Shown here: positions 1 through 63,551 of the stretch, piece by piece
How positions within the stretch are numbered: position 1 is the first letter of the stretch
Layout of the letters: each line of letters opens with the position of its first letter
Source: Atractiella rhizophila
Lineage: Eukaryota
Assembly (NCBI GenBank): GCA_021432655.1
Contig: MU271244.1
Span: 62,214-125,764, forward strand
DNA length: 63,551 nt
Reading direction: 5' to 3'
Translations under genes and position numbers: made by a program
The notes under the pieces: generated by a model
Seen by the model: the letters and a program-made list of their open reading frames with translations, nothing else
Told to the model about the DNA's origin: nothing
Database searches by the model: none

Positions 1-3000
1 GTTCCGAAGAAAGTATATCGACATTTAAGGGACGGAGATGTTCTCATTCTGAATCGTCAACCCACTCTTCATAAGCCCAGTATGATGTGTCATGTTGCGA
101 AGGTCTTGACCGGAGAAAAGACAATTCGAATGCATTACGCCAATTGGTCTGCACTCCATATCTTTCCCTGATACCTATTTCCTGAAGATGATTTTAGCAA
201 TTCATATAATGCCGACTTCGATGGAGACGAAATGAACATGCACTTCCCTCAAAACGTCATTGCTCAAGCTGAAGCTCGCCTCATCGCCAATACAGATAAC
301 CAATACCTCGTTCCGACGTCGGGAGGTCCGATCCGTGGCCTCATCCAGGACCATATTGTTGCTGCGGTCTGGATGACAAACAAGGAGACCTTTTTCACTC
401 GTCAGGAGTATTATCAACTCATTTATGGCGCGTTAAGACCGGAATCTGACTACACTGGGGAGGGGAGGATAATCACCTTGCCGCCGACGATTTGGAAACC
501 TCAGAAGCTATGGACTGGAAAGCAAATAGTTCGTTCCTCTTTTACTTATATTAATTCTGGAGCCTCATGTCTTCCACCAGATCTCAACAGTCCTAAGAAA
601 TATCACTCCTCGCAAGTTTAGCGGACTCAACATGTCCTCTGGGACGAAGGTTGAGGCAAAATACTGGGGTCCTGAATCAAAGGAGGACAAGTTCATCATC
701 TCGGATGGCGAACACATCTGCGGTATCCTCGATAAAGCCCAATTTGGAGGCAACGGACTCGTCCATGCCGTGTACGAGGTTTTCGGTGCTTCAGTGGCAG
801 GAAAGTTGCTCAGCATCCTCAGTCGACTCTTCACGAAGTACCTCCAGCATCGAGGGTTCTCNNNNNNNNNNNNNNNNNNNNNNNNNAAAAGCTGAAGCTA
901 GATAAAAAGCTATATCGAGAGCGTCCACGCGCTGAAAGACGTAGTCAAACTAGGGGTCGACTAGGACGGCTCTGGTGTCTGTAGAGCAGTAGCGAAGGTC
1001 GTCGCCGGCACAGCAGCAGCAGCATTAACTGGAAAACGGAGCTGACACGACGGGCAAAGCGTAGCAGCCGTAGCGGCAGAAGTCCCAGGAATAGCAGCAG
1101 TGGAAAAGATGGTTACCCTGCCAGAAGAAGAAGGCGACTCGCAAGCGGAGGACGGCGAAACTCCCCTGCTGGGAAAGGATCTCAACAGGGACTTAAAAAC
1201 CTGAGGGACAAGGCAACTGCGTCGAGGAACAACTACAGCCGAAGTTTTTACCCGTGCTTCGACCACACATCCGACCTCTCTTGACAAAGTCTTAGTTACA
1301 CTTTAAGGAGGTCTATGAGGTGAAGTCCTATCTTCAACTCTACTTACAGCATCTAGGAGCAAGCGGGTAGAAGAGGGACCCTAAATAGCCTGTCGGCAAG
1401 AAGATGCTGTTGCCTGAGTTATTAAACCGACTCTACCTCTCGCCTTCAGAACCACGTTTTAGCAGAGTCAGCTAGGACTAGCAAAACTTGCAGCCCTCCT
1501 TCCTTCTCTGCGTAACAGCCACAAAAACCTCAAACCCTCCGTCAGTACTATTAAAGAGCCTCTGCTCCCTATGGGTTACAGTGTAATCGTCGAGGTTTTG
1601 GACTTCGCCTGAGTTGCACTCTTGCCTTACTTTCTACCTTGCGTGGTCTATTTACTTTCCACAAGTTACAGTAGACGCAGCTGCCAAGGGGGTTGTGATT
1701 TACAGGGAGTCAACAACTGTCTAAATTGACAGCTACTGTGTTGAGTGGAAACTCTCCGGTCGTCCGGCTGACTAAGAGGGCGAAGGTGGTTCGATGCGTA
1801 TATGGCGTGTAGGTCGTATGAAACCTTCCGGCTACCAGCTTAGTAGAAACGGTTGCGGAAAAGGCACTAAAGCGGAGAAAGAAAAAAGAAGCCGAACTCA
1901 TCAAACAATCCTAAGCAGAACTACATCCGAACGCGAAGGCGCATCATAAAGAGTCTGCATGAAGGTTCCATACGGCAACCTAACTTGAAGCTATTTCGAC
2001 AAAGGTAGCTGCTCCTTAGCCCACTGAACTTCTATGAGAAGCGCATTACGGGACGTTAAAGTAGTTATTGAGACGGAACTTCTAGAGACCCAGATATCTT
2101 GACTCGCTCTCTCAGCATCAAGAAACGATGCTTAAGCTTTAGTATGTCGTTCGAAGACGAAACACTGCAGCTCTCTTAGAAGCGGCATTAACTTAACCTC
2201 TTACCAGGATAGCGATAAGGCTTGCCACACCAGCATTACTTGAGCTTAGGGAAGATTTACAAACTACTCTGTAGCAACTTCCATCGGTCTAGCTGATCAA
2301 AACTGCCGCCATAGCTACTCTGGGAGGGCGGGACGGTATGTTACCTTCATCATAAGGACACCGACCTAGGGGCAATTCTTTGCAACGCGTTGTTTTGGTG
2401 GTCGAGCTCCTGCCCAGAGTTTCCGAAACTTTCTGCCCTCCCAGAAAGGTGATTGGTAGCAGCCATGTGCTGCGGGAAGCTCGCGAACGACTGGATTGCT
2501 GCTCCTCTAAACTCTCCGTAACTGTTCTGAAGGAAAGCGAGGGCTTTAGCAGTAATCGACGTAAACTAACGCGCCCTTGTCAAAGCTCTCTGGTCGAGGT
2601 CACGTTACGAACAAGCGGAGACGGGTGTTAGGACGGTATCGACAACTTTATCAGCATAGGTCTGGTCGACTGAAAGACAGCAGGGAGTTTTGAAGGAGGT
2701 AGGAGTGAGCTTCCAAGCAGAGTTTGAGACCCCATAGGGAGAACCGAAACAGATCAGGATGTTTGAATATGTTGCGGAGGTTACAGGCAAGTACTCGAAG
2801 GGGTTCTCAAAAAAAGGAGAAGTAGAGCCGAAGTCCAACTTCATGCTCTAGAAGCTGTGGCGTACTCTTGGGAGCTACGACCTCCATGAAGCACTTCTGG
2901 AGAGGATGCGTGCGCTAGAAGGCGAAATCGTTACTTCCTCTCGTTATAAATACGTCTCCCAGGTACAGTTCGATAAGGATGCTGGCCAATGGTGCAAGAT

Positions 3001-3755
3001 GCAGTTCGAGGTACGCATTACTCCTCTACATAAGTGCTCAAACAGAAGTTGTATCAGCTCGGAGCGAATCAACCTAAACTTCTATTAGTTGGTATCGCTG
3101 AGAAAGCTTGTTCCAAGGCAGTCGTTCGAGCCATTCCGGGAATCGCAAATTGCTACCTAATAGAGCCCGAAAACAAAAATGAGGAGGTAGGCACGCCTAT
3201 ATGTGTTGCATCAATGGCTGACGCTTATTTCAGCGACATCTCTTCACAGAAGGAGCCAACATTCGGGCCTGTTGGGAATTCGCGTTTGGTACTGCAGACT
3301 TGACTAAGCTAATGTCCAACGATATTGCGGCCATACTAGAGACGTACGGAGTTGAAGCAGGTAGAGCTAACATCATAGCGGAGATGCGTGGCATCTTTAA
3401 AGCCTACAAAATCGACGTTGACTTCCGCCATCTTTCTTTGATTGCTGATTATATGGTGCGTTGAAATTCCAAGACAACCAGCTATCTGATCCTTTGTTAG
3501 ACTTCGGAAGGTGGCTTCAAACCTTTTAGTCGACGCGGAATAGCTACAAGCTCCTCCCCTTTTGCGAAGGCGTCCTTTGAGACAACGGCTGACTTCTTGT
3601 CCGAGGCTGTTCTTCATGGCGACTTCGATGATCTACTCAATCCTTCCGCCAATATTGCTATTGGTAAAACTATGAAAGCAGGAACCGGAACTTTTGATCT
3701 TCTCAGTTCTTTCCAGAAAACGGTTAAGGATAAAAAGGAAGAATTCAGTTATTGA
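1..3755 (+). CDS. RPA190: RNA polymerase I largest subunit (5'-partial, multi-exon; middle part present only as mirrored sequence 887-2898)
   Basis: Catalytic [16 protein letters not shown] at ~205-252; [35 protein letters not shown] up to the gap. The reversed block encodes [36 protein letters not shown] and [15 protein letters not shown]. C-terminus has [35 protein letters not shown] and GTGTFD; TGA at 3753-3755. Confidence 0.97.
862..886. other. Assembly gap (25 N)
   Basis: Run of 25 n. Confidence 1.
887..2898. other. Mirror-image (reversed, not complemented) segment holding the middle of RPA1
   Basis: 2898->2865 read backwards equals 828-861 exactly (34 nt). Backward reading continues FSCGVEDLVLQPEAEM...[46 protein letters not shown]. 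Confidence 0.98.
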
Positions 3756-4044
3756 TTCTGATACTTGCTAGCTTCGTTGTTTACTTCGACTGTTCGATTT
3801 TTTATTGCAACCTTTGCAATAATCGGATTAACATATGTTGGATGGATATTGTATGAGGTCTCGATGTAGTAAACTAGTTGATGACATGAGGTGTTAAGCG
3901 TTCTTAACGGAGTTTATGCAGCCAAAGAGGTAATTATGAGGACATTCACCTCGTAAAGCAATGGATGTTAAATATTTTACACAAAACACGAAATACTTGG
4001 CAAAGAGAAAAACCAAGAACGGTCATCAAAAAACACACTGAAGT

Positions 4045-4731
4045 CTAAAAGGCGGTAGAGACGCGCTTCCATGAAGCAGCAACTTTCCTGCCCTTCTCAC
4101 GCTCTTCCGGTTTCACTTGAAACATCACTTGATCGTTCCCTTCAGCCCGTGCCCCACTCTTTGGAAGCCACCAGGAACCATTTTGACTTTGTTTTTGCCT
4201 CTGCTTCTTCGACGGAGAATTTGATGGTATGGGAAGCGATGGTCGACCCGAGCTGAATGACCTCAGCCCCCGCGGGAAAGAATAAACAGGACGACGTACG
4301 CCTCTCCACCCGATTTTGACCAGGGGAACAGTCTCGACACTCGCTTCCTCGACTTCTTCACTTTTTCTTCCGCTTCCTCCTTTTCTTCTGCACTACTACT
4401 CCAAGTTGACTCTGACTTGAACATCGACATGTACAATGAACGTCGTCCTACACGTGGGCTCAGTTCGGGAGAACTGGAGTTGAGGGGAGTGGTAACGGCG
4501 CGGGAAGGAGTGGATGAGTTGCTGACTGGGGTGGCATGAGGGGTGGGAGGGTGCAGGAGAAATGATAGCTGGGAGACATTATAGTCTTGTGATGACGCTA
4601 CCACGGTAGCGACGGAATGAGCGGAAGAATGCAGGAGAGGAGGTGAAACGAACCGTGCAAATGGGACTGAGCGGAACGTATCGCTTGGTGGTGGTTGATG
4701 GAGGAGTGCCTGGAGCGGTTTGAAGCAGCAT
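4045..4731 (-). CDS. Hypothetical Ser/Pro-rich protein (structure uncertain)
   Basis: Low-complexity ORF 4263-4604 plus a possible upstream ATG at 4731; no recognisable domain. Confidence 0.3.
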
Positions 4732-6242
4732 CACTCCACCCTTCGTCATCCCACATATTTGCTCTTATTACTGAATGTCACAGTTCTACTTTCAGCGAAG
4801 CCGCCCTTTTATGAGGGAAGCCATCAGAAACAGTGCACTGGTTACTGAAAAGGATCTCGCCCGCTTATTGAACATTTGAATGGTCATGAATGACTGGCTT
4901 CTGTCAACCTACTTGGCTTGCAATCATAGAACGCATAATGCTGCTTCGTCTCCACTGGAGCCGAACTTTACAATTCAGACCTGCCAGCCAAGCCAGAGGG
5001 CAAATGTGCTCGCGGAGCTTGACCGCAGTCGGAAGAGGACTGGATCCTAAGGAAGAAAGGTTAAAGAATAATATCTCACCAGCTCGCCCACTGACTCACT
5101 TCCCAGAGCCCAAAACTGTAAACTTTTACAGATGTGGCCTTGGCAGCGAAGACGTGTTTTTGGATGGAGTCTTTCACCGAAGTTATGGAAGATGCGAACT
5201 ACAAACACTCAGCACTAGCAGGACTGTGTTCCCGCAATCGGCAATCGTACGATATGAATTTGATTCTGCTCTATGACTTTGGATGAGCGGTGATACAGAA
5301 ACTGTCATTCCACCTCTCAGCATGGTTACAAGTTGTTGTCAACTTGAATCAATTACCAGCTTTAGCCGAGTACGTCTGCGGTATTAGTTTCCTCATGCAT
5401 GACAATGCATAGCAAAACATTAACAATGTCGAAGCAGTAGTGTCAGATGATCTGGTGAACCCTGTTCCAGCTCAATTCAGGGCATGTCTAGCCCTAGACA
5501 TTAGTATTAGTGTTGACCGTCCATGGAAGAAAGGGACGAGCTTTTGTGACTGACAGATGCAGTCTGGTAGGCAGAACGGCGAGGCGTCCTTCATCAGGTT
5601 GGACATATCATGCCTTCACATGCTTTGAGAGTGTCGTCATATAATCTCCATGTGCGTTGAAGAAACTGTATGAACACGAATTTGAGAAAATTCTTAAGCG
5701 AAGACCTAAGGGCCTGCAAACAGGAGAGAGGTGCCTAGCCTTCATGTGTCAACACATCCACTGTGAGGCACGCTTCAGCCATACCTCTCCTTCCATCAGC
5801 ACAGTTCGCATAACGCTAGATAAATGGTCACTTGAAGTATAGAGAAACAAGGCTCACCTCACCGAGTCGGACGAGAGTTTCTACAACTCAAACGACTCAA
5901 TTCCCCATAATCTTTCCCCATGTTCTCCTTCATTGACTCTGGCCTTTTCATTTCTCATAACAAACCAAGCGAACCTCTTTTGAACCCCTTGAACGTTGTT
6001 CGCAATCGTCAGTTTCACAATAAAAGAAACCATGCCCGAAATGATGCCTGGAAGCACGAGGCACGAGCTCGGAAGGATTCTGTACTATAGTCACATTAAT
6101 TCAAAAGCATTGACAAGACTGTGAATCTATTTATCCTAGGATATTGTACAAACTTCGGTACATAAGCAATGCAATGACAAAGTGACAATGGTCTCTCTCT
6201 AGCATGATCTGATATCCACAGTTTGAACTTAAATCCGGGAGC

Positions 6243-8432
6243 TCAAAGCATTACGACTCCGACGCGTCCATCTCTCGCAATCATTCCCAACACCTCTGTG
6301 GGCATACTTTCCGTGTTTGAATCGTGATACGACGGTGGTGGACCGGCCTGAGGGGGAGGAGGACCACTGACATTGACCTCCACCTCAGGATGGTGATGAT
6401 GATGGGGTGTCATGGGAGAACCAGCGTAAGGTGGTGGTCTCACGTCGCGGTCATCCATGTCGACTTCGGATTCAGACTCCTCCTCGCCTCGATGCCGTTC
6501 TGAGCCAGAGCTGGAGTAGCTCGAATTCATGCCTTCAGGTGAGATGAAATGCTGAGTCACTTGGTTGTTACGTGGGGGTGACATTTCTCTAGGGTATGGA
6601 GAATGACGATGATGGTGGAGGAACCGATGATGCTCGTTCAAGTCCATTTCTACAAAGCCTTCGAGTTCGGATTCGGCGTAGACTTGGGGAGGGCTGTTGA
6701 CAGCCGAGCTGTGGGTTTGAAGATGATGTTCATGTTCTAGAGAGGGCACATCCATCGGATTGCCGCCTTGTAGAGCGAGGGAAAGGCTGGATGCGTTGAT
6801 GGGAATTAACATGAAGCTCTCCCTCGAACTGTCACCAGATCCAAAGGAAGATCGGTGGGGATGGTGAACATGCTGTGGAGGATACGCATTGGACGGTTCC
6901 GCTTGCTGGTGTCCATCGTTGCTGGACGAGCTCCCAGATGTGTTGTAGGCGGTAGTCATTCCCGGCGCAGGAGGAGGTGACTCGTCCTCATCAATCGTAG
7001 GAGGCGGCAAACAAAGATCGGCACCTGTCGATAGTTCCTCGTAGCCATCGAATTCTTCCTCCCCATCCACAGAGCTATCAATTTCCATCCAACCACCCGC
7101 TCGGCTTCTTGAGGTGCCAGCATACGCGTTGCTGTCTTCCAACCACGACTCTCGATAAGCAGGGACAGTGTTAGGATTATCCGTTCTCAATGGCGTCTGC
7201 AGGTCCTCCCAAGCAGGCGGATCAGGTAAGCTTTCCTCATCCATCAGTCTCTGCTTCTCGCTCGAAATTCCCGGTGGAGGAACATCTGGCAAAATTTCCA
7301 GTCTCTTCTCCACCACCACATCCCGTCGCTCGCTACGATCACCCAATCCACTAGTCATAGCGACTGTCACCCTGACATAAAATTCGACTTCATGAAGTAT
7401 TGTGCCCTGGCTAATAGTTTCACAAGGGGAGCCGGAGGATTCGAGGGAGGAGAGGAGATGGAGTTGAAGCTTGATGACAATGGGGCGAGTTGGGGAAAGC
7501 CGGCACGATTTTCCTGAGCGCCACAGAACGGTTTCTAGTTCTTGAGCTGCAAAATCCGGTTCAGAGCCGTCTTCGTCGTCCGAATCGAAGGGTGCGTTGA
7601 GCGTGCGAACGACACGCACAATCTCAGCTGTGATGTTTCTCAAGCGAAGTTCCTTGATGATTACTACGTCCCCGACAGGTGGTGGAATCTTCGCGACGAC
7701 CTGAAGGTTGTCGCTTTTCCTCAGTCGAGTTTTGGAAAGCTTGACAATGACGGGTATAGGTTCTTGTGCGGTCACTGTCTGTGGATTATAGTCGGCTGTA
7801 GATGTTGAGGAGAACGCGGAAGGCAACGGTCCCGGAGGAGTATAACGAGTGAGGTGAATGGGAACATCACGTTCCAGAGGAGGAATTGAAGGGTCAGCAA
7901 AGTGCAGGCGGGCTATAAGAAAGTATTCGAGGTTAGAACTCGACGGATCGTGAGTCAGGTGGACGCAGTGTGGGAGGTCTGAGGTGAGCTCAAACTCGAA
8001 GGGCAGCGTCGAAGGAGGTCCATCGTCTGGCTCCACCTCTTCTTGAGTCAAAGTGGAAGGTCCAACAGCGGCTCTCGCAGCTTGGGCGACTTGGAGCGAA
8101 TTCTCCCAAAGGATTTTGGACTGTTCGGTCAGTTCGACCTCCTCCCCATTCCCCCTCTCTATCCCTCGAAATTGAATCTCCACCTTGCTGAATTTGCCCT
8201 TCCCCGCCTTCGAAGCGTTTGCTTTCGAATCGCCACCACCTTCAATAATTTTGATCTGCAATTCTCCCTTTAGTGCCGAGTCGGTGTGGCCGAGGAAACC
8301 GGTTTGAAAAGAGACGGAGTTAGGCAGGGGCGTGATGTTGAAGAGAACAGTCGACACCCCTCCTTCTTCAGGGGGGTCTTCGAATAGCTGGTGTGAAGAC
8401 GAGGACGACGTGTATTGTGGTGGCTCCGCCAT
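6243..8432 (-). CDS. Alpha-arrestin-like protein with PY motifs (putative Rsp5/Nedd4 adaptor), 729 aa, intronless CDS
   Basis: Arrestin-like strands LKGELQIK, KVEIQFRGIE, LPFEFELTSDLPHCVHL, LEYFLIARL; PPxY motifs PPQY (N-term), PPPY and PPSY in a disordered tail; probable 5'-UTR intron (gtaagt...cacag, ~8439-8527). Confidence 0.7.
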   Translation of the reverse strand: MAEPPQYTSSSSSHQLFEDPPEEGGVSTVLFNITPLPNSVSFQTGFLGHTDSALKGELQIKIIEGGGDSKANASKAGKGKFSKVEIQFRGIERGNGEEVELTEQSKILWENSLQVAQAARAAVGPSTLTQEEVEPDDGPPSTLPFEFELTSDLPHCVHLTHDPSSSNLEYFLIARLHFADPSIPPLERDVPIHLTRYTPPGPLPSAFSSTSTADYNPQTVTAQEPIPVIVKLSKTRLRKSDNLQVVAKIPPPVGDVVIIKELRLRNITAEIVRVVRTLNAPFDSDDEDGSEPDFAAQELETVLWRSGKSCRLSPTRPIVIKLQLHLLSSLESSGSPCETISQGTILHEVEFYVRVTVAMTSGLGDRSERRDVVVEKRLEILPDVPPPGISSEKQRLMDEESLPDPPAWEDLQTPLRTDNPNTVPAYRESWLEDSNAYAGTSRSRAGGWMEIDSSVDGEEEFDGYEELSTGADLCLPPPTIDEDESPPPAPGMTTAYNTSGSSSSNDGHQQAEPSNAYPPQHVHHPHRSSFGSGDSSRESFMLIPINASSLSLALQGGNPMDVPSLEHEHHLQTHSSAVNSPPQVYAESELEGFVEMDLNEHHRFLHHHRHSPYPREMSPPRNNQVTQHFISPEGMNSSYSSSGSERHRGEEESESEVDMDDRDVRPPPYAGSPMTPHHHHHPEVEVNVSGPPPPQAGPPPSYHDSNTESMPTEVLGMIARDGRVGVVML

Positions 8433-9603
8433 ATTCCTGTGAACACCACATAAAACGAATCAGCCGAGAGTCAAAGGCTGGAAGTGACGCCACCGATCCC
8501 ATGAGCAGAGGAACAGAAGAGACTTACCAAACCACCTAAATTACTAATACAAGCAATGTAAATCCTAATCCAACTTTCCTACGACAAGGATTGTGACGAG
8601 ATGACTAGATGCCTGTGTGCCAATTGAGCAACCTCGCTCCTTGGACATGTAGGGAAAGCGCACAAATCAGAGTGGCGCTAGCCAGAGAGGAAAGAGTTAG
8701 TCGGCGATGGTTAGCAGAATAATCATAAAGTGTTATCGAAAATGGTTGTTGCGTGTGCGGACGGTGCACAACTTGGCTCAGCCTGCTCAGCAATTAGTCA
8801 TGGACATCCGACCGCTGTTCCGACCGTCTCATCATGACATTAGCATATCATAAGGAGAGATTCTGATCGAATCAGCTGAATCAGCTTGACTTGTCTAGAC
8901 GTGTAGGTCTTAGAGGCTGAGGTGCGTGCTGTCGAATTTGCACGTTGGAACGTTCATCCTGAGATGCATATTTGCGATGTGGAGGTATTTCATGACACAC
9001 CTCCTCTGTTATGCTCACGTACTCGCCAATTTACCTAGGCTTGACAGTCTGGTATTGAACTGTGAAATGGTAGATATGCATACTCTGCTTCAAAGGCGAA
9101 GTTTACCGTCGGCGCTTCGCGCATTGCTCTCTAGGCCCAGAAACGATATCCCACATTTCTAGCCACAATGTGAACATGAACATGAAGTTGGAACTGCGTG
9201 GTTGATGCTACGGACGTGACGCGCTTCACATCTGCAACAGTTCTCCGTTGTTCTGGATAAGATCCTGAAATCTTATCAAGTACGACTGCGCATTGTCCTT
9301 GTTTGAGAATCCCAAACTTGAAGTTTCGTCACAATCAGCCTTGTGCTAGGTATTGTCGTCATTCCTACGCTGCTCACATTCACTCTGCCTATTTCAACCC
9401 TGCGATATAGCATATCTTGTCACGTTGTGAGAGATTTCGCTCCTGCCTCCATCATTCGCAGTCGCTCCACCTTGAAATCTCCAAAGCGATCCATTCTGAC
9501 GATTGCACCTTGTCATTACTACTCTCGAGTTCGCAAACTTACTCCAGGATCTTTAACAATCTTCAAGAAAAGATATTTTTCTAGCCCCTTCCTGAACCTT
9601 AGA

Positions 9604-10420
9604 ATGCCATCAACCGATCCTAGCACCAACCTCGTCTGGGTAGACCTTGAGGTCAGTTTCCCCATTCTCCAAGCCATACTTTTTACAGACTGTTTACAGA
9701 TGACTGGATTGGATCTCACAAAGGATAGAGTACTGGAAATTGCAGTTATAGTCACAGACAAAGATCTTAACCCTTTGGATGACGGTCTGACTTTCGTGAT
9801 CCAAACGGACAAGAGTGTTTTGGACGGAATGGGAGAATGGTCTGTCTTCCGATTTGATATGCCAAAATTTAACGAATTCATGCCGGAAGGTGCACGAAAC
9901 AGCATGGGCAGGCTTGTCCCATCCCTTCTGATACGACGTTATTTGATCGTTTCGGCTAGTCTGGGTTAACGGAAGCTTGTCTCAAATCGAGCGATAGGAT
10001 GGAAGAAGTCGAACTTCGAGTTCTTCGATACATCGAGCGCCATATTCCGAGACGAGGCACTGCGATTCTCGCAGGCAACACTGTTCACGCAGACAAGGCG
10101 TTCTTGAAGAAAGACATGCCTCGCGTTCACGACCACCTCCACTACCGCATCGTGGACGTCTCTAGCATCAAGGAGCTTTGCAAGAGATGGTATCCTGATT
10201 TGGAGGTTATTAAATCGCAAGGGAAGGATGATCACAGGTATTTATTTGTTCTCTCCTCCAGGGCTTCTTTCTCACCCTATTAGGGCTCTGACGGATATTC
10301 TGCATTCTATCGCTGGTGAGCCTTCCCCTGATCCATGCGTTCACGGCATCATGGAACGGAGCAGAGCTCAAGTTCTATCGATCAACTATCTTCAAAGAGG
10401 TTCCTTCCGAGTTGAAATGA
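9604..10420 (+). CDS. REX2: Oligoribonuclease (DEDDh exonuclease), multi-exon
   Basis: LVWVDLE/MTGLD, ILAGNTVHADKAFL, HLHYRIVDVSSIKELCKRWYP, HRALTDILHSIAELKFYR; TGA 10418-10420. Confidence 0.93.
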
Positions 10421-10941
10421 TGTATCCCTGCTTGCTGGTGTAAGCTTGGATTCCTCCCACTCAGCATTCACTGCGGTTGCTACCCCATCTATCCTTTCAG
10501 CTATTTTAAGGAGGTTGCGTTGTTCCAGCTGAAGAGGCGTTTCTCCTACTCTCCCCCATAACGAAGTCCGGATTCCACATTCAGTCACTGTCCACATACT
10601 AGTTTGCTGACTCTGAGATGTCCGACTTCGGCGTCATAACTCTCACACCACACACGGAAGGAGATAACCATTGCTGCAAAGCGAGCTTGCGAACCTGAGT
10701 GGCTAAGCAAGTTCGATTCTTTACCTAAGCCTCATTCAACATAGCCATCAGGTAACTGACCATGTAATCGACCTCCACCACGTCGGGTCAGGCAGGATCA
10801 GGCTATTCCTAGTGCCTCTGAAAGTCTGCAGTGTGGAGAACTATTTAAGAGACAGCCTTTCATGACATTCACGACACTCAACAGCCCTTCCATCCCGAAA
10901 CTCATTGAGAGGTACAGATATATCGATCGATCATACTCAAC

Positions 10942-11720
10942 ATGTCGGCTCCTTTCGTGGTCCCAAATGACCTACCAGCAACTCGACGAATCGTGACAGG
11001 GCACAACGACGAGGGGAAAGCCATATTCGTCAGCGATGAATCCTTCAACACTGATCCAGTTGGTCCTTCTGGCAGGCTTGGATTTAAGGTACGTTCCAGT
11101 ACATGCATAGCTGTCTAGACATTCACGACTTCGCGGATGGGAAGGCTTTGTACGAGACGGAGAAGACCCCTGGTGAGTCTGCATCTGGCGGTTCGTCACC
11201 TCATGCCAAACTGAAAGGAAATATCTAGCGAACAATGATAACCCTTTCAAAGACCCCATGTTCAATGCTCTGAGCGACATCGGGAACAAAGAGGGTACAA
11301 TCTTGAGGGTTGCGGATATGGCTCCGAAAGGAGAGAAGGCGTTCATGCATCGAACTGAGACTGTGGATTACGCCATTGTCCTGCATGGAGAAGTCACTGC
11401 GGTGCTTGACTCTGGGGAAGAAACGGTGATACGTGCTGGTGATATACTCATCCAACGTGGTGCATAGTCTCAAGCTCATGTTATAACCTGCCCTCCACTC
11501 ATTAAACGTTTCAGGCGTGACGCATGGATGGATCAATAAAGGAGAATCGTGGTGCCGCATCATTTTTGTCTCCATTGGTAAGGTATTTCGATCCTGACTC
11601 GACGTTCGTTCTGACTTCTTCGATGGAACAGCTTCTCATCCAGCCAAGGTTGGGGACAAGGTTTTGGGAGCAGAAGGATACGATCCTAAGATGCTGGCGA
11701 CTCCGGGACACCAAGCTTGA
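10942..11720 (+). CDS. Cupin-domain protein (Cupin_2 barrel), 5 exons
   Basis: RRIVTGHNDEGKAIFVSD, FMHRTETVDYAIVLHGEV, AGDILIQRGVTHGWINK motifs. Confidence 0.88.
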
Positions 11721-11877
11721 TCAAACTGAATGACGTAGTGTAACAAAGTCCATAAATTGCAACAGGTTCCTTGTCAATTGAGTCGTGGTAGTACATGATC
11801 CTTACCGCACCGAAATATCCACAATCGTAAACCCAAATAGTTGTAGACGCAAAGAGATTGACACTACGCCGAGTTCT

Positions 11878-12711
11878 TTAACCCAGAGAAGAAGCGGCGC
11901 TACCGAGGACTTTGAAAGCAAGATTCCTTAGAATCTCAGCCTTTTGGTCAGCACCAAGGTCCATGAAGACGTGATAGACCGCCTTCCCTTTGGCGTCTCT
12001 AATGGCTCCAAGCTTTGAACCGCCGTAACCGCCGACGGCAGCACCAGGCAGATTCCCCTAACAACGCCTGTTCAAATCGAGAAATCATAACAAGGAAAGG
12101 ACAAACCACAATAAACCCCATCACAGCTCCGGCTCCAGCACCAGCCCATGTCCAAAGCGGTACTCTGCTCTCCACTTCCGGACGCAACTAGAAACAGAAA
12201 CACACAATCCCTTAACAAGAACTCCCAAACACAAAGAGTGGAACCAACTCACCAGCTCCTCAAATACATCCCCAAATACAGAACCCGGATCTGGCCTTGG
12301 CTCATCTCTCACTTCCTCCTCAGCAGGATCCGCCGTGTCGTTACCAGCATAATTGAAGAATCGCTCAAAGTAGCTCTTGCTGCTCTCATCGGTCGTCGAA
12401 GCTCCGGAACTCATTCTTGTTCGGCGCAAACGATCGTAATTGGCTTTGCGCGTATCGTCGCTCAATACAAAGTAGGCATCAGCTATCTTCTGAAACTGTA
12501 CAGTGGCTTCCCGACGGCGCTGAGCGACGTTTGGTCCAGAGTTAATACGATCGGGGTGGTGGATGAGGGACAACCGCTTATATGAAGCCTTGATCTGGCT
12601 CTGGGTGGCGGAAGGAGAAATCTCGAGAATGGCCTGCAGGTCAAACGTCAGTCAATCAGCGAGCGACACAAGAACACAAGTCACGTAGTAATCAGGAAAA
12701 TCGTTGGCCAT
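11878..12711 (-). CDS. DnaJ-domain protein with C-terminal Gly-rich hydrophobic hairpin
   Basis: PDYY/AILEISPSATQSQIKASYKRLSLIHHPDR...FQKIADAYFVLSD; C-terminal WAGAGAGAVMGFIVANLPGAAVGGYGGSKLGAIRDAKGK. Confidence 0.9.
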
Positions 12712-13045
12712 GCTAGCAAAAGGATTAAGTAGGCGGCTTAGAGCTTCTCAGGGTGTTGAATTGCCCAAGCTGTTAAGGGATATAGGTACGAAGACGTGGA
12801 CGTTTTTGAAGACCTCCAGTCTGAAGTACGTCATAAATGAGTCACGATAAGGACATGCCGAGAGTACGTGCATACACGACGAGAACGCGAACATGAATTT
12901 CACGAACTTCGCGACGAAACAATTATAAAGAATTAGTTTACTACGACGGGCAGGATTCTATCGGTTTGTTAGGACAGCCATCGGGATTATTGTAAACTGG
13001 CAGGGCTAAGCGTGGTTAACCGGAGAGTGAAATTGGGGAGGAAAT

Positions 13046-14727
13046 ATGGAGCAATGTAGCAGGCTGACTTTCAGCCAGGGATTCATCCTCGGACAAGCAT
13101 CGATGTGAGCATTATTTCATACAGGATTTGAAAAGAGGGGTAATGAGAGGTTCAGCCTTATAATTGCCATTCTTTTTATTCGCTATGTAATTTTCGAATC
13201 GTCTACTTCTCAGAAACCGGCAGTCGTCAAGCCGGTCGCTGTCAAAGCCAGAACTTCTTCACGAAAAAAGCCACCTCCGACGCCTGTAATGCCTCCTCAT
13301 CTCAAACCGCTCTATCACCTGCCTTCATTTCCTTCACTTCTCCCTCCTCCCTCAAGTGAATCCACCACCTGGCTATCCTATCTCATCGCTCAGGCAGTTC
13401 TCTCCTACAGGCACCTGGTCTGGTCCTCTCCTGGGAAGGAGAATGGAGGGCGGGAATGGATAGAAGAGATTTTGAATAGAGGGAAGACGAATAATAGCAA
13501 TGCGGAAGACGGTTTCATCAGTCTCGACTAGATTTATGTGAAGGACGTAGAGTTAGGAGAGCGCACACCAAGGGTCACGGGAGCCAAAGTTGTTGACCGT
13601 GAAGAGAAGGATGGTCGAGTGGTGCGGTTCCTTGATTCTCCTCACCCCTTAACGGCGAACTGATGAAGGATACAGAAGGTAAATCTCTCCGTTACTTACC
13701 AAGATCGCGTCTCTATCTCGCTTGAAACGAAAGTTGTTATGAACTTCCCCCGCCCACGTTTCGCGGTACTTCCAGTCGAACTTTCTTTGAATCTTGTTGA
13801 ATTCCAAGGCGTGGTACGTCTACATATATCCTCTTAAGCAATAGTTAATGTCGTCAAAAGCTGTCTCTGGAAATCACTCCTCCAGATTCACCACTGACTG
13901 CGACTGTCTCTCCCACGAACGCGCCTACTCACATTGGACCGACTGTCAAAATCTCTCTTCTTCCCGATTTCCAACTCTCCCTCATCTCGCGAAGTTTACT
14001 CGGTAGTAAAGCCAAATTAATGGACATTCCGAAGGTCGAACAACTCATCGTTGGGCGAATACGTTCAGTTATTGTCGATCGGTATGCCAGGCTCATGTCC
14101 ACAAAATGTAGGCTGATTTGATGATGAAGGTATGTCAACTCGAGCATAACGATCGGTCTCCCTTTTCCAGCACCGCGATCACCACCTTCCTCATCTTCTT
14201 CAACCTCTTCAGACGAGGGAGATGAAGATCCTGTGCCCGAAAGTGACTATGTGATCATCCGCCCTCCTCCCTCACCACACCCTGAATCTGTCCCACCTTC
14301 AAGCGACGATGTCGAGGATTCTGGTTATCCGGAAGCCGATGTTGATCCCAGTCTGTACGAGTATAGCCCCGCGTTCTTAGGAGGAAGTGGACGCGTTGGT
14401 CTTGGTCTCGGAACAAGCCTTGGGATGACTTCCTCCCTTGCGAGTCTCGACAGTATCGGGGTTGGGAGAGGACCGTACAGAAGCAAAAGGATGAGCGGGG
14501 GTAACTTGGCAGCTAGCACACCCAACCTCTCCCTCACTCATAGAGGAAGAGAGAAGGAACGGGAGAGAGAGAAAGAGAGAGAGAAAGAACGGTTGGATGA
14601 GTTACGGTTGCCCGGTGAATATCACAGCCGAATTCTTCAACGATCGCCAGCTTCACAGGCGCGCACAGAAGAACTGCCTCAGGAACGTACTTGGACCGCG
14701 ACTGGGAGAGGCATTGGTATGCGATGA
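13046..14727 (+). CDS. MMM1: ERMES subunit Mmm1 (SMP domain) with in-frame TAG at 13529-13531; start approximate
   Basis: N-terminal anchor TFSQGFILGQAS..LFIRYVIF; ESTTWLSYLIAQ; VVMNFPRPRFAVLPVELSL; SLLGSKAKLMDIPKVEQLI; long Ser/Pro and REKE tail. GT-AG introns intact. Confidence 0.88.
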
Positions 14728-15140
14728 TAACCAGCGAGGACCGCGGCGGCTCGGGACCACACTTCGACCTTCTAATGTTTAAATTAATGATAATGTGTTC
14801 AATGAAAACACGACCCCCTGTTAGCTATTGTGGAGCCTTTTGTGCAATATATCCTACACCTAATACCCATCAAGCAGTGAAGCCCCACCTCAAGTTCTCC
14901 AGCTCCTCTTATTCTCAAAGGCATTTCCACTCCCCCTTTTCCCGTGCTCGCCTTCCTCGCGTGGGTCTTAGACAGTTTAGTTTTGTCTGGCCTAGAGACA
15001 TTGCAAGGTCATTTCGAATTTACGATTTTGAAATTTCCCCGGATTTTGGATTTGGGTGACAGAACAACTTGACGGGCTAACTCTGCCCTTAAATATCGCT
15101 TTAGAACTTATTGGAATCCTCCCCAAGCTCGTCAAAGAAC

Positions 15141-15983
15141 ATGGCTTCGCTTTCTACTCCCACCATCGAACCATCTCAGCCATATCCTTATGCTGTTCTA
15201 GATAAACATGCTAGAGAATCGCCTTCGCACCCAGCACTTTACTACGTTTCTACAAACCGAAAAGCGATTCAAAAAATTAGTTACGCCGAACTCTCAGAGA
15301 GAACGGAAAGAGCTGCGATTGTTTTTGGAGAACAATTGAAAGTTGGGAAGGGAGAAAGAGTCCTGGTGCAATTGCCTCGCGGAGTGGCTTGGTTCGAAGT
15401 CGTCTTGGGCCTGTTGCGCATCGGAGGGATTCCAATCCCTTGCACCACTCTGCTTTCATCCAAAGGTGAGCTTGAGTTGCTTCTCCACTCCGTCTGATAA
15501 CATCTGTGGCGCATGGCAGAGCTGGAATGCCGAGCGCAAGCTGCAAAATGTACCACCTTCGTCGGTTCTGCTTCAGCTGTCACCAAGTTCTTGCAAGTTA
15601 AAGAATCATGTCCTCTTGTTCGAAACGTCGTATTTGTGGCTGGAGATCCAGATCTCGAACCTCGTGATACCATTCCACAGGACAGCTTGAGGAAGCTAAT
15701 CATCTGGGAGCACGCCATGGCGAACATTCCACAGCATAAGAAGTGGGGCGGAGCTCGTCCAGAGATGTCGGATACTTCGATCATCTGTTTGATTTTCTTC
15801 GTCCATAACATCACGCTGTAATCATGTTACTGTAGATTTCACATCTGGAACGACCGGAAAGCCAAAGCGAGTTATTCACAACCACCGTCACCCTTTCGCG
15901 CATCGCCTCACAGGAGAATGGTACAATCTGGGTGACAACGCGCTCATTTGGGTCAATGTTTCTCGATTAGCGAAGAGTCTCGA
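15141..15983 (+). pseudogene. 3'-truncated copy of the acyl-CoA synthetase (duplication fragment)
   Basis: Near-identical to 17746-18588 including FTSGTTGKPK; breaks inside an intron at the duplication junction. Confidence 0.8.
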
Positions 15984-17332
15984 TATCTCATCGCTCAGGC
16001 AGTTCTCTCCTACAGGCACCTGGTCTGGTCCTCCCCTGGGAAGGAGAATGGAGGGCGGGAATGGATAGAAGAGATTTTGAATAGAGGGAAGACGAATAAT
16101 AGCAATGCGGAAGACGGTTTCATCAGTCTCGACTAGATTTATGTGAAGGACGTAGAGTTAGGAGAGCGCACACCAAGGGTCACGGGAGCCAAAGTTGTTG
16201 ACCGTGAAGAGAAGGATGGTCGAGTGGTGCGGTTCCTTGATTCTCCTCACCCCTTAACGGCGAACTGATGAAGGATACAGAAGGTAAATCTCTCCGTTAC
16301 TTACCAAGATCGCGTCTCTATCTCGCTTGAAACGAAAGTTGTTATGAACTTCCCCCGCCCACGTTTCGCGGTACTTCCAGTCGAACTTTCTTTGAATCTT
16401 GTTGAATTCCAAGGCGTGGTACGTCTACATATATCCTCTTAAGCAATAGTTAATGTCGTCAAAAGCTGTCTCTGGAAATCACTCCTCCAGATTCACCACT
16501 GACTGCGACTGTCTCCCCCACGAACGCGCCTACTCACATTGGACCGACTGTCAAAATCTCTCTGCTTCCCGATTTCCAACTCTCCCTCATCTCGCGAAGT
16601 TTACTCGGTAGCAAAGCCAAATTAATGGACATTCCGAAGGTCGAACAACTCATCGTTGGGCGAATACGTTCAGTTATTGTCGATCGGTATGCCAGGCTCA
16701 TGTCCACAAAATGTAGGCTGATTTGATGATGAAGGTATGTCAACTCGAGCATAACGATCGGTCTCCCTTTTCCAGCCCCGCGATCACCACCTTCCTCATC
16801 TTCTTCAACCTCTTCAGACGAGGGAGATGAAGATCATGTGCCCGAAAGTGACTATGTGATCATCCGCCCTCCTCCCTCACCACACCCTGAATCCGTCCCA
16901 CCTTCAAGCGACGACGTCGAGGATTCTGGTTATCCGGAAGCCGATGTTGATCCCAGTCTGTACGAGTATAGCCCCGCGTTCTTAGGAGGAAGTGGACGCG
17001 TTGGTCTTGGTCTCGGAACAAGCCTTGGGATGACTTCCTCCCTTGCGAGTCTCGACAGTATCGGGGTTGGGAGAGGACCGTACAGAAGCAAAAGGATGAG
17101 CGGGGGTAACTTGGCAGCTAGCACACCCAACCTCTCCCTCACTCATAGAGGAAGAGAGAAGGAACGGGAGAGAGAGAAAGAGAGAGAGAAAGAACGGTTG
17201 GATGAGTTACGGTTGCCCGGTGAATATCACAGCCGAATTCTTCAACGATCGCCAGCTTCACAGGCGCGCACAGAAGAACTGCCTCAGGAACGTACTTGGA
17301 CCGCGACTGGGAGAGGCATTGGTATGCGATGA
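15984..17332 (+). pseudogene. MMM1: 5'-truncated second copy of MMM1 (also has the TAG, 16134-16136)
   Basis: Starts at YLIAQAVLSY and lacks the promoter and TM anchor. Confidence 0.8.
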
Positions 17333-17745
17333 TAACCAGCGAGGACCGCGGCGGCTCGGGACCACACTTCGACCTTCTAATGTTTAAATTAATGATAATG
17401 TGTTCAATGAAAACACGACCCCCTGTTAGCTATTGTGGAGCCTTTTGTGCAATATATCCTACACCTAATACCCATCAAGCAGTGAAGCCCCACCTCAAGT
17501 TCTCCAGCTCCTCTTATTCTCAAAGGCATTTCCACTCCCCCTTTTCCCGTGCTCGCCTTCCTCGCGTGGGTCTTAGACAGTTTAGTTTTGTCTGGCCTAG
17601 AGACATTGCAAGGTCATTTCGAATTTACGATTTTGAAATTTCCCCGGATTTTGGATTTGGGTGACAGAACAACTTGACGGGCTAACTCTGCCCTTAAATA
17701 TCGCTTTAGAACTTATTGGAATCCTCCCCAAGCTCGTCAAAGAAC

Positions 17746-19728
17746 ATGGCTTCGCTTTCTACTCCCACCATCGAACCATCTCAGCCATATCCTTATGCTG
17801 TTCTAGATAAACATGCTAGAGAATCGCCTTCGCACCCAGCACTTTACTACGTTTCTACAAACCGAAAAGCGATTCAAAAAATTAGTTACGCCGAACTCTC
17901 AGAGAGAACGGAAAGAGCTGCGATTGTTTTTGGAGAACAATTGAAAGTTGGGAAGGGAGAAAGAGTCCTGGTGCAATTGCCTCGCGGAGTGGCTTGGTTC
18001 GAAGTCGTCTTGGGCCTGTTGCGCATCGGAGGGATTCCAATCCCTTGCACCACTCTGCTTTCATCCAAAGGTGAGCTTGAGTTGCTTCTCCACTCCGTCT
18101 GATAACATCTGTGGCACATGACAGAGCTGGAATACCGAGCGCAAGCTGCAAAATGTACCACCTTCGTCGGTTCTGCTTCAGCTGTCACCAAGTTCTTGCA
18201 AGTTAAAGAATCATGTCCTCTGGTTCGAAACGTCGTATTCGTGGCTGGAGATCCAGATCTCGAACCTCGTGATACCATTCCACAGGACAGCTTGAGGAAG
18301 CTAATCATCTGGGAGCACGCCATGGCGAACATTCCACAGCATAAGAAGTGGGGCGGAGCTCGTCCAGAGATGTCGGACACTTCAATCATCTGTTTGATTT
18401 TCTTCGTCCACAACATCACACTGTGATCATGTAGCGGCAGATTTCACATCTGGCACGACCGGGAAGCCAAAGCGAGTTATTCACAATCACCATCACCCTT
18501 TCGCACATCGCATCACAGGAGAATGGTACAATCTGGGTGACAACGCGCTCATTTGGGTCAATGTTTCTCCATTAGCGAAGAGTCTCGAATTCTCATAATT
18601 CTTACAGAACATTGGCGATCTCGGTTGGGCAAAAGCAGGATATAGCACCTTCGGCAGCCTCTATTTCAAAGCGACCATCTTCATCTTCTCACCACCAGCA
18701 CCGTCCGCATTCTCCGCCGAATTAACGCTTTCCCTCCTCCACGAGCACCCAATCACGAATATTTGCTTCCCACCGACCGTCTATCGGTCTCTCACGACCA
18801 CAGCCGCTGTTGAACAACTCAGAAGATGCCCTCCGAAAGCACTTCGATGGTGCAACGGAGCGGGTGAGCCGCTCAACCCAGAAGTGATCAAGATTTGGGA
18901 GCAGCACACTGGATTGATCGTTCGGGAAGCATTCGGGCAGACAGAGACGACTGCGCTTGTTGGGAATTTTCCCAAAGTTAACGTGAGGATGGGGAGCATG
19001 GGCATTGCTGCTGCTGGACTAGACGTCCAGGTTCTCGACACTGCTGGAAAGGTACTGGGACGAGGTCCGCAGAACGTAGGCTTCATCTGTGTCGAGGTAG
19101 CAAGAAGCAATGTGAAGGAAATTGGTGTCATAACACTTGGATATGAGGGCGAAAATGGCGAGTTGATGAACACATACATCGAAAGCGGAGATGGAAAGCA
19201 ATGGTACTCGACAGGCGATAAAGCCTGGCGAGATGAAGATGGTTATTTTTGGTTTATTGGGCGTGACGACGATAGTAGGTGATATATTCTCCTTCATGCA
19301 ATCACTGAAGAGCAGTTATTAGTCATTTCAAGCGCAGGATACCGAATTGGACCATTTGACGTTGAGAGCACCCTGAAGGAGCATCCGGCTGTCGTCGAGA
19401 GTGCTGCAGTTGCAAGTCCTGATCGTGAGCGAGGTTCGATCGTCAAAGCCTTCATCATTTTGTCACAAGAATTCAAGGCGAAGTTGATCAGCGGGGAAAT
19501 AACTGAAAGTGGGCTGAAGCAACAGCTGACAGAGTTCTCCCGTCCGCTTTTGACTTATAAATATCCTCGAGAGGTATGTTTGCTGTTCTTTTGAGAAACA
19601 AGTAGAGGCTGACGTCCCCCTAGATTGAGTTTGTTGACAGCCTCCCCTTGACGGTTAGCGGAAAGATTAGACGGGTGGAACTTAGAAAACTTGAAGAAAT
19701 GCGCAAGGGAACGAAAGGGAAGCTCTGA
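17746..19728 (+). CDS. AMP-binding acyl-CoA synthetase (medium-chain/ACSM-like)
   Basis: YFTSGTTGKPK, GDLGWAKA, GAGEPLNPEV, FGQTET, YSTGDKA..DEDGYFWFIGRDDD, GYRIGPFDVES, LPLTVSGKIRRVELR; ends KGKL*. Confidence 0.93.
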
Positions 19729-20066
19729 AAACCTAGTTTGGATGATGGCCCCGGTTGCAGCATTCATTGACGCAAACGCTGTAGAACTACGAAAGTACCT
19801 CGTCTGTGCTCGTGCCTAAACATGGCAACATTGAAAGATGCACAAAGAAGCTTGACTTCACTCCTCCGGCCTCAATACTCCCATACTTATTTTCTTTGTA
19901 CTTCTATAAAGCGCCAACAAAGTAGAACGCCAACCCATTGCCTTAAATGTGAATGCAATGCTTCTGGTTAAACCAGCGCGTCTCCAAAAACATGTGACAC
20001 GACCAGAGACGCGATCTTCCAAAGTTGGACGATTTCGTTTCCTTGTTCTGCTGCGGGATTCAAGAC

Positions 20067-22566
20067 ATGCAGCCAACATTCACAGCTACCCCTCCGTCTA
20101 TAACAACGGCTCTTCCTGCAGCTTCAAACTCTACTCCTACAGCTAATGTCTCCTTCCCGGATACCTCAATTTTCAAGTCCATAGCCCAGAAGTCCTTGCT
20201 CGACCTCCTCGATCGCATTCCTGGGCCAAAGACTCTTCTACTGGATCCAGAACTCGCTGGACCACTCGGATTAGTGATTGAAATCTCGAATTTGCGTGTA
20301 AGTTTCTTCGAGAATGTGTTCGGCTGGTTTAAACTGGGGTAAAAGGCTCATGGAGTCGACCGCTTGTTTTGGCTCGAAGCAAACGATCTCAGCTCCGGTT
20401 CGAGCTGGAATGTTAATTTCCAGAGAAATCTGATATATGTCTGTCGACCCAAGAAGAAGCTCTTAACAATTATCGCAAGTGAGTGACAATTTGGCTCGGG
20501 CAATTGGGTTCGAATGAGGATTTAGACCAGATTCGTGCTTCACCTCCTAACCGTCATACCCATACCATCTTTGCCACACCACGTGTTACCTCTCTTTGCA
20601 AGACAACACTAGAAGACTTGGGTGTCTATGGCTCTATTGACCTCCATGAATTTCCTCTGGGATTGCTTACCCTTGAAAGAGACCTTTTGAGCATGGAGTT
20701 GGACACTTCCGTTTATCGGAAGATATTCCTAGTACGTTTCGTGGCACGCGGGTGCGTATACTCATCAGCACTAGGACAATGATTATGAGACGGTGTACGA
20801 TATGGGAAAATGCCTAATGACATTACAGCAGGCTTTTGGACCAATTCCTCGAATTCTGGGCTTAGGTGCAGCTTCGAAGGTAGGTTCACTCAACCGTCCA
20901 TAGTGGGTCAATCTGTTAACTTACGATCCAGCGTTTGGCTGCCCTGCTGAACCGCCTACGAGCTGAAGTACCCATTGATGAAGACGCTGGTGGATTCGGC
21001 TTAGGTTTAGGAAGCATAGATAGCATGATTCTTCTTGACCGGCAGGTCGACATGGTCACAACCCTTTGCACTCAGCTTACCTACTTGGGGCTGGTCGACG
21101 AGCTGTTGGGGATCAAGAACTGTTTGTTCCATCTCCTTTATCCATATCATCGTCATAAGCTGAGCGGCTGCTCGTTAGCGCACGTCGAAGTTGACCAGAA
21201 TCTCTTGAATCCGCCAACCCCATCCACATCTGCTTCTCCCGTCCCAAACGCCGCTTTTGGGTTTGGAGGAGTTCATCCCACCTCAACGCACCAGCCAGCT
21301 TTCACCGGACAGCCGCCACCCCGAAAGAAGCATTTGCTGTCATCTACGGCAGACTCGTTGTTTGCCGAGTTACGAGACCAAAACTTCATCGTTGTCGGAC
21401 CTCTCCTCAATCGCACCGCACGCAAATTGAATGAAGATTATGAGAAGCGGCACAAGGCGAGAAGCATTGGGGACTTGAGAGCTTTTGTTGGGCAGATGCC
21501 GGGATTAGCGGAAGAGCACGCTGCATTGCGCCTCCGTATGTAGACTTTTCTTATTAGCCAAGATGGAACTGACGTTGCCTGGCATAGATACTGGCCTTGC
21601 AGAGGAGATTATGTCGACGACATCATCGGAGGAGTTTGGTCAAATACTCGAAGTGCAACAAAGTGCGGCGCCCCATTCTCCAATCAAAGTTTGTATCCTG
21701 ATGACTGCCAGATCTTGTGGCTGGGTTGGAGCTCGCGACTCAAGAGAACACAATTCGAAACCTTATCAACCAAGAAGCTCCACTTCGAATAGTGCTTCGC
21801 CTCTTGTGTCTTTACAGTCTAGTGAACGGAGGACTTAAGCCGAAGACATTTGAAGACCTTAAGAAGGAATTGCTACAGGTTCGCTTGATTTTTGTGGTGC
21901 AATTGCTCCCATTAACAACACCTGCAGACATATGGCTACAATTACATTCCTGCGATGATATCCCTATCATCACTGGGCTTATTTTCCCGTCAGAGCTCTT
22001 CGTCCCGCTCTTCCTTCTCCGCCGTTCGGAAACCTCTTAAATTGATTGTCGATGAAGTCAACGAGCTCAATCCGGAAGATGCCGCATACGTTTTCTCTGG
22101 ATACTCCCCCTTGAGCGTTCGACTTGTGCAAGCTGCGTTTGGCAAGAACGGAACGTTTGTTGGATGGAAGGCAATCGAAGACCTCTTGAAGATCATGACG
22201 ACACCAGTGGTGGACGAGGTTCAAGAGAATCAAGCGACAGAAGCCAAGTCAAAGCGTCAGTACTTGCCTAGATGCTCCGCTCCGTAAAACTGACATGACA
22301 TGGCCTATCAGAATTGAGGACGTCACGTCAAACCCCAACCAGCGTCGTCTGTTTTATTGGTGGTGTAACCTTCGCAGAAGTATCCGCACTGCGCTTTTTG
22401 GGTCAACAAATAGGTAGTGCAATTTCTTTGGGCCGAATAATGCGATCCTCACGGCGTTCTAGGGAGAAATTTTGTCGTCATTACGACTGGTATGGTCAAC
22501 GGTAGCAGTCTCATAAATTCACTCACGTCTCCCTCCATCACACTCCCTTTAGCAACCCCATCGTAA
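20067..22566 (+). CDS. VPS33: Sec1/Munc18-family HOPS/CORVET subunit Vps33
   Basis: PGPKTLLLDPELAGPLGLV, LLDRQVDMVTTLCTQLTYLGLVDEL, LFAELRDQNF, VLRLLCLYSLVNGGLK, AYVFSGYSPLSVRLVQ, VCFIGGVTFAEVSALRFL. Confidence 0.93.
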
Positions 22567-23283
22567 TCATGATGGAATGGAAAATGTTTTTTGATGTGTG
22601 TCCGCTGATGGATGGAATCTCTCCATTAGTCTGTGAGTGCTCAAAGTTTGCTGAAATTTCCTGTCCGTTTCATATTCAGAATGCTGAAAGCTTCCCTCCT
22701 GCAAACACTGTATCAGTGCTAGATGAAAGTAAAAAGAATCCCAAACGGCCCCTGTTAGACGGGGAACAATATGTCGATGCCATCGGCGGCCCGTTCTCCT
22801 CACTTATGGGGTCCTGGAGTGCTTGAGACGGCCTCTCCCAGCTATTGACGGAGACAGGAAAAGCAAGCTGCACGCCGAACGGTCCCGTGGCGGAGAAGGA
22901 GTGGGTCTGCATCCAAACACTCGTGCAAGCCATCAGCAGTTGAGTCATTCAGTTTACAAGCTGGATGTTCAGCAATTGTGATCTTTCTTGATATGAGTCC
23001 TCTAAATCGAAGTTCGGAAGCTGACAAGCTGCTTACTCACATTTTGTCCTGCCACCGACGTATATTCCGAGTCTCTTTCCTTCTCTCTATATTTTTCGCT
23101 GACACCCGTGGCTTTCGCGTCCCTCTGCGTCCATGGCAGAGAAGGCGGTTCCCCCCCTTTTGTTTGAACAGTGCTGTCAATTGCGGTACCTGATTGAGAT
23201 ATATAAGGGTCTCCATTCTCCTCAGTCCCAGTAATCTTGCCCCACTGAGACTTAACGGTGAAGGATTGTAGAAACAAAAAAAG

Positions 23284-24496
23284 ATGTCGCGCACTCATCA
23301 AGCCATCGTTCATACTACCATTCCGACTGTCATTCCCACTCCCGCTCCTATAGAGCTACGTTCTCTTCCTACCCCCCAACCGGGAAGGGACGAAGTGCTC
23401 ATCCGCGTGCGGTATGCTGCCATCTCTCCAGTGTATATTTGGCATGGGGATTGGGGTTTATTGTTCACCAAAGTCCCCACTGTCATGGGGAACACTTGGT
23501 CGGGTGTGGTGGAGGAACTGGGGGAAGGAGTGGATGGGTTGGAGAAAGGAGAGCTAGTGCAAGGGTTCCAGTTTGGCGCGCTTGAGGGACACTGTTTTCA
23601 AGAGTTCCTGGTTGCTAACAAGCATAATTTCGGAAAGGTTTGTGTTTCCATCCCACCATAGCAGTGTCCGTCCCTGAGAGGTGATTTTAGCTGCCGAAAC
23701 ACATCTCGCTGGCTCAAGGTGCTACCATTGGGGACAATCTCGTCACAGCCTTTAACACGCTCTTCACTGAACTTGCGCTTCCCCTCCCTTCCAACCTGAC
23801 ACCTCCTCTTCCACCAACTCCGACAAATGTGGATCAAAACAGAACCCCTATCCTTATATGGGGTGCCAGCGCGTCAACCGGTCAATACCTCATCCAACTC
23901 CTCCGATACGCTGGATACACCAATATTCTAGCCACTTCTTCGCCTTCACACCATCCCCTTCTGAAAAGCTTCGGCGCAGCCGAGTGTCTGGATTATCGCT
24001 CTCCGAGCGTTTTAGAGGAAATTGGAGCCTGGGCGAAGAAGAGTGGAGGCTTCAAGGTCGTAGTTGACTGCATAGGGAGTGAAGAGGGTAGCGTCAAGCC
24101 CCTCGCGAGCATTGTCAATACGCCAGGTGCCAAAGTCGCGATTATGCTCCCAGTCGTGAAGAAGGAAACATTGTCGTTGACGGTCGAACAGCAGTTCAAG
24201 GAAGGAGTAGAAGTGATTGGTATTCGGACGCACTTTTGGCAACGAGTACGTCGTCACCCTGTCCCTCTTCAAATCTTTTGGCTTATCATACATTGGCGTT
24301 ACAGAACGAACTATTCAAAACGAAGTTGCAGACAGAGATCATCCCATGGGTCCTTGAGAAAGGTATTGTAAAGGCAAACGATGTCGTGGAAGTAGAAGGC
24401 GAAGATATGTTGGCGCGGGCTTCGAAAGCTTTAGATCTAGTGAGGAGGCAGCAGCTAAGCGGGAAAAGAGCGGTTTTTGAGGTCTCTAAGCTCTGA
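23284..24496 (+). CDS. MDR-superfamily enoyl-reductase-like oxidoreductase, C-terminal SKL
   Basis: PQPGRDEVLIRVRYAA, GNTWSGVVEELGEGV, PILIWGASASTGQYLIQL, FGAAECLDYRSP; ends EVSKL*. Confidence 0.88.
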
Positions 24497-25261
24497 ACGA
24501 GTGCGGTGATATGGGAAGTATAGCAGACGTTCAATACCTATCAGTTATAATTATCTGTAACTGCAATCATGCGACCTTGGATTGTGACTTGTTTGCACCA
24601 CACATGTAATCAAGCGAAGAAAAGATGAAGTTGGTTGGAAATCCCACTTTCTCAATTCTGATTCGGACAGTTACGAAGTGTCTATGTTACATCCCCATGC
24701 TAGCTGTTTTCTACCATCCTCCTTCAGGTTCAAGCCCAAAAAGTCTTTTCTCTTAACGCAGCCTTGGATATTTGTCTGCGATTCTACAGTCAAGAGGCAG
24801 CGGCTTCGAAATCCCTCAAGCTGAAACCGAGCTGTAGAAGATCATGGTTGCTTCAAGATGGATGAGTTCCGCGCGAACATCGGTAAGTATTCTGCCCTCG
24901 AGCTAAAGCCAATGCAAAAGGAACTTGACTGCCTCGCACTACCTTAATCGGGCATCATGCTATTGACCGATATCGTCAGCCTCAGCCTGCCAGGGCTCGG
25001 CTGTAACTGTCGGCAATAGGTGACAATTGTAACCGGCGCGAGGAGGTCTTTCCGGTTCGCGCAGACCTGCTTCTCCTTACTCATCCTTGTTCACCTGGAG
25101 TTTTCATCGAGAAAGCCAGGGAGACCCCTACGATCGCGATCGAGCTACACCGACTAAACGCCATTCGCTTTCTCTCCATGCCAAAGCAGGATTATTCAGC
25201 AATGTCTACAAAAGGCAGCCAGAGCACGTCTCCATGCTTCAAACACCTCCAACTTTAAGAA

Positions 25262-26691
<1,430 letters not shown>

Positions 26692-26788
26692 TGTTCCAAA
26701 TCAACAATGGCATTTTGTGTTAGCTGTACAATTCTTGGTTGAATGCCATATTGCAAATTTCTTTCCGTAGTTTATTGAGAAATTCCGT

Positions 26789-28882
26789 TTAGCGCAGTGT
26801 AACAAGTTCTGTACGTCCACATTAGTAAAATGAGGAAGGGAATTGGCGAACAAAATCACCTTCGGAGCTCTACAGAACAAAAACAATCAGAATGGTCAGA
26901 ACGGAAGCGGGAGCAACGAGCAACTCACAGTTGGGTGGATCGCAACAGTGTCGTCAAAGTTTTTCTTTGTGGCTGAACTCCACAATCAGGCTGCTTGGTA
27001 TATGTTCCAGGTGAAAACGAACCGCCCATTTTGACCGCAACGGCAAAGCCTTGGGTCATCTCGTCGCTCCCTGGAATACGGCTTAGCTTTGTTTTTCATT
27101 CATGAGCAATAACGAACCCATTCCAATCAGGTGCACACCAACAACCTGATGCTGGTCAGTAAGAATAAAGGGTATATATGATCGGATTACAAACCTTCTC
27201 TTCAGGGCCAACGCAAACCAGCTTCATAGCAGTTGGCTCTCGCTCATCGGGTGACCACACATGCGTGTACCTATAACGAGAGATGGTAAGCGATAGCCTC
27301 AGAAATCTGAAATATACCATACATGGCAGTAAAGCTGGTCTTGTAGATCTTGATCTGGTCGTCACCGTATTTCTTCCTCGCCTCAGGTTCAGTCTACGCT
27401 TTGTCAGATAACACGGTCTAGGAACACGAAAAAGGCACACCAGTCCTACGGAACCACACGGTGGATGCCTAACAAAGGATTATCATTCGCGATAACATGG
27501 AAGCAAAAGACATACGAGAAGACGACAGATGGGATGTTGTCGTAGTCCAAATGATCATCCTTAAATTTCTCAGGACCAAACAGCCTGTTGCTCGTCCGCC
27601 TACCAGCAGCTAAGGCAACCGGAGTGAGGAGGGCTTTGCCAGCAACATCGCCGAGTGCAAAGATATTGTCAACACTTGTCTTCTGGTATTTGTCAACGGG
27701 AATGTCTCCTTTATCATTCGTTTGGATTCCGACGGTGTCGAGCCCTAAATCATCTGTGTTGCTGTGCCGTCCGATAGCGAAGAGAACGGTGTCAGCCTCG
27801 ATGGAAGTGCCATCGTCAAACTCGACAGTCTTAGGGGATGGTCTGGTTAGGTCTGGGTTGGACTCTGAGCTCGTGATCTTGGTGACTTGAGTGTTCTTGT
27901 GGATATGAACTCCGCTCTTGGACATGTGAGAGGTGAGAGTGTCTTGGATGATGGGGTCGAATGTTCGAAGAACTTTGTCGTAACGGATCACCAGGTGTGT
28001 CTCCGAGCCCAAGGTATTGAAAATCCCAGCGAGCTAGCGGTCGGTCAGTAAAGATACTCCTCTGTACGGAAGTCAAATCACTTCGACAGCAATGTATCCT
28101 GCTCCAACAACTACCACTCGCTTGGGCTGTTCTTCTAGATCAAAAAATCCGTCGCTAGTGATTCCATGCTCGTTGGCGCCGACGATATTCTTCGGAATGG
28201 TTGGTCGCCCACCGGTAGCGATGACGATGTATTCTGCAGAGACTTTCTTCTTCTCTCCGCCGGGCTGATCGATCTCAAGCTCATGCTTCGATAAGAGTCT
28301 TGCATGACCTGTAAGGTATTCCACCTTGTCTTTCTTGCAATCTGCAATCGGGGTGAACCAACTTGTAAACTGGAGCACATGAGGTGAAAAGCGTACTAGA
28401 TTCATATATCCCATTCAAGCGGCGAACATAGGCATCGCGTTTGTCCTTGAACTCCTTCCAAGCGAAAGAAGGGATCGCTTTTGTATCAATGTGATGACCA
28501 TAGGCAGGGCCAGCATGGATCTTCTCCAGCACATCCGCCGCATACCACATCACTTTCTTAGGCACACAACCTACGTTTCGAGCTCCAAACCCATTCTTGC
28601 TCTGGAAAGCAAAGACGCACCGACGTTAACGCAAGTTCCTCCAAGCACAGCCGTCTCCTCAACAATACCAACTTTCTTCTTGTAATCGCCTGAAGCTCTC
28701 CTTGCAGCTCCCAATCCTCCCGATCCACCTGTTCAAGGTTCCATCAACCCAAAAGTTTTGATGGAAGGAAGGAGAAACGAGCCTCCGATAACAAAGAGAT
28801 CGTAATCGAACTCCTTAGTGGTGCCTTCATTGAGGGCATAAGCTTCACGCTCGACCTTGACTGTTGCGGGTACGACTGGCAT
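26789..28882 (-). CDS. GLR1: Glutathione reductase
   Basis: YDLFVIGG-GSGGLGAARRA, redox centre GGTCVNVGCVPKKVMW, VVGAGYIAVE, ALGDVAGKALLTPVALAAGR, VAIHPTSSEELVTLR*. Confidence 0.96.
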
Positions 28883-30173
28883 TCTGAATGATTTGGAGAT
28901 GGAGAAGAATCTTCGACCGGAGAGATTTGCAGGCTGCCTTTGAAGGCCTCGAGAACAGAGGATAGATACAAAGAGCTTCGGGGACGCCACGATTGAGCGA
29001 TGGACGAAGTGACCTGCCAAAAGACGCGATACCGGATTTGTAAGTCGCAAAACAACAACTTCAAGACAGCAACAAATGCCAACGAAGCTAGACAAACTCA
29101 CTAGGTTGACAGGACACTATTGGACGGTAATTTAGCAGTGATACGAGCTGTTTATAACCTCCTTCAGCTTGGCACGGGTTTGTTGCTGAGCGGATTTTCA
29201 CTTCATATATTTTTGCTGTAGTTGTCAATAACCTGTCGGTCCACGGTCTCACGGTCTCAAGCCCGTCGAGCTAAGGGAACGAATCCAAAGTGGAACAGGG
29301 ACAAGGATATTTAGAAACGAGATGGTATTAACAGGAAACCAAACAGTAACACGAAAGATGCAGGCCCAAAAAGATATTGAAGAAAGCGTGATGGTACAAC
29401 AAGGAACTCCCCAACATTCGTATGAATGATTTAGCAGACGATAAAGCTAAAGCAGCAAAGAATATTTGATGAATCACTAAACTGATCCAGCTGGATAACA
29501 AGTAGGAGACGAAATCGGGAGAAGAGCAAGCTGTCGTTCGCGTTCTTGCTTTCGGAGAAGCAAATACAAAACATTTTGTCGGAAGACGCACAACATGGTT
29601 GGGAAGCAACAAGAAACCTCTATCTGAGTCGTATCGTTGACGTGAACGAATCTTCTAGCCATTCGGAACTTGCAACAGCATTTGTGTATCGTACTTTGGA
29701 AGTGGCGAATGGAGGCCAGCAAGGAGGCCATAGGTACGTAGGTACGTAAAGGAAGGATCATGTGAATCGAGAGGTATTGAGGTTGGTCGCTTGCAATCGC
29801 GTCGTGTCGCCTTGTCCGAATAAGAGTAGTCGGGATGAGATAAAACCAAGATGAAAATGTGTACCGAAGAGCTGGAATAGAGTGGGGAGTTGAAGTTGAT
29901 ATCACTGACAAATGACGAAGAATCGATCGAATCGAACCACTAAAGGGATTGAATAAAAATGCGAAGCCTAAACCGATACCTAAACCGAGATGGGATGGAC
30001 AAGAGTACTCTTTTGCGAAAGACGACGACTGAGGGGGATAGCAGTGGTGAAGATATAGGTGATAGTGGATAAGCTGATTTGGATGGCTTTTGACTGACTG
30101 ATAATGTGTGACACTGAAGCGTTGAAGCTGATGCCGTTACTCCTCGTCCCTTTTCATACCGTCATGTGTTGCG

Positions 30174-32427
30174 TTATCGTTCAGCGACGGGATGCGCGCC
30201 AACGGTCCTGTCGATTTCTTCAGTCTCTTCTCCTCGAGAATTCTTCTTATGTCGCAGCCAGACCTCCTTCCCTGCGGCAGCGCACATCGCACTCGACATC
30301 ACACCCCGTTTCTCCTCTTCCTCCTCCACATCCGATTCATCATCCTATCGGCACACAAATCAGATACCTTAAGTTGAGAAGCAGTGGCCAGAGAGCAACT
30401 CACAGATCCATCGTTTTGTTCCTCGCCTTCAGAATCGTCATCCACCGCCTGACTGGAGACACTGCTGCCGCTCCCATTATCGTCCTTTTCCTCCTCCTTC
30501 TCCTCCTCCGCTTTCTCCGCCACCTCGAGATCCTTAATCGTAGCCTCAGACAACGAAGCGTGGATTGGAAAAGCCCCCTGATTGGCTCGAGGGGTATCAG
30601 GACTGTGAGGGAACGAGCGCTCCGGTGACGTCGGCGAAGTGATCGTTACAGTTGGGGTCGGTTTGGGGACAACAACCGTGTCGTCCTCCTGTGCACTCGC
30701 GTTACCGTTCGCGGCGTCAGCCAGACGTTTCGCCTCCTCTTCTTCCTTTGCCTTCTTCTCCGCTTCCCTCTGCAACCTCCTCTTCCTCAACCATGCCATC
30801 CCACTCCCATCATCATCTCCATCATCAAACTCATCCCCTCCACCTCCCCTTGACCCCCTACTGCCCGCCAGCGTGCTCTCCGAAAACACCTTTCCCGTCT
30901 TGCTCCCTCCGAAATCCCACTCCACAAATTCTTGTTGATCGTCCTTGAGCTGTCCAAAGAACCTTTGGCCGCCGACCCGAGGACCGGAGTAAGGACCGAA
31001 AGGCATTGGAGCTCCAGAAGCACTCTGAGGGCGAGCACGACTTGAGCGTTGTGCAACAGGAGGGTATTTAGACCTCGAAGGAACTTTAGTGAGGGGCGAA
31101 CTGGGGAAGGGGGAGAGAGGAGATGAAGCCATAGGAGAGGCCAACTCGTCAGCGGCACTGATGGTCGAAGCGCTATCCGAGCCTTCGTCATCATCGCTCA
31201 TCGTCGACCTCTTCTTCTTCCCTCCGATCAAAAGAGGTTTCAAGAACATCTTGGTATAGCTCTTCCTCGAAGGGGACGTGTTCCTCGAACTCTCAGGAGA
31301 AGACGTCTCTCCTCTTCCCCTCCCTGTAGCCGACGGTGCGGACATGACCCGCTTCATGTCCGTCCCAATCATCTCCCAATCGTCCACTCGTCCAGGTATC
31401 GTCGGCCCACTGGTGGCTGCCGAAGCGACGAGGGCATCAGAACCAGAAACAGAACCAGAAGGTTTCCATTCCTCAGCCGAGGCATCGCTGAAAGCTCTAG
31501 GCCGTGGGAGTTCGGCGAACCGGATGGTCGACCTCCGGGTCGTTTGGGACTGGTCACCGGAGGAGCTGGAGATAGTGGAGGAAGAAGAGACGGGAGAGAG
31601 GACTGGAGAGGGTATGAGATTGACCGACTGAAGCGTGATTGGCATCGGAAGGGTCTTTCCGGGTCCGGGAGATATTGGAGAATAAATGATCGTCTCTCCG
31701 TCCGCCTGAGGCGAGAGCAGAGGACTGATTGGACCGACTGGCGCTGATCTTGTGGGTTTTAATGAGAGCGACAGCTTGGGCTTGGTCGGTAGAGAGAAGG
31801 AGGAGTGGAAGGATTTGACGGGCGGAAGAGGTGCGACCGGTGTGGCGTTGCTGTCCTTGGGCAAGTTGAGGGATACGGACGAGGAGTTGGCGGACGAAAG
31901 CGGAGTGGATAGGTTGGACACTTTCGCTGGTGACAGAGGAGGGGTGGAGGCGGGCCGAAAGGCACTGTAATGAACAGCGGATCAACAAGGGGTTCGTCAG
32001 AGGAAGGAATAGCACGAAACACTGGACGCTTCCAAACCTTGCTCTTTCGCCCGCCGCAATAAGGAAAGGAGAGAATAACTCACTTGATCAGGATGCCACC
32101 CCTTCTAGAATGACTCCCTGGCACAAAAGCCGGATTGGGGGGACTGAGTAAGCTGGGCAAGCTGTAGACCAATTCGCTATCCACAACTCCTATGGAGTGA
32201 CTTTCCACCGAGGCCATGTCCTCCTGCTCCGCCTTGATGTCCAGCAATACGTTCGGAGGAGTGATATTGGGGAGGGAATGAGTCTTGAGGTGCTTTGGAC
32301 GCCTTCGTTCGGGATCCGGCGTTACACCGAGGATTGGAGAGGACGGAGGAGTGGCAGTTTTGGAAGCTGCACCAAGCAAACTCCTGATGAGCAAAGAGCT
32401 CCTTTTCTGACGGTGATTTTCCGCCAT
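30174..32427 (-). CDS. Hypothetical Ser/Pro-rich disordered protein (multi-exon)
   Basis: 540-aa core ORF plus flanking exons; ordered island QEFVEWDFGG...DDGSGMAWLRKRR followed by a coiled coil; acidic tail. Confidence 0.65.
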
Positions 32428-34149
32428 TCTAGGACAATTTGGAGGGGGGACAGAGGAGGGACTGACTGTTTTAAACCCGTTTCAAGGACACTGCAAAGTT
32501 TGTCTTGGCGGGCGACTCTTGGGAGCGTCCTAAATTTCTTGGATAATTGGCTGGACTGTTGCTGCCAAAATTACTTTTGCGAGCGAGGAGAGAGTGCTGA
32601 GGAACCCGAGAGGGGCGTTAGCGACCGTCTTTTAGCTCGAAATACTCACAAAGTGGCGGTATGGCCAAGAGGAGCGAGATCTCGTGGACCTTTTGCGGGG
32701 ACGGAATCAAACAGGTGAATCTGGCTGCAAACAATATTATCGATATTATTGATACGTTCAGAGATATTTTATAATGAGGGGGATCGCTGGGCAGAGGGGT
32801 TCGTGTTTTTGTGAGATGGGTTGAATGGCGATAGGAGACCGCAAGAACGTGCTCTCCCGCATTCGTCATCACTTGTCCGGAAGCCGATGCTGGCCCAAGT
32901 CACACCGAACCCTATTCCATTGACCATTGTTTTGACTGCTTATGACTAAACCGCAGGCCTTGCTCATTTCCTGTCGTGTGGGCTCGTGTTGGTAGCCAAC
33001 AAGCACGTCAGGAAGGACGACAAAGCATCAGCAGGGTCTCGTTTAGCGGAGGACGGAGGTGAGCAAAACGCCAAGGGGTGCAGGTGCCAAGATCGAGCTA
33101 ACTTTACTTTGCGTCAACGGATACGCACTTTCGTCGGCGTCCTTTTCATGTGCCTCCAGCCCAAAGCAGCGGTAACACCACAATTAATTTGCAGGCTGCA
33201 AGAAGAGATTGATCTGGCGCCGTTAGAAATGTTTAAGGACGAACGTGGAACGTGCACAGCGGAGTAAAGTAGTCAGCAATGGATTCCTGCTAGAAACTAG
33301 TTTCAAGTCGAGCGTGATAAAACTTTGAAACCAGCAGCTCGGAATTTAGATAACGTTGTCATCCTTCGATCGAGAAATAACCTAAACCCAAAACAAGGCA
33401 CGTTCCCTTATCGCTTATCACGCCGAAGCACTTACCACGCTCTTCAGGCCGCAGAGTTGTTGCAGAATACCTTCCTTGCCCTGAAACGTTGGAAACTCAG
33501 CATTCTGGGGTCCAAAGGCACCCCCGATGAGCTGATTTGCTCTCAGATCTGGACCAGATTCCAAACTCTTTCTGGTTGCCCTACAACTCGAATCTGAATC
33601 TCGTCGTCCGTCTCCGTTGGTGAACACCCACTTGCCGTAGTGTAGCTGTCAAGGGAAAGACCAGGGGGATCGATATCGATATCGATTATCATTCACCTTA
33701 TTCCTACGAACGCGCCGTCCATCAATAGCCGGTAAGACCTTGATCCCTAGTTCCTACGAAAGAGTGGTAGTGATGGAGCGAGCAAGGTGTCCAGAACGGG
33801 AGTAAATGAACATCCTATTTCCTAAGCGTTGAGTATCATGGACCTCTCCAGACGATGCGCGGTACTTGCAATACAGCAACCCTTCCTCTGCTTTGTAGTG
33901 CCATCATGGAACAAGAAGGACGCAATACACGTTACATCTGAGAATGAGAAGAGGAGGTCATTTAAAGGACCATTTCCTTCAGCAACGAGGAAACAATGTC
34001 GAAAAGAGGCAGCACCAGCTAACTGTAAAACAAGGAGCAACGGCGCATTGCAAAGACCAAGTCACAGTGACCTTCTCCCTGCATGAGTAAGTCGACAGGT
34101 TTATGCTCTGAAAGTACTTAATTAACCCTTTGCGGCAGACGAGTTCAAT

Positions 34150-35694
34150 ATGAGTGTTTTTGACCTTCTCCCCGACGAGCTCCTTCTCAAGATTCTCGAA
34201 CACTACCCATGGAAATCGGCGAAACACCTTTTCGATGTATCTCTTATCTCTCAGCGCTTCCATAAATTGGTCCGCTTCGAAGTGCTCAGCGATCGAAACC
34301 TCACTTTGAACGTGGAGAAACGAGCAGAGAACTTTCTTCGCTTCAAAGATTTCTTGACATCCTTGTGCGATACGGATCGAATGCTTGTCCGCCACCTTCA
34401 GGTTGTTGGCGATAAAGAGTCTGTTCTGGGAGAAGAGGTTGCAGAAGTTCTTTCTTTGCTACCAAATCTCACCAGCCTCAAAGTCAGCTGCTCCTTCATC
34501 CTCCTACCTCCTCTTCCGCACCTGGAAACTCTCTCTATTTTTCTCCGCTACGACAAGCAGGCTCAGGATGCTCCAACACTTGCTGCCATGGTTCCCCATC
34601 TGGAGGCAATGAAAGGTCTCAAGTCTTTGTCTCTGATGAACGTTCGCTTCTCTGAAGATTCAGATTTTCCTGAACTTGACTCTCTACATCTCGACTACCT
34701 CTCACTCAGGGCATCTCAACCATCTCATAATTGTAATCTAAAGGTGACAGCACTTCGGAACTGCATTCGAAAGGTCACACTCGACGAGGAGGCGTTCGAG
34801 CACGTCTCGCATTTTAGACAGCTTTTGCAACATCTCTCTCCCAGTCTTACTGTTGCGGAACTCGAACTCCGTTGGTTTCATGGATTACCGGCCTTACCGC
34901 TTGTCCACACCTTGACTCTCGATTGGCTAGATCAAGTATGGACTCGGTCGTGTTCTCCCGACTACGGCTCATCAATCCAGTTCTCTCACATTTTTCCGGA
35001 CGTGAACGGAATGAAAAACTTGAAACGACTCAAGTCTACTCTAAGGATAATCGATTTCAGTCCCGACATCATGCTTGACATAAAATCGTTGAATCTGAAA
35101 TCGGCAAGAGACTCCTCCCTCTCGTCTCTGCAACATGGAGCACCGAATCTCGTCCGCCTGTCCCTACACCACAGTAGCGAGGCTTCCTTCATAGCCGACA
35201 TTGTCAAATGCTTTCGAGACACTCTGAAGGTCCTCAGCGCCTCTACATTCTGGACGAAACAACTCTCTCTCGCCTTCTCAGACTGTCGTAACCTGCAAGC
35301 GTTACAGATTTATATCACTCCATTCACTTCGCGTAAGCAGTACAATCCAGACATCCCATTCCGTCCTCGATACCTCAGAAGTCGCAATGATAACATTCTC
35401 CCCGACTATATTGGATTTTACAAACCAGTCCCTGTCCTTCGCATCCTAGCTTTGGATACATCCTATCGTTTCCACATCGACCCTCTGCTTGATAACATAC
35501 AGAATGGACTCCTACCAGCCCTAAAATATTTCGTGGTTCCGGCGTCGATTGGTGGAATCGGAAGTATTTCTGATTTGACCTTGTCACCGAACGACGATCT
35601 CCGAAGAGAGAGATTACAGCAGTCTGGCGTGCAACTGGGAGAGTCGGGTGAGGATTGGGTGGAACTGGTTCTGAATTGGATAGAGGAGAATTGA
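34150..35694 (+). CDS. F-box / leucine-rich-repeat-like protein, 514 aa, intronless
   Basis: N-terminal LLPDELLLKILEH...LFDVSLISQRFHKLV; repeated LPNLTSLKV / LETLSI / LKSLSL / LQALQI units. Confidence 0.85.
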   Translation: MSVFDLLPDELLLKILEHYPWKSAKHLFDVSLISQRFHKLVRFEVLSDRNLTLNVEKRAENFLRFKDFLTSLCDTDRMLVRHLQVVGDKESVLGEEVAEVLSLLPNLTSLKVSCSFILLPPLPHLETLSIFLRYDKQAQDAPTLAAMVPHLEAMKGLKSLSLMNVRFSEDSDFPELDSLHLDYLSLRASQPSHNCNLKVTALRNCIRKVTLDEEAFEHVSHFRQLLQHLSPSLTVAELELRWFHGLPALPLVHTLTLDWLDQVWTRSCSPDYGSSIQFSHIFPDVNGMKNLKRLKSTLRIIDFSPDIMLDIKSLNLKSARDSSLSSLQHGAPNLVRLSLHHSSEASFIADIVKCFRDTLKVLSASTFWTKQLSLAFSDCRNLQALQIYITPFTSRKQYNPDIPFRPRYLRSRNDNILPDYIGFYKPVPVLRILALDTSYRFHIDPLLDNIQNGLLPALKYFVVPASIGGIGSISDLTLSPNDDLRRERLQQSGVQLGESGEDWVELVLNWIEEN

Positions 35695-35965
35695 TGGTTT
35701 CTTTTTCAATGTCAGAGTATCCTGGAGTATGAATCAGAATAATTGACATTCAAACTGGCTTGGGTGTAAATACACCTCAATGAGCATTCCACATCGTCAT
35801 CACAGCTGTAATCCCGAGTGCTGCATACTGTATTCCCAACCTTAATAAGGCGGACGGAAGCAAACGAGACAAGGAACGGGATGAACGCTCCTCTTGCGCG
35901 TCACACATCACGATCGAGAAGGATAACGACAGCGTCCCTATACCTCACTTTGAAACAATACGACG

Positions 35966-38872
35966 ATGGACTCCTCCAATTTTCTGGCACAGATTAACGA
36001 GGCTTGTTCAGGTTGGCGCGTGCCTTTCTCAACATGATGCAAGCTTATGAAGCGGTGTCTTTTCAGAACTCAATGAAGGGGAATTGATTATTGATCCATC
36101 TCTGACTTTGTGGGACATCCTCTCGGCTACTCAGGTACGTTCTGGTCAATCCCTGAGCGTTCCCCCTTGAACATGCTCACTTTGACCAGATTGACGAACC
36201 AAGGATGGATAGCGGCACAGCACCTTCAAAAGTGATGACAGTGACGAATCCAAGATTCTCCGATGCTAGTAAGAGGCATGAACACTCGTCAACCTCCAAG
36301 GAAAATGTGGAATTCAATCCTTTGCGACTCTGGTCACTCGAGGAACTGCTTTGGATGATCGATAGGTTGATAGTTTGTGAGGTGGGTTCTCGATCTGGAC
36401 AAGAAAGTCACAATAAGAAGAACAGCTAGATGGCTTTCCATAGTGGAGAAGCGCTGTACACCACCGTTTTCATTTGCCATTACGTGTTTCGACTGCGCGA
36501 CATTTCGGTACCAGCTTTGAAGGAGCGGTATCAAGAACAAGACCCGAAGACTGATGAGCGGATTATGCTCCTGGGGATCGTCTTTAGAAGTTATCTTGCT
36601 GCTTTTATCAGATGCGTCGGTCTGGCATTTGTCGAGATGTCAAAAGGCAAAATATACGATGTACGTTCAGCGTTTCTCATACTCATGGATATTCCGATGA
36701 TAAATGAATATCCAGATCGAGGATTGGCATGCCTCTGATTCTGGTGTCCGCTTTGATGAGCTTGATCCAATCGTTCATGATCCTTCTCATCCTAACGAAG
36801 AAGCCATCGAGCGAGAGCAAAGGGTTGTTCGTGCTCTTTCGCAAAATTTGGACACGGCCCTGGAATGGCTTGAGCAGCGATTAAAGGAGAAGAGTGGGAC
36901 GGACACCTTTCTTCTACTTCAACTCAAAAGTCGCTTGGGCTTACGGAAGGTACGCCCTTTGTTTTTTGGGAAAGGATTGTGATGTAATGTCGCGACAGCA
37001 ACTTCTCAGCCTTTTCTACTTCGCCTCCCAGCCACAAAGATCGCTTCCGAACTCATTCGTGGCGTCTCTTTCATTAGCTCGCTCGTGTTTAACTTCCAAC
37101 ATCTATTCTCCCGAATACTCTGGGTCAAGACCGTCGAACTGGACGTCAGCCGACATCGATCCACCTCGAAGCCTTGACGGCACAGCTGAAGTTTTTGATC
37201 CGCTCCTCTGTCGCTTGTTACCAACGCAAAACGCACCTCGAAAATGTAACGTCCTCACACAAACAATACCTCAGGCGTATGTTACCCTGCAGAAACTTCT
37301 AGATGGGTTTGAGAATCTACAAGCGCTTTGGTTGTCTGCGAACCTGCGACATGTTTTTCTAGGTCGTTTGGGTCCAACAGCTAAGGATAGCATAGTTGTT
37401 CGGGAAGGCATTAGCTATCGCTCTGCGGATGTAGATTTTGCCAACAAAGCGAGTCCGAGTGTGACAGGCAACCAGGACAGAGAAGTGGGATGGGCAGAAT
37501 GGTTCTCGTATTTTCAGGTCTCGTCATGGAGAGAACATCCGGCGCTGGCTTTCATCAGGTCGACTCAGTTGGTTTGTGTCTAGATTTTTATTGGAAAAGA
37601 AACGTGCTGAAACAATTGAAGTCTTTTCTGGACTCGGACGGATCTTTTTTGGGGACGCTTAGCAAAGTCGACTTGCTCGAACTCCTACTTGTTGACTTTA
37701 CAGGTCTACACCTTCGAACCCTGCTCTCTGAATTCTATATGGAGCACTGGAGCGAGACAGTGGATTCAATCATTAAAGACCTCGCAGATGTCAGTACCAA
37801 CCGCAGCTCCTAGCTTAATTAACCAGTCGATAAATTAGCTTGCCGTCATATACCTTGGAAATATGTGCCACAACCGACCACGGCAGAGGCGGAAATACAT
37901 AAACGATGTCCCAGGCTTAGCCAACATCCTTGAGCTAGTCCGTCACTCATCCGTCGTCCTAAACGAAAATCTAATTTACAACAGACCAGTCGACTCCCTA
38001 GCGTGATCGTCCAGGATGTGCGGCGCATGGGATACGGCCTTGTCAGTGTTTGTATATGTGGTTATGTGTCGCTAAGACGTCTACCTTTTTCCTTCAGCAT
38101 CCCACAGCCATCTCCCTTTTACAGCTCATACCTACTACAGTTTCCCTCGTCGATGTGACGGTTTGCACAGAGATCGTGTTGAGTGGTTTTGAGCTAGATC
38201 TCTATGGGCCGTCCGAACTTCGATCCAACTTTTGGGCTGCTAGCCATCTCTTACAGATAAAAGCAGCATATCTTGATACTTTATTGGCTGAGACTGCTAG
38301 TATGTTCTCCCGAGTCTTTGTCTACTGGCTGACAAGACGATGAAGGACTTTCCTCCTCTCCTCACACAAACTTCTTGCGATATCGAAAACAACTCACCAC
38401 TTTCCTACAACTAATGACTAAGGCGGCTTTCTCTGTACGTGCGACGCTTTGCCTGTTTCGAAGCACAACCTCAAGCGTCTTCATCAGATCACATTCTTAT
38501 TGTCAGAATATGATGCGCCGTTGACTCAACGCGGACAAGACATCTTCCACCGCAGGTTCAAATGGGCATCAGCTTACAAAGAAACTACGAATCACTTCAA
38601 TGTCTCTTCTGCATGGGAACTATACCAGAAGGCGGCTCAAAAAGAGAAGTCGCGGAAGGTTCGCTCTACCTGCCTCAACCCCCAGCTGATATGAACCATT
38701 TTTCCAGAGGGAAGAAGTTCGCGATCAGGCGATAGCGGACATCGAAAGCTGTCTCGCCATCTGCGACCAAATCGCCATCCTCTCACCCCAGGAAACTTGC
38801 ACCGTAATCCTCCATCCGTCCGAACAGGGGACAGTTAGTACTCTCCCCATCTTGAAATCCTCAGTCTCATAG
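35966..38872 (+). CDS. MAK10: NatC N-acetyltransferase auxiliary subunit Mak10/NAA35
   Basis: EACSELNEGELII..TLWDILSATQIDEPRMDSG; DRLIVCE/MAFHSGEALYTTVFICHY; VLSGFELDLYGPSELRSNFW. Confidence 0.8.
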
Positions 38873-39250
38873 TTCCCTTAGCTTCTTCAACGTCTACGGA
38901 ACAGCTGTTTGATCAACCTGAATCGGCTACGACGCCTTCCAGACGATAGGTCATATAAGCCAGCTGCGTACACTGGCCCTTTCCATCCTTGGTTTCCAAT
39001 TCTTGTGTAAATGCTAAGCATTGCCCTCTGGAATATGTAATGGAACATAATAGATTGCCTTCCACCTACTTTACACGTTTGCTAGAGAATGAAGTAACGA
39101 AGCATTGTTCTTTGCTGCTAGTACAACAAATCACCATCACATGTACCATGAAGTGTGAACCATAAAGCACCAAAAATTTGAGTACGACACGACTGGATGA
39201 CAACAGATCCAACATTTGTTCAACTAAATCATTAAGATAGACTAACCAGA

Positions 39251-41590
39251 TTATATTTGCCGTCGTTGCATGAGAAAAGTACCTTCATATCCATAGAGAT
39301 CCTCCGGTGTAAAGGTATCTCGCCAACGACCGACGATTGTGTTCTCACTGACTATGTAGCCGCGATATATCCACCTCCCTCGTCCATCGGGTGTGTACTC
39401 TTTTGTGAGAGAAAGCAGTCCATCCCAAGAGCGAACACGGCCACGAAGGATGAATTGACCCCATGCTGAATGGCCCTACAACACAATTTTAATTCCAGAA
39501 GCAACAGGAAAGAAGCCAAGGACGCGACATACCGTGCCGCTGAGCAAAATCTCGTAACGTTCCTTCGATGTTTCGGAGGTAACGGATTCAGCATCTTCTG
39601 CAGTTCGATATGAGCTTGAAGTGGATCCGGCACTTTTCATTCTCTTCGCCTTCGGGCCATCATCCACGAAGCCAAGATCAGCAAGGACTCTTCTTCTGTC
39701 CCCTGCGGAGAATTTTTCACTGCTTGTCCTCCCCTTCTCCCCAAGCTCGTATCCGGCATTCAGCGCACTACCGCTGCCGCCCATTTCCTCCTCCGTAACC
39801 TTTACCAGCTTCTCTTCCAACTTCCAAACCTGCGGTTGGCACCCGAAAGGACCCTCGTATAAGCTGATCATCTCCCCTCCAAGCATATCACGATAACTAT
39901 CAAAGTCGAAGAAGCTGAACCTTCCCTCCCAAGTGCCTTCAAAAGCGCCTTTAAAAAAGAGATCAGGTAATCCTTCGCTCTTCTGTGGATCCAAACAAGA
40001 TACCAATCTCGCCCAATCTCGATCATGCAAGGCGCTCGTCCTCGTTCCAATCGGCGGTCGAAGTGGATTAGCTCTCGAACCGCCCGCACCTTCCAACATG
40101 CCCGAAACCTTTCCAGGAGCGAGGGGACGCTGAGGCTGTTGCAGCGTCATGGCTGAAAGGGGATCTAGACCTGCAAGCCGGACCAGGGCAGGGTCCCTTT
40201 CGACGCGTTCGAAGAAAGAATACGTTGCGGCCAGGGAAATGAGAGGGGGTGTGCAAGGTAAGGAGAGGGAGAAATAAGAGACGCGTTCGATGCGCGTGGG
40301 ACGGGTGGGAGAGACGTGTAAACTCGAAGCTGAAGGAGGGGGTTGAGTGACAGGTTGTGGCGCAGGTAGATATTTACTCGTCCACGCGGCGTGAAAGGCA
40401 TCAAACTATCACTCGTTGTCAGTCCGTCAGAAGAAGAATTGAGGGAGAAGCGAACATTGTGAGCTGCAAACACGTAGGGTTTGAGCACGAAGAATCTTTC
40501 TTCGCTCTCCTGAGCCGACTCCTCCGCAATCTTCTCACTCCCTTCGCCCATTAGCCAACTGCACCAAAGCGCTAAACATCGCTCTGTAGTATCTTTGGGG
40601 TACCCAGGTCGTAAAGCTGCTGCGAGGAGATCTTGTCGGAAGTAGATGTTGAGAAAATGAGAGAAAGAGGCATAGTGGATGAGGTGATCCAGATTCTTCT
40701 CATCTGTTACGGGGCATTAGACAGGCAGATTGACACGCTCGAAAATGCTGACCATGCTCCAGAAGCATGAAATAAATCCTCCATAGGTCCTCATTCAGCT
40801 CTTCCTTCGCTTTCATCCACAGTGCTGACAGTCGGAACTTCTTTTCATGATCCTGAATCCCCCACTCCTCAAATCCTCCATCCTCATTCTCATCCCACAT
40901 ATTCAACATCTCCTCCTCTCCATCATCTACAGTATGTTCCGGATGCGAGAGCAGAACTCCTCGCTTCACCCGATATTTGATCCGTTTTAGGGTCACGCAG
41001 CGAGCTCTAAATTCGTGGGCGACATGGCGAGCGGTGAGTGTGTGAAGAAATGGGGGCGTAACATCGAGAGAGACCGGTGAAGGAAGTTGTATTTCCTTCT
41101 CCTTTCCTTTTCCAACAGGCTCGAAAGGTGGCAGGACGAGGTCAACGCTCATCGGGCTGCCCATGGCTGACTTCTCCGCCTTCTCCACCGCCTTACTCCC
41201 CACCTCTTTCACCATCCGTTGCCTCTCCATCTCTCCCTCCTCCATATGGATATCCTTCCAGCCGTGCCTCCTCTTTCGACTAACTCCTCCTTCATCTAAA
41301 CCACCACGCCAATCCCCAATTCTACGACGAACGGCCGCGCCATCGAAGCGCATGTCGAATAGGGAAGCCCAGACCTGAGGGTTGTTGGAAAATGAGAGAG
41401 CATAGTAGAACTTCTTGTTCACTAAAATGAGGGAGAGGACGTTCGGTGGACCTATGGGAGAAGCAGAGGCGAGGTGATAGACGAGCTGAGGCAGCAGTTC
41501 CGGCCTACAAATGCAGCAACCGTGAACCCCACCTTCTTCAAATCACCTTGGAGCAAACACGTACGGAAGGGTACCTAACGACGCCTTCAT
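39251..41590 (-). CDS. Basidiomycete-type F-box-like protein
   Basis: Spliced N-terminus LGTLP/PELLPQLVYHLASASPIGPP..LSFSNNPQVWASLFDMRFD; C-terminal GHSAWGQFILRGRVRSWDGL..GRWIYRGYI..IVGRWRDT..GYEGTFLM. Confidence 0.7.
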
Positions 41591-42767
41591 GTTTCATGCT
41601 CTTTCCCTTTCCCAATGATTGTGCCCTTCGCGATGGCTCACCATTTACCGTCGTCCCAATTGTTTACTCTGATCACTTGAGCTTCACTCAGACTTCTCGC
41701 CGTTCCCTGAATTTAAAAGCACTAGGATATCACCGAAACCGTGCTCCGCGGCGTACTAGCAGCTTGACCCTTTGACCACTGATGGATTGAGGATGGGCAG
41801 GTCGTTCAAGTAAGTCTTGGGAGGGGACAAGACCGCACGCAGTCGAACTTGGGATTGTCCCGCCGACGTTCCGAAACTTTGGCGAAACTTCGGCTTTACC
41901 TGCTGTAAAACCTTTGCTCCAGTGCGTCTGCGTTATTTCTTTTCTTGGGCCTTTAACTCTCGCTTCAACTTGAATATCTTCTTTCTTTCTCGAGAGTCCT
42001 CCTTGAGGATAGCTTGACAGTAATCTGCAGTACTTAAGCGGATGTTGGATGTTCGTACCTGGGAGATTTAGGTGTCATAAAAGCACATTCTCTCATGATT
42101 TCTGATATCAACTGCGAGAACAGCAATACTTCGAGTTATGAAAGGGCCAAACAGGGTCCATACAAACCCCGCCACAAACCTTTGCTTTCTGCAGTTCCTA
42201 TTTTAGCGAGAGTTATCGGCTGTTTGCGTGCACGTTCGCCCTTGCTTCTCTTTCTTCTCTTCCGAAAGCTCGGAATGTTCCAACGTCAAGAATATTCTTC
42301 TTGCCTTTCATACTGCCTGCAATATGTTGATATCGATTAGCTCACCCTATTCGCAGCAGACTTCTCAAGATCTTGCTCTGCCTTTTGGCTGTACACCAAT
42401 GTAATATGCATCAATGTTCAATATTCGTGACTATATCCCTCGCTTCCAGTTGTCAGGAGGGGACGTTCATGGAGCCCCAGCGAGCTCACTCCGCCTCCTT
42501 TGTTCAACTTTACTGGACGTTTACCGACGGTTTGAACACAATTATTGAATGAATGCAGACATTCTCTTCTCCTAGAATCTCCCGTTTTCTGTCAAACCCG
42601 AGACAGTCGCTGCAGACATGGGGGAAGCAATTGGGGGACAGGGGAACGAATAAAAGGCGTCTTCCTTTCAGACCCTTCGTCCCAAGGAACAGTTTTCACT
42701 CTCTTCCACTTTCACTCTTTCGAAAAAAAAAGACGGTTCAAGTTCATCATACCAGCCACTGAGGACC

Positions 42768-43718
42768 ATGTTGCTCAAATCATTCATTCTTTTGGCTTCT
42801 ACAGCTACACTTTCTTTTGCTGGCGAAGCGTCGACATTCAGCGCTCACGAACTATCCACTTTCGAGCATGTCTCACCCGTGGTGCACTCTAGCCTGCACA
42901 TTCCCAGTGATTGTGGTATCTGCAGGCATGATGAGGTGGTGACTTACAATGAGAAGAATGGTCATTGCAAGTGCAGAGGCGAGCATTCCAACTTTCCCGT
43001 ATGTCTTCCCTCCTTCCACAATTATTTTTGTTCTAATCCTCAGGTCGTTTTCTTTGTGACCGACAGAACCATGTCGTGGCTTGCTATCCCCCTCTCCATC
43101 CTAATCGCGGATTCGCTGTCTGCGCCGAGCACAAAGGCTGTGGAATCTTCTGCAAAGGTCTGTCTCTGCTCTCCTTAATGAAAAACGCATTACTGAAAAG
43201 TCTTGAACGCAGACCCGCTCGTCCTCAATGCTGCAGGTGACGACTGCGTTTGTCCTCCTGGGTACGTGCTCCCTTTCTTCCACAACCAGATCCCTAAAAG
43301 GCTCATCAACCATCTTCACAGAACCACGCTCCACTACAACTCCGCCAAACACAAGTACACCTGCAAGCACCCGACGCCATCCATGCGCGCCCGTGCTCTC
43401 CAACACCGTTCCGCCATGATCTCGCAAGTGTTGATCGACCCTCGCTGCCCGCTCTCCGAGACCGCTTGCCCACTCAACTTCGGAAGCGCCTCGTCTTCCA
43501 CCTCTGGAGACGGAGGATACGAGTGTATCGACACCTCCAACGCTGTGCAGAGCTGTGGTGGGTGTTTGGGAAGAGGTGGTGTGGATTGCACCGCCATTGA
43601 AGGCGTGAAGGGAGTCGGATGTGAGGAGGGAGTTTGTACAGTTTTCTCTTGTGAGAAGGGGTATATGAAGACTAGGGATGGTTGTGTGAAGACTGTTTCG
43701 ATCGATGAGGGGTTGTGA
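42768..43718 (+). CDS. Secreted Cys-rich PriA/CPL1-like protein
   Basis: Signal peptide MLLKSFILLASTATLSFA; C-terminal CPLSETACPL..YECIDTSNAVQSCGGC..GVDCTAIEGVKGVGCEEGVCTVFSCEKGY. Confidence 0.82.
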
Positions 43719-44286
43719 TCGGTTTATACCTCCATTCGTATTTCGCTCGGTCTGTGTCCTGTTTTCGACCCAGTGTCTTTGTTCAACTTGTCCTTCGGCT
43801 GTGATAATCTCCCGTCCATCTTGACTGGCGCTTTTACCTAAATTTATTTGATAGAATCTGTCACCACACATAGCGTTCCTCAATAACGTATCGTTCTCTA
43901 TTTACTTTGGTCACCTTTTTTTGGTGATGCGCCCATCGTTACAAGCCTGAGGATGTTGAAAGAAAATTCGACCGTCTGCCAGTGGAGTATCTCTTGACCA
44001 GTCCTCGCAACAACAGAGCATGCTTCAATATCCCAAAGTCCACACCAGTGCCTTTTCCGGCCGCCGATATTGATAGTTTCCTGACTGAAGTCACAGGTTT
44101 ACGAGTGGAGCCTGAAACTGTTTCAAGGCAGTCATAAACAAACGATTCCATCGTATAATACGCAATCTGGATTCACGTTCTCGCGTCGACCTCCTCCCCC
44201 TCCTCCCATCTCCTGCCTCTCACTCCCAAGGTCGATTCTCTGCCGAATTCGAAGACGGATACCGACCCATCGACATACGACTGGAC

Positions 44287-46203
44287 ATGGGACAGGACGA
44301 GCACTCGCAAGGTGCAGAACCGGACGTTAGCATTCAGGAAGTGCCGTTTAGAGAGGGAGAGAGGAAGTTTAGAGTCCTTACCTTCAACTGTTGGTGTGTT
44401 TCACGTTCAAACCCATCCGTGTACCATCTTCTGTTTTCAGCAGTTTTTTCTTTTCCTGCCAACCGATTATCTGGCGTACCGTGTCACGAGCAAGCTGTTG
44501 ACTGTGGCTGCTCACTTCCCTGTCGTAGGAGGAGAACAAGTTGACTTGACGTGCAAATCTGACAGTGCGGAAACTGACTGCCCTCAATAGGGGATTGAAA
44601 TATGTCTCTCGCCAGCGTCGTCAACGGATACACGCAATAGCAGAATACATCGTCTCTTCTTCTTCTGCTAATGCCTCGTCACGGCCGTCGCATTCTACTT
44701 CTTCAGGTTCAGGTTCCGCTGCAGTAATAGATGAGGGAGACGGTGGATATGACCTCGTCGCCTTGCAGGAACTCTGGTGCGAGGAGGACTGGTTGACAAT
44801 ATCTACTCGGGCCAAATCCGTTGGCTTGAAACATGGGCGATGGTTCTACAGGTTCGTTGTGCAGCTGCTTGGAATATGGAATATGGATTGACTGCTTTCG
44901 CTTAAAGTGGTGCTCTTGGTTCAGGTCTCGCAATATTGACTCGTCATCGTCTGCTCTCATCGTCCATCCTCTCTTATCCTCTCAACGGTAACCCCCTCCA
45001 TGTCGCAGAAGGAGATTGGCATGTTGGAAAAGCGGCAGGTTCGGTCATTATTTCGCTGGACATCCCATCCCCTTCTTCCTCTACTTCGAAAGGGGAAAGC
45101 ACCAAGGTGGAGCTTGAATTGATCAATACACACTTTTATGCGCCTCATGGAGACGAAGGTGCACACGTGGAGGAGTGGAAGCGAGCGCATCGGATAGCAC
45201 AGTGTTGGGAACTGGGCAAAATCGTGCGATCTGCCTCTGAACGGGGTAGAGGCGTGATCGTTGTACGTCTATCTTCTCCCCTATGTCCTTCGACGATTGA
45301 TACTCATCGTATTCTGGTCTCTCAAAGACTGGAGACCTCAATTCGCCTCCACATTCACACGTCATCCGCTTCCTCCTCGCCCACGGCCACCTCTCTGATT
45401 CCTTCCCCGTCCTAAACCCCCAAGCTCCCCATCCCTCACGCTCTTCCTCCGAAGCCGTCCGTCTAAACGGCGTAACTTGCGACTCCCCCTTGAACTCGTT
45501 TAGTCGGTATAAGGTCTTTCCAGAGTGGGTTAGGAAGGAGGGAGGCAAGAGATTGGACTATGTCCTCTTTCGCAATTCAGGCTTGTTCGTGCCCAAGGAA
45601 GAGACGAGGAAGGACGTGGTCGGAAGCGTGAACCTGGAACCGAAATGGACCAAGGTGGTGCTCACCGAACCTGTTCCGGGGACGGGGGGCATGAGTTATT
45701 CAGACCATTTCGGCGTCGAGGTAGTATTTGGGGTCTCGCTTCTCACGACTTCAGCAAGCTCGACAAAGCCTTCCTTCCCAGGAGGTGAAGCTGTTCCATC
45801 CTCCGAGCCTCTCTCAGGACCAGGTCGACCCTCTGCCCTCACACCCGAACTGATGAGCACCTCCTTGAACGCTCTCGCCAGATCCTTCTCTTCCTCCTCA
45901 AAGGCTGCAAACACCCAGATGTCCCTCTTCTACCTTGCTATTGTATCCATCCCCCTCGTCGCCATAGCCGCCTCCTTCCAGCCTAACAAAGCCTTCAACT
46001 GGCTATTTGTACTCGTTGGTGTCGGAATAGGATGGGGAGGAACAACGATGCTTTATGCGGGCTTCATCGGAGGAAGGTGGGAGAGGAGAGCGCTGAGAAA
46101 CGTCATTGCTGAGATGGAAATTGAAAGAGAGAGGCTGTGGGTGGCTAGGGAAGAGGAAGAGGAAGATGGTAGATTCAGTTTTGAGCCGAGAATTTGGGGT
46201 TGA
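44287..46203 (+). CDS. ISC1: Inositol phosphosphingolipid phospholipase C (neutral sphingomyelinase family)
   Basis: RVLTFNCWGLKYVS, YDLVALQELW, SGLAILTR, GDWHVGK, NTHFYA, GDLNS, TCDSPLNS, GKRLDYV, SYSDHFGVE; two C-terminal TM helices. Confidence 0.92.
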
Positions 46204-46481
46204 GGGAATAATAATGCTGAACTCTTGCGCATTCGCGAATAACATATCGTAAATGCGAGCGAAGCTCATGCTTCCCATGATTGCAGTCTGAGTAGTGTCC
46301 TCAGTGATACTGGTGCGGAGGAAGAGGAAGATGGTAGATTCAGTTTTGAACCGAGAATTTGGGGGTGAGGGAATAATAATGCTGAACTCTTGCGCATCCG
46401 CGAATAACATATCGTAAATGCGAGCGAAGCTCATGCTTCCCATGAATGCAGTCCAAGTAGTGTCCTCAGTGATACTGGTGC
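46153..46481 (+). repeat. Tandem duplication with 165-bp period at the ISC1 3' end
   Basis: 46153-46316 vs 46318-46481, about 6 mismatches. Confidence 0.95.
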
Positions 46482-46771
46482 TCTCTCACGGTAATATTGA
46501 AACACGTTTATTCCGAGTCAGTTACATGAATTAGTGAGCTTTATATCAGACACATTGGATTCAAAACAGAGAGCGAATTTCAATATTGGAAAAAGAAAAC
46601 AAGCGAATGTCCCAGCAGACAAGCCCAACAAACAGTTCATTGTTGACCAAAAAATCCATCATCTACACTTCCCCTAGAATAAAGAGGATTTGAGACGCTC
46701 CCTCAGTGCGTCAACAACTTGGAAAAATCCAAGGGAGTCTCTCTCCTTTCGTCCTTCTGCTGCTTGAACAG

Positions 46772-47844
46772 CTAAGTCCTAGAGCGGAGAGGAGACATAG
46801 GAGTTCCATCGTCATCGTCCACGATCGCAAGGTTCCCGAAGCCCAAGTCTTGTTCCTCGCAAGAGGGCGGAGGGAACATCGGAACGTTGAAAGTGACACT
46901 ACAGTGCAATTTGTTAGACTCGATAGGTAGGGGGAGTGAGAAGAGGACATACGAGGTAGGAGTAGTATCAAAGGAAGTACTTTCGTCCATGAAAACATCA
47001 ATGGACGTATTAGCCGGCCTATTCGTACCATATGTATGTGAGTTTTCGGTCCTCAGAAATCTTAGAAAGGACGTACGATGAATTGGAAAACAAAGTGGAC
47101 GCATCAGTCGAAGCATCCGCGTCGCTGTTCGACTCTTCTCCAATCGCGTCATCGCTCGCTTCCACGACTTCGTCGGATTCCTTTGGAGAACCAGCGACGA
47201 GCGCAAACTTTTCTCCTTCTACCTTGACGATAGGCTGAGCCGCAACAGAGGTACCAACGCTTCTCGGTTCCTTCAAGACGAGAAGCGGAGCGTCAAACGG
47301 CATCGGGGCCAAAGCGAGCGTAGGCGAGATCGGAGATTGAGGCGTGTAATCCTCTTCGACGTCCTTGAGCGAGAACTTGAATGACAACGACAATTTCTTG
47401 ACCGGTCTCTTCAAGTTGGTATAGAACGCTCGCGGTTTCTTTGGCAGAGGAGGAGGCGAGCTTCCCATACTGCTGATCGAAGAGCGAGGAGGGGTCGAAC
47501 AGACCGAAAAGGTGGAACCGGTCGAAGTCGAGTTTCGAGGGCTTGATTCGTCCTGTCGCCGCCATTCCTCCACTGAGTATCGACAGGAATGCGACAATGA
47601 AAGTACCCACATCGGCAGATGAGCCTGAACTGACGCTTCCGTCCTTCGCATCTCTCTTCGTTTCTTTCACACCGTGCAGATCCACTCCCACAACCTGCCT
47701 ATCGGCCCAAAAATCGGAATTCGTGACGTCGACGGACTTGGACGGAGGAACCTGGTTAGCCTTTGTCGATATCTTGAGGTCGACGCTTCCCCAAAGCCTG
47801 CGAATGCTCCTCGAGAGGCTGTTGGACTTCTTGTGAGAAGACAT
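46772..47844 (-). CDS. Hypothetical Ser-rich protein (multi-exon)
   Basis: Chain of ORFs joined by plausible introns; TATAAAAA on the minus strand at ~47955-47962; no domain recognised. Confidence 0.5.
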
Positions 47845-48188
47845 GCCGCTGGACTGTTACCTGTGATTTGTAAAAGGGAGAGGGGGTTTTCACGCGGACT
47901 AAACAGAACGAAGATGGTGGTTGAGAGAGCGAAAGGATTGGGCAAGCTCTTCCCTTTTTATAGGGCTGGTTGGCAATCCCGTCGAAAAACACGCTAGAAC
48001 AAGGCGCGTCCCGACTTTTGCTGAACGGGACGGGAAATTATAGCAATGAGATTATATCTGATTATATAGTTGACTGGATCGAATGACGTCGAGCAGAATG
48101 TACCTCCCTCGAAGTTTGATGCGCTTTCACAGACCCCTTTTTGCGAAAAATCAAAGAATAAACTGATCCCTTTCGCGGTTCGGGTCAT

Positions 48189-49111
48189 GACGCGTCTTCA
48201 CATGAAATTGAGCGTCTTTTTCGGATGATTTCTGAGCGCAGCTTTCATGCTCAACAAACTCTTTACGCGCATTTACTGACACCTCCCAGCCTCTGTGCTC
48301 CCATTACTCTAAGAGAGAACAATCATTCTGTGAATAGCAAAAAGCCCAACATACACCTATGACTCTACAGTATTTGCCCAGAAGGCAAGATCTCAACTTT
48401 GTTGGTTGCCACCAAATCTGGCCAAACCATCGCCTTGGACCCAAGTTACCCAGAGCCAGAGCCATTGAGCAGGAGCAAGAATTGGAGGGCAGAGCGCCTG
48501 AATCCAAGCTACTATGTCCCAACCAACCACCCGCTCCCGCCCCTCGAACTACTCTTCAAGCAACCCCCCTCGTCCGACCGTTCCACTTTCGAACGGTTCT
48601 TCAAAAAATCAAAGTTGTGACGGTGACGGGACGGGTGGCCAAAAATGCCGTCCGTCCCGGACCCGTCACCCGTCTTGACGGCGACGGTGCAAAGCCCTAG
48701 CGACGCGTCTTCACATGAAATTGAGCGTCTTTTTCGGATGATTTCTGAGCGCAGCTTTCATGCTCAAACTCTTTACGCGCATTACTGACACCTCCCAGCC
48801 TCTGTGCTCCCATTACTCTAAGAGAGAATCAATCTTTCTGTTAACAGCAAAAAGCTCAACATACACCTATGACTCTACAGTATTTGCCCAGAAGGCAAGA
48901 TCTCAACTTTGTTGGTTGCCACCAAATCTGGCCAAACCATCGCCTTGGACGCAAGTTACCCAGAGCCAGAGCCATTGAGCAGGAGCAGCATTGAAAGGCA
49001 GAGCACCTGAATCCAAGCTACTATGTCCCAACCAACCACCCGCTCCCGCCCCTCGAACTACTCTTCAAGCAACCCACCTCGTCCGACCGTTCCACTTTCA
49101 AACGGTTCTTC
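48189..49111 (+). repeat. Direct duplication of ~410 bp (48189-48602 / 48702-49111) covering the EXO84 promoter and first ~29 codons
   Basis: Colinear copies with substitutions and small indels, separated by a ~99-bp spacer. Confidence 0.95.
48603..48699 (-). mobile_element. Probable hAT-type DNA transposon/MITE end fragment
   Basis: Minus-strand terminus TAGGGCTTTGCAC followed by nine GACGG/CCGTC subterminal repeats in ~70 bp; no partner end or target-site duplication found. Confidence 0.5.
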
Positions 49112-51607
49112 CTCCACACGCCGCGAAGTGGACTCCCAACCGCAACCAGCACGTCCACGGCGAGACGACCGTCGTCGCGAACCGTCATCGAATGCCATCC
49201 CCGCGGCCATTCCGAGACCTCAAAACCCGTCCAAGATCGGTGCTGCCCTCCTCAAGAAGAGACAGTCAGTCTCGTATGGCAACACCTTCAATTTGCCCGA
49301 TTTTCGATCAGGAGCTGGAGGGAACGTTCCCGTGCCTGATGTACCCAGGGAGTTCCTCGAGAGCCTGGAGGGCGTGAGACCTGGAATCACTAGACAGGTG
49401 CTTGGAACCTCGCCGGCGATGGAGCAGAGGAAGGTGCAGATTGATACGGATGCGTTGGCGGCGGATGGGTTCAATGCAGACGATTGTGCGTTCTGCCTTT
49501 TCTTCCTGAGAAGGCTGGAAAATTGACAAGAATTGCAGTTCTGAGGAGGTATCTCCCTAACGCTTCGGAGGCACAGGTTCAGAACTTGAGGATGTTCAAG
49601 GCGAGCCTGAAGGAAGAAGCGGAGAAGACTTCTCAAGAGATGCAGAAGACCGTTTTCAAGTTCGCCCTTTACGTTCCAATGAGAGGGTTCAATGTTTGAC
49701 CTTACTGCTTTACAGGAACTATTCCGAATTCGTGACGATATCGAAAGAGATCTCCACGCTCGAAAATGACGTTTTAGAGCTCAAAAGTGTGCTTGAAGAG
49801 TGGAAAAAGATTCCGGAGAGTCTTTCAGAGATAGGGAGCGAATTCGAAGAGATGGAATCGAGCATGAACGGTGAGTTAGTTCACTTCCACTTCCACTTCC
49901 AACAACCTTCTCCTCTGACTGACTAATGGACACGCCCGAGCAGATCGACGTTCGAACCGCAACTCCATAGGCGATCTCGCAGCCTTGTACCGCTCGCAAC
50001 TCTCTGCGCTCTGGTCCGGCGTAGAAGGTTCTCAGCGTTTCCTCCCGCCTCTACCTGGCAGGCATCTCATCGCCGAATCGCCTGGTTTCATCGAGCTCAA
50101 TTCGGCCACTTACCGTCCCAAACAGGGTGTCCACCTCTTCTTGCTCAATGACGCCTTGCTCGTAGCGGTAAAGAAGAGGGCGGCTGCTGGTGGAGAGGGC
50201 AGAGGCAAACTGGTCGCGGATCGCTGCTTTGATCTAGCGGATATAATGGTGACAGATATGAAAGATGGAGGCAGTCAGTTTCTCTTCTTTCCTATACTGG
50301 ATGGATGCACCTCATTGTCTTTCCTAGGTTTGACCAACGCTTTGAAAATTAAACAGGGAAGAGAGGTGTTCATCTATCGCACAGAAAAAGCCGAGGAGAA
50401 AAGAGCCCTCTTGTTGGCTTTCAAGAAGGTTGCAGAAGAGCTTATGAACAAGAAACGGAAGGACAATATTGGAAGTAGCTACTCTGGAGTCAAAACCGAT
50501 TTAAGGGGCAGAGGGGAAGGCAAAGATATTGAGAGAGGAGTGCTGGAAATAGGCAAACAGTTGGGATATGAAGGGGAGACATGGATTGATGATTTGGGTC
50601 ATGAGTTGGAGGTTAAGGTGAAATTGCGGGAGTGGGACGATGCAGTTGATGTCATTGAAGCTTGCAAGTTCCTCGGTGCCTTTCTGATAGTTCCTAAACA
50701 GATCTGTAGGCAAATCCGTCAATCCCCAGCTGTCCGCTATCTCCTCGACATCTTCCAACCAGCTCCGCACAGCGATAGCTCCTCTAGTGACGCTCCTGAC
50801 CTCTTCCATCCTCGACGCTCTCGGTCAGCCATACATCCATCGTCCTCAAGTCGTCTCCTATGTTTCCCTCCTCCTCCGCCTCGGACAGGCGGAGAAGGCG
50901 CGCGAAACCTTTCTCAAGAACCGCGGGGACATGGTAAGGAAGCGAGCACGGGGAGTGAAGTGGGTCGCGAGCGGACCAAGGATTGGTAGCGATCACGCTG
51001 CACCTGGTGGAGGCATCAAGCATTATGTGGCGGAACTGGCCATGGTTTGGATGGGGATGGTGAAGAATACTGGAGAGTGGTACCTCACCGCTTTCAAGGA
51101 TCATCGGATGGCAAGTGGTGTGTCAAACAGTTCTTTGTTGCCTGTCGATGTCGTAACTGAGAAGACGACTTTGAGGCAGGGTTCGTGAAATGGGCATCAC
51201 AGCAGATGGAACTCTTCTCTGAGATGTTCAGGAGGCAAGTTTACGGTATTGGAGGGGAGGACAACAGTAAAATTGTGGAGGAGTGCATTGAGATTGCAAT
51301 GACCCATTCAATCACTGTAAGCACTCCTTGTCGAGTTTCGGAAGGACCCTGTGATTGGTGTTCATGGTTTCCATCGTGGAAGCTTCGAGATGTGGGTTTA
51401 GACTTCACCTTCCTCCTCAACTCTCTCCTTCGTACTCCAATTCACCGCCGTCGTTCCTTCTCAGGCACCTCAAGCGCGATGGAGAAGCAGCCGTCAAGGT
51501 CCAAAGACGACTCGTCTCTTCTTAATGTCAATTCTGCCAACTTCAAGAGAATTTCGGCGCTCGAATTACAGAAGGAAGTTCGCGAGAAGTTGAAGTCTCC
51601 ACGATGA
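49023..51607 (+). CDS. EXO84: Exocyst component Exo84
   Basis: KIGAALLKKRQSVSY, NYSEFVTISKEISTLENDVLELK, LYRSQLSALWSGVEGSQRFLP..GRHLIAE, PH-like HLFLLNDALLVA, VSLLLRLGQAEKARETFL, LRDVGLDFTFLL. Confidence 0.92.
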
Positions 51608-52003
51608 AGGCTTTGGAAGTGGAATGATACCCCAAGTCACCTGCAAACAACATGTAGATTGTTTCACAGCTGTTTTATGTTTGGAAATGCATGCAAGTTT
51701 GTGCGACAATTGAAGAAAGATCGCTTGCCTTGTGAAACCCTTCGAGACCGATTCGGACCTCCAGCGCACCTTATAAACAAACGAAGCTTCATGGGACGTG
51801 CATGACTTTATCAGAGTCGTGCGCCATTTGCGACATAGTGGGAGAAAGTGAAACTTGAGCGGAACCTAGTCTATGCTGATCGAACAAAACAAGAGGGTGA
51901 ACAAAATCGCTGCCGCAACAACCAAGTGCGATCATTGGAATCACCTCCCAGAGCATTAAAAACTTTTCAACACCTTCGATACCTCCATCCCAACAACGTC
52001 ATC

Positions 52004-53986
<1,983 letters not shown>

Positions 53987-54424
53987 ACGATGGAAAGTTT
54001 AGATAGCTCAAAAGCTCAAACTCAACTCATCTGTGAATCAATCGCTAATCACTCATTCAACCTCCTAGATAATAATCCTTCCTGTGTTTTATCCCCCTTT
54101 TCTTCATCAGCATGCTTCGGACTGGAAAAAAAAACTATAAAAAGAATGGAAATCTATGTGGCTTTGTTTAAAGTCTTTCTGGGCGGAATCTGTCGTGCAT
54201 TCAAATCAAATTCGTTGGAAGTGATGGATATCAGATGTCGCTCCCGAGCCAGTATTTTTGGGCTGATTTTCACTTTACATTTCTTACATTCTTTTCTCAT
54301 AGCACAACTTTTTGGCGTGGCTGTGCGTTTCAAATAGCATCAAGTGGAAAAATCAGTTTAGAAATACATCAATTCCATTCATTTCTACAACATCCCCAGA
54401 TTCTTGACACCGTTGACCACGAAT

Positions 54425-55901
54425 TTAAAAGTCTGTCCGCTCGCTGAACTCCTTCCAATTTCGCTCCATCCGCTCGACAGTCTCCTCGATGCTCCATCCC
54501 TTCGCTTCACCGACCCGACGAACCATGTCTTCGACCTGCTCGTCCAATTGATCGATCTTGTTGAAGTCAGACTCCACCAGCAGTCTGTCTTCTGGGATAG
54601 AGGCGATGAGACTGGGAAGTTTGCTGGACCGTGAGTTGATGACTGTTGAGAAAGAAAAGTAGACATTTGGATGTTCTATTCAAAAAGTTTTCATCCGCGG
54701 GCAAGTGTTGGGTTGGGGAGAGACTTACTTCTTGTGATCGCTTGCACCGTCTGAGCTGAACCACCATAGGAGTGTAGATCAAGTTTGACACCTACTCCAG
54801 TCGTCAGAACTTGTATTGTTGAAAGCGAATAACTTGCCCCCTTCTCTTTTCCGCGTCCTTCCGCCTTTCCATCTCTGACTTGGATCAGGTTTGATCTCCT
54901 TCCCATTCTCATCGAACTCCAAATCCGCATCAAATCCCCACCAATCGTCCTGTCTGGACTCTCCAAGCGAATCAAGAACCTGAACCGTGATATCCTGAGC
55001 ACGAACGGAATGCATGGAGATGTTGCGTTGGAGATCTATCGCGAGGTGTAGTTGGGCTCTAAGGATCTGTAACTGATGTTCTGTTGGTGTGGAGAGCTTG
55101 GTGAATCGAAGAGCTGGTTTCGAGTTTGAATCTGAGCCGTCAGTGGAGGATGTGGCTTCTACAACTGTTGGATTCACGCCGTGCGCTTCATCGGAATGTG
55201 GATCGAAGGAGAGATCGCGTGGGATACGGAAGCTACGATCGAGACCTACTTCTCCTAACATTGCCTGTGGGTGATCAAGCAGGTTCTGCCTCCTGTTCTT
55301 CGCCATCAAAATGTTATACCGCTCAACAAAACGTGGGACCCACAAAGTCGACAGCATGTCCTGTAGGGATGTAGGCTCTGGAAACTGAGAAATAACTTCT
55401 TCCAGGTCCTCCGGACCATAACCTTGATCCTCGACTATGCCATCGCTGTTTTTAGGGAAGAACACGCTTTCGTAATGTTTTCGTTTCGGAGGAGGTGGAT
55501 TTTCGAGCGATATGTGATGCGCGAACCTTTGCGTTTGGGTTCAGCATTTTGGGAGGAGTTTAGGAGAAAGAAAGACCAAGGATGAACACCTACAATCAAT
55601 AGATCAGAGTCCCCTTTCCTCTGATCGGCAGCATGATGAAGCTCACCGTAACAAGGAACGACTTTGTCTCTGAATATATTGGCGAGTTTTGTAGTATAAT
55701 CTTGATTTGTCAAGGTAGAAGACATGACGACAATCTACAAACAGGTCCTTATTCGACTTGCAAGCAAAGAGCGAGAAAGTGACCAACTTTTCCAAGCTTG
55801 ACATCCGCGATTTTCAATGCGTTTTCTTCCCACTCCGGATGGTCCGTAGGGTGACAATGAGCATCAGTAAGTCGTCCCAGAAGCTCTGCGTTCATCAACA
55901 T
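54425..55901 (-). CDS. TatD-family metallohydrolase (Scn1-like)
   Basis: TDAHCHPTD, VVPCYG-VHPW, LGEVGLDR, ISMHSVRAQ, LHSYGGS, LLVESD. Confidence 0.85.
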
Positions 55902-56498
55902 GCTCTCAATGGTTGCTCAGTTCTTTGCTCACTCAAGCGACGAACTTCAGACCAAACTTTATCGTGGTTTCCCTTACCTTGTTTAAGCCCAGAGCTACGG
56001 TTCTCTTTCGAAAACAGGACAAACGGCATACACCCAAAATATACTCCTTACACTCCTTACAGTTCTGAGCTGCTTTAATTTTGAGGCTGCCAACAGCCAT
56101 AAGGGTACTACAACCAGTATTTCTCCCGCAACTCCCGCGGCATTCACAATTTTGTTCCAAAGGCTAACAGAGTTCCCGGCGCCTAAATGACACGCGGTAA
56201 GCGCCAATCGCACATGTTAACAACGCTGGGTCCTTGGACAGCCACTACGAAAATAAAAAGTAAGCAGCTTTTCATCCGAATTGACCTCTTTCCCTCTCCC
56301 TCACCTTCTCTCGACCCTCTCCCGGCCTATTGACCAATATATTGCCTTCGGAAAGGCACGCCGTAGACTGTGCACCTCGCTTGTCCCAGCGCCGTGCATT
56401 TAAAAGCCACCGCTCAACGTCATTTTCCCTTCCGATTCCTCTGGCCACCAACCAGTCATAGAGCTTTCCGTCACGGTACATAGGTCCAGTGATCCGCG

Positions 56499-58361
56499 AT
56501 GCCTAGCGCCAACGAAGAAATCGCTCAAATCGTCGCTCAGACGCAAGCTGGACAAGTCTCGAATCCGTGGGAAGAGATAGCGGTCGTCGTACACTCTTTA
56601 TTCTTTCCTACTTATCCAGACAGCGCCAAAGGACAATTCATATTCATCAGCGTCGTCTATGCCATTCTCCTCCTCCTTGCCATTGCCTGGTGAGCTTTTT
56701 CGAGGCCCTCCCTTCTTGAACTAGCTCACAGCTAATGACAGCTTGTGGCTACGACGAAAATCCCTTCCGTTCTTCCGCAGAGTCGGTGAGTCTGCTTTGG
56801 TGTCCGCTCTAGCGCACTGTGGGTGGAACTGATCTACTGTTGTAGACGGTTACGTTGTTGTCAATACCCCAATTTTGTTCATTGGCCCCATCGCCATCTA
56901 CCTCATTTTGAGTCAAGCTGCAATATGGAAGACGATTGCAATCCTGGACGGAAAACGAAACGGATCTTACGAGGGAATTTACATCCTTCGTGCTGGTAGC
57001 TGTACGTGGTGTTTCTCCGTTTTCCAATGCCGAAGTCCGATGACGTGCACTTTCAGGGACGTTTTTGTACATTGCTGGTTGGTACAAAGTAGGCTATTCC
57101 CTTCCAGTGCTGCGAGAAAGCGGATCTGATTGCTTTCAGGGTCTGGGTACGCTCATCGAGTCCAAGTTCACTTCGCAAGCCATCCAAAAGTCCAAATTCG
57201 CGGCAACGACTGGACGTAAGACTCGGCTCAGCTCTCTCGTCGCCGCCTACGTTGTCCCGGCTCTGCACTTCATTTGGCTCTGGCCATTAGCAGGAGCGGT
57301 CTCGGCTGTGTGCGATGATGCGTACCACAAGTGGGAGCGACTAGAAGACGAGGTGGTGCGGTTGGCCGAAACCAACAATCTTGCCACTTTCGCGTCAGAC
57401 CTTCAAACGCTCCTTGGCCCGCCTCTGCAAGACTTGCAAGATTCTTCAAACCAGTGTGTGCTTGTGCAACGCATAGATTATGCCACTATACTCGCATGGG
57501 TCATCTTGACACTCGGAAGCGTGGGTGGAGTAGCGTTTTTCGGGATGAGGAAAAAGCTACGACAGCAAGTGGAACTACACGAGAAGCTGGCGCAGGATTG
57601 GAAGGAGCTCTCGTTCAAGCAGGGCCTTGCGCTCTCTTACCAAGGCTCTGATCAGAAGGGTATGGGTTTATGAATTCAACTCTAGTTCTATTTCGTTGAC
57701 AGTGTGAGGATAGTCCGATTGATGAAGATTGCTGCTACCGATCTGACCGTTCAAGGCATCGTCTATTTTGGATGTACCGTCTCGTGGTGCTCGGCTCTCA
57801 TTGTCATCACTGCTGTTGGTACTCGAGGGCAATTAAATGTGGGTATCTCCCCAAGTCATTGGGTAAAAGGTGCTGAAAGTGAAACAGGGCGACCTTTTCG
57901 TGGCGATCCAACTCTGGGCCTTCTACACCTTCACCCTGCTCGGGATCCCCGCTCTCACTTCCTCCCTTCGTTCGGCCTGGATCGAAGGCGGTGCTCCGCC
58001 TCTGTACCTTCAAAACGAGCTCCTAAACACCGCTACCAGCGGGAACGTCTCAGGACAGGAGACGCCAAAGTTCAGGACACCCCCAATGAGCACTGGGTCA
58101 GCTTCTCCGCATGGTGCATCACACCTTCTACCCCACCGAACCTCTCCAGCTCCTGATTTCGCCCCTCATACCGCTCAATCCTTCGGATCGATAGCTCATC
58201 CCGAACCTCAATCCCCTGATCAGAATTTTCCCCAACAGTTCTCACAACAAGGTGCACAGTGGTTCCGACCCGCTTCGACCACGACAGAATCTACAGGTCC
58301 GAGTTATAACTCTTACGGATCGAACTCTCAAGATGGCATGATGCAACACGGTCCTCGTTAG
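56499..58361 (+). CDS. Hypothetical polytopic membrane protein with Ser/Pro/Gln-rich tail
   Basis: About 6-7 hydrophobic segments across exons (FIFISVVYAILLLLAIA; ILFIGPIAIYLILSQAAIW; YVVPALHFIWLWPLAGAV; TILAWVILTLGSVGGVAFF; LWAFYTFTLLGIPAL). Confidence 0.6.
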
Positions 58362-58608
58362 AAGACAGGGAGTGTATGACTTGTCCCACCGTAATTGTTG
58401 TTAAATAGGAGAAGTTGGTTAATACTTAATTCCCCATGTAACCTCGACTATGTTTTGTTCATCACTTGAGCCCAATTGATGAGCTTACAGAACGACATGA
58501 GTTTGCATGAGAACCCAAAGAAGAACATGAGAGACGACTGATACTCCATGGAAGACGCTTGTGCTAACTGCGGTAGTTGAAGATAGGCCATACTCATCTT
58601 AGACAAAC

Positions 58609-60621
58609 TTATTCAGAAGTTGAACCTTCGTTTTCGTAGGCTTCTAGCCTGGCAGCTTGCCTAACATGCAACATGAAATTAGCCATGTTTCCTTATGGTG
58701 GATAGGAGAGACGAACAACTCTTTGTGGGCCTCTTGCCACCGCTGCAGCTTGGCAATTTCGTGCACATTAAAACCGAAGATTTTCGGCCTGTCGCACGCA
58801 AGATCAACTTGGATGCCAAATTGCGAGACAACCGAACCTGTAGATAGATACCACGCCATTATTCTTCCCAGCAGTGCTGCTTCCCGCCTGATTTCCGCCA
58901 GAGCCAGAGTTGGGAACGTGTTTAGGAGGGACCATGTGAGGGTACATCATGAACAGCATGTGAGGAAAGGTAGTCCCAAAGTATGCTCCATCGATGCTTC
59001 CATGTCGGGAACTCTTGGGTGAATAGATATCCTCACATCGAGGGCAATAGAGCTTGACGGCCTTCTGATACGAGATATCGGAGAGTCCGACAGGAAGGAG
59101 GGGTTGACCGTAGCAGAGAACGCGGGGACAGCGTCCGAAATCAGCTTTCTTGTATTTCTCAATCTAAAGTTCTTTTAATCGGCGCCCCTAAAAAGACAGA
59201 TGGGGGTGTTAGGTGGTTATGAGGAGGTTTAGCTGTTTGGAAACCATAGAAAGTCGTTGCTCTCCGACTTCGAGCAAACCTCCTCTTTCCCTACGCTTTA
59301 GCAGTAAGGAACCACTTCCACACTAGAGAGGAAGAGAGTAACCCTTGCGTACCCGAGGAAACGTTATCTCTTTACAGTGGGAAGTTGAACTTATACTCAT
59401 CGTCTCTCGGTCACTAAGTCCACGACAGGACTCACGGTAGACGTTCCTGCTTCCGTCTAGTAGGTCCAAAAGGCACATCAGCTATTTATCTGGTTACCTA
59501 TGGGAGAATGTACAGTCTAACTCACGCCTGTTTTCGACACGGGATAGAGTAAGGGCTGTGGTGCTAGTCCCGTTGTAGTTCTCCTAACAAAGAATCGATC
59601 TTTCTCTCTCGTTGTCGACTCGTGTAGATAACCCGTGAGACCTTCCAGTACTTCAACACCCTAGGACACGACCATTACAAACCGCTTCGCAGCTCTTCCG
59701 CCGTATTTTAGTTCTTCAAGAAATACACTGTTCTTCTGGTGTTCGAAAGGTACGCCTCGTCTGTTCGTAACTGCTCTAGCTCTGTACTTGGTGGTTATTG
59801 CGGAACTGGAGAAAGAGGGGGTTAAAGAATTGTTGCCGCGCGCTGGGTTCTTCGCTTTCCAGCTCGTCCATTCCTAAAGCCGTAGACGGAGGAGTTTTTT
59901 ACCTAACTTTAACTACTTCTCGTCTGGTTCCTTCTATCAGCATGGAAAAGTTGCAGACAGATAGCTCCCCTCGATAAGAGTAAGAGGGACCTCATCTTCT
60001 TTGAAATTTTGGACTGGGTTTCTTGCCGCGAGGCCTTTTTAGGAGCGTTTGCTTCCTTTTGTTTGCTTCTATAGGGTTGAGTAGAACTCTTGAATCTGTA
60101 ATTCCGATCGGGATTCGCCCATAGTCTTGTTCTAGTCTTGCTAGTTGTCGTGCTCCTTCTAGTCCTATATTAGTCAGACATGGAGAGATAAACACCAAAC
60201 CTAGTTTCTATTACCCTCTACACTTCACCTACTTGAAAGCTGCCCCAGACTAAGTCTGATGTGGTGGTCGACCTAAAGAACCAAATACGTTTGGTTTCCT
60301 TTACTCATGAAAAACACTGCAACTGCTCCTCATATAGGAGCTGGCGAAGTTAGACTGCCCCGACTTACGCCTTCAAGTAGTAATATCAGTTCGAAACCTT
60401 GAGTATTGCCTAAGAAACCCACGTAACTGAGGAAAAGGGGACGCCAATGTTAGTGACTAACACCCTCGTCTTCTCCTCGACTCGCTGCTAAGTGCCCTTT
60501 GTCAGCTCTCGGTTCGTGCAGTAGAAATGCCAGAATAAGTACGTGCGAAATATCAATGGCAGGCTCCTAACGTCTTTTACCGTGCAGAGGTGTCTAAAAT
60601 ATAATTAACCTTGACTTTCGT
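58609..60621 (-). CDS. CKB1: Casein kinase II regulatory beta subunit (5' half lies in the mirrored segment; start unresolved)
   Basis: True minus strand: [66 protein letters not shown]. Complement-only reading of ~60240-60580: [60 protein letters not shown]. Confidence 0.95.
59167..60621. other. Second mirror-image (reversed, not complemented) segment
   Basis: CK2-beta exons read only as the complement of the + strand taken left to right. After flipping, an intron is rebuilt across the junction (gcacgt...aactgaaagca|tag). Confidence 0.95.
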
Positions 60622-60646
60622 NNNNNNNNNNNNNNNNNNNNNNNNN
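60622..60646. other. Assembly gap (25 N)
   Basis: Run of 25 n. Confidence 1.
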
Positions 60647-60701
60647 TTGAACCAACTCCAAGCTGGCCTTTGAGATTCGAGCCTGCACCAAAGACTTTCA
60701 T
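60647..60701 (-). CDS. Possible N-terminus of an RCC1-repeat (Ats1/Kti13-like) protein running into the gap
   Basis: MKVFGAGSNLKGQLGVGS matches the RCC1 signature GSNxxGQLG; only 18 codons visible. Confidence 0.45.
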
Positions 60702-62466
60702 GTCATCGAGTTAAAATTATTCGTGGTTCTCTCTCCTGCTATGGCCACGTGATTTGCACAAAAAACGCAGCAAAGTTGGACTCGAAAGGTAAAGACAATG
60801 ATAGTTTCAGTGATATCAGACCCAGTACGGGAGTAGTCTTTGTCACTCATCCCAGCTATATAGTCCAAGCATTATTGGCTAGCTTTGACAAGGAATAATT
60901 TGAAACGATCGTTTACTGCTTACTTTGGTTGCCTCTTAAGTTACTCTCAGAACGCTCTAAAGAGCATACGTATACGTCTCTTCTTTCTGCTTCTTCTTTA
61001 TCTAGTGTAGTTATTTTTATGAATCCTGAGCACTTGTTGAAACTCTGGGATTGCCTCATTGCTCGTTTCATGCCGACCACATTTATCTTCTCCGACCCTG
61101 TGGAAGTTTGAAGATGAAATTTTTCAGGCTAGGGAGGCAAATGTTAATGTACAAGGCTTGATTCGAGGCGCCGAAGGCATCTATTCCAAACCAGATCGAT
61201 ACTTATCCATGTTGCTCTGAATGCTTTGTTGAATGCGGCAGCGGTGAAAGCCCTCGTCCGTGCCAGGGAAGTGGATCGGCGCCTTCGATAATCCAGTTTT
61301 GTGGACCTTGGAAGATATGCGGCGTGCTGTATTCTTCCATTTGGTATCAGATCAGTCATACGGCATTTCCACTACTCATCATCGGAGGTGAAGGCGGTGC
61401 TTTCCTGGATCTTGAGCAGCATTTGACATATCCAATCTCTCAGGATTTGAAGGTGGCGCCGAATTGAAGAAGACCCAGTATAGTTTTGATTATGACGAAG
61501 TTTGTATGATGTTTTGTGAAAAGTGACGGCAAGGGAATGTGGTTTCGCCTGACCAACAAGCAAGTGTAAATGTCAGGGTAGGTCGCCGTGGAGCAACTTC
61601 AGTAAAATCACTGCTAATATGGACGGCATTGGATGCATGGAGACCAGCGTCTAATCGTCATATCACAATGTTGTTCGGCAAGAGGTGGAGACATATGGTG
61701 AATGGTATAACCCTTACGTGTCTCAGAATGCTAGAACAGAATATTCAAATATAAACTGTTTCCGCTGTGTGAACTGAAGGAGTATGCAGATTTGACCGCG
61801 TTGCATTTCGAGTGCTTTGTTAACACCAGAAGAGGAAAAGCCTGACATTTCATCTCAGGAAAAATAGTTCCCTTTTTCTTCTAATGTGTCTGACGCTGGG
61901 GACACTGGCCCTACACTGACACTAGCAGGATCTATGGTCTACAGTCGGGTAAACTCCTTGAGGAGAGGTTTATGAATGACAAATATGGGGGATGAGATTA
62001 TGGTGTAGACTCGCTTTCGACTGTCTGCCATGGCAATATTTTTTTGCGTCGTTATTTCGAAGGCACCTTATAAAAAAGGTCTGTAGATTTAAAAGTTTAT
62101 CGACCTTACTTGATACTCTCTCTGTAAACGCGGTTTATCCATCGTGCACGCGAGCCAGTGAACAAAGGGTCAAATGGATCTGATAATCGCCAGTGGGCGA
62201 AAATCAGTGACAGGTCCATCTGATTCTTTTGTTTTCCAGATCTGGCCGTGTAAGAACCGCTTAAATTTATGTAGTCTCTTTGTCCCTTTCGAGCGATTCA
62301 GAGATAGTGAGGGTCCTTTTGCCTTCACCAACTCCGCATGCTGCAACAGTATAAATGATCCCTCTACTCTGTTTCCCCAACTTCTTTTCTCCCAGCTTTT
62401 CAACCAGATTATTCTAGCCAGAGCATTCTGCGCATATCCTGTCTAACTTCATACCCACTTGATCAA

Positions 62467-63338
62467 ATGGATCCGTTCCAATACAACCCGTATGTGATCG
62501 TCTTCAACTCAGCCCAAGCTTTGTATGTCCCTTCCAAGTGCAACCACTTGTACGCTTATTTGTAACAACGAGCTCCATTTGCCAACTGTTTGATGGCCGA
62601 CTTGACATCGACCGTGGACGACCTCTCACTCCAGCGGAGATCATCTTCGCAGCTTCTGAAATTTCCAGCGCGGCTGAAACGCTAGAAAACCTGAAAAAGG
62701 ACCCTCCTTTCTTCAGAGGTGCGTACCTGAATCATGCAAGTCTGCTAAATGATGAATGATCGGTAACAGAAATTTCTGTTACGGAAACCTATCAAGACCC
62801 TATTGTGTTTGCGGACCGAGTTCTCGAATTTCTCCCAATACTTCGAGTAGCTCTACATCTCGGTCCTCTGGTGTATGCATTGGGAGATCGCCAAAGAGCT
62901 GAACACACAATCACTCTTGTGCGCCATCCCACTTCCACAAATGATCCTTCTTGCTTACAATACAACTAGGCAAATCACCTTCGTGCCATCCTTCATGATT
63001 TTCTTGCTGGAAATCATCCTTTGGTCTCAACTGAATGGATTGCCATCCATCAGAACCATATCCTGCATTGGCCAGAATTGCGAGACCTCTTCGAAGAAGC
63101 TGGCACAGTGGAAGAAAGTGTGGAGGTGAACCGAGACCCAGATTTGCAACTCATGGGAGAAAGCGAACCGGAAGTGATGTGCGAAATTGAGGAACAGTTG
63201 CAGACCATCATTGACACTTGGACGAAGCAACAAGAGTGGAAGACTATGAACAATCGGGAGCGCGAACAATGGTCCCCAGATTCAGATTCTTGGGGAACGT
63301 TATCTTCCACTTCTTCATCTCCTTTTCATTCAGCTTGA
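62467..63338 (+). CDS. Hypothetical protein (multi-exon, uncertain)
   Basis: Successive + ORFs (62538-62759, 63021-63338) with plausible GT-AG introns; acidic C-terminal part; no domain recognised. Confidence 0.3.
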
Positions 63339-63551
63339 CTCGACACTTTCCTTTCCCATTTTTTATCTTCTTGGACTGTGTATAGATGTTGTCCTCGCTT
63401 GTACTTCTGCTCTCAAATCTGTTGCGCTTCTCGTTCTCATTCTCGCATTTAGTTGCCAGTTTCAATTGTCTGATTACCGTTTACAACATGCACTAAATGT
63501 ACCTTCATACTTTTGTTGACCCTCGAAACCAATGTATCTAGCTCATCTCAT

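Follow-up and report, generated by a model that had tools for sequence, protein, structure and literature searches.

We determined that two stretches of the analysed window, the 63,551 nt of Atractiella rhizophila contig MU271244.1 considered here, are printed in mirror order, that is, reversed without being complemented, and that each of them adjoins a run of exactly 25 Ns. The first of these blocks carries the middle of the RNA polymerase I gene RPA1, and the second carries residues ~1-112 of casein kinase II beta. Both are very probably an error of assembly software, introduced by a flank-extension gap filler, presumably of the PBJelly type. The first-pass annotation had taken the mirror in RPA1 for an assembly artefact rather than for the DNA of the organism. 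This call is supported by contigs of public sequencing runs, which carry mirror-order letters past position 861 and into position 2898, and by RPA1 itself, which becomes colinear and in frame once the block is un-mirrored.

The features on which the following sections draw, with the evidence for each in brackets, are these (positions are those of the window; the mirrored blocks, the N runs and the features inside the blocks have no strand assigned):

1-861, + strand: left flank, RPA1 exons, residues ~655-910 of the homologue P0001 (tblastn; Pfam Rpb1 domains 2 and 3 on 196-621)
529-580, + strand: intron in the left flank, GT..AG, with the joint 528->581 (spliced contig in run X3)
829-861, + strand: repeated 33 nt, mirrored at 2897->2865 (mirror-repeat scan; boundary from run contigs)
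862-886: first 25-N run (contigs pass from 861 straight into mirror-order letters)
887-2897: mirrored block 1, 2011 nt (tblastn, motif translations, loose ends of run contigs, Markov scans, Pfam limits)
1688-1692: run of five Gs, apparently one G longer than the conserved motif after an intron allows (splice sites and conservation)
2148-2153: frame break with no space for an intron, a probable indel error (the frame changes between two tblastn segments separated by 4 nt)
2898-3755, + strand: right flank, C-terminal exons of RPA1 up to the stop codon (tblastn; spliced contigs in X3 and X4)
3009-3055, 3185-3231 and 3455-3499, + strand: introns in the right flank, GT..AG (spliced contigs in X3 and X4)
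58719-59163, - strand: C-terminal half of casein kinase II beta, as printed (Pfam CK_II_beta, profile positions 90-169; tblastn)
~59165-60621: mirrored block 2 (Markov change point 59163-60621; tblastn with 4 of 4 homologues; cross-validated scan)
60226-60595: residues ~1-112 of casein kinase II beta, in the plain complement read from left to right (tblastn)
60622-60646: second 25-N run (adjoins the far end of block 2)

Plain reversal recovers the middle of RPA1

Full-length RPA1 homologues were fetched with the left-flank exon; of 6363 candidates, 5944 reached E<=0.001. Among the best 120 of these, the top matches belong to Pucciniomycotina yeasts (Microbotryomycetes) and to rust fungi, with identities of 72-82%, and none of them is near-identical. 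By these matches the organism is a member of the Pucciniomycotina that lacks a close relative in the protein collection. When four of the homologues (P0001, P0004, P0018 and P0039) were used as tblastn queries, all four failed to produce a single hit in block 1 as printed, on either strand. Read from 2897 to 887 without complementing, however, the same letters give the + strand of RPA1, residues ~900-1549, and P0001 matches this reading in three segments: residues 900-1147 (66.5% identity over 248 aa), 1149-1283 and 1285-1549 (E 8e-152). A homology search of the flipped block with an Rpa190-type protein was the check that the first-pass annotation had proposed, and its claim that the middle of the RNA polymerase I gene is written backwards without complementation is borne out, as the tblastn matches appear only after flipping. 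The RPA1 motifs, with introns between them, that it had reported for the flipped block were recovered as well, all five of the named peptides being found in reversed, uncomplemented translations.

The un-mirrored block takes in the last part of Rpb1 domain 3, domain 4 and the larger share of domain 5, and with them the bridge helix and the trigger loop; on P0001, Pfam places domain 3 at residues 738-916, domain 4 at 991-1068 and domain 5 at 1075-1723. Residues 655-910 and 1550-1773 of P0001 sit on the flanks as printed, and after un-mirroring residues 655-1773 are covered colinearly, with Rpb1 domains 2-5 in order; the window begins within the gene, and domain 1 lies outside the view. Both junctions are crossed by single tblastn segments: the left one in frame by a segment in the scripted join that leads from window position 581 to 2153 (334 aa, 63% identity), and the right one, provided that T2898 is kept, by a segment that spans residues 1305-1594 of P0004.

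The printed orientation had been described as containing no sensible open reading frame. This has to be qualified, since block 1 as printed contains frames between stop codons as long as 113 aa, but those that were tested have no Pfam family: none was found at E<=0.01 in the printed-orientation frames of either block (five tested from block 1, three from block 2).

A chromosomal inversion, or a mis-oriented contig, shares with block 1 an order that is flipped with respect to the flanks and a gene that is broken. Such an inversion is a reverse complement, though, and its genes are visible on the other strand, whereas block 1 gave no hits on both printed strands. A methodological parallel exists as well, as alignment studies reportedly use reversed (uncomplemented) genomes as null controls (e.g. 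PMC9004415 and 10.1101/2025.03.14.643190). The blocks have undergone the same transformation, in which composition is kept and homology is destroyed; the control is deliberate, however, while the blocks found here came into a deposited assembly by accident.

Public sequencing runs carry the un-mirrored order across the junctions of block 1

A search with the 10 kb to the right of block 1 yielded 24 public runs, and the contigs of the four best (X1-X4, from at most three samples) were placed on window positions 1-6000. The match between contigs and window stops at 861 in three of the four runs and starts at 2898 in all four. Beyond these limits the contigs continue in loose ends of 96-1543 letters, of which 30 letters at each end were compared. 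The 30-letter consensus following 861 is identical in X1, X2 and X3, and the one preceding 2898 is identical in X1-X4. Both are the mirror of printed letters, namely of 2864->2835 and of 916->887, with 30 of 30 letters identical in each case, and both strings are absent from both strands of the printed window. No single listed contig spans the whole of block 1; the depth is 0 in the bins covering 1001-2800 in all four runs, an absence of contig cover that we did not count as evidence.

The contigs of X3 and X4 skip the GT..AG introns at 529-580, 3009-3055, 3185-3231 and 3455-3499 and look like RNA. As these runs are spliced, the transcript, too, carries the mirror (that is, the normal) order.

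Compared letter by letter, the runs and the window flanks disagree at roughly 0.4-1% of positions (seven letters in the 669 nt of 193-861, seven in the 1613 nt of 2898-4510), and these differences, most of which are transitions, are common to X1-X3. Such shared differences indicate that the runs probably come from another strain and are not the assembly's own reads. Public sequence data, probably of another strain, thus support the un-mirrored order across both junctions of block 1.

Further along the same region, spliced contigs of X3 skip 49-61 nt at 4252-4302, 4597-4654, 5301-5357 and 5492-5554. The skipped pieces end in CT..AC or CT..GC and are introns of one or more minus-strand genes downstream of RPA1. 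One contig contains an 'opposite strands' joint at 4580/4772.

The overlap at the first gap and the corrected coordinates

The window contains two N runs, at 862-886 and at 60622-60646, each of exactly 25 Ns. To the left of the first run, the letters 828-861 are identical to the reverse reading of 2898->2865 in 34 of 34 positions. A mirror-repeat scan of all 63,551 bases (k=20) yielded four diagonals, of which this is the sole match that is not of the (GA)n type, and it is therefore no chance feature. The other three diagonals stem from a GA-rich, self-mirrored tract of 21 nt, present in two copies 2.6 kb apart (14563-14583 and 17168-17188).

The 34-nt repeat reported by the first-pass annotation is accurate as regards identity, but the true overlap amounts to 33 nt, the 34th base being coincidental. 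Likewise, the rejoining of the forward exon at 2899 with a discrepancy of 1 nt proved to be a coordinate slip, because the run contigs align from 2898 and the frame is continuous with T2898. Taken together, the start of the contig alignments at 2898 and the in-frame join with T2898 set the block at 887-2897 and the overlap at 33 nt. The true neighbours are accordingly 887 and 2898 at one end of the block and 2864 and 861 at the other, with 2865-2897 duplicating 829-861. The first 25-N run hides no missing sequence.

Biological mirror repeats are H-DNA-forming homopurine/homopyrimidine tracts. Like the overlap described here, they give an identical reading forwards and backwards along a single strand. 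However, the GA mirror tracts of this window are low-complexity sequences of about 20 nt, whereas complex coding sequence makes up the match between 829-861 and 2897-2865, and the block itself consists of 2 kb of coding DNA. An H-DNA mirror repeat as the identity of the block was rejected on this ground.

A second mirrored block lies in casein kinase II beta

To score the window independently of homology, we used an order-4 Markov model that compares forward with mirror order and was trained on the window itself with both strands pooled. Across the 63.5 kb, the scan returned only two long mirror segments: 852-2739 (78 bits) and 59163-60621 (88 bits). In a two-fold cross-validation with windows of 500 nt, three of 110 held-out windows fell below 0 (minimum -1.0), while all 12 block evaluations did. 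Two short mirror-leaning segments, 45451-45539 and 58562-58665, scored 10-12 bits, which is at noise level, and were discarded.

The second segment falls in the gene for casein kinase II beta, for which 1182 homologues were obtained at E<=1e-20 among 1413 candidates and four were used as tblastn queries. With all four queries, residues 113 onward match the printed window, on its minus strand and descending from 59163, and residues ~1-112 match in the mirror reading only. Homology is therefore missing on both printed strands and restored by plain reversal in block 2 as it is in block 1.

On its right, block 2 directly abuts the second 25-N run. Its left limit is uncertain within about 35 nt (~59165-59200, with the Markov change point at 59163); a splice acceptor as printed at 59164-59169 puts this limit slightly to the right of 59163. 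The block is the mirror, in place, of the rightward extension of a contig that ends near 59165-59200.

We asked whether the far end of block 2 overlaps, in mirror order, with the sequence from 60647 onward, as block 1 does at the first gap. The highest local score, 20, fell within the shuffled background (mean 21.6, maximum 30), while the positive control, the overlap of block 1, scored 68. Since no overlap is found past the second N run, this gap may be real and sequence may be missing there.

If the un-mirrored letters 60581-60621 are joined to ~59200-59164, the casein kinase II beta intron so formed, which follows the conserved end of the exon, would start with GC and not with GT. This would point to a GC-AG intron or, alternatively, to a wrong base in the patch.

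Frame breaks are found inside the blocks

Three frame breaks were encountered in the two blocks, two in block 1 and one in block 2. At 2148-2153, where one tblastn segment gives way to another, the change of frame takes place within 4 nt. The other break in block 1 concerns the trigger loop: an intron of 51 nt with canonical GT..AG ends, which in mirror order extends from window position 1747 to 1697, precedes the run of five Gs at 1688-1692, and the trigger-loop motif that follows is one base out of frame, with one G fewer restoring the frame. Judged by splice sites and conservation, the run therefore seems to contain an extra G, in agreement with the first-pass annotation, which had called it one G too long. 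In block 2, all four casein kinase II beta queries show a break at 60311/60312, within the mirrored N-terminal exon, where the patch probably contains an indel error.

No frame break was seen in the flanking exons of RPA1, where tblastn segments shift frame only across intron-sized gaps, four of these introns being confirmed by contigs. The idea of an unpolished patch would fit the two plus one frame-breaking indels, which may be due to less accurate source reads.

Origin of the mirrored blocks

At both N runs of the window the arrangement is the same: the block is seamless on the side of the contig that it extends and meets the Ns on its other side. In addition, the far end of block 1 overlaps the opposite contig by 33 nt, and the gap was nonetheless left open. 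These observations, a seamless contig side, Ns opposite, an overlap that was not closed and a second block of the same kind, lend indirect support to the earlier proposal of a gap-filling error at a 25-N placeholder.

PBJelly leaves exactly 25 Ns after overfilling a gap. For this program, a stretch of Ns counts as a gap from a length of 25 upwards, a long-read consensus is used to extend contig ends, flank extension shrinks the gap, and gaps whose extensions have no identifiable overlap are termed 'overfilled' and stay open, according to passages of its description (English et al. 2012, PMC3504050); the default minimum gap size is given as 25 in a further study (PMC6240028). The blocks described here, extensions of ~1.5-2 kb with indel errors and a seamless join to one flank, are PBJelly-like, and we infer that a program of this type was used for this assembly. 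In one respect they differ, in that the same passages describe no reversal without complementation (PMC3504050).

Under the reading that we favour, a gap-extension step would (i) build a consensus from a contig end into the gap, using source reads less accurate than those behind the flanks; (ii) reverse this consensus where a reverse complement, or no change at all, was due; and (iii) splice it in place. Block 1 would then be the leftward continuation of the contig that starts at 2898, inserted in reverse. The gap would have stayed unclosed, with its minimal 25 Ns, either because the overlap faced the wrong way or for lack of any search for one.

Among the alternatives, a different bookkeeping error fares best, although we regard it as unlikely. 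The submitters may have oriented contigs or patches with a script that used 'reverse' but had no complement step, or a slip may have occurred in manual finishing, and either would have the same outcome, a reversed and uncomplemented stretch. The sequence alone cannot name the program, and search listings of the literature yielded no description of a gap filler that reverses without complementing, the entries found being either unrelated or studies in which reversed sequence serves as an intended control. However, a whole contig placed in the wrong orientation would have gaps on both sides, whereas both blocks have a gap on one side only; at the joint with its neighbour, each block has no base lost or duplicated; and frame-breaking indels were seen in the blocks and not in the flanks. 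This confinement of the indels points to a separate, presumably less accurate source that would have been spliced onto contig ends.

It is more doubtful still that the window was altered after assembly, by a planted test block or by file corruption, and that the public record is correct. Nothing specific speaks for such an alteration, and the 33-nt overlap, the 25-N runs, the indels restricted to the blocks and the opposite directions of the two extensions resemble a genuine by-product of gap extension. Finally, that the DNA of the organism truly carries a 2-kb mirror-image copy of the middle of RPA1, for which the printed sequence alone speaks, is so improbable as to be negligible, since an essential single-copy gene would be destroyed, the contigs of four runs, spliced RNA included, show the normal order, a second block lies at the other 25-N run, reversal without complementing is impossible given strand polarity, and no replication, repair or recombination chemistry is, to our knowledge, able to reverse a strand in this manner.

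Returning to an error of gap extension, we consider it possible, though at somewhat less than an even chance, that the reversal is systematic, with the gap-extension program, or a version of it, writing some of its extensions backwards and uncomplemented. If so, many 25-N gaps in this assembly would be flanked by mirror blocks of 1-2 kb, as might gaps in other public assemblies from the same pipeline, and genes would be silently broken in a way that evades quality control based on BLAST or on the detection of inversions.

Implications for the assembly and the organism

The mirrored blocks are a quality-control warning for this assembly. As both of the 25-N gaps in this one window are accompanied by a mirrored block, the whole assembly may be affected. 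The error is hard to detect because ordinary homology searches test only the two real strands. The forward-versus-mirror Markov score offers a cheap detector, which found both blocks with three marginal negatives among 110 windows and could be applied to whole assemblies.

For the organism, the mirrored blocks are no biological feature, and nothing biologically new is contained in them. RPA1, which is essential in yeast, and casein kinase II beta are almost certainly ordinary in this species, and the real genes appear intact save for the small indel errors. Gene callers would presumably see both as truncated or split, and claims of gene loss or of pseudogenes that are drawn from this assembly would be wrong for two conserved genes.

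Follow-up and report, generated by a model that had tools for sequence, protein, structure and literature searches.

An in-frame TAG in MMM1 of Atractiella rhizophila: most likely a mutant or mis-assembled copy within a tandem duplication, not a new way of decoding

Null alleles of MMM1, which encodes a subunit of the ERMES complex, are expected to be costly, as are ERMES mutations in yeasts and moulds. The textbook case of a disabling mutation that moves between adjacent gene copies is that of CYP21A2 and CYP21A1P in humans, in which gene conversion between a gene and its tandem truncated copy transfers the mutation. A different situation has been described in filamentous ascomycetes, where A-to-I editing corrects premature UAG/UGA codons: in the 'pseudogenes' of Fusarium graminearum, a genomic TAG in a conserved gene is read as UGG in the RNA (PMC10776026, PMC11156358). 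In ascomycetes, such editing favours hairpin loops and is confined to sexual development (PMC11156358, PMC10776026). For basidiomycetes, a paper of 2026 claims A-to-I changes, stop-to-Trp among them, in Microbotryum, which like A. rhizophila belongs to the Pucciniomycotina, and remarks that earlier reports from basidiomycetes have commanded limited confidence (PMC13608869).

The window analysed here, that is the whole 63,551-nucleotide stretch of the assembly of Atractiella rhizophila, a fungus of the Atractiellomycetes (Pucciniomycotina) that lives in roots, contains an MMM1 gene with an in-frame stop codon and a second, incomplete copy of the same gene. The main features of the gene are as follows:

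13046..14727, + strand: MMM1 gene (ERMES subunit, SMP domain), five exons, TGA stop
13046-13104, 13156-13621, 13676-13813, 13861-14081 and 14130-14727, + strand: MMM1 exons, from translation, with RNA-confirmed introns
13529..13531, + strand: in-frame TAG, codon 145, first strand region of the SMP domain (..GFISLD-TAG-IYVKDVELG..)
16134..16136, + strand: second TAG, in the 5'-truncated second MMM1 copy

The coding sequence of 1482 nt (493 codons) is open in translation apart from codon 145, and 348 open codons lie 3' of the TAG. Four runs were compared over 12950-16050: one of DNA (X1), two public ones of RNA in the form of assembled contigs (X3 and X4), and one of raw RNA reads (X24), none of which aligned, so that X24 carries no weight either way. 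All four introns were found as GT..AG joints in the spliced X3 and X4 contigs. Since these contigs skip exactly the four predicted introns, the gene model holds, and so does the view taken in an earlier, sequence-only reading of this DNA that the gene is intact outside the stop. Membership in the SMP family PF10296 was found both with the family model and with the solved structure of an Mmm1 SMP domain: exons 3 and 4 matched the Pfam MMM1 model (E 1.3e-9 and 1.8e-8), exon 2 with the TAG set to X gave a match that spans codon 145 at E 0.0028, below the Pfam cut-off, and a profile built from the query and 19 homologues matched 5yk6 with an E-value of 9.9e-45. Like Mmm1, the ER-anchored SMP-domain subunit of ERMES (PDB 5yk6/5yk7), the predicted product has an N-terminal anchor with a ..TF(S/T)QG..GQ.. 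motif and an SMP domain collinear with 5yk6, and it has the NFPRPRFAVLP and SLLGS(K/R)AKL motifs in common with the 19 homologues. In contrast to known Mmm1 proteins, its exon 2 is merely 25-34% identical to the homologues found and a stop stands at codon 145 in the assembly, so that an uninterrupted full-length frame is absent from the assembly (TAG) and present in the X3 and X4 RNA contigs (UGG). Towards the 3' end of the gene, a GA-rich simple repeat (14554-14599) codes for an (E/R/K)-rich stretch, REKEREREKEREKER, in the disordered C-terminal part of Mmm1. This repeat was skipped in read placement, which may explain the loss of a long X1 contig over MMM1.

The position of the TAG within the SMP domain, and its recurrence in the second copy, agree with what the sequence-only reading had described. 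The local sequence GGT TTC ATC AGT CTC GAC TAG ATT TAT GTG recurs with the TAG at 16134-16136, and both the homologue alignment and the profile match to 5yk6 place codon 145 in the LD-x-I-x-V strand. Its column is variable among the 19 Mmm1 homologues, being occupied by R (8), Y (5), A (2), W (2), M (1) and F (1).

Searches with MMM1 exon queries revealed no Atractiella Mmm1 protein among the longer proteins or in a representative library, where short gene models could escape. Exon 2 had a single match among the longer proteins (Rhodosporidiobolus, 46% identity) and exon 5 had none, while the representative library yielded 19 matches, the best at 30-45% identity and none from Atractiella-level relatives. 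The Vps33 of A. rhizophila is present in the same protein database that yields no Atractiella Mmm1; its exon ORF at 20920-21540 is identical to the NCBI protein at all 181 aligned exon residues, barring one residue at each in-frame intron edge and one at the ORF start. To judge from these matches, Mmm1 is apparently missing from the regular protein annotation of this species. An exact 27-mer with R at codon 145 had no match in environmental DNA, a protein-guided scan of metagenome contigs confirmed none, and a PDB search by single exon returned spurious designed-repeat matches only. The accessible text of PMC13347111 calls the Atractiella genome unpublished, and nothing on the ploidy or nuclear state of the sequenced culture was found in that portion.

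A J-domain gene (DnaJ-like, with an HPD motif recognised by eye) lies head-to-head with MMM1 at 12300-12713 on the - strand. The following neighbours were recognised by Pfam, all with short introns of about 50 nt, either in-frame or out-of-frame:

1-618: Rpb1 fragment, RNA polymerase
20067-22563: Vps33 (Sec1 family)
23194-26183: zinc-type alcohol dehydrogenases
36157-37600: Mak10/NatC subunit
49510-51835: Exo84
52479-53800: GDP-mannose 4,6-dehydratase

Every ORF of the window in which one type of stop is flanked on both sides by 40 or more open codons was scanned against Pfam with that stop read through. Only one of the 43 TAG ORFs had a Pfam match across the stop, and that one is MMM1; the Mak10, Sec1 and GDP-mannose dehydratase matches end at TAG. 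A global reassignment of TAG was rejected on this count, in line with the sequence-only reading, whose supporting example was misplaced: it had put the end of MAK10 at 58361, when the Mak10 match actually lies at about 36.2-36.7 kb and the ORF with a TAG end at 58359-58361 falls outside the Pfam-scanned set. Two matches crossed the stop among 54 TAA ORFs (AMP-binding at about 18596, and Sec1), and both correspond to in-frame introns, as seen from a loose end in X3 and from the annotated protein, respectively; Vps33 ends in TAA. Among 93 TGA ORFs, matches were found for Rpb1, with separate stretches on each side of the stop, and for GDP-mannose dehydratase, with one stretch across it in which the protein is about 19 residues longer than the matched profile. 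We infer that these two cases are also in-frame introns. With introns set aside, unexplained in-frame stops within the Pfam matches of the window amount to 1/43 for TAG, 0/54 for TAA and 0/93 for TGA, and the consensus is therefore generally clean, with no stop codon reassigned.

The two copies of MMM1, presented in the sequence-only reading as diverged copies, do both carry the TAG, but they belong to a 2605-bp tandem duplication whose second copy is 5'-truncated:

13379..15983, + strand: duplication unit 1, running from mid-exon 2 of MMM1 through the end of that gene and the intergenic stretch into the 5' portion of an AMP-binding gene
15984..18588, + strand: duplication unit 2, with a truncated MMM1 and then the beginning of the complete AMP-binding gene, which extends past 18588
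13430..13910, + strand: difference-free tract of 481 nt, holding the TAG and a whole intron
14311-15510, + strand: second difference-free tract, 1200 nt

The units are about 99% identical, with 29 differences and no indel. The left breakpoint falls in MMM1 exon 2 and the right one in an intron of the AMP-binding enzyme gene, which is recognised by Pfam, has an in-frame intron and shows a loose end of X3 at 15951. Within the window, a full-length MMM1 occurs in unit 1 only, where the AMP-binding gene is 3'-truncated; the MMM1 of unit 2 begins inside exon 2 and is without promoter, exon 1 and membrane anchor. The differences are unevenly spread, with 21 of the 29 in 15511-15965 (about 4.6%), where the truncated AMP-binding fragment of unit 1 is compared with the complete gene, and a gap of at least 1200 nt was obtained in none of 100000 random placements of the unit differences. 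This patchy identity suggests gene conversion, and the 481-nt tract around the TAG points to a recent conversion or to homogenisation of the consensus, either of which would make the TAG common to both units without its being old. RIP-like hypermutation was rejected: a count by eye gives 20 transitions and 9 transversions, lying in mixed contexts, and not C-to-T and G-to-A changes only. Small tandem duplications recur across the window, with further local direct repeats at 46153-46481 (165-bp period, 96% identity) and at 48320-48987 (158-nt copies 510 nt apart, 97% identity). Two runs of exactly 25 N (862-886 and 60622-60646) are assembly gaps or masked stretches.

RNA covering the stop reads a different base from the assembly. 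At 13530, X3 carries G in one contig at a depth of 454.1 out of 454.1, 73 letters from the contig end, and X4 carries G in one contig at 5.77 out of 5.77, 91 letters from its end, so codon 145 is UGG (Trp) in both RNA runs that cover the site. The contigs run unspliced through this codon (13458-13620 in X3 and 13284-13620 in X4), which rules out a cryptic intron over the TAG and upholds the earlier statement that no intron removes it. Around the TAG, 88 frame-preserving GT/GC..AG pairs can be drawn; 27 of them span no more than 120 nt, and these have poor donors throughout, such as GTTTCA, GTCTCG and GCAATG. The sequence-only reading had proposed looking for G at 13530 in RNA; the G is there in two of two runs, but the X3 and X4 contigs are not the window's haplotypes. 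The A at 13530 is known from the assembly and the G from the RNA of other haplotypes, and X1 has zero depth over 13470-14821, a gap that proves nothing because some records were filtered out. An edited and an allelic G are thus indistinguishable at this site.

The MMM1 contig of X3 differs from unit 1 at 12 positions in 1261 nt, at least nine of them other than A>G; among the 11 listed are two A>G changes (13530 and 14729), four T>C and two T>G, with a single case each of A>C, C>G and C>T. It has the unit-2 state at 13911, 13959, 14007, 14172 and 14289 and the unit-1 state at 14310 and apparently also at 14231, and it differs from both units at 14523, 14718, 14729, 14731 and 14799. X4 has T at 13959 and C at 14310, with variants of its own at 13893, 13989 and 14016; of the changes listed for it, those other than A>G lie at 13893 (A>T), 13989 (G>A) and 14523 (C>G) and at six of the sites where the copies differ. 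Both runs show the copy-2 state at 13911, 14007, 14172 and 14289 and conflict at 13959 and 14310, so these two copy differences are standing polymorphisms. Given the many differences from both copies that are not A>G, X3 and X4 derive from haplotypes or strains other than that of the window, as a third and a fourth haplotype. The X3 variants at 15073, 15124 and 15284, in the neighbouring AMP-binding gene, also occur in the DNA run X1 and are therefore genomic. Within exon 2, position 13530 is the sole difference from the window over 337 nt in X4 and 163 nt in X3. In the unique 5' part (12996-13330), 284 nt of X3 match the window exactly, and X1 departs from it at 13212; X3 may thus be the assembled strain itself, in which case the contrast between RNA and DNA would require a second allele or editing.

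Two contigs have unexpected structures. One X3 RNA contig holds 13301-13487, within MMM1 exon 2, between flanks of 24 and 255 letters that are foreign to the window; it may stem from a chimeric transcript or a diverged paralogue, or be an artefact of the contig. One X1 DNA contig joins sequence resembling 12576-12603, with one mismatch just upstream, directly to 13379, which is the exact left breakpoint of the duplication, yet the join is not the junction of the assembly. This join (12576-12606 to 13379) could be a 770-bp deletion allele that lacks the 5' half of MMM1 together with the first part of the upstream J-domain gene, or it could be a further copy of the unit. At 15392-15584 and 15743-15917, X1 contains at least two sequence variants, hence extra copies or alleles in at least that DNA sample. 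Taken together, the odd X1 and X3 contigs suggest that the locus has more forms than the assembly shows.

The sequence-only reading had drawn an argument for purifying selection from the substitutions downstream of the TAG. The MMM1 copies differ by seven synonymous changes and one non-synonymous change, and the reported ratio of 6:1 downstream of the TAG was reproduced; at least six synonymous changes out of seven are expected with a probability of about 0.002 under random placement within the same transition/transversion classes. With X3 and X4 used to polarise the differences, four changes belong to unit 1 alone, which holds the full-length MMM1, and all four are synonymous; the synonymous differences at 13959 and 14310 are polymorphisms that also occur among the RNA haplotypes. 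The excess is thus real, but as evidence of selection past the stop it is weakened by the 481-nt difference-free tract around the TAG: if that tract was homogenised, the synonymous differences may predate the TAG.

Overall, the TAG is most likely a mutant or mis-assembled copy and not a new way of decoding. We give about an even chance to a real G-to-A nonsense allele, common to both units through a short conversion tract, with intact TGG alleles elsewhere. The haplotype of the assembly would have undergone a G-to-A substitution that turned a TGG Trp codon into TAG, the codon not being recoded, and other haplotypes or strains would have kept TGG and would express a normally spliced MMM1 mRNA. 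The TAG would have been copied between the units by a conversion tract of at most about 480 nt (13430-13910), or would be older than the homogenisation of that tract, and the downstream synonymous differences would be older variation from a time when MMM1 was intact, two of them still segregating among the RNA haplotypes. Survival of the strain would rest on a second intact allele in another nucleus or homologue, possibly a TGG allele in the same culture, or on a loss of ERMES that is tolerated in culture. In favour of a nonsense allele are the UGG of both RNA runs, the standing of X3 and X4 as further haplotypes, the clustering of the unit differences, the lack of other unexplained in-frame stops in the domains of the window, the extra copies or alleles in X1, and the occurrence of W in 2 of the 19 Mmm1 homologues at that column. 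Against it, a null MMM1 would be expected to be costly, neither 13530 nor 16135 is covered by a DNA read from the assembled strain, X3 may be that strain, the protein searches, which short gene models could escape, gave no intact second MMM1, and the derived changes of unit 1 are all synonymous (4/4), as expected if the gene were still under selection. The locus resembles CYP21A2/CYP21A1P in its adjacent units of about 99% identity, one functional and one truncated, and in its patchy identity tracts, with the disabling change shared inside one of them; unlike in the human case, a transfer here is putative, in its direction and timing too, and homogenisation of the consensus would leave the same picture.

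We consider it unlikely, though less so than editing or readthrough, that the stop in the full-length gene arose in assembly or polishing. An A that is real in one unit or haplotype would then have been written into both, most plausibly from unit 2, which is truncated and unconstrained, and the full-length MMM1 would carry TGG, as the UGG of the RNA would have it. The 481-nt tract is otherwise identical between the units, so that short reads cannot be assigned to either. The 15983/15984 junction is not among the X1 contig rows listed, and since X1 shows a different junction at the same left breakpoint, the local assembly structure is uncertain; the window also contains two 25-N gaps and two other local direct repeats. 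However, substitution errors are rare in a finished consensus, the conserved domains of the window hold no other in-frame stop, and the 29 unit differences were kept in the assembly, so the units were not simply collapsed.

Restorative A-to-I editing, by which a UAG truly encoded in the genome of this and other strains would become UIG and be read as UGG (Trp), apparently not only in sexual tissue, is decidedly unlikely, and more doubtful still is its strongest form, in which the UAG is kept in MMM1 and near-complete editing restores Trp outside the sexual stage. As in the Fusarium graminearum work (PMC10776026, PMC11156358), a genomic TAG in a conserved gene is matched by UGG in RNA, the base at -1 is U and that at +1 is G, as at ascomycete sites (PMC11156358), and the edited state would be the residue found in other haplotypes. 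The A of the assembly, present in both units, against G in two of two RNA runs, the restored residue occurring in relatives, the 6:1 synonymous excess and the isolation of 13530 as the sole exon 2 difference in both contigs are what editing would predict, and stop-to-Trp changes are claimed for Microbotryum (PMC13608869). Unlike in the ascomycete work, the contrast in the window is not drawn within one strain, and the host is a basidiomycete of the Pucciniomycotina; the many differences other than A>G mark the RNA contigs as other haplotypes. The G stands at full contig depth in an apparently high-depth (X3) and a low-depth sample (X4) with no known link to a sexual stage, to which ascomycete editing is confined (PMC10776026, PMC11156358). 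Of the ascomycete signature, the U at -1 is there, as in any UAG, but in a predicted fold of 13490-13570 the A is base-paired, in both the minimum-energy and the centroid structure, and lies outside any hairpin loop (z -0.61; 45 of 200 shuffles fold as well).

Known leaky stop contexts include C at +4 and the CARYYA motif. Readthrough or near-cognate decoding of a genuine UAG, giving a low level of full-length Mmm1, as the sequence-only reading had also proposed, is highly improbable and found no support: the 348 open codons and the synonymous excess downstream would fit it, but the only mRNAs seen, none of them from the assembled haplotype, carry UGG in both runs and make readthrough needless in those samples, the 3' context UAG-AUU-UAU is unlike these, there is no notable local structure, and no TAG is read through inside other Pfam matches of the window.

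If editing were true, basidiomycetes would have their first solid case of restorative mRNA editing, and it would act on a core ER-mitochondria tether. Purifying selection on the frame downstream of the TAG would then be explained, restorative A-to-I editing would no longer be limited to ascomycetes or to sexual tissue, and the search for the responsible basidiomycete deaminase would have one site that is simple to assay. If the ordinary reading of a mutant or mis-assembled copy is true, the reference carries a disabled or mis-polished MMM1 within a 2.6-kb tandem duplication, which would explain the absence of an Atractiella Mmm1 from protein-database matches, and MMM1 should not be scored as lost here in comparative ERMES work.

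What the first reader, a model, noticed from the sequence alone, without database searches (positions are those of the whole stretch)
59167..60621. Second mirror block hides the 5' half of casein kinase II beta
Seen: the normal minus-strand CK2-beta exon begins abruptly at ~59163 ([14 protein letters not shown]). The missing N-terminal exons ([38 protein letters not shown]) appear only when ~60240-60580 is complemented without reversal. An A5 run at 60310-60314 has one extra base that frameshifts YF/CD. The signature matches the RPA1 block: adjacent 25-N gap, 1.5-2 kb length, homopolymer error. Inference: a systematic assembly bug. The flipped block may also contain part of another gene (an open frame ...LQPLVAERYQRFVDLEEYWWIVG... 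toward the gap).
Basis: partly seen in the sequence, partly recalled or inferred. Interest (0 to 1): 0.7.

Follow-up and report, generated by a model that had tools for sequence, protein, structure and literature searches.

The report
Backwards-written block hides kinase exons
A 1.45-kb stretch beside an assembly gap was written back to front without being complemented, which hides the first half of an ordinary casein kinase II beta gene; this is a data error in the genome record and not new biology.

Summary
Confirmed artefact. Window 59171-60621 (not 59167) is reversed without complementing. As printed it shares 0 of 1432 20-mers with the other fetched stretches of this assembly; reversed, 1134 of 1432. 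Its first 1110 flipped bases match the other haplotype, contig C631, at 98%, and C631 carries an intact CK2-beta gene. Three public runs have no depth on the block; two spliced contigs run from 59164 into the flipped exon, 30 of 30 letters. The A5 frameshift is an insertion error. The fault recurs at gap edges elsewhere (5 segments in 864 kb; RPA1 and C30 checked against allelic contigs), but is not tied to 25-N gaps. Most likely cause: a long-read gap-extension step (PBJelly-like; not proven). The 'second gene' ORF is unsupported. Side result: the block's last 341 bases belong to another locus (C100), and the window holds both exact reciprocal junctions of a probable heterozygous inversion or translocation, which would explain the unclosed gap. 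The scan reported such mirror blocks before on other pieces of this genome.

The parts
59171..60621 (.). Mirrored block: true sequence written in reverse order without complementing (1451 bp)
   Evidence: 0 of 1432 20-mers found as printed, 1134 of 1432 reversed; depth 0 in 3 runs; edges
59512..60621 (.). Part of the block allelic to C631:2559-3658: CK2-beta 5' exons and upstream region
   Evidence: 1089 of 1110 identical; 7 short insertions in the window, no deletion
60232..60419 (.). CK2-beta exon with the SWISWF / [12 protein letters not shown] motifs, readable only by complement without reversal; its 5' limit and the start codon were not determined
   Evidence: Allelic C631 exon matches PF01214 positions 1-48, E 1.2e-16 and PDB CK2-beta chains, E 2e-19
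60310..60314 (.). A5 run with one extra base; frameshifts the exon
   Evidence: C631 has one base fewer and an open frame
60420..60470 (.). GT-AG intron (51 nt as printed, 48 nt in C631)
   Evidence: inferred from splice motifs and frame, not seen spliced in reads
60471..60580 (.). CK2-beta exon with the acidic loop and [10 protein letters not shown]
   Evidence: Allelic exon matches PF01214 55-88, E 7.9e-9; 30 of 30 letters match the loose ends of X3 and X4 contigs
60581..60621 (.). First 41 nt of a 48-nt GC-AG intron (mirrored)
   Evidence: 47 of 48 identical to the C631 intron once joined to 59164-59170; skipped exactly in X3 and X4 contigs
59164..59170 (-). Last 7 nt of the same intron, in ordinary orientation
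   Evidence: the X1 contig ends at 59170
58838..59163 (-). CK2-beta exon with the zinc-finger motif C-P-x3-C-x22-C-P-x-C; further spliced pieces follow downstream
   Evidence: PF01214 90-169, E 3.3e-34; PDB 1qf8 E 1.5e-33; motif found in the C631 allele; CT..AC joints at 58787-58837 and 58659-58716
59171..59511 (.).
   Evidence: 99.4% to C100 when reversed; single copy in ordinary orientation; downstream ORF has PF00172 and PF04082
60622..60646 (.). 25-N gap
60647..62009 (+). Segment A: ordinary orientation, allelic to C274:23277-24629 and C100:65691-67067, not to C631
62009..62010 (+). Junction A|Y, the exact reciprocal of the junction hidden at 59511|59512
   Evidence: X1 has loose ends here that continue into B after A and carry the T segment before Y
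887..2898 (.). Sister mirrored block inside RPA1; its reversed start repeats the last 34 bases before the gap (828-861)
   Evidence: 99.55% over 2013 bases to C466 when reversed; allele is RNA polymerase I largest subunit, E 6e-104

Best explanation
The block is an assembly artefact. SHOWN: the true sequence is the printed block read backwards; so restored it continues the left flank with no base lost or gained and completes a normal CK2-beta gene with a GC-AG intron. SHOWN on C30: each side of a gap is reversed separately and in place. INFERRED: a gap-filling step built an extension of the contig end from error-prone long reads and, when matching strand, applied only half of the reverse-complement operation; short-read polishing could not then map to the block, so insertion errors such as the A5 run stayed. 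INFERRED: this gap stayed open (25 N) because the scaffold joins two pieces that are neighbours in one haplotype only; the extension followed the other haplotype across a rearrangement breakpoint into segment B and could never meet the right-hand contig. PBJelly is the likeliest program but is not identified.
For: Reversed block matches C631 (98.1%, 1110 bp) and C100 (99.4%, 347 bp) and nothing as printed. C631 carries PF01214 1-169 in one place, E 6.6e-62, and splices to an open frame. Depth 0 on the block in 3 of 3 informative runs; X3 and X4 contigs continue into the flipped exon. All 5 mirrored segments of 30 bits or more in 864,365 non-N bases lie at N runs; none away from one. C30:95874-96171 and 96718-97400 are each reversed in place on the two sides of one gap. 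The RPA1 extension overlaps the opposite contig end by 34 bp unrecognised. Short insertions 3.2 per kb in blocks against 0.86 per kb outside. PMC3504050 (passages) describes flank extension, a 25-N gap definition and overfilled gaps, and suspects inversions behind some of them.
Against: Reads of the assembled isolate itself were probably not tested: X1 has full-depth alleles at 58184 and 58811 found in neither the window nor C631. The runs are contigs, which drop rare variants. No paper describing this bug was found, and the assembly method is unknown. That PBJelly writes exactly 25 N for overfilled gaps is recalled, not read. The insertion excess is measured against another haplotype, so some indels may be real; the RPA1 block (1.0 per kb) is no higher than background. 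Only 7 of 28 gap sides look mirrored, so the trigger is unexplained. Two C2 segments had no allelic copy among fetched loci and rest on the Markov score.
Confidence: 0.97

Rival explanations
1. The mirror was introduced by later handling (format conversion, strand flip of scaffold parts, database loading) and not by the gap-filler. Still an artefact.
For: Any script that flips parts of a scaffold can make this error; the program is not identified; most gap sides are unaffected.
Against: The reversed units are extension-sized pieces flush with gap edges, one overlaps the opposite contig end by 34 bp and they carry more insertions; whole contigs are not reversed. The held genome has the same text as the window, so windowing did not cause it.
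Confidence: 0.2
2. The reciprocal junctions (XT|B at 59511|59512 and A|Y at 62009|62010) are assembly chimeras and not a real inversion or translocation.
For: The one DNA run laid (X1) shows only the other arrangement at 62009: B after A in two variants, T before Y. C274 has a third form, A joined to Y through 40 extra bases of T, so at least one of the two A-to-Y joins is probably wrong. 65 pieces were not shown.
Against: The two junctions are exact reciprocals of the C631 and C100 junctions, with no base gained or lost and only one shared base; two independent chimeras would not do this. B is single copy, so no repeat could mislead an assembler. X1 is probably another isolate.
Confidence: 0.25
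3. A real biological mirror inversion: DNA copied with reversed polarity (parallel-strand synthesis).
For: Only the printed text.
Against: No read support; always at assembly gaps; it would break RPA1 and CK2-beta alleles; no polymerase is known to do this (established knowledge).
Confidence: 0.003

Closest known systems
Casein kinase II regulatory subunit beta (Pfam PF01214; PDB 1qf8, 1jwh, 9tfy)
   Same: Three exons of the C631 allele or window cover profile positions 1-48, 55-88 and 90-169; zinc-finger cysteine spacing and an acidic loop are present.
   Different: Nothing unusual seen beyond a GC-AG intron. In the window the gene is unreadable and frameshifted through record errors. A second CK2-beta paralogue lies on C14 and C551; which fungal subtype (Ckb1 or Ckb2) this is was not tested.
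Overfilled or extended gaps of long-read gap-fillers such as PBJelly (PMC3504050, PMC7757076, PMC9635638; passages read)
   Same: Extension-sized pieces flush with gap edges on one or both sides, residual N run, unclosed although overlapping or overlong, insertion-biased errors, gap over a structural difference.
   Different: The passages read do not mention extensions reversed without complement; the program used here is unknown.
Ordinary inversion mis-assembly or true inversion
   Same: A block is out of order relative to its flanks.
   Different: An inversion is a reverse complement and is found by six-frame search and read mapping; this block is found by neither.

Membership tests
CK2-beta (PF01214) | Profile match over the curated cut-off across the N- and C-terminal halves | tested here: met
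   C631 1-169, 213 bits; exons 61.5, 36 and 118.7 bits against cut-off 27
CK2-beta (PF01214) | Four-cysteine zinc finger C-P-x3-C-x22-C-P-x-C (motif recalled) | tested here: met
   Pattern found in the C631 exon; same residues in P0001
CK2-beta (PF01214) | One spliced transcript joining both halves | tested here: met
   X3 and X4 contigs run from 59164 into the flipped exon, 30 of 30 shown letters; the upstream intron was not seen in reads
CK2-beta (PF01214) | Binds CK2-alpha and forms the tetramer | not testable with these tools
   Needs biochemistry; assumed from homology
Reverse-without-complement record artefact | Printed sequence absent from reads and other contigs; reversed sequence present | tested here: met
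Reverse-without-complement record artefact | Seamless join with the flank after flipping | tested here: met
   C631:3658|3659 corresponds to 60621|59170; intron 47 of 48 identical
PBJelly gap extension | Pieces flush with gap edges, each side handled separately | tested here: met
   C30 both sides; RPA1 right side and CK2-beta left side
PBJelly gap extension | Long-read error profile (insertion excess) | tested here: inconclusive
   13 insertions and 2 deletions in 4105 bases, but compared with another haplotype and not raised in the RPA1 block
PBJelly gap extension | Program known to have been used and to make this error | not testable with these tools
   No code or methods record; searches found no report of the error
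Heterozygous reciprocal rearrangement | All four junctions present and reciprocal | tested here: met
   C631, C100, window 59511|59512 and 62009|62010
Heterozygous reciprocal rearrangement | Rearranged junctions supported by reads | tested here: inconclusive
   X1 shows only the C631/C100 arrangement and is probably another isolate

The most novel reading that the evidence does not exclude
An apparently undocumented strand-handling bug in a widely used long-read gap-filler has written hundreds of 0.3-2 kb blocks backwards in this assembly (3 blocks at 9 gaps in 600 kb picked blind; very roughly 50-800 genome-wide) and would have done the same in other public assemblies, creating false gene losses that neither six-frame search nor read polishing can see. 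Here it also hides one junction of a real, base-exact heterozygous inversion or translocation that swaps the upstream regions of two genes in one nucleus.
Probability: 0.45. Interest if true: 0.4.

Novelty: not a real feature. Interest (0 to 1): 0.2.

Why it matters
Not as biology: the gene is an ordinary CK2-beta and is intact on the other haplotype. It matters as quality control. Mirrored blocks are invisible to six-frame translation, BLAST and read-based polishing, so genes such as RPA1 and CK2-beta look truncated; about 1% of the sampled bases are affected. A forward-against-reversed Markov score finds them in seconds. The probable heterozygous rearrangement is a small, PCR-testable by-product.

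Tried and rejected
Second gene in the block: the 71-codon frame is the same in C100, has no Pfam match, no usable Atlas hit (which shows neither absence nor novelty), and 203 of 500 shuffles reach that length; the Zn(2)-Cys(6) gene nearby starts further downstream by inspection; not excluded as a small exon. Segment B or A as a transposon or LTR end: B is single copy. A 42-bp target-site duplication: seen only in C274 (40 extra bases); the window's two junctions are exact. 25-N gap as signature: fails. Inversion versus translocation: following C274 and C100 outwards did not link them. RNA raw reads X22: nothing laid, no test. Reversed search of two C2 segments found no allelic copy among fetched loci; as printed they hit only themselves while their neighbours hit many repeats. 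Gene right of 62009: no Pfam match for three exons. Literature: five searches for the bug (listings only) and passages of five papers gave no report of it; supplements were not opened and software forums cannot be searched, so 'not in print' is not shown.

Full report
Observation. The window has two 25-N gaps, at 862-886 and 60622-60646. Translating 58400-60621 in the six ordinary and six mirrored frames shows the CK2-beta C-terminal exon on the minus strand from 59163, and the N-terminal exons only in the complement read left to right. A Markov model trained on the window scores 9 of 127 bins as reversed: four on this block, four on the RPA1 block, and one stray bin.

The assembly holds its own control. 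The window is G000:C65:62214-125764, and the assembly carries second haplotypes as separate contigs. C631 has the whole PF01214 domain in one place (positions 1-169, E 6.6e-62), whereas C65 has only the second half. Reversed without complementing, window 60621 to 59512 matches C631 at 1089 of 1110 positions. C631 base 3658 corresponds to 60621 and base 3659 to 59170, so the block is 59171-60621 and the join loses no base. As printed the block shares 0 of 1432 20-mers with the other fetched loci; reversed, 1134 of 1432; the flanks show the opposite pattern (945 of 1452 and 1154 of 1435 as printed, 0 reversed).

The gene. In C631 three exons, separated by a 48-nt GT-AG and a 48-nt GC-AG intron, splice to an open CK2-beta frame; the same model on the window breaks at the A5 run 60310-60314. 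The exons match PF01214 and solved CK2-beta chains. The start codon and any earlier exon were not determined.

Reads. Four runs were laid on 57300-63551. X1, X3 and X4 have depth 0 in all seven bins from 59181 to 60643; X1 has 250-540 on both flanks; X3 and X4 cover mainly the left flank; X22 laid nothing and is no test. X3 and X4, which show intron skips and so behave as RNA, each have a contig that leaves the window at 59164; the 30 letters shown equal window 60579 to 60550 read backwards, 30 of 30. The transcript therefore joins the flipped exon across the GC-AG intron. Limits: these are contigs, and X1 is probably not the assembled isolate (alleles at 58184 and 58811 are in neither the window nor C631).

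How general. The RPA1 block 887-2898 reversed matches C466 at 99.55% over 2013 bases, and its first 34 bases repeat the contig end before the gap. An order-5 model, trained each time on other contigs, was run over 864,365 non-N bases with 14 N runs: 5 segments reached 30 bits, all at N runs. The C30 case was checked: 95874-96171 and 96718-97400 are each reversed in place on the two sides of a 543-N gap and match C490. The two C2 segments could not be checked against an allele; a weak sixth candidate on C2 has a 74% reversed match over 156 bases. Two 25-N gaps on C100 have no mirrored side. Short insertions run at 13 in 4105 aligned bases in the four checked blocks (2 deletions) against 37 in 43047 outside (24 deletions); this block has 7 in 1110, the RPA1 block only 2 in 2013. 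Earlier notes of this scan describe mirror blocks on other pieces of the genome; I did not check their loci.

Mechanism. No known enzyme makes a reversed, uncomplemented copy (established knowledge); software does so by doing half of a reverse complement. Units that are flush with gap edges, reversed side by side, sometimes overlapping the opposite contig and insertion-rich point to a long-read flank-extension step (inference). The PBJelly paper describes flank extension, defines gaps as 25 or more N and describes overfilled gaps, some suspected to sit on inversions (PMC3504050, passages); PMC7757076 and PMC9635638 describe extended and overfilled gaps (passages); PMC6240028 mentions the 25 minimum (passages); PMC8081667 had nothing relevant (passages). 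None of the passages reports this error, and five searches found none. I put artefact at 0.97, a gap-extension step at about 0.75 and PBJelly itself at about 0.5.

Why this gap did not close. The last 341 bases of the flipped block (59511 to 59171, segment B) do not match C631 but C100:67068-67408 (99.4%), and the sequence right of the gap (60647-62009, segment A) matches what precedes B in C100 and the allelic C274. C631 reads X-T then Y; C100 reads A then B; the window has X-T then B (hidden in the block) and A then Y (62009|62010). The two window junctions are exact reciprocals with one shared base, and B is single copy. The simplest reading is a reciprocal inversion or translocation in one nucleus (about 0.75): the scaffold links X to Y as in one haplotype while the sequence follows the other. 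Against: X1 shows only the C631/C100 arrangement, and C274 joins A to Y through 40 extra bases of T, so one A-to-Y join is probably mis-built. Inversion or translocation could not be told apart.

Verdict. Not a biological feature; modest value as a quality-control lesson, with a small testable rearrangement as by-product. Interest 0.2.

Noticed in passing
window 59511|59512 and 62009|62010; G000:C631:2558|2559, C100:67067|67068, C274:24629-24669: Four exactly reciprocal junctions suggest a heterozygous inversion or translocation; C274 has 40 extra bases at its junction.
   Followed up: partly
window 60581-60621 plus 59164-59170: 48-nt GC-AG intron in CK2-beta, spliced out in X3 and X4 contigs.
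   Followed up: yes
G000:C551:18671-24282 and C14:183456-184513: Second CK2-beta paralogue; C551 shows its C-terminal part twice about 4.6 kb apart with identical scores, possibly a false tandem duplication.
   Followed up: no
G000:C30:95874-97400: Both sides of a 543-N gap are mirrored separately; checked against C490.
   Followed up: yes
G000:C2, right of the N runs ending at 2919, 15188 and 160743: Further mirror-like segments by Markov score; no allelic check possible, one weak reversed match.
   Followed up: partly
window 62394-63338 (+): Spliced plus-strand gene (GT..AG skips in X3) with no Pfam match for three exons; an X3 contig crosses from T into Y, so the breakpoint may lie in its 5' region.
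   Followed up: partly
L106:1709-4354 (G000:C100): Zn(2)-Cys(6) fungal transcription factor with an 881-codon stop-free stretch; C1144 is allelic only from about C100:71833.
   Followed up: partly
G000:C30 93000-100000: Three contigs (C30, C490, C921) carry this locus at 94-97% identity, more than two haplotypes would give.
   Followed up: no
G000:C100 38627-52569 against C274: C100 repeats several kb around its 25-N gap at 48697-48721, as an overfilled gap would.
   Followed up: no
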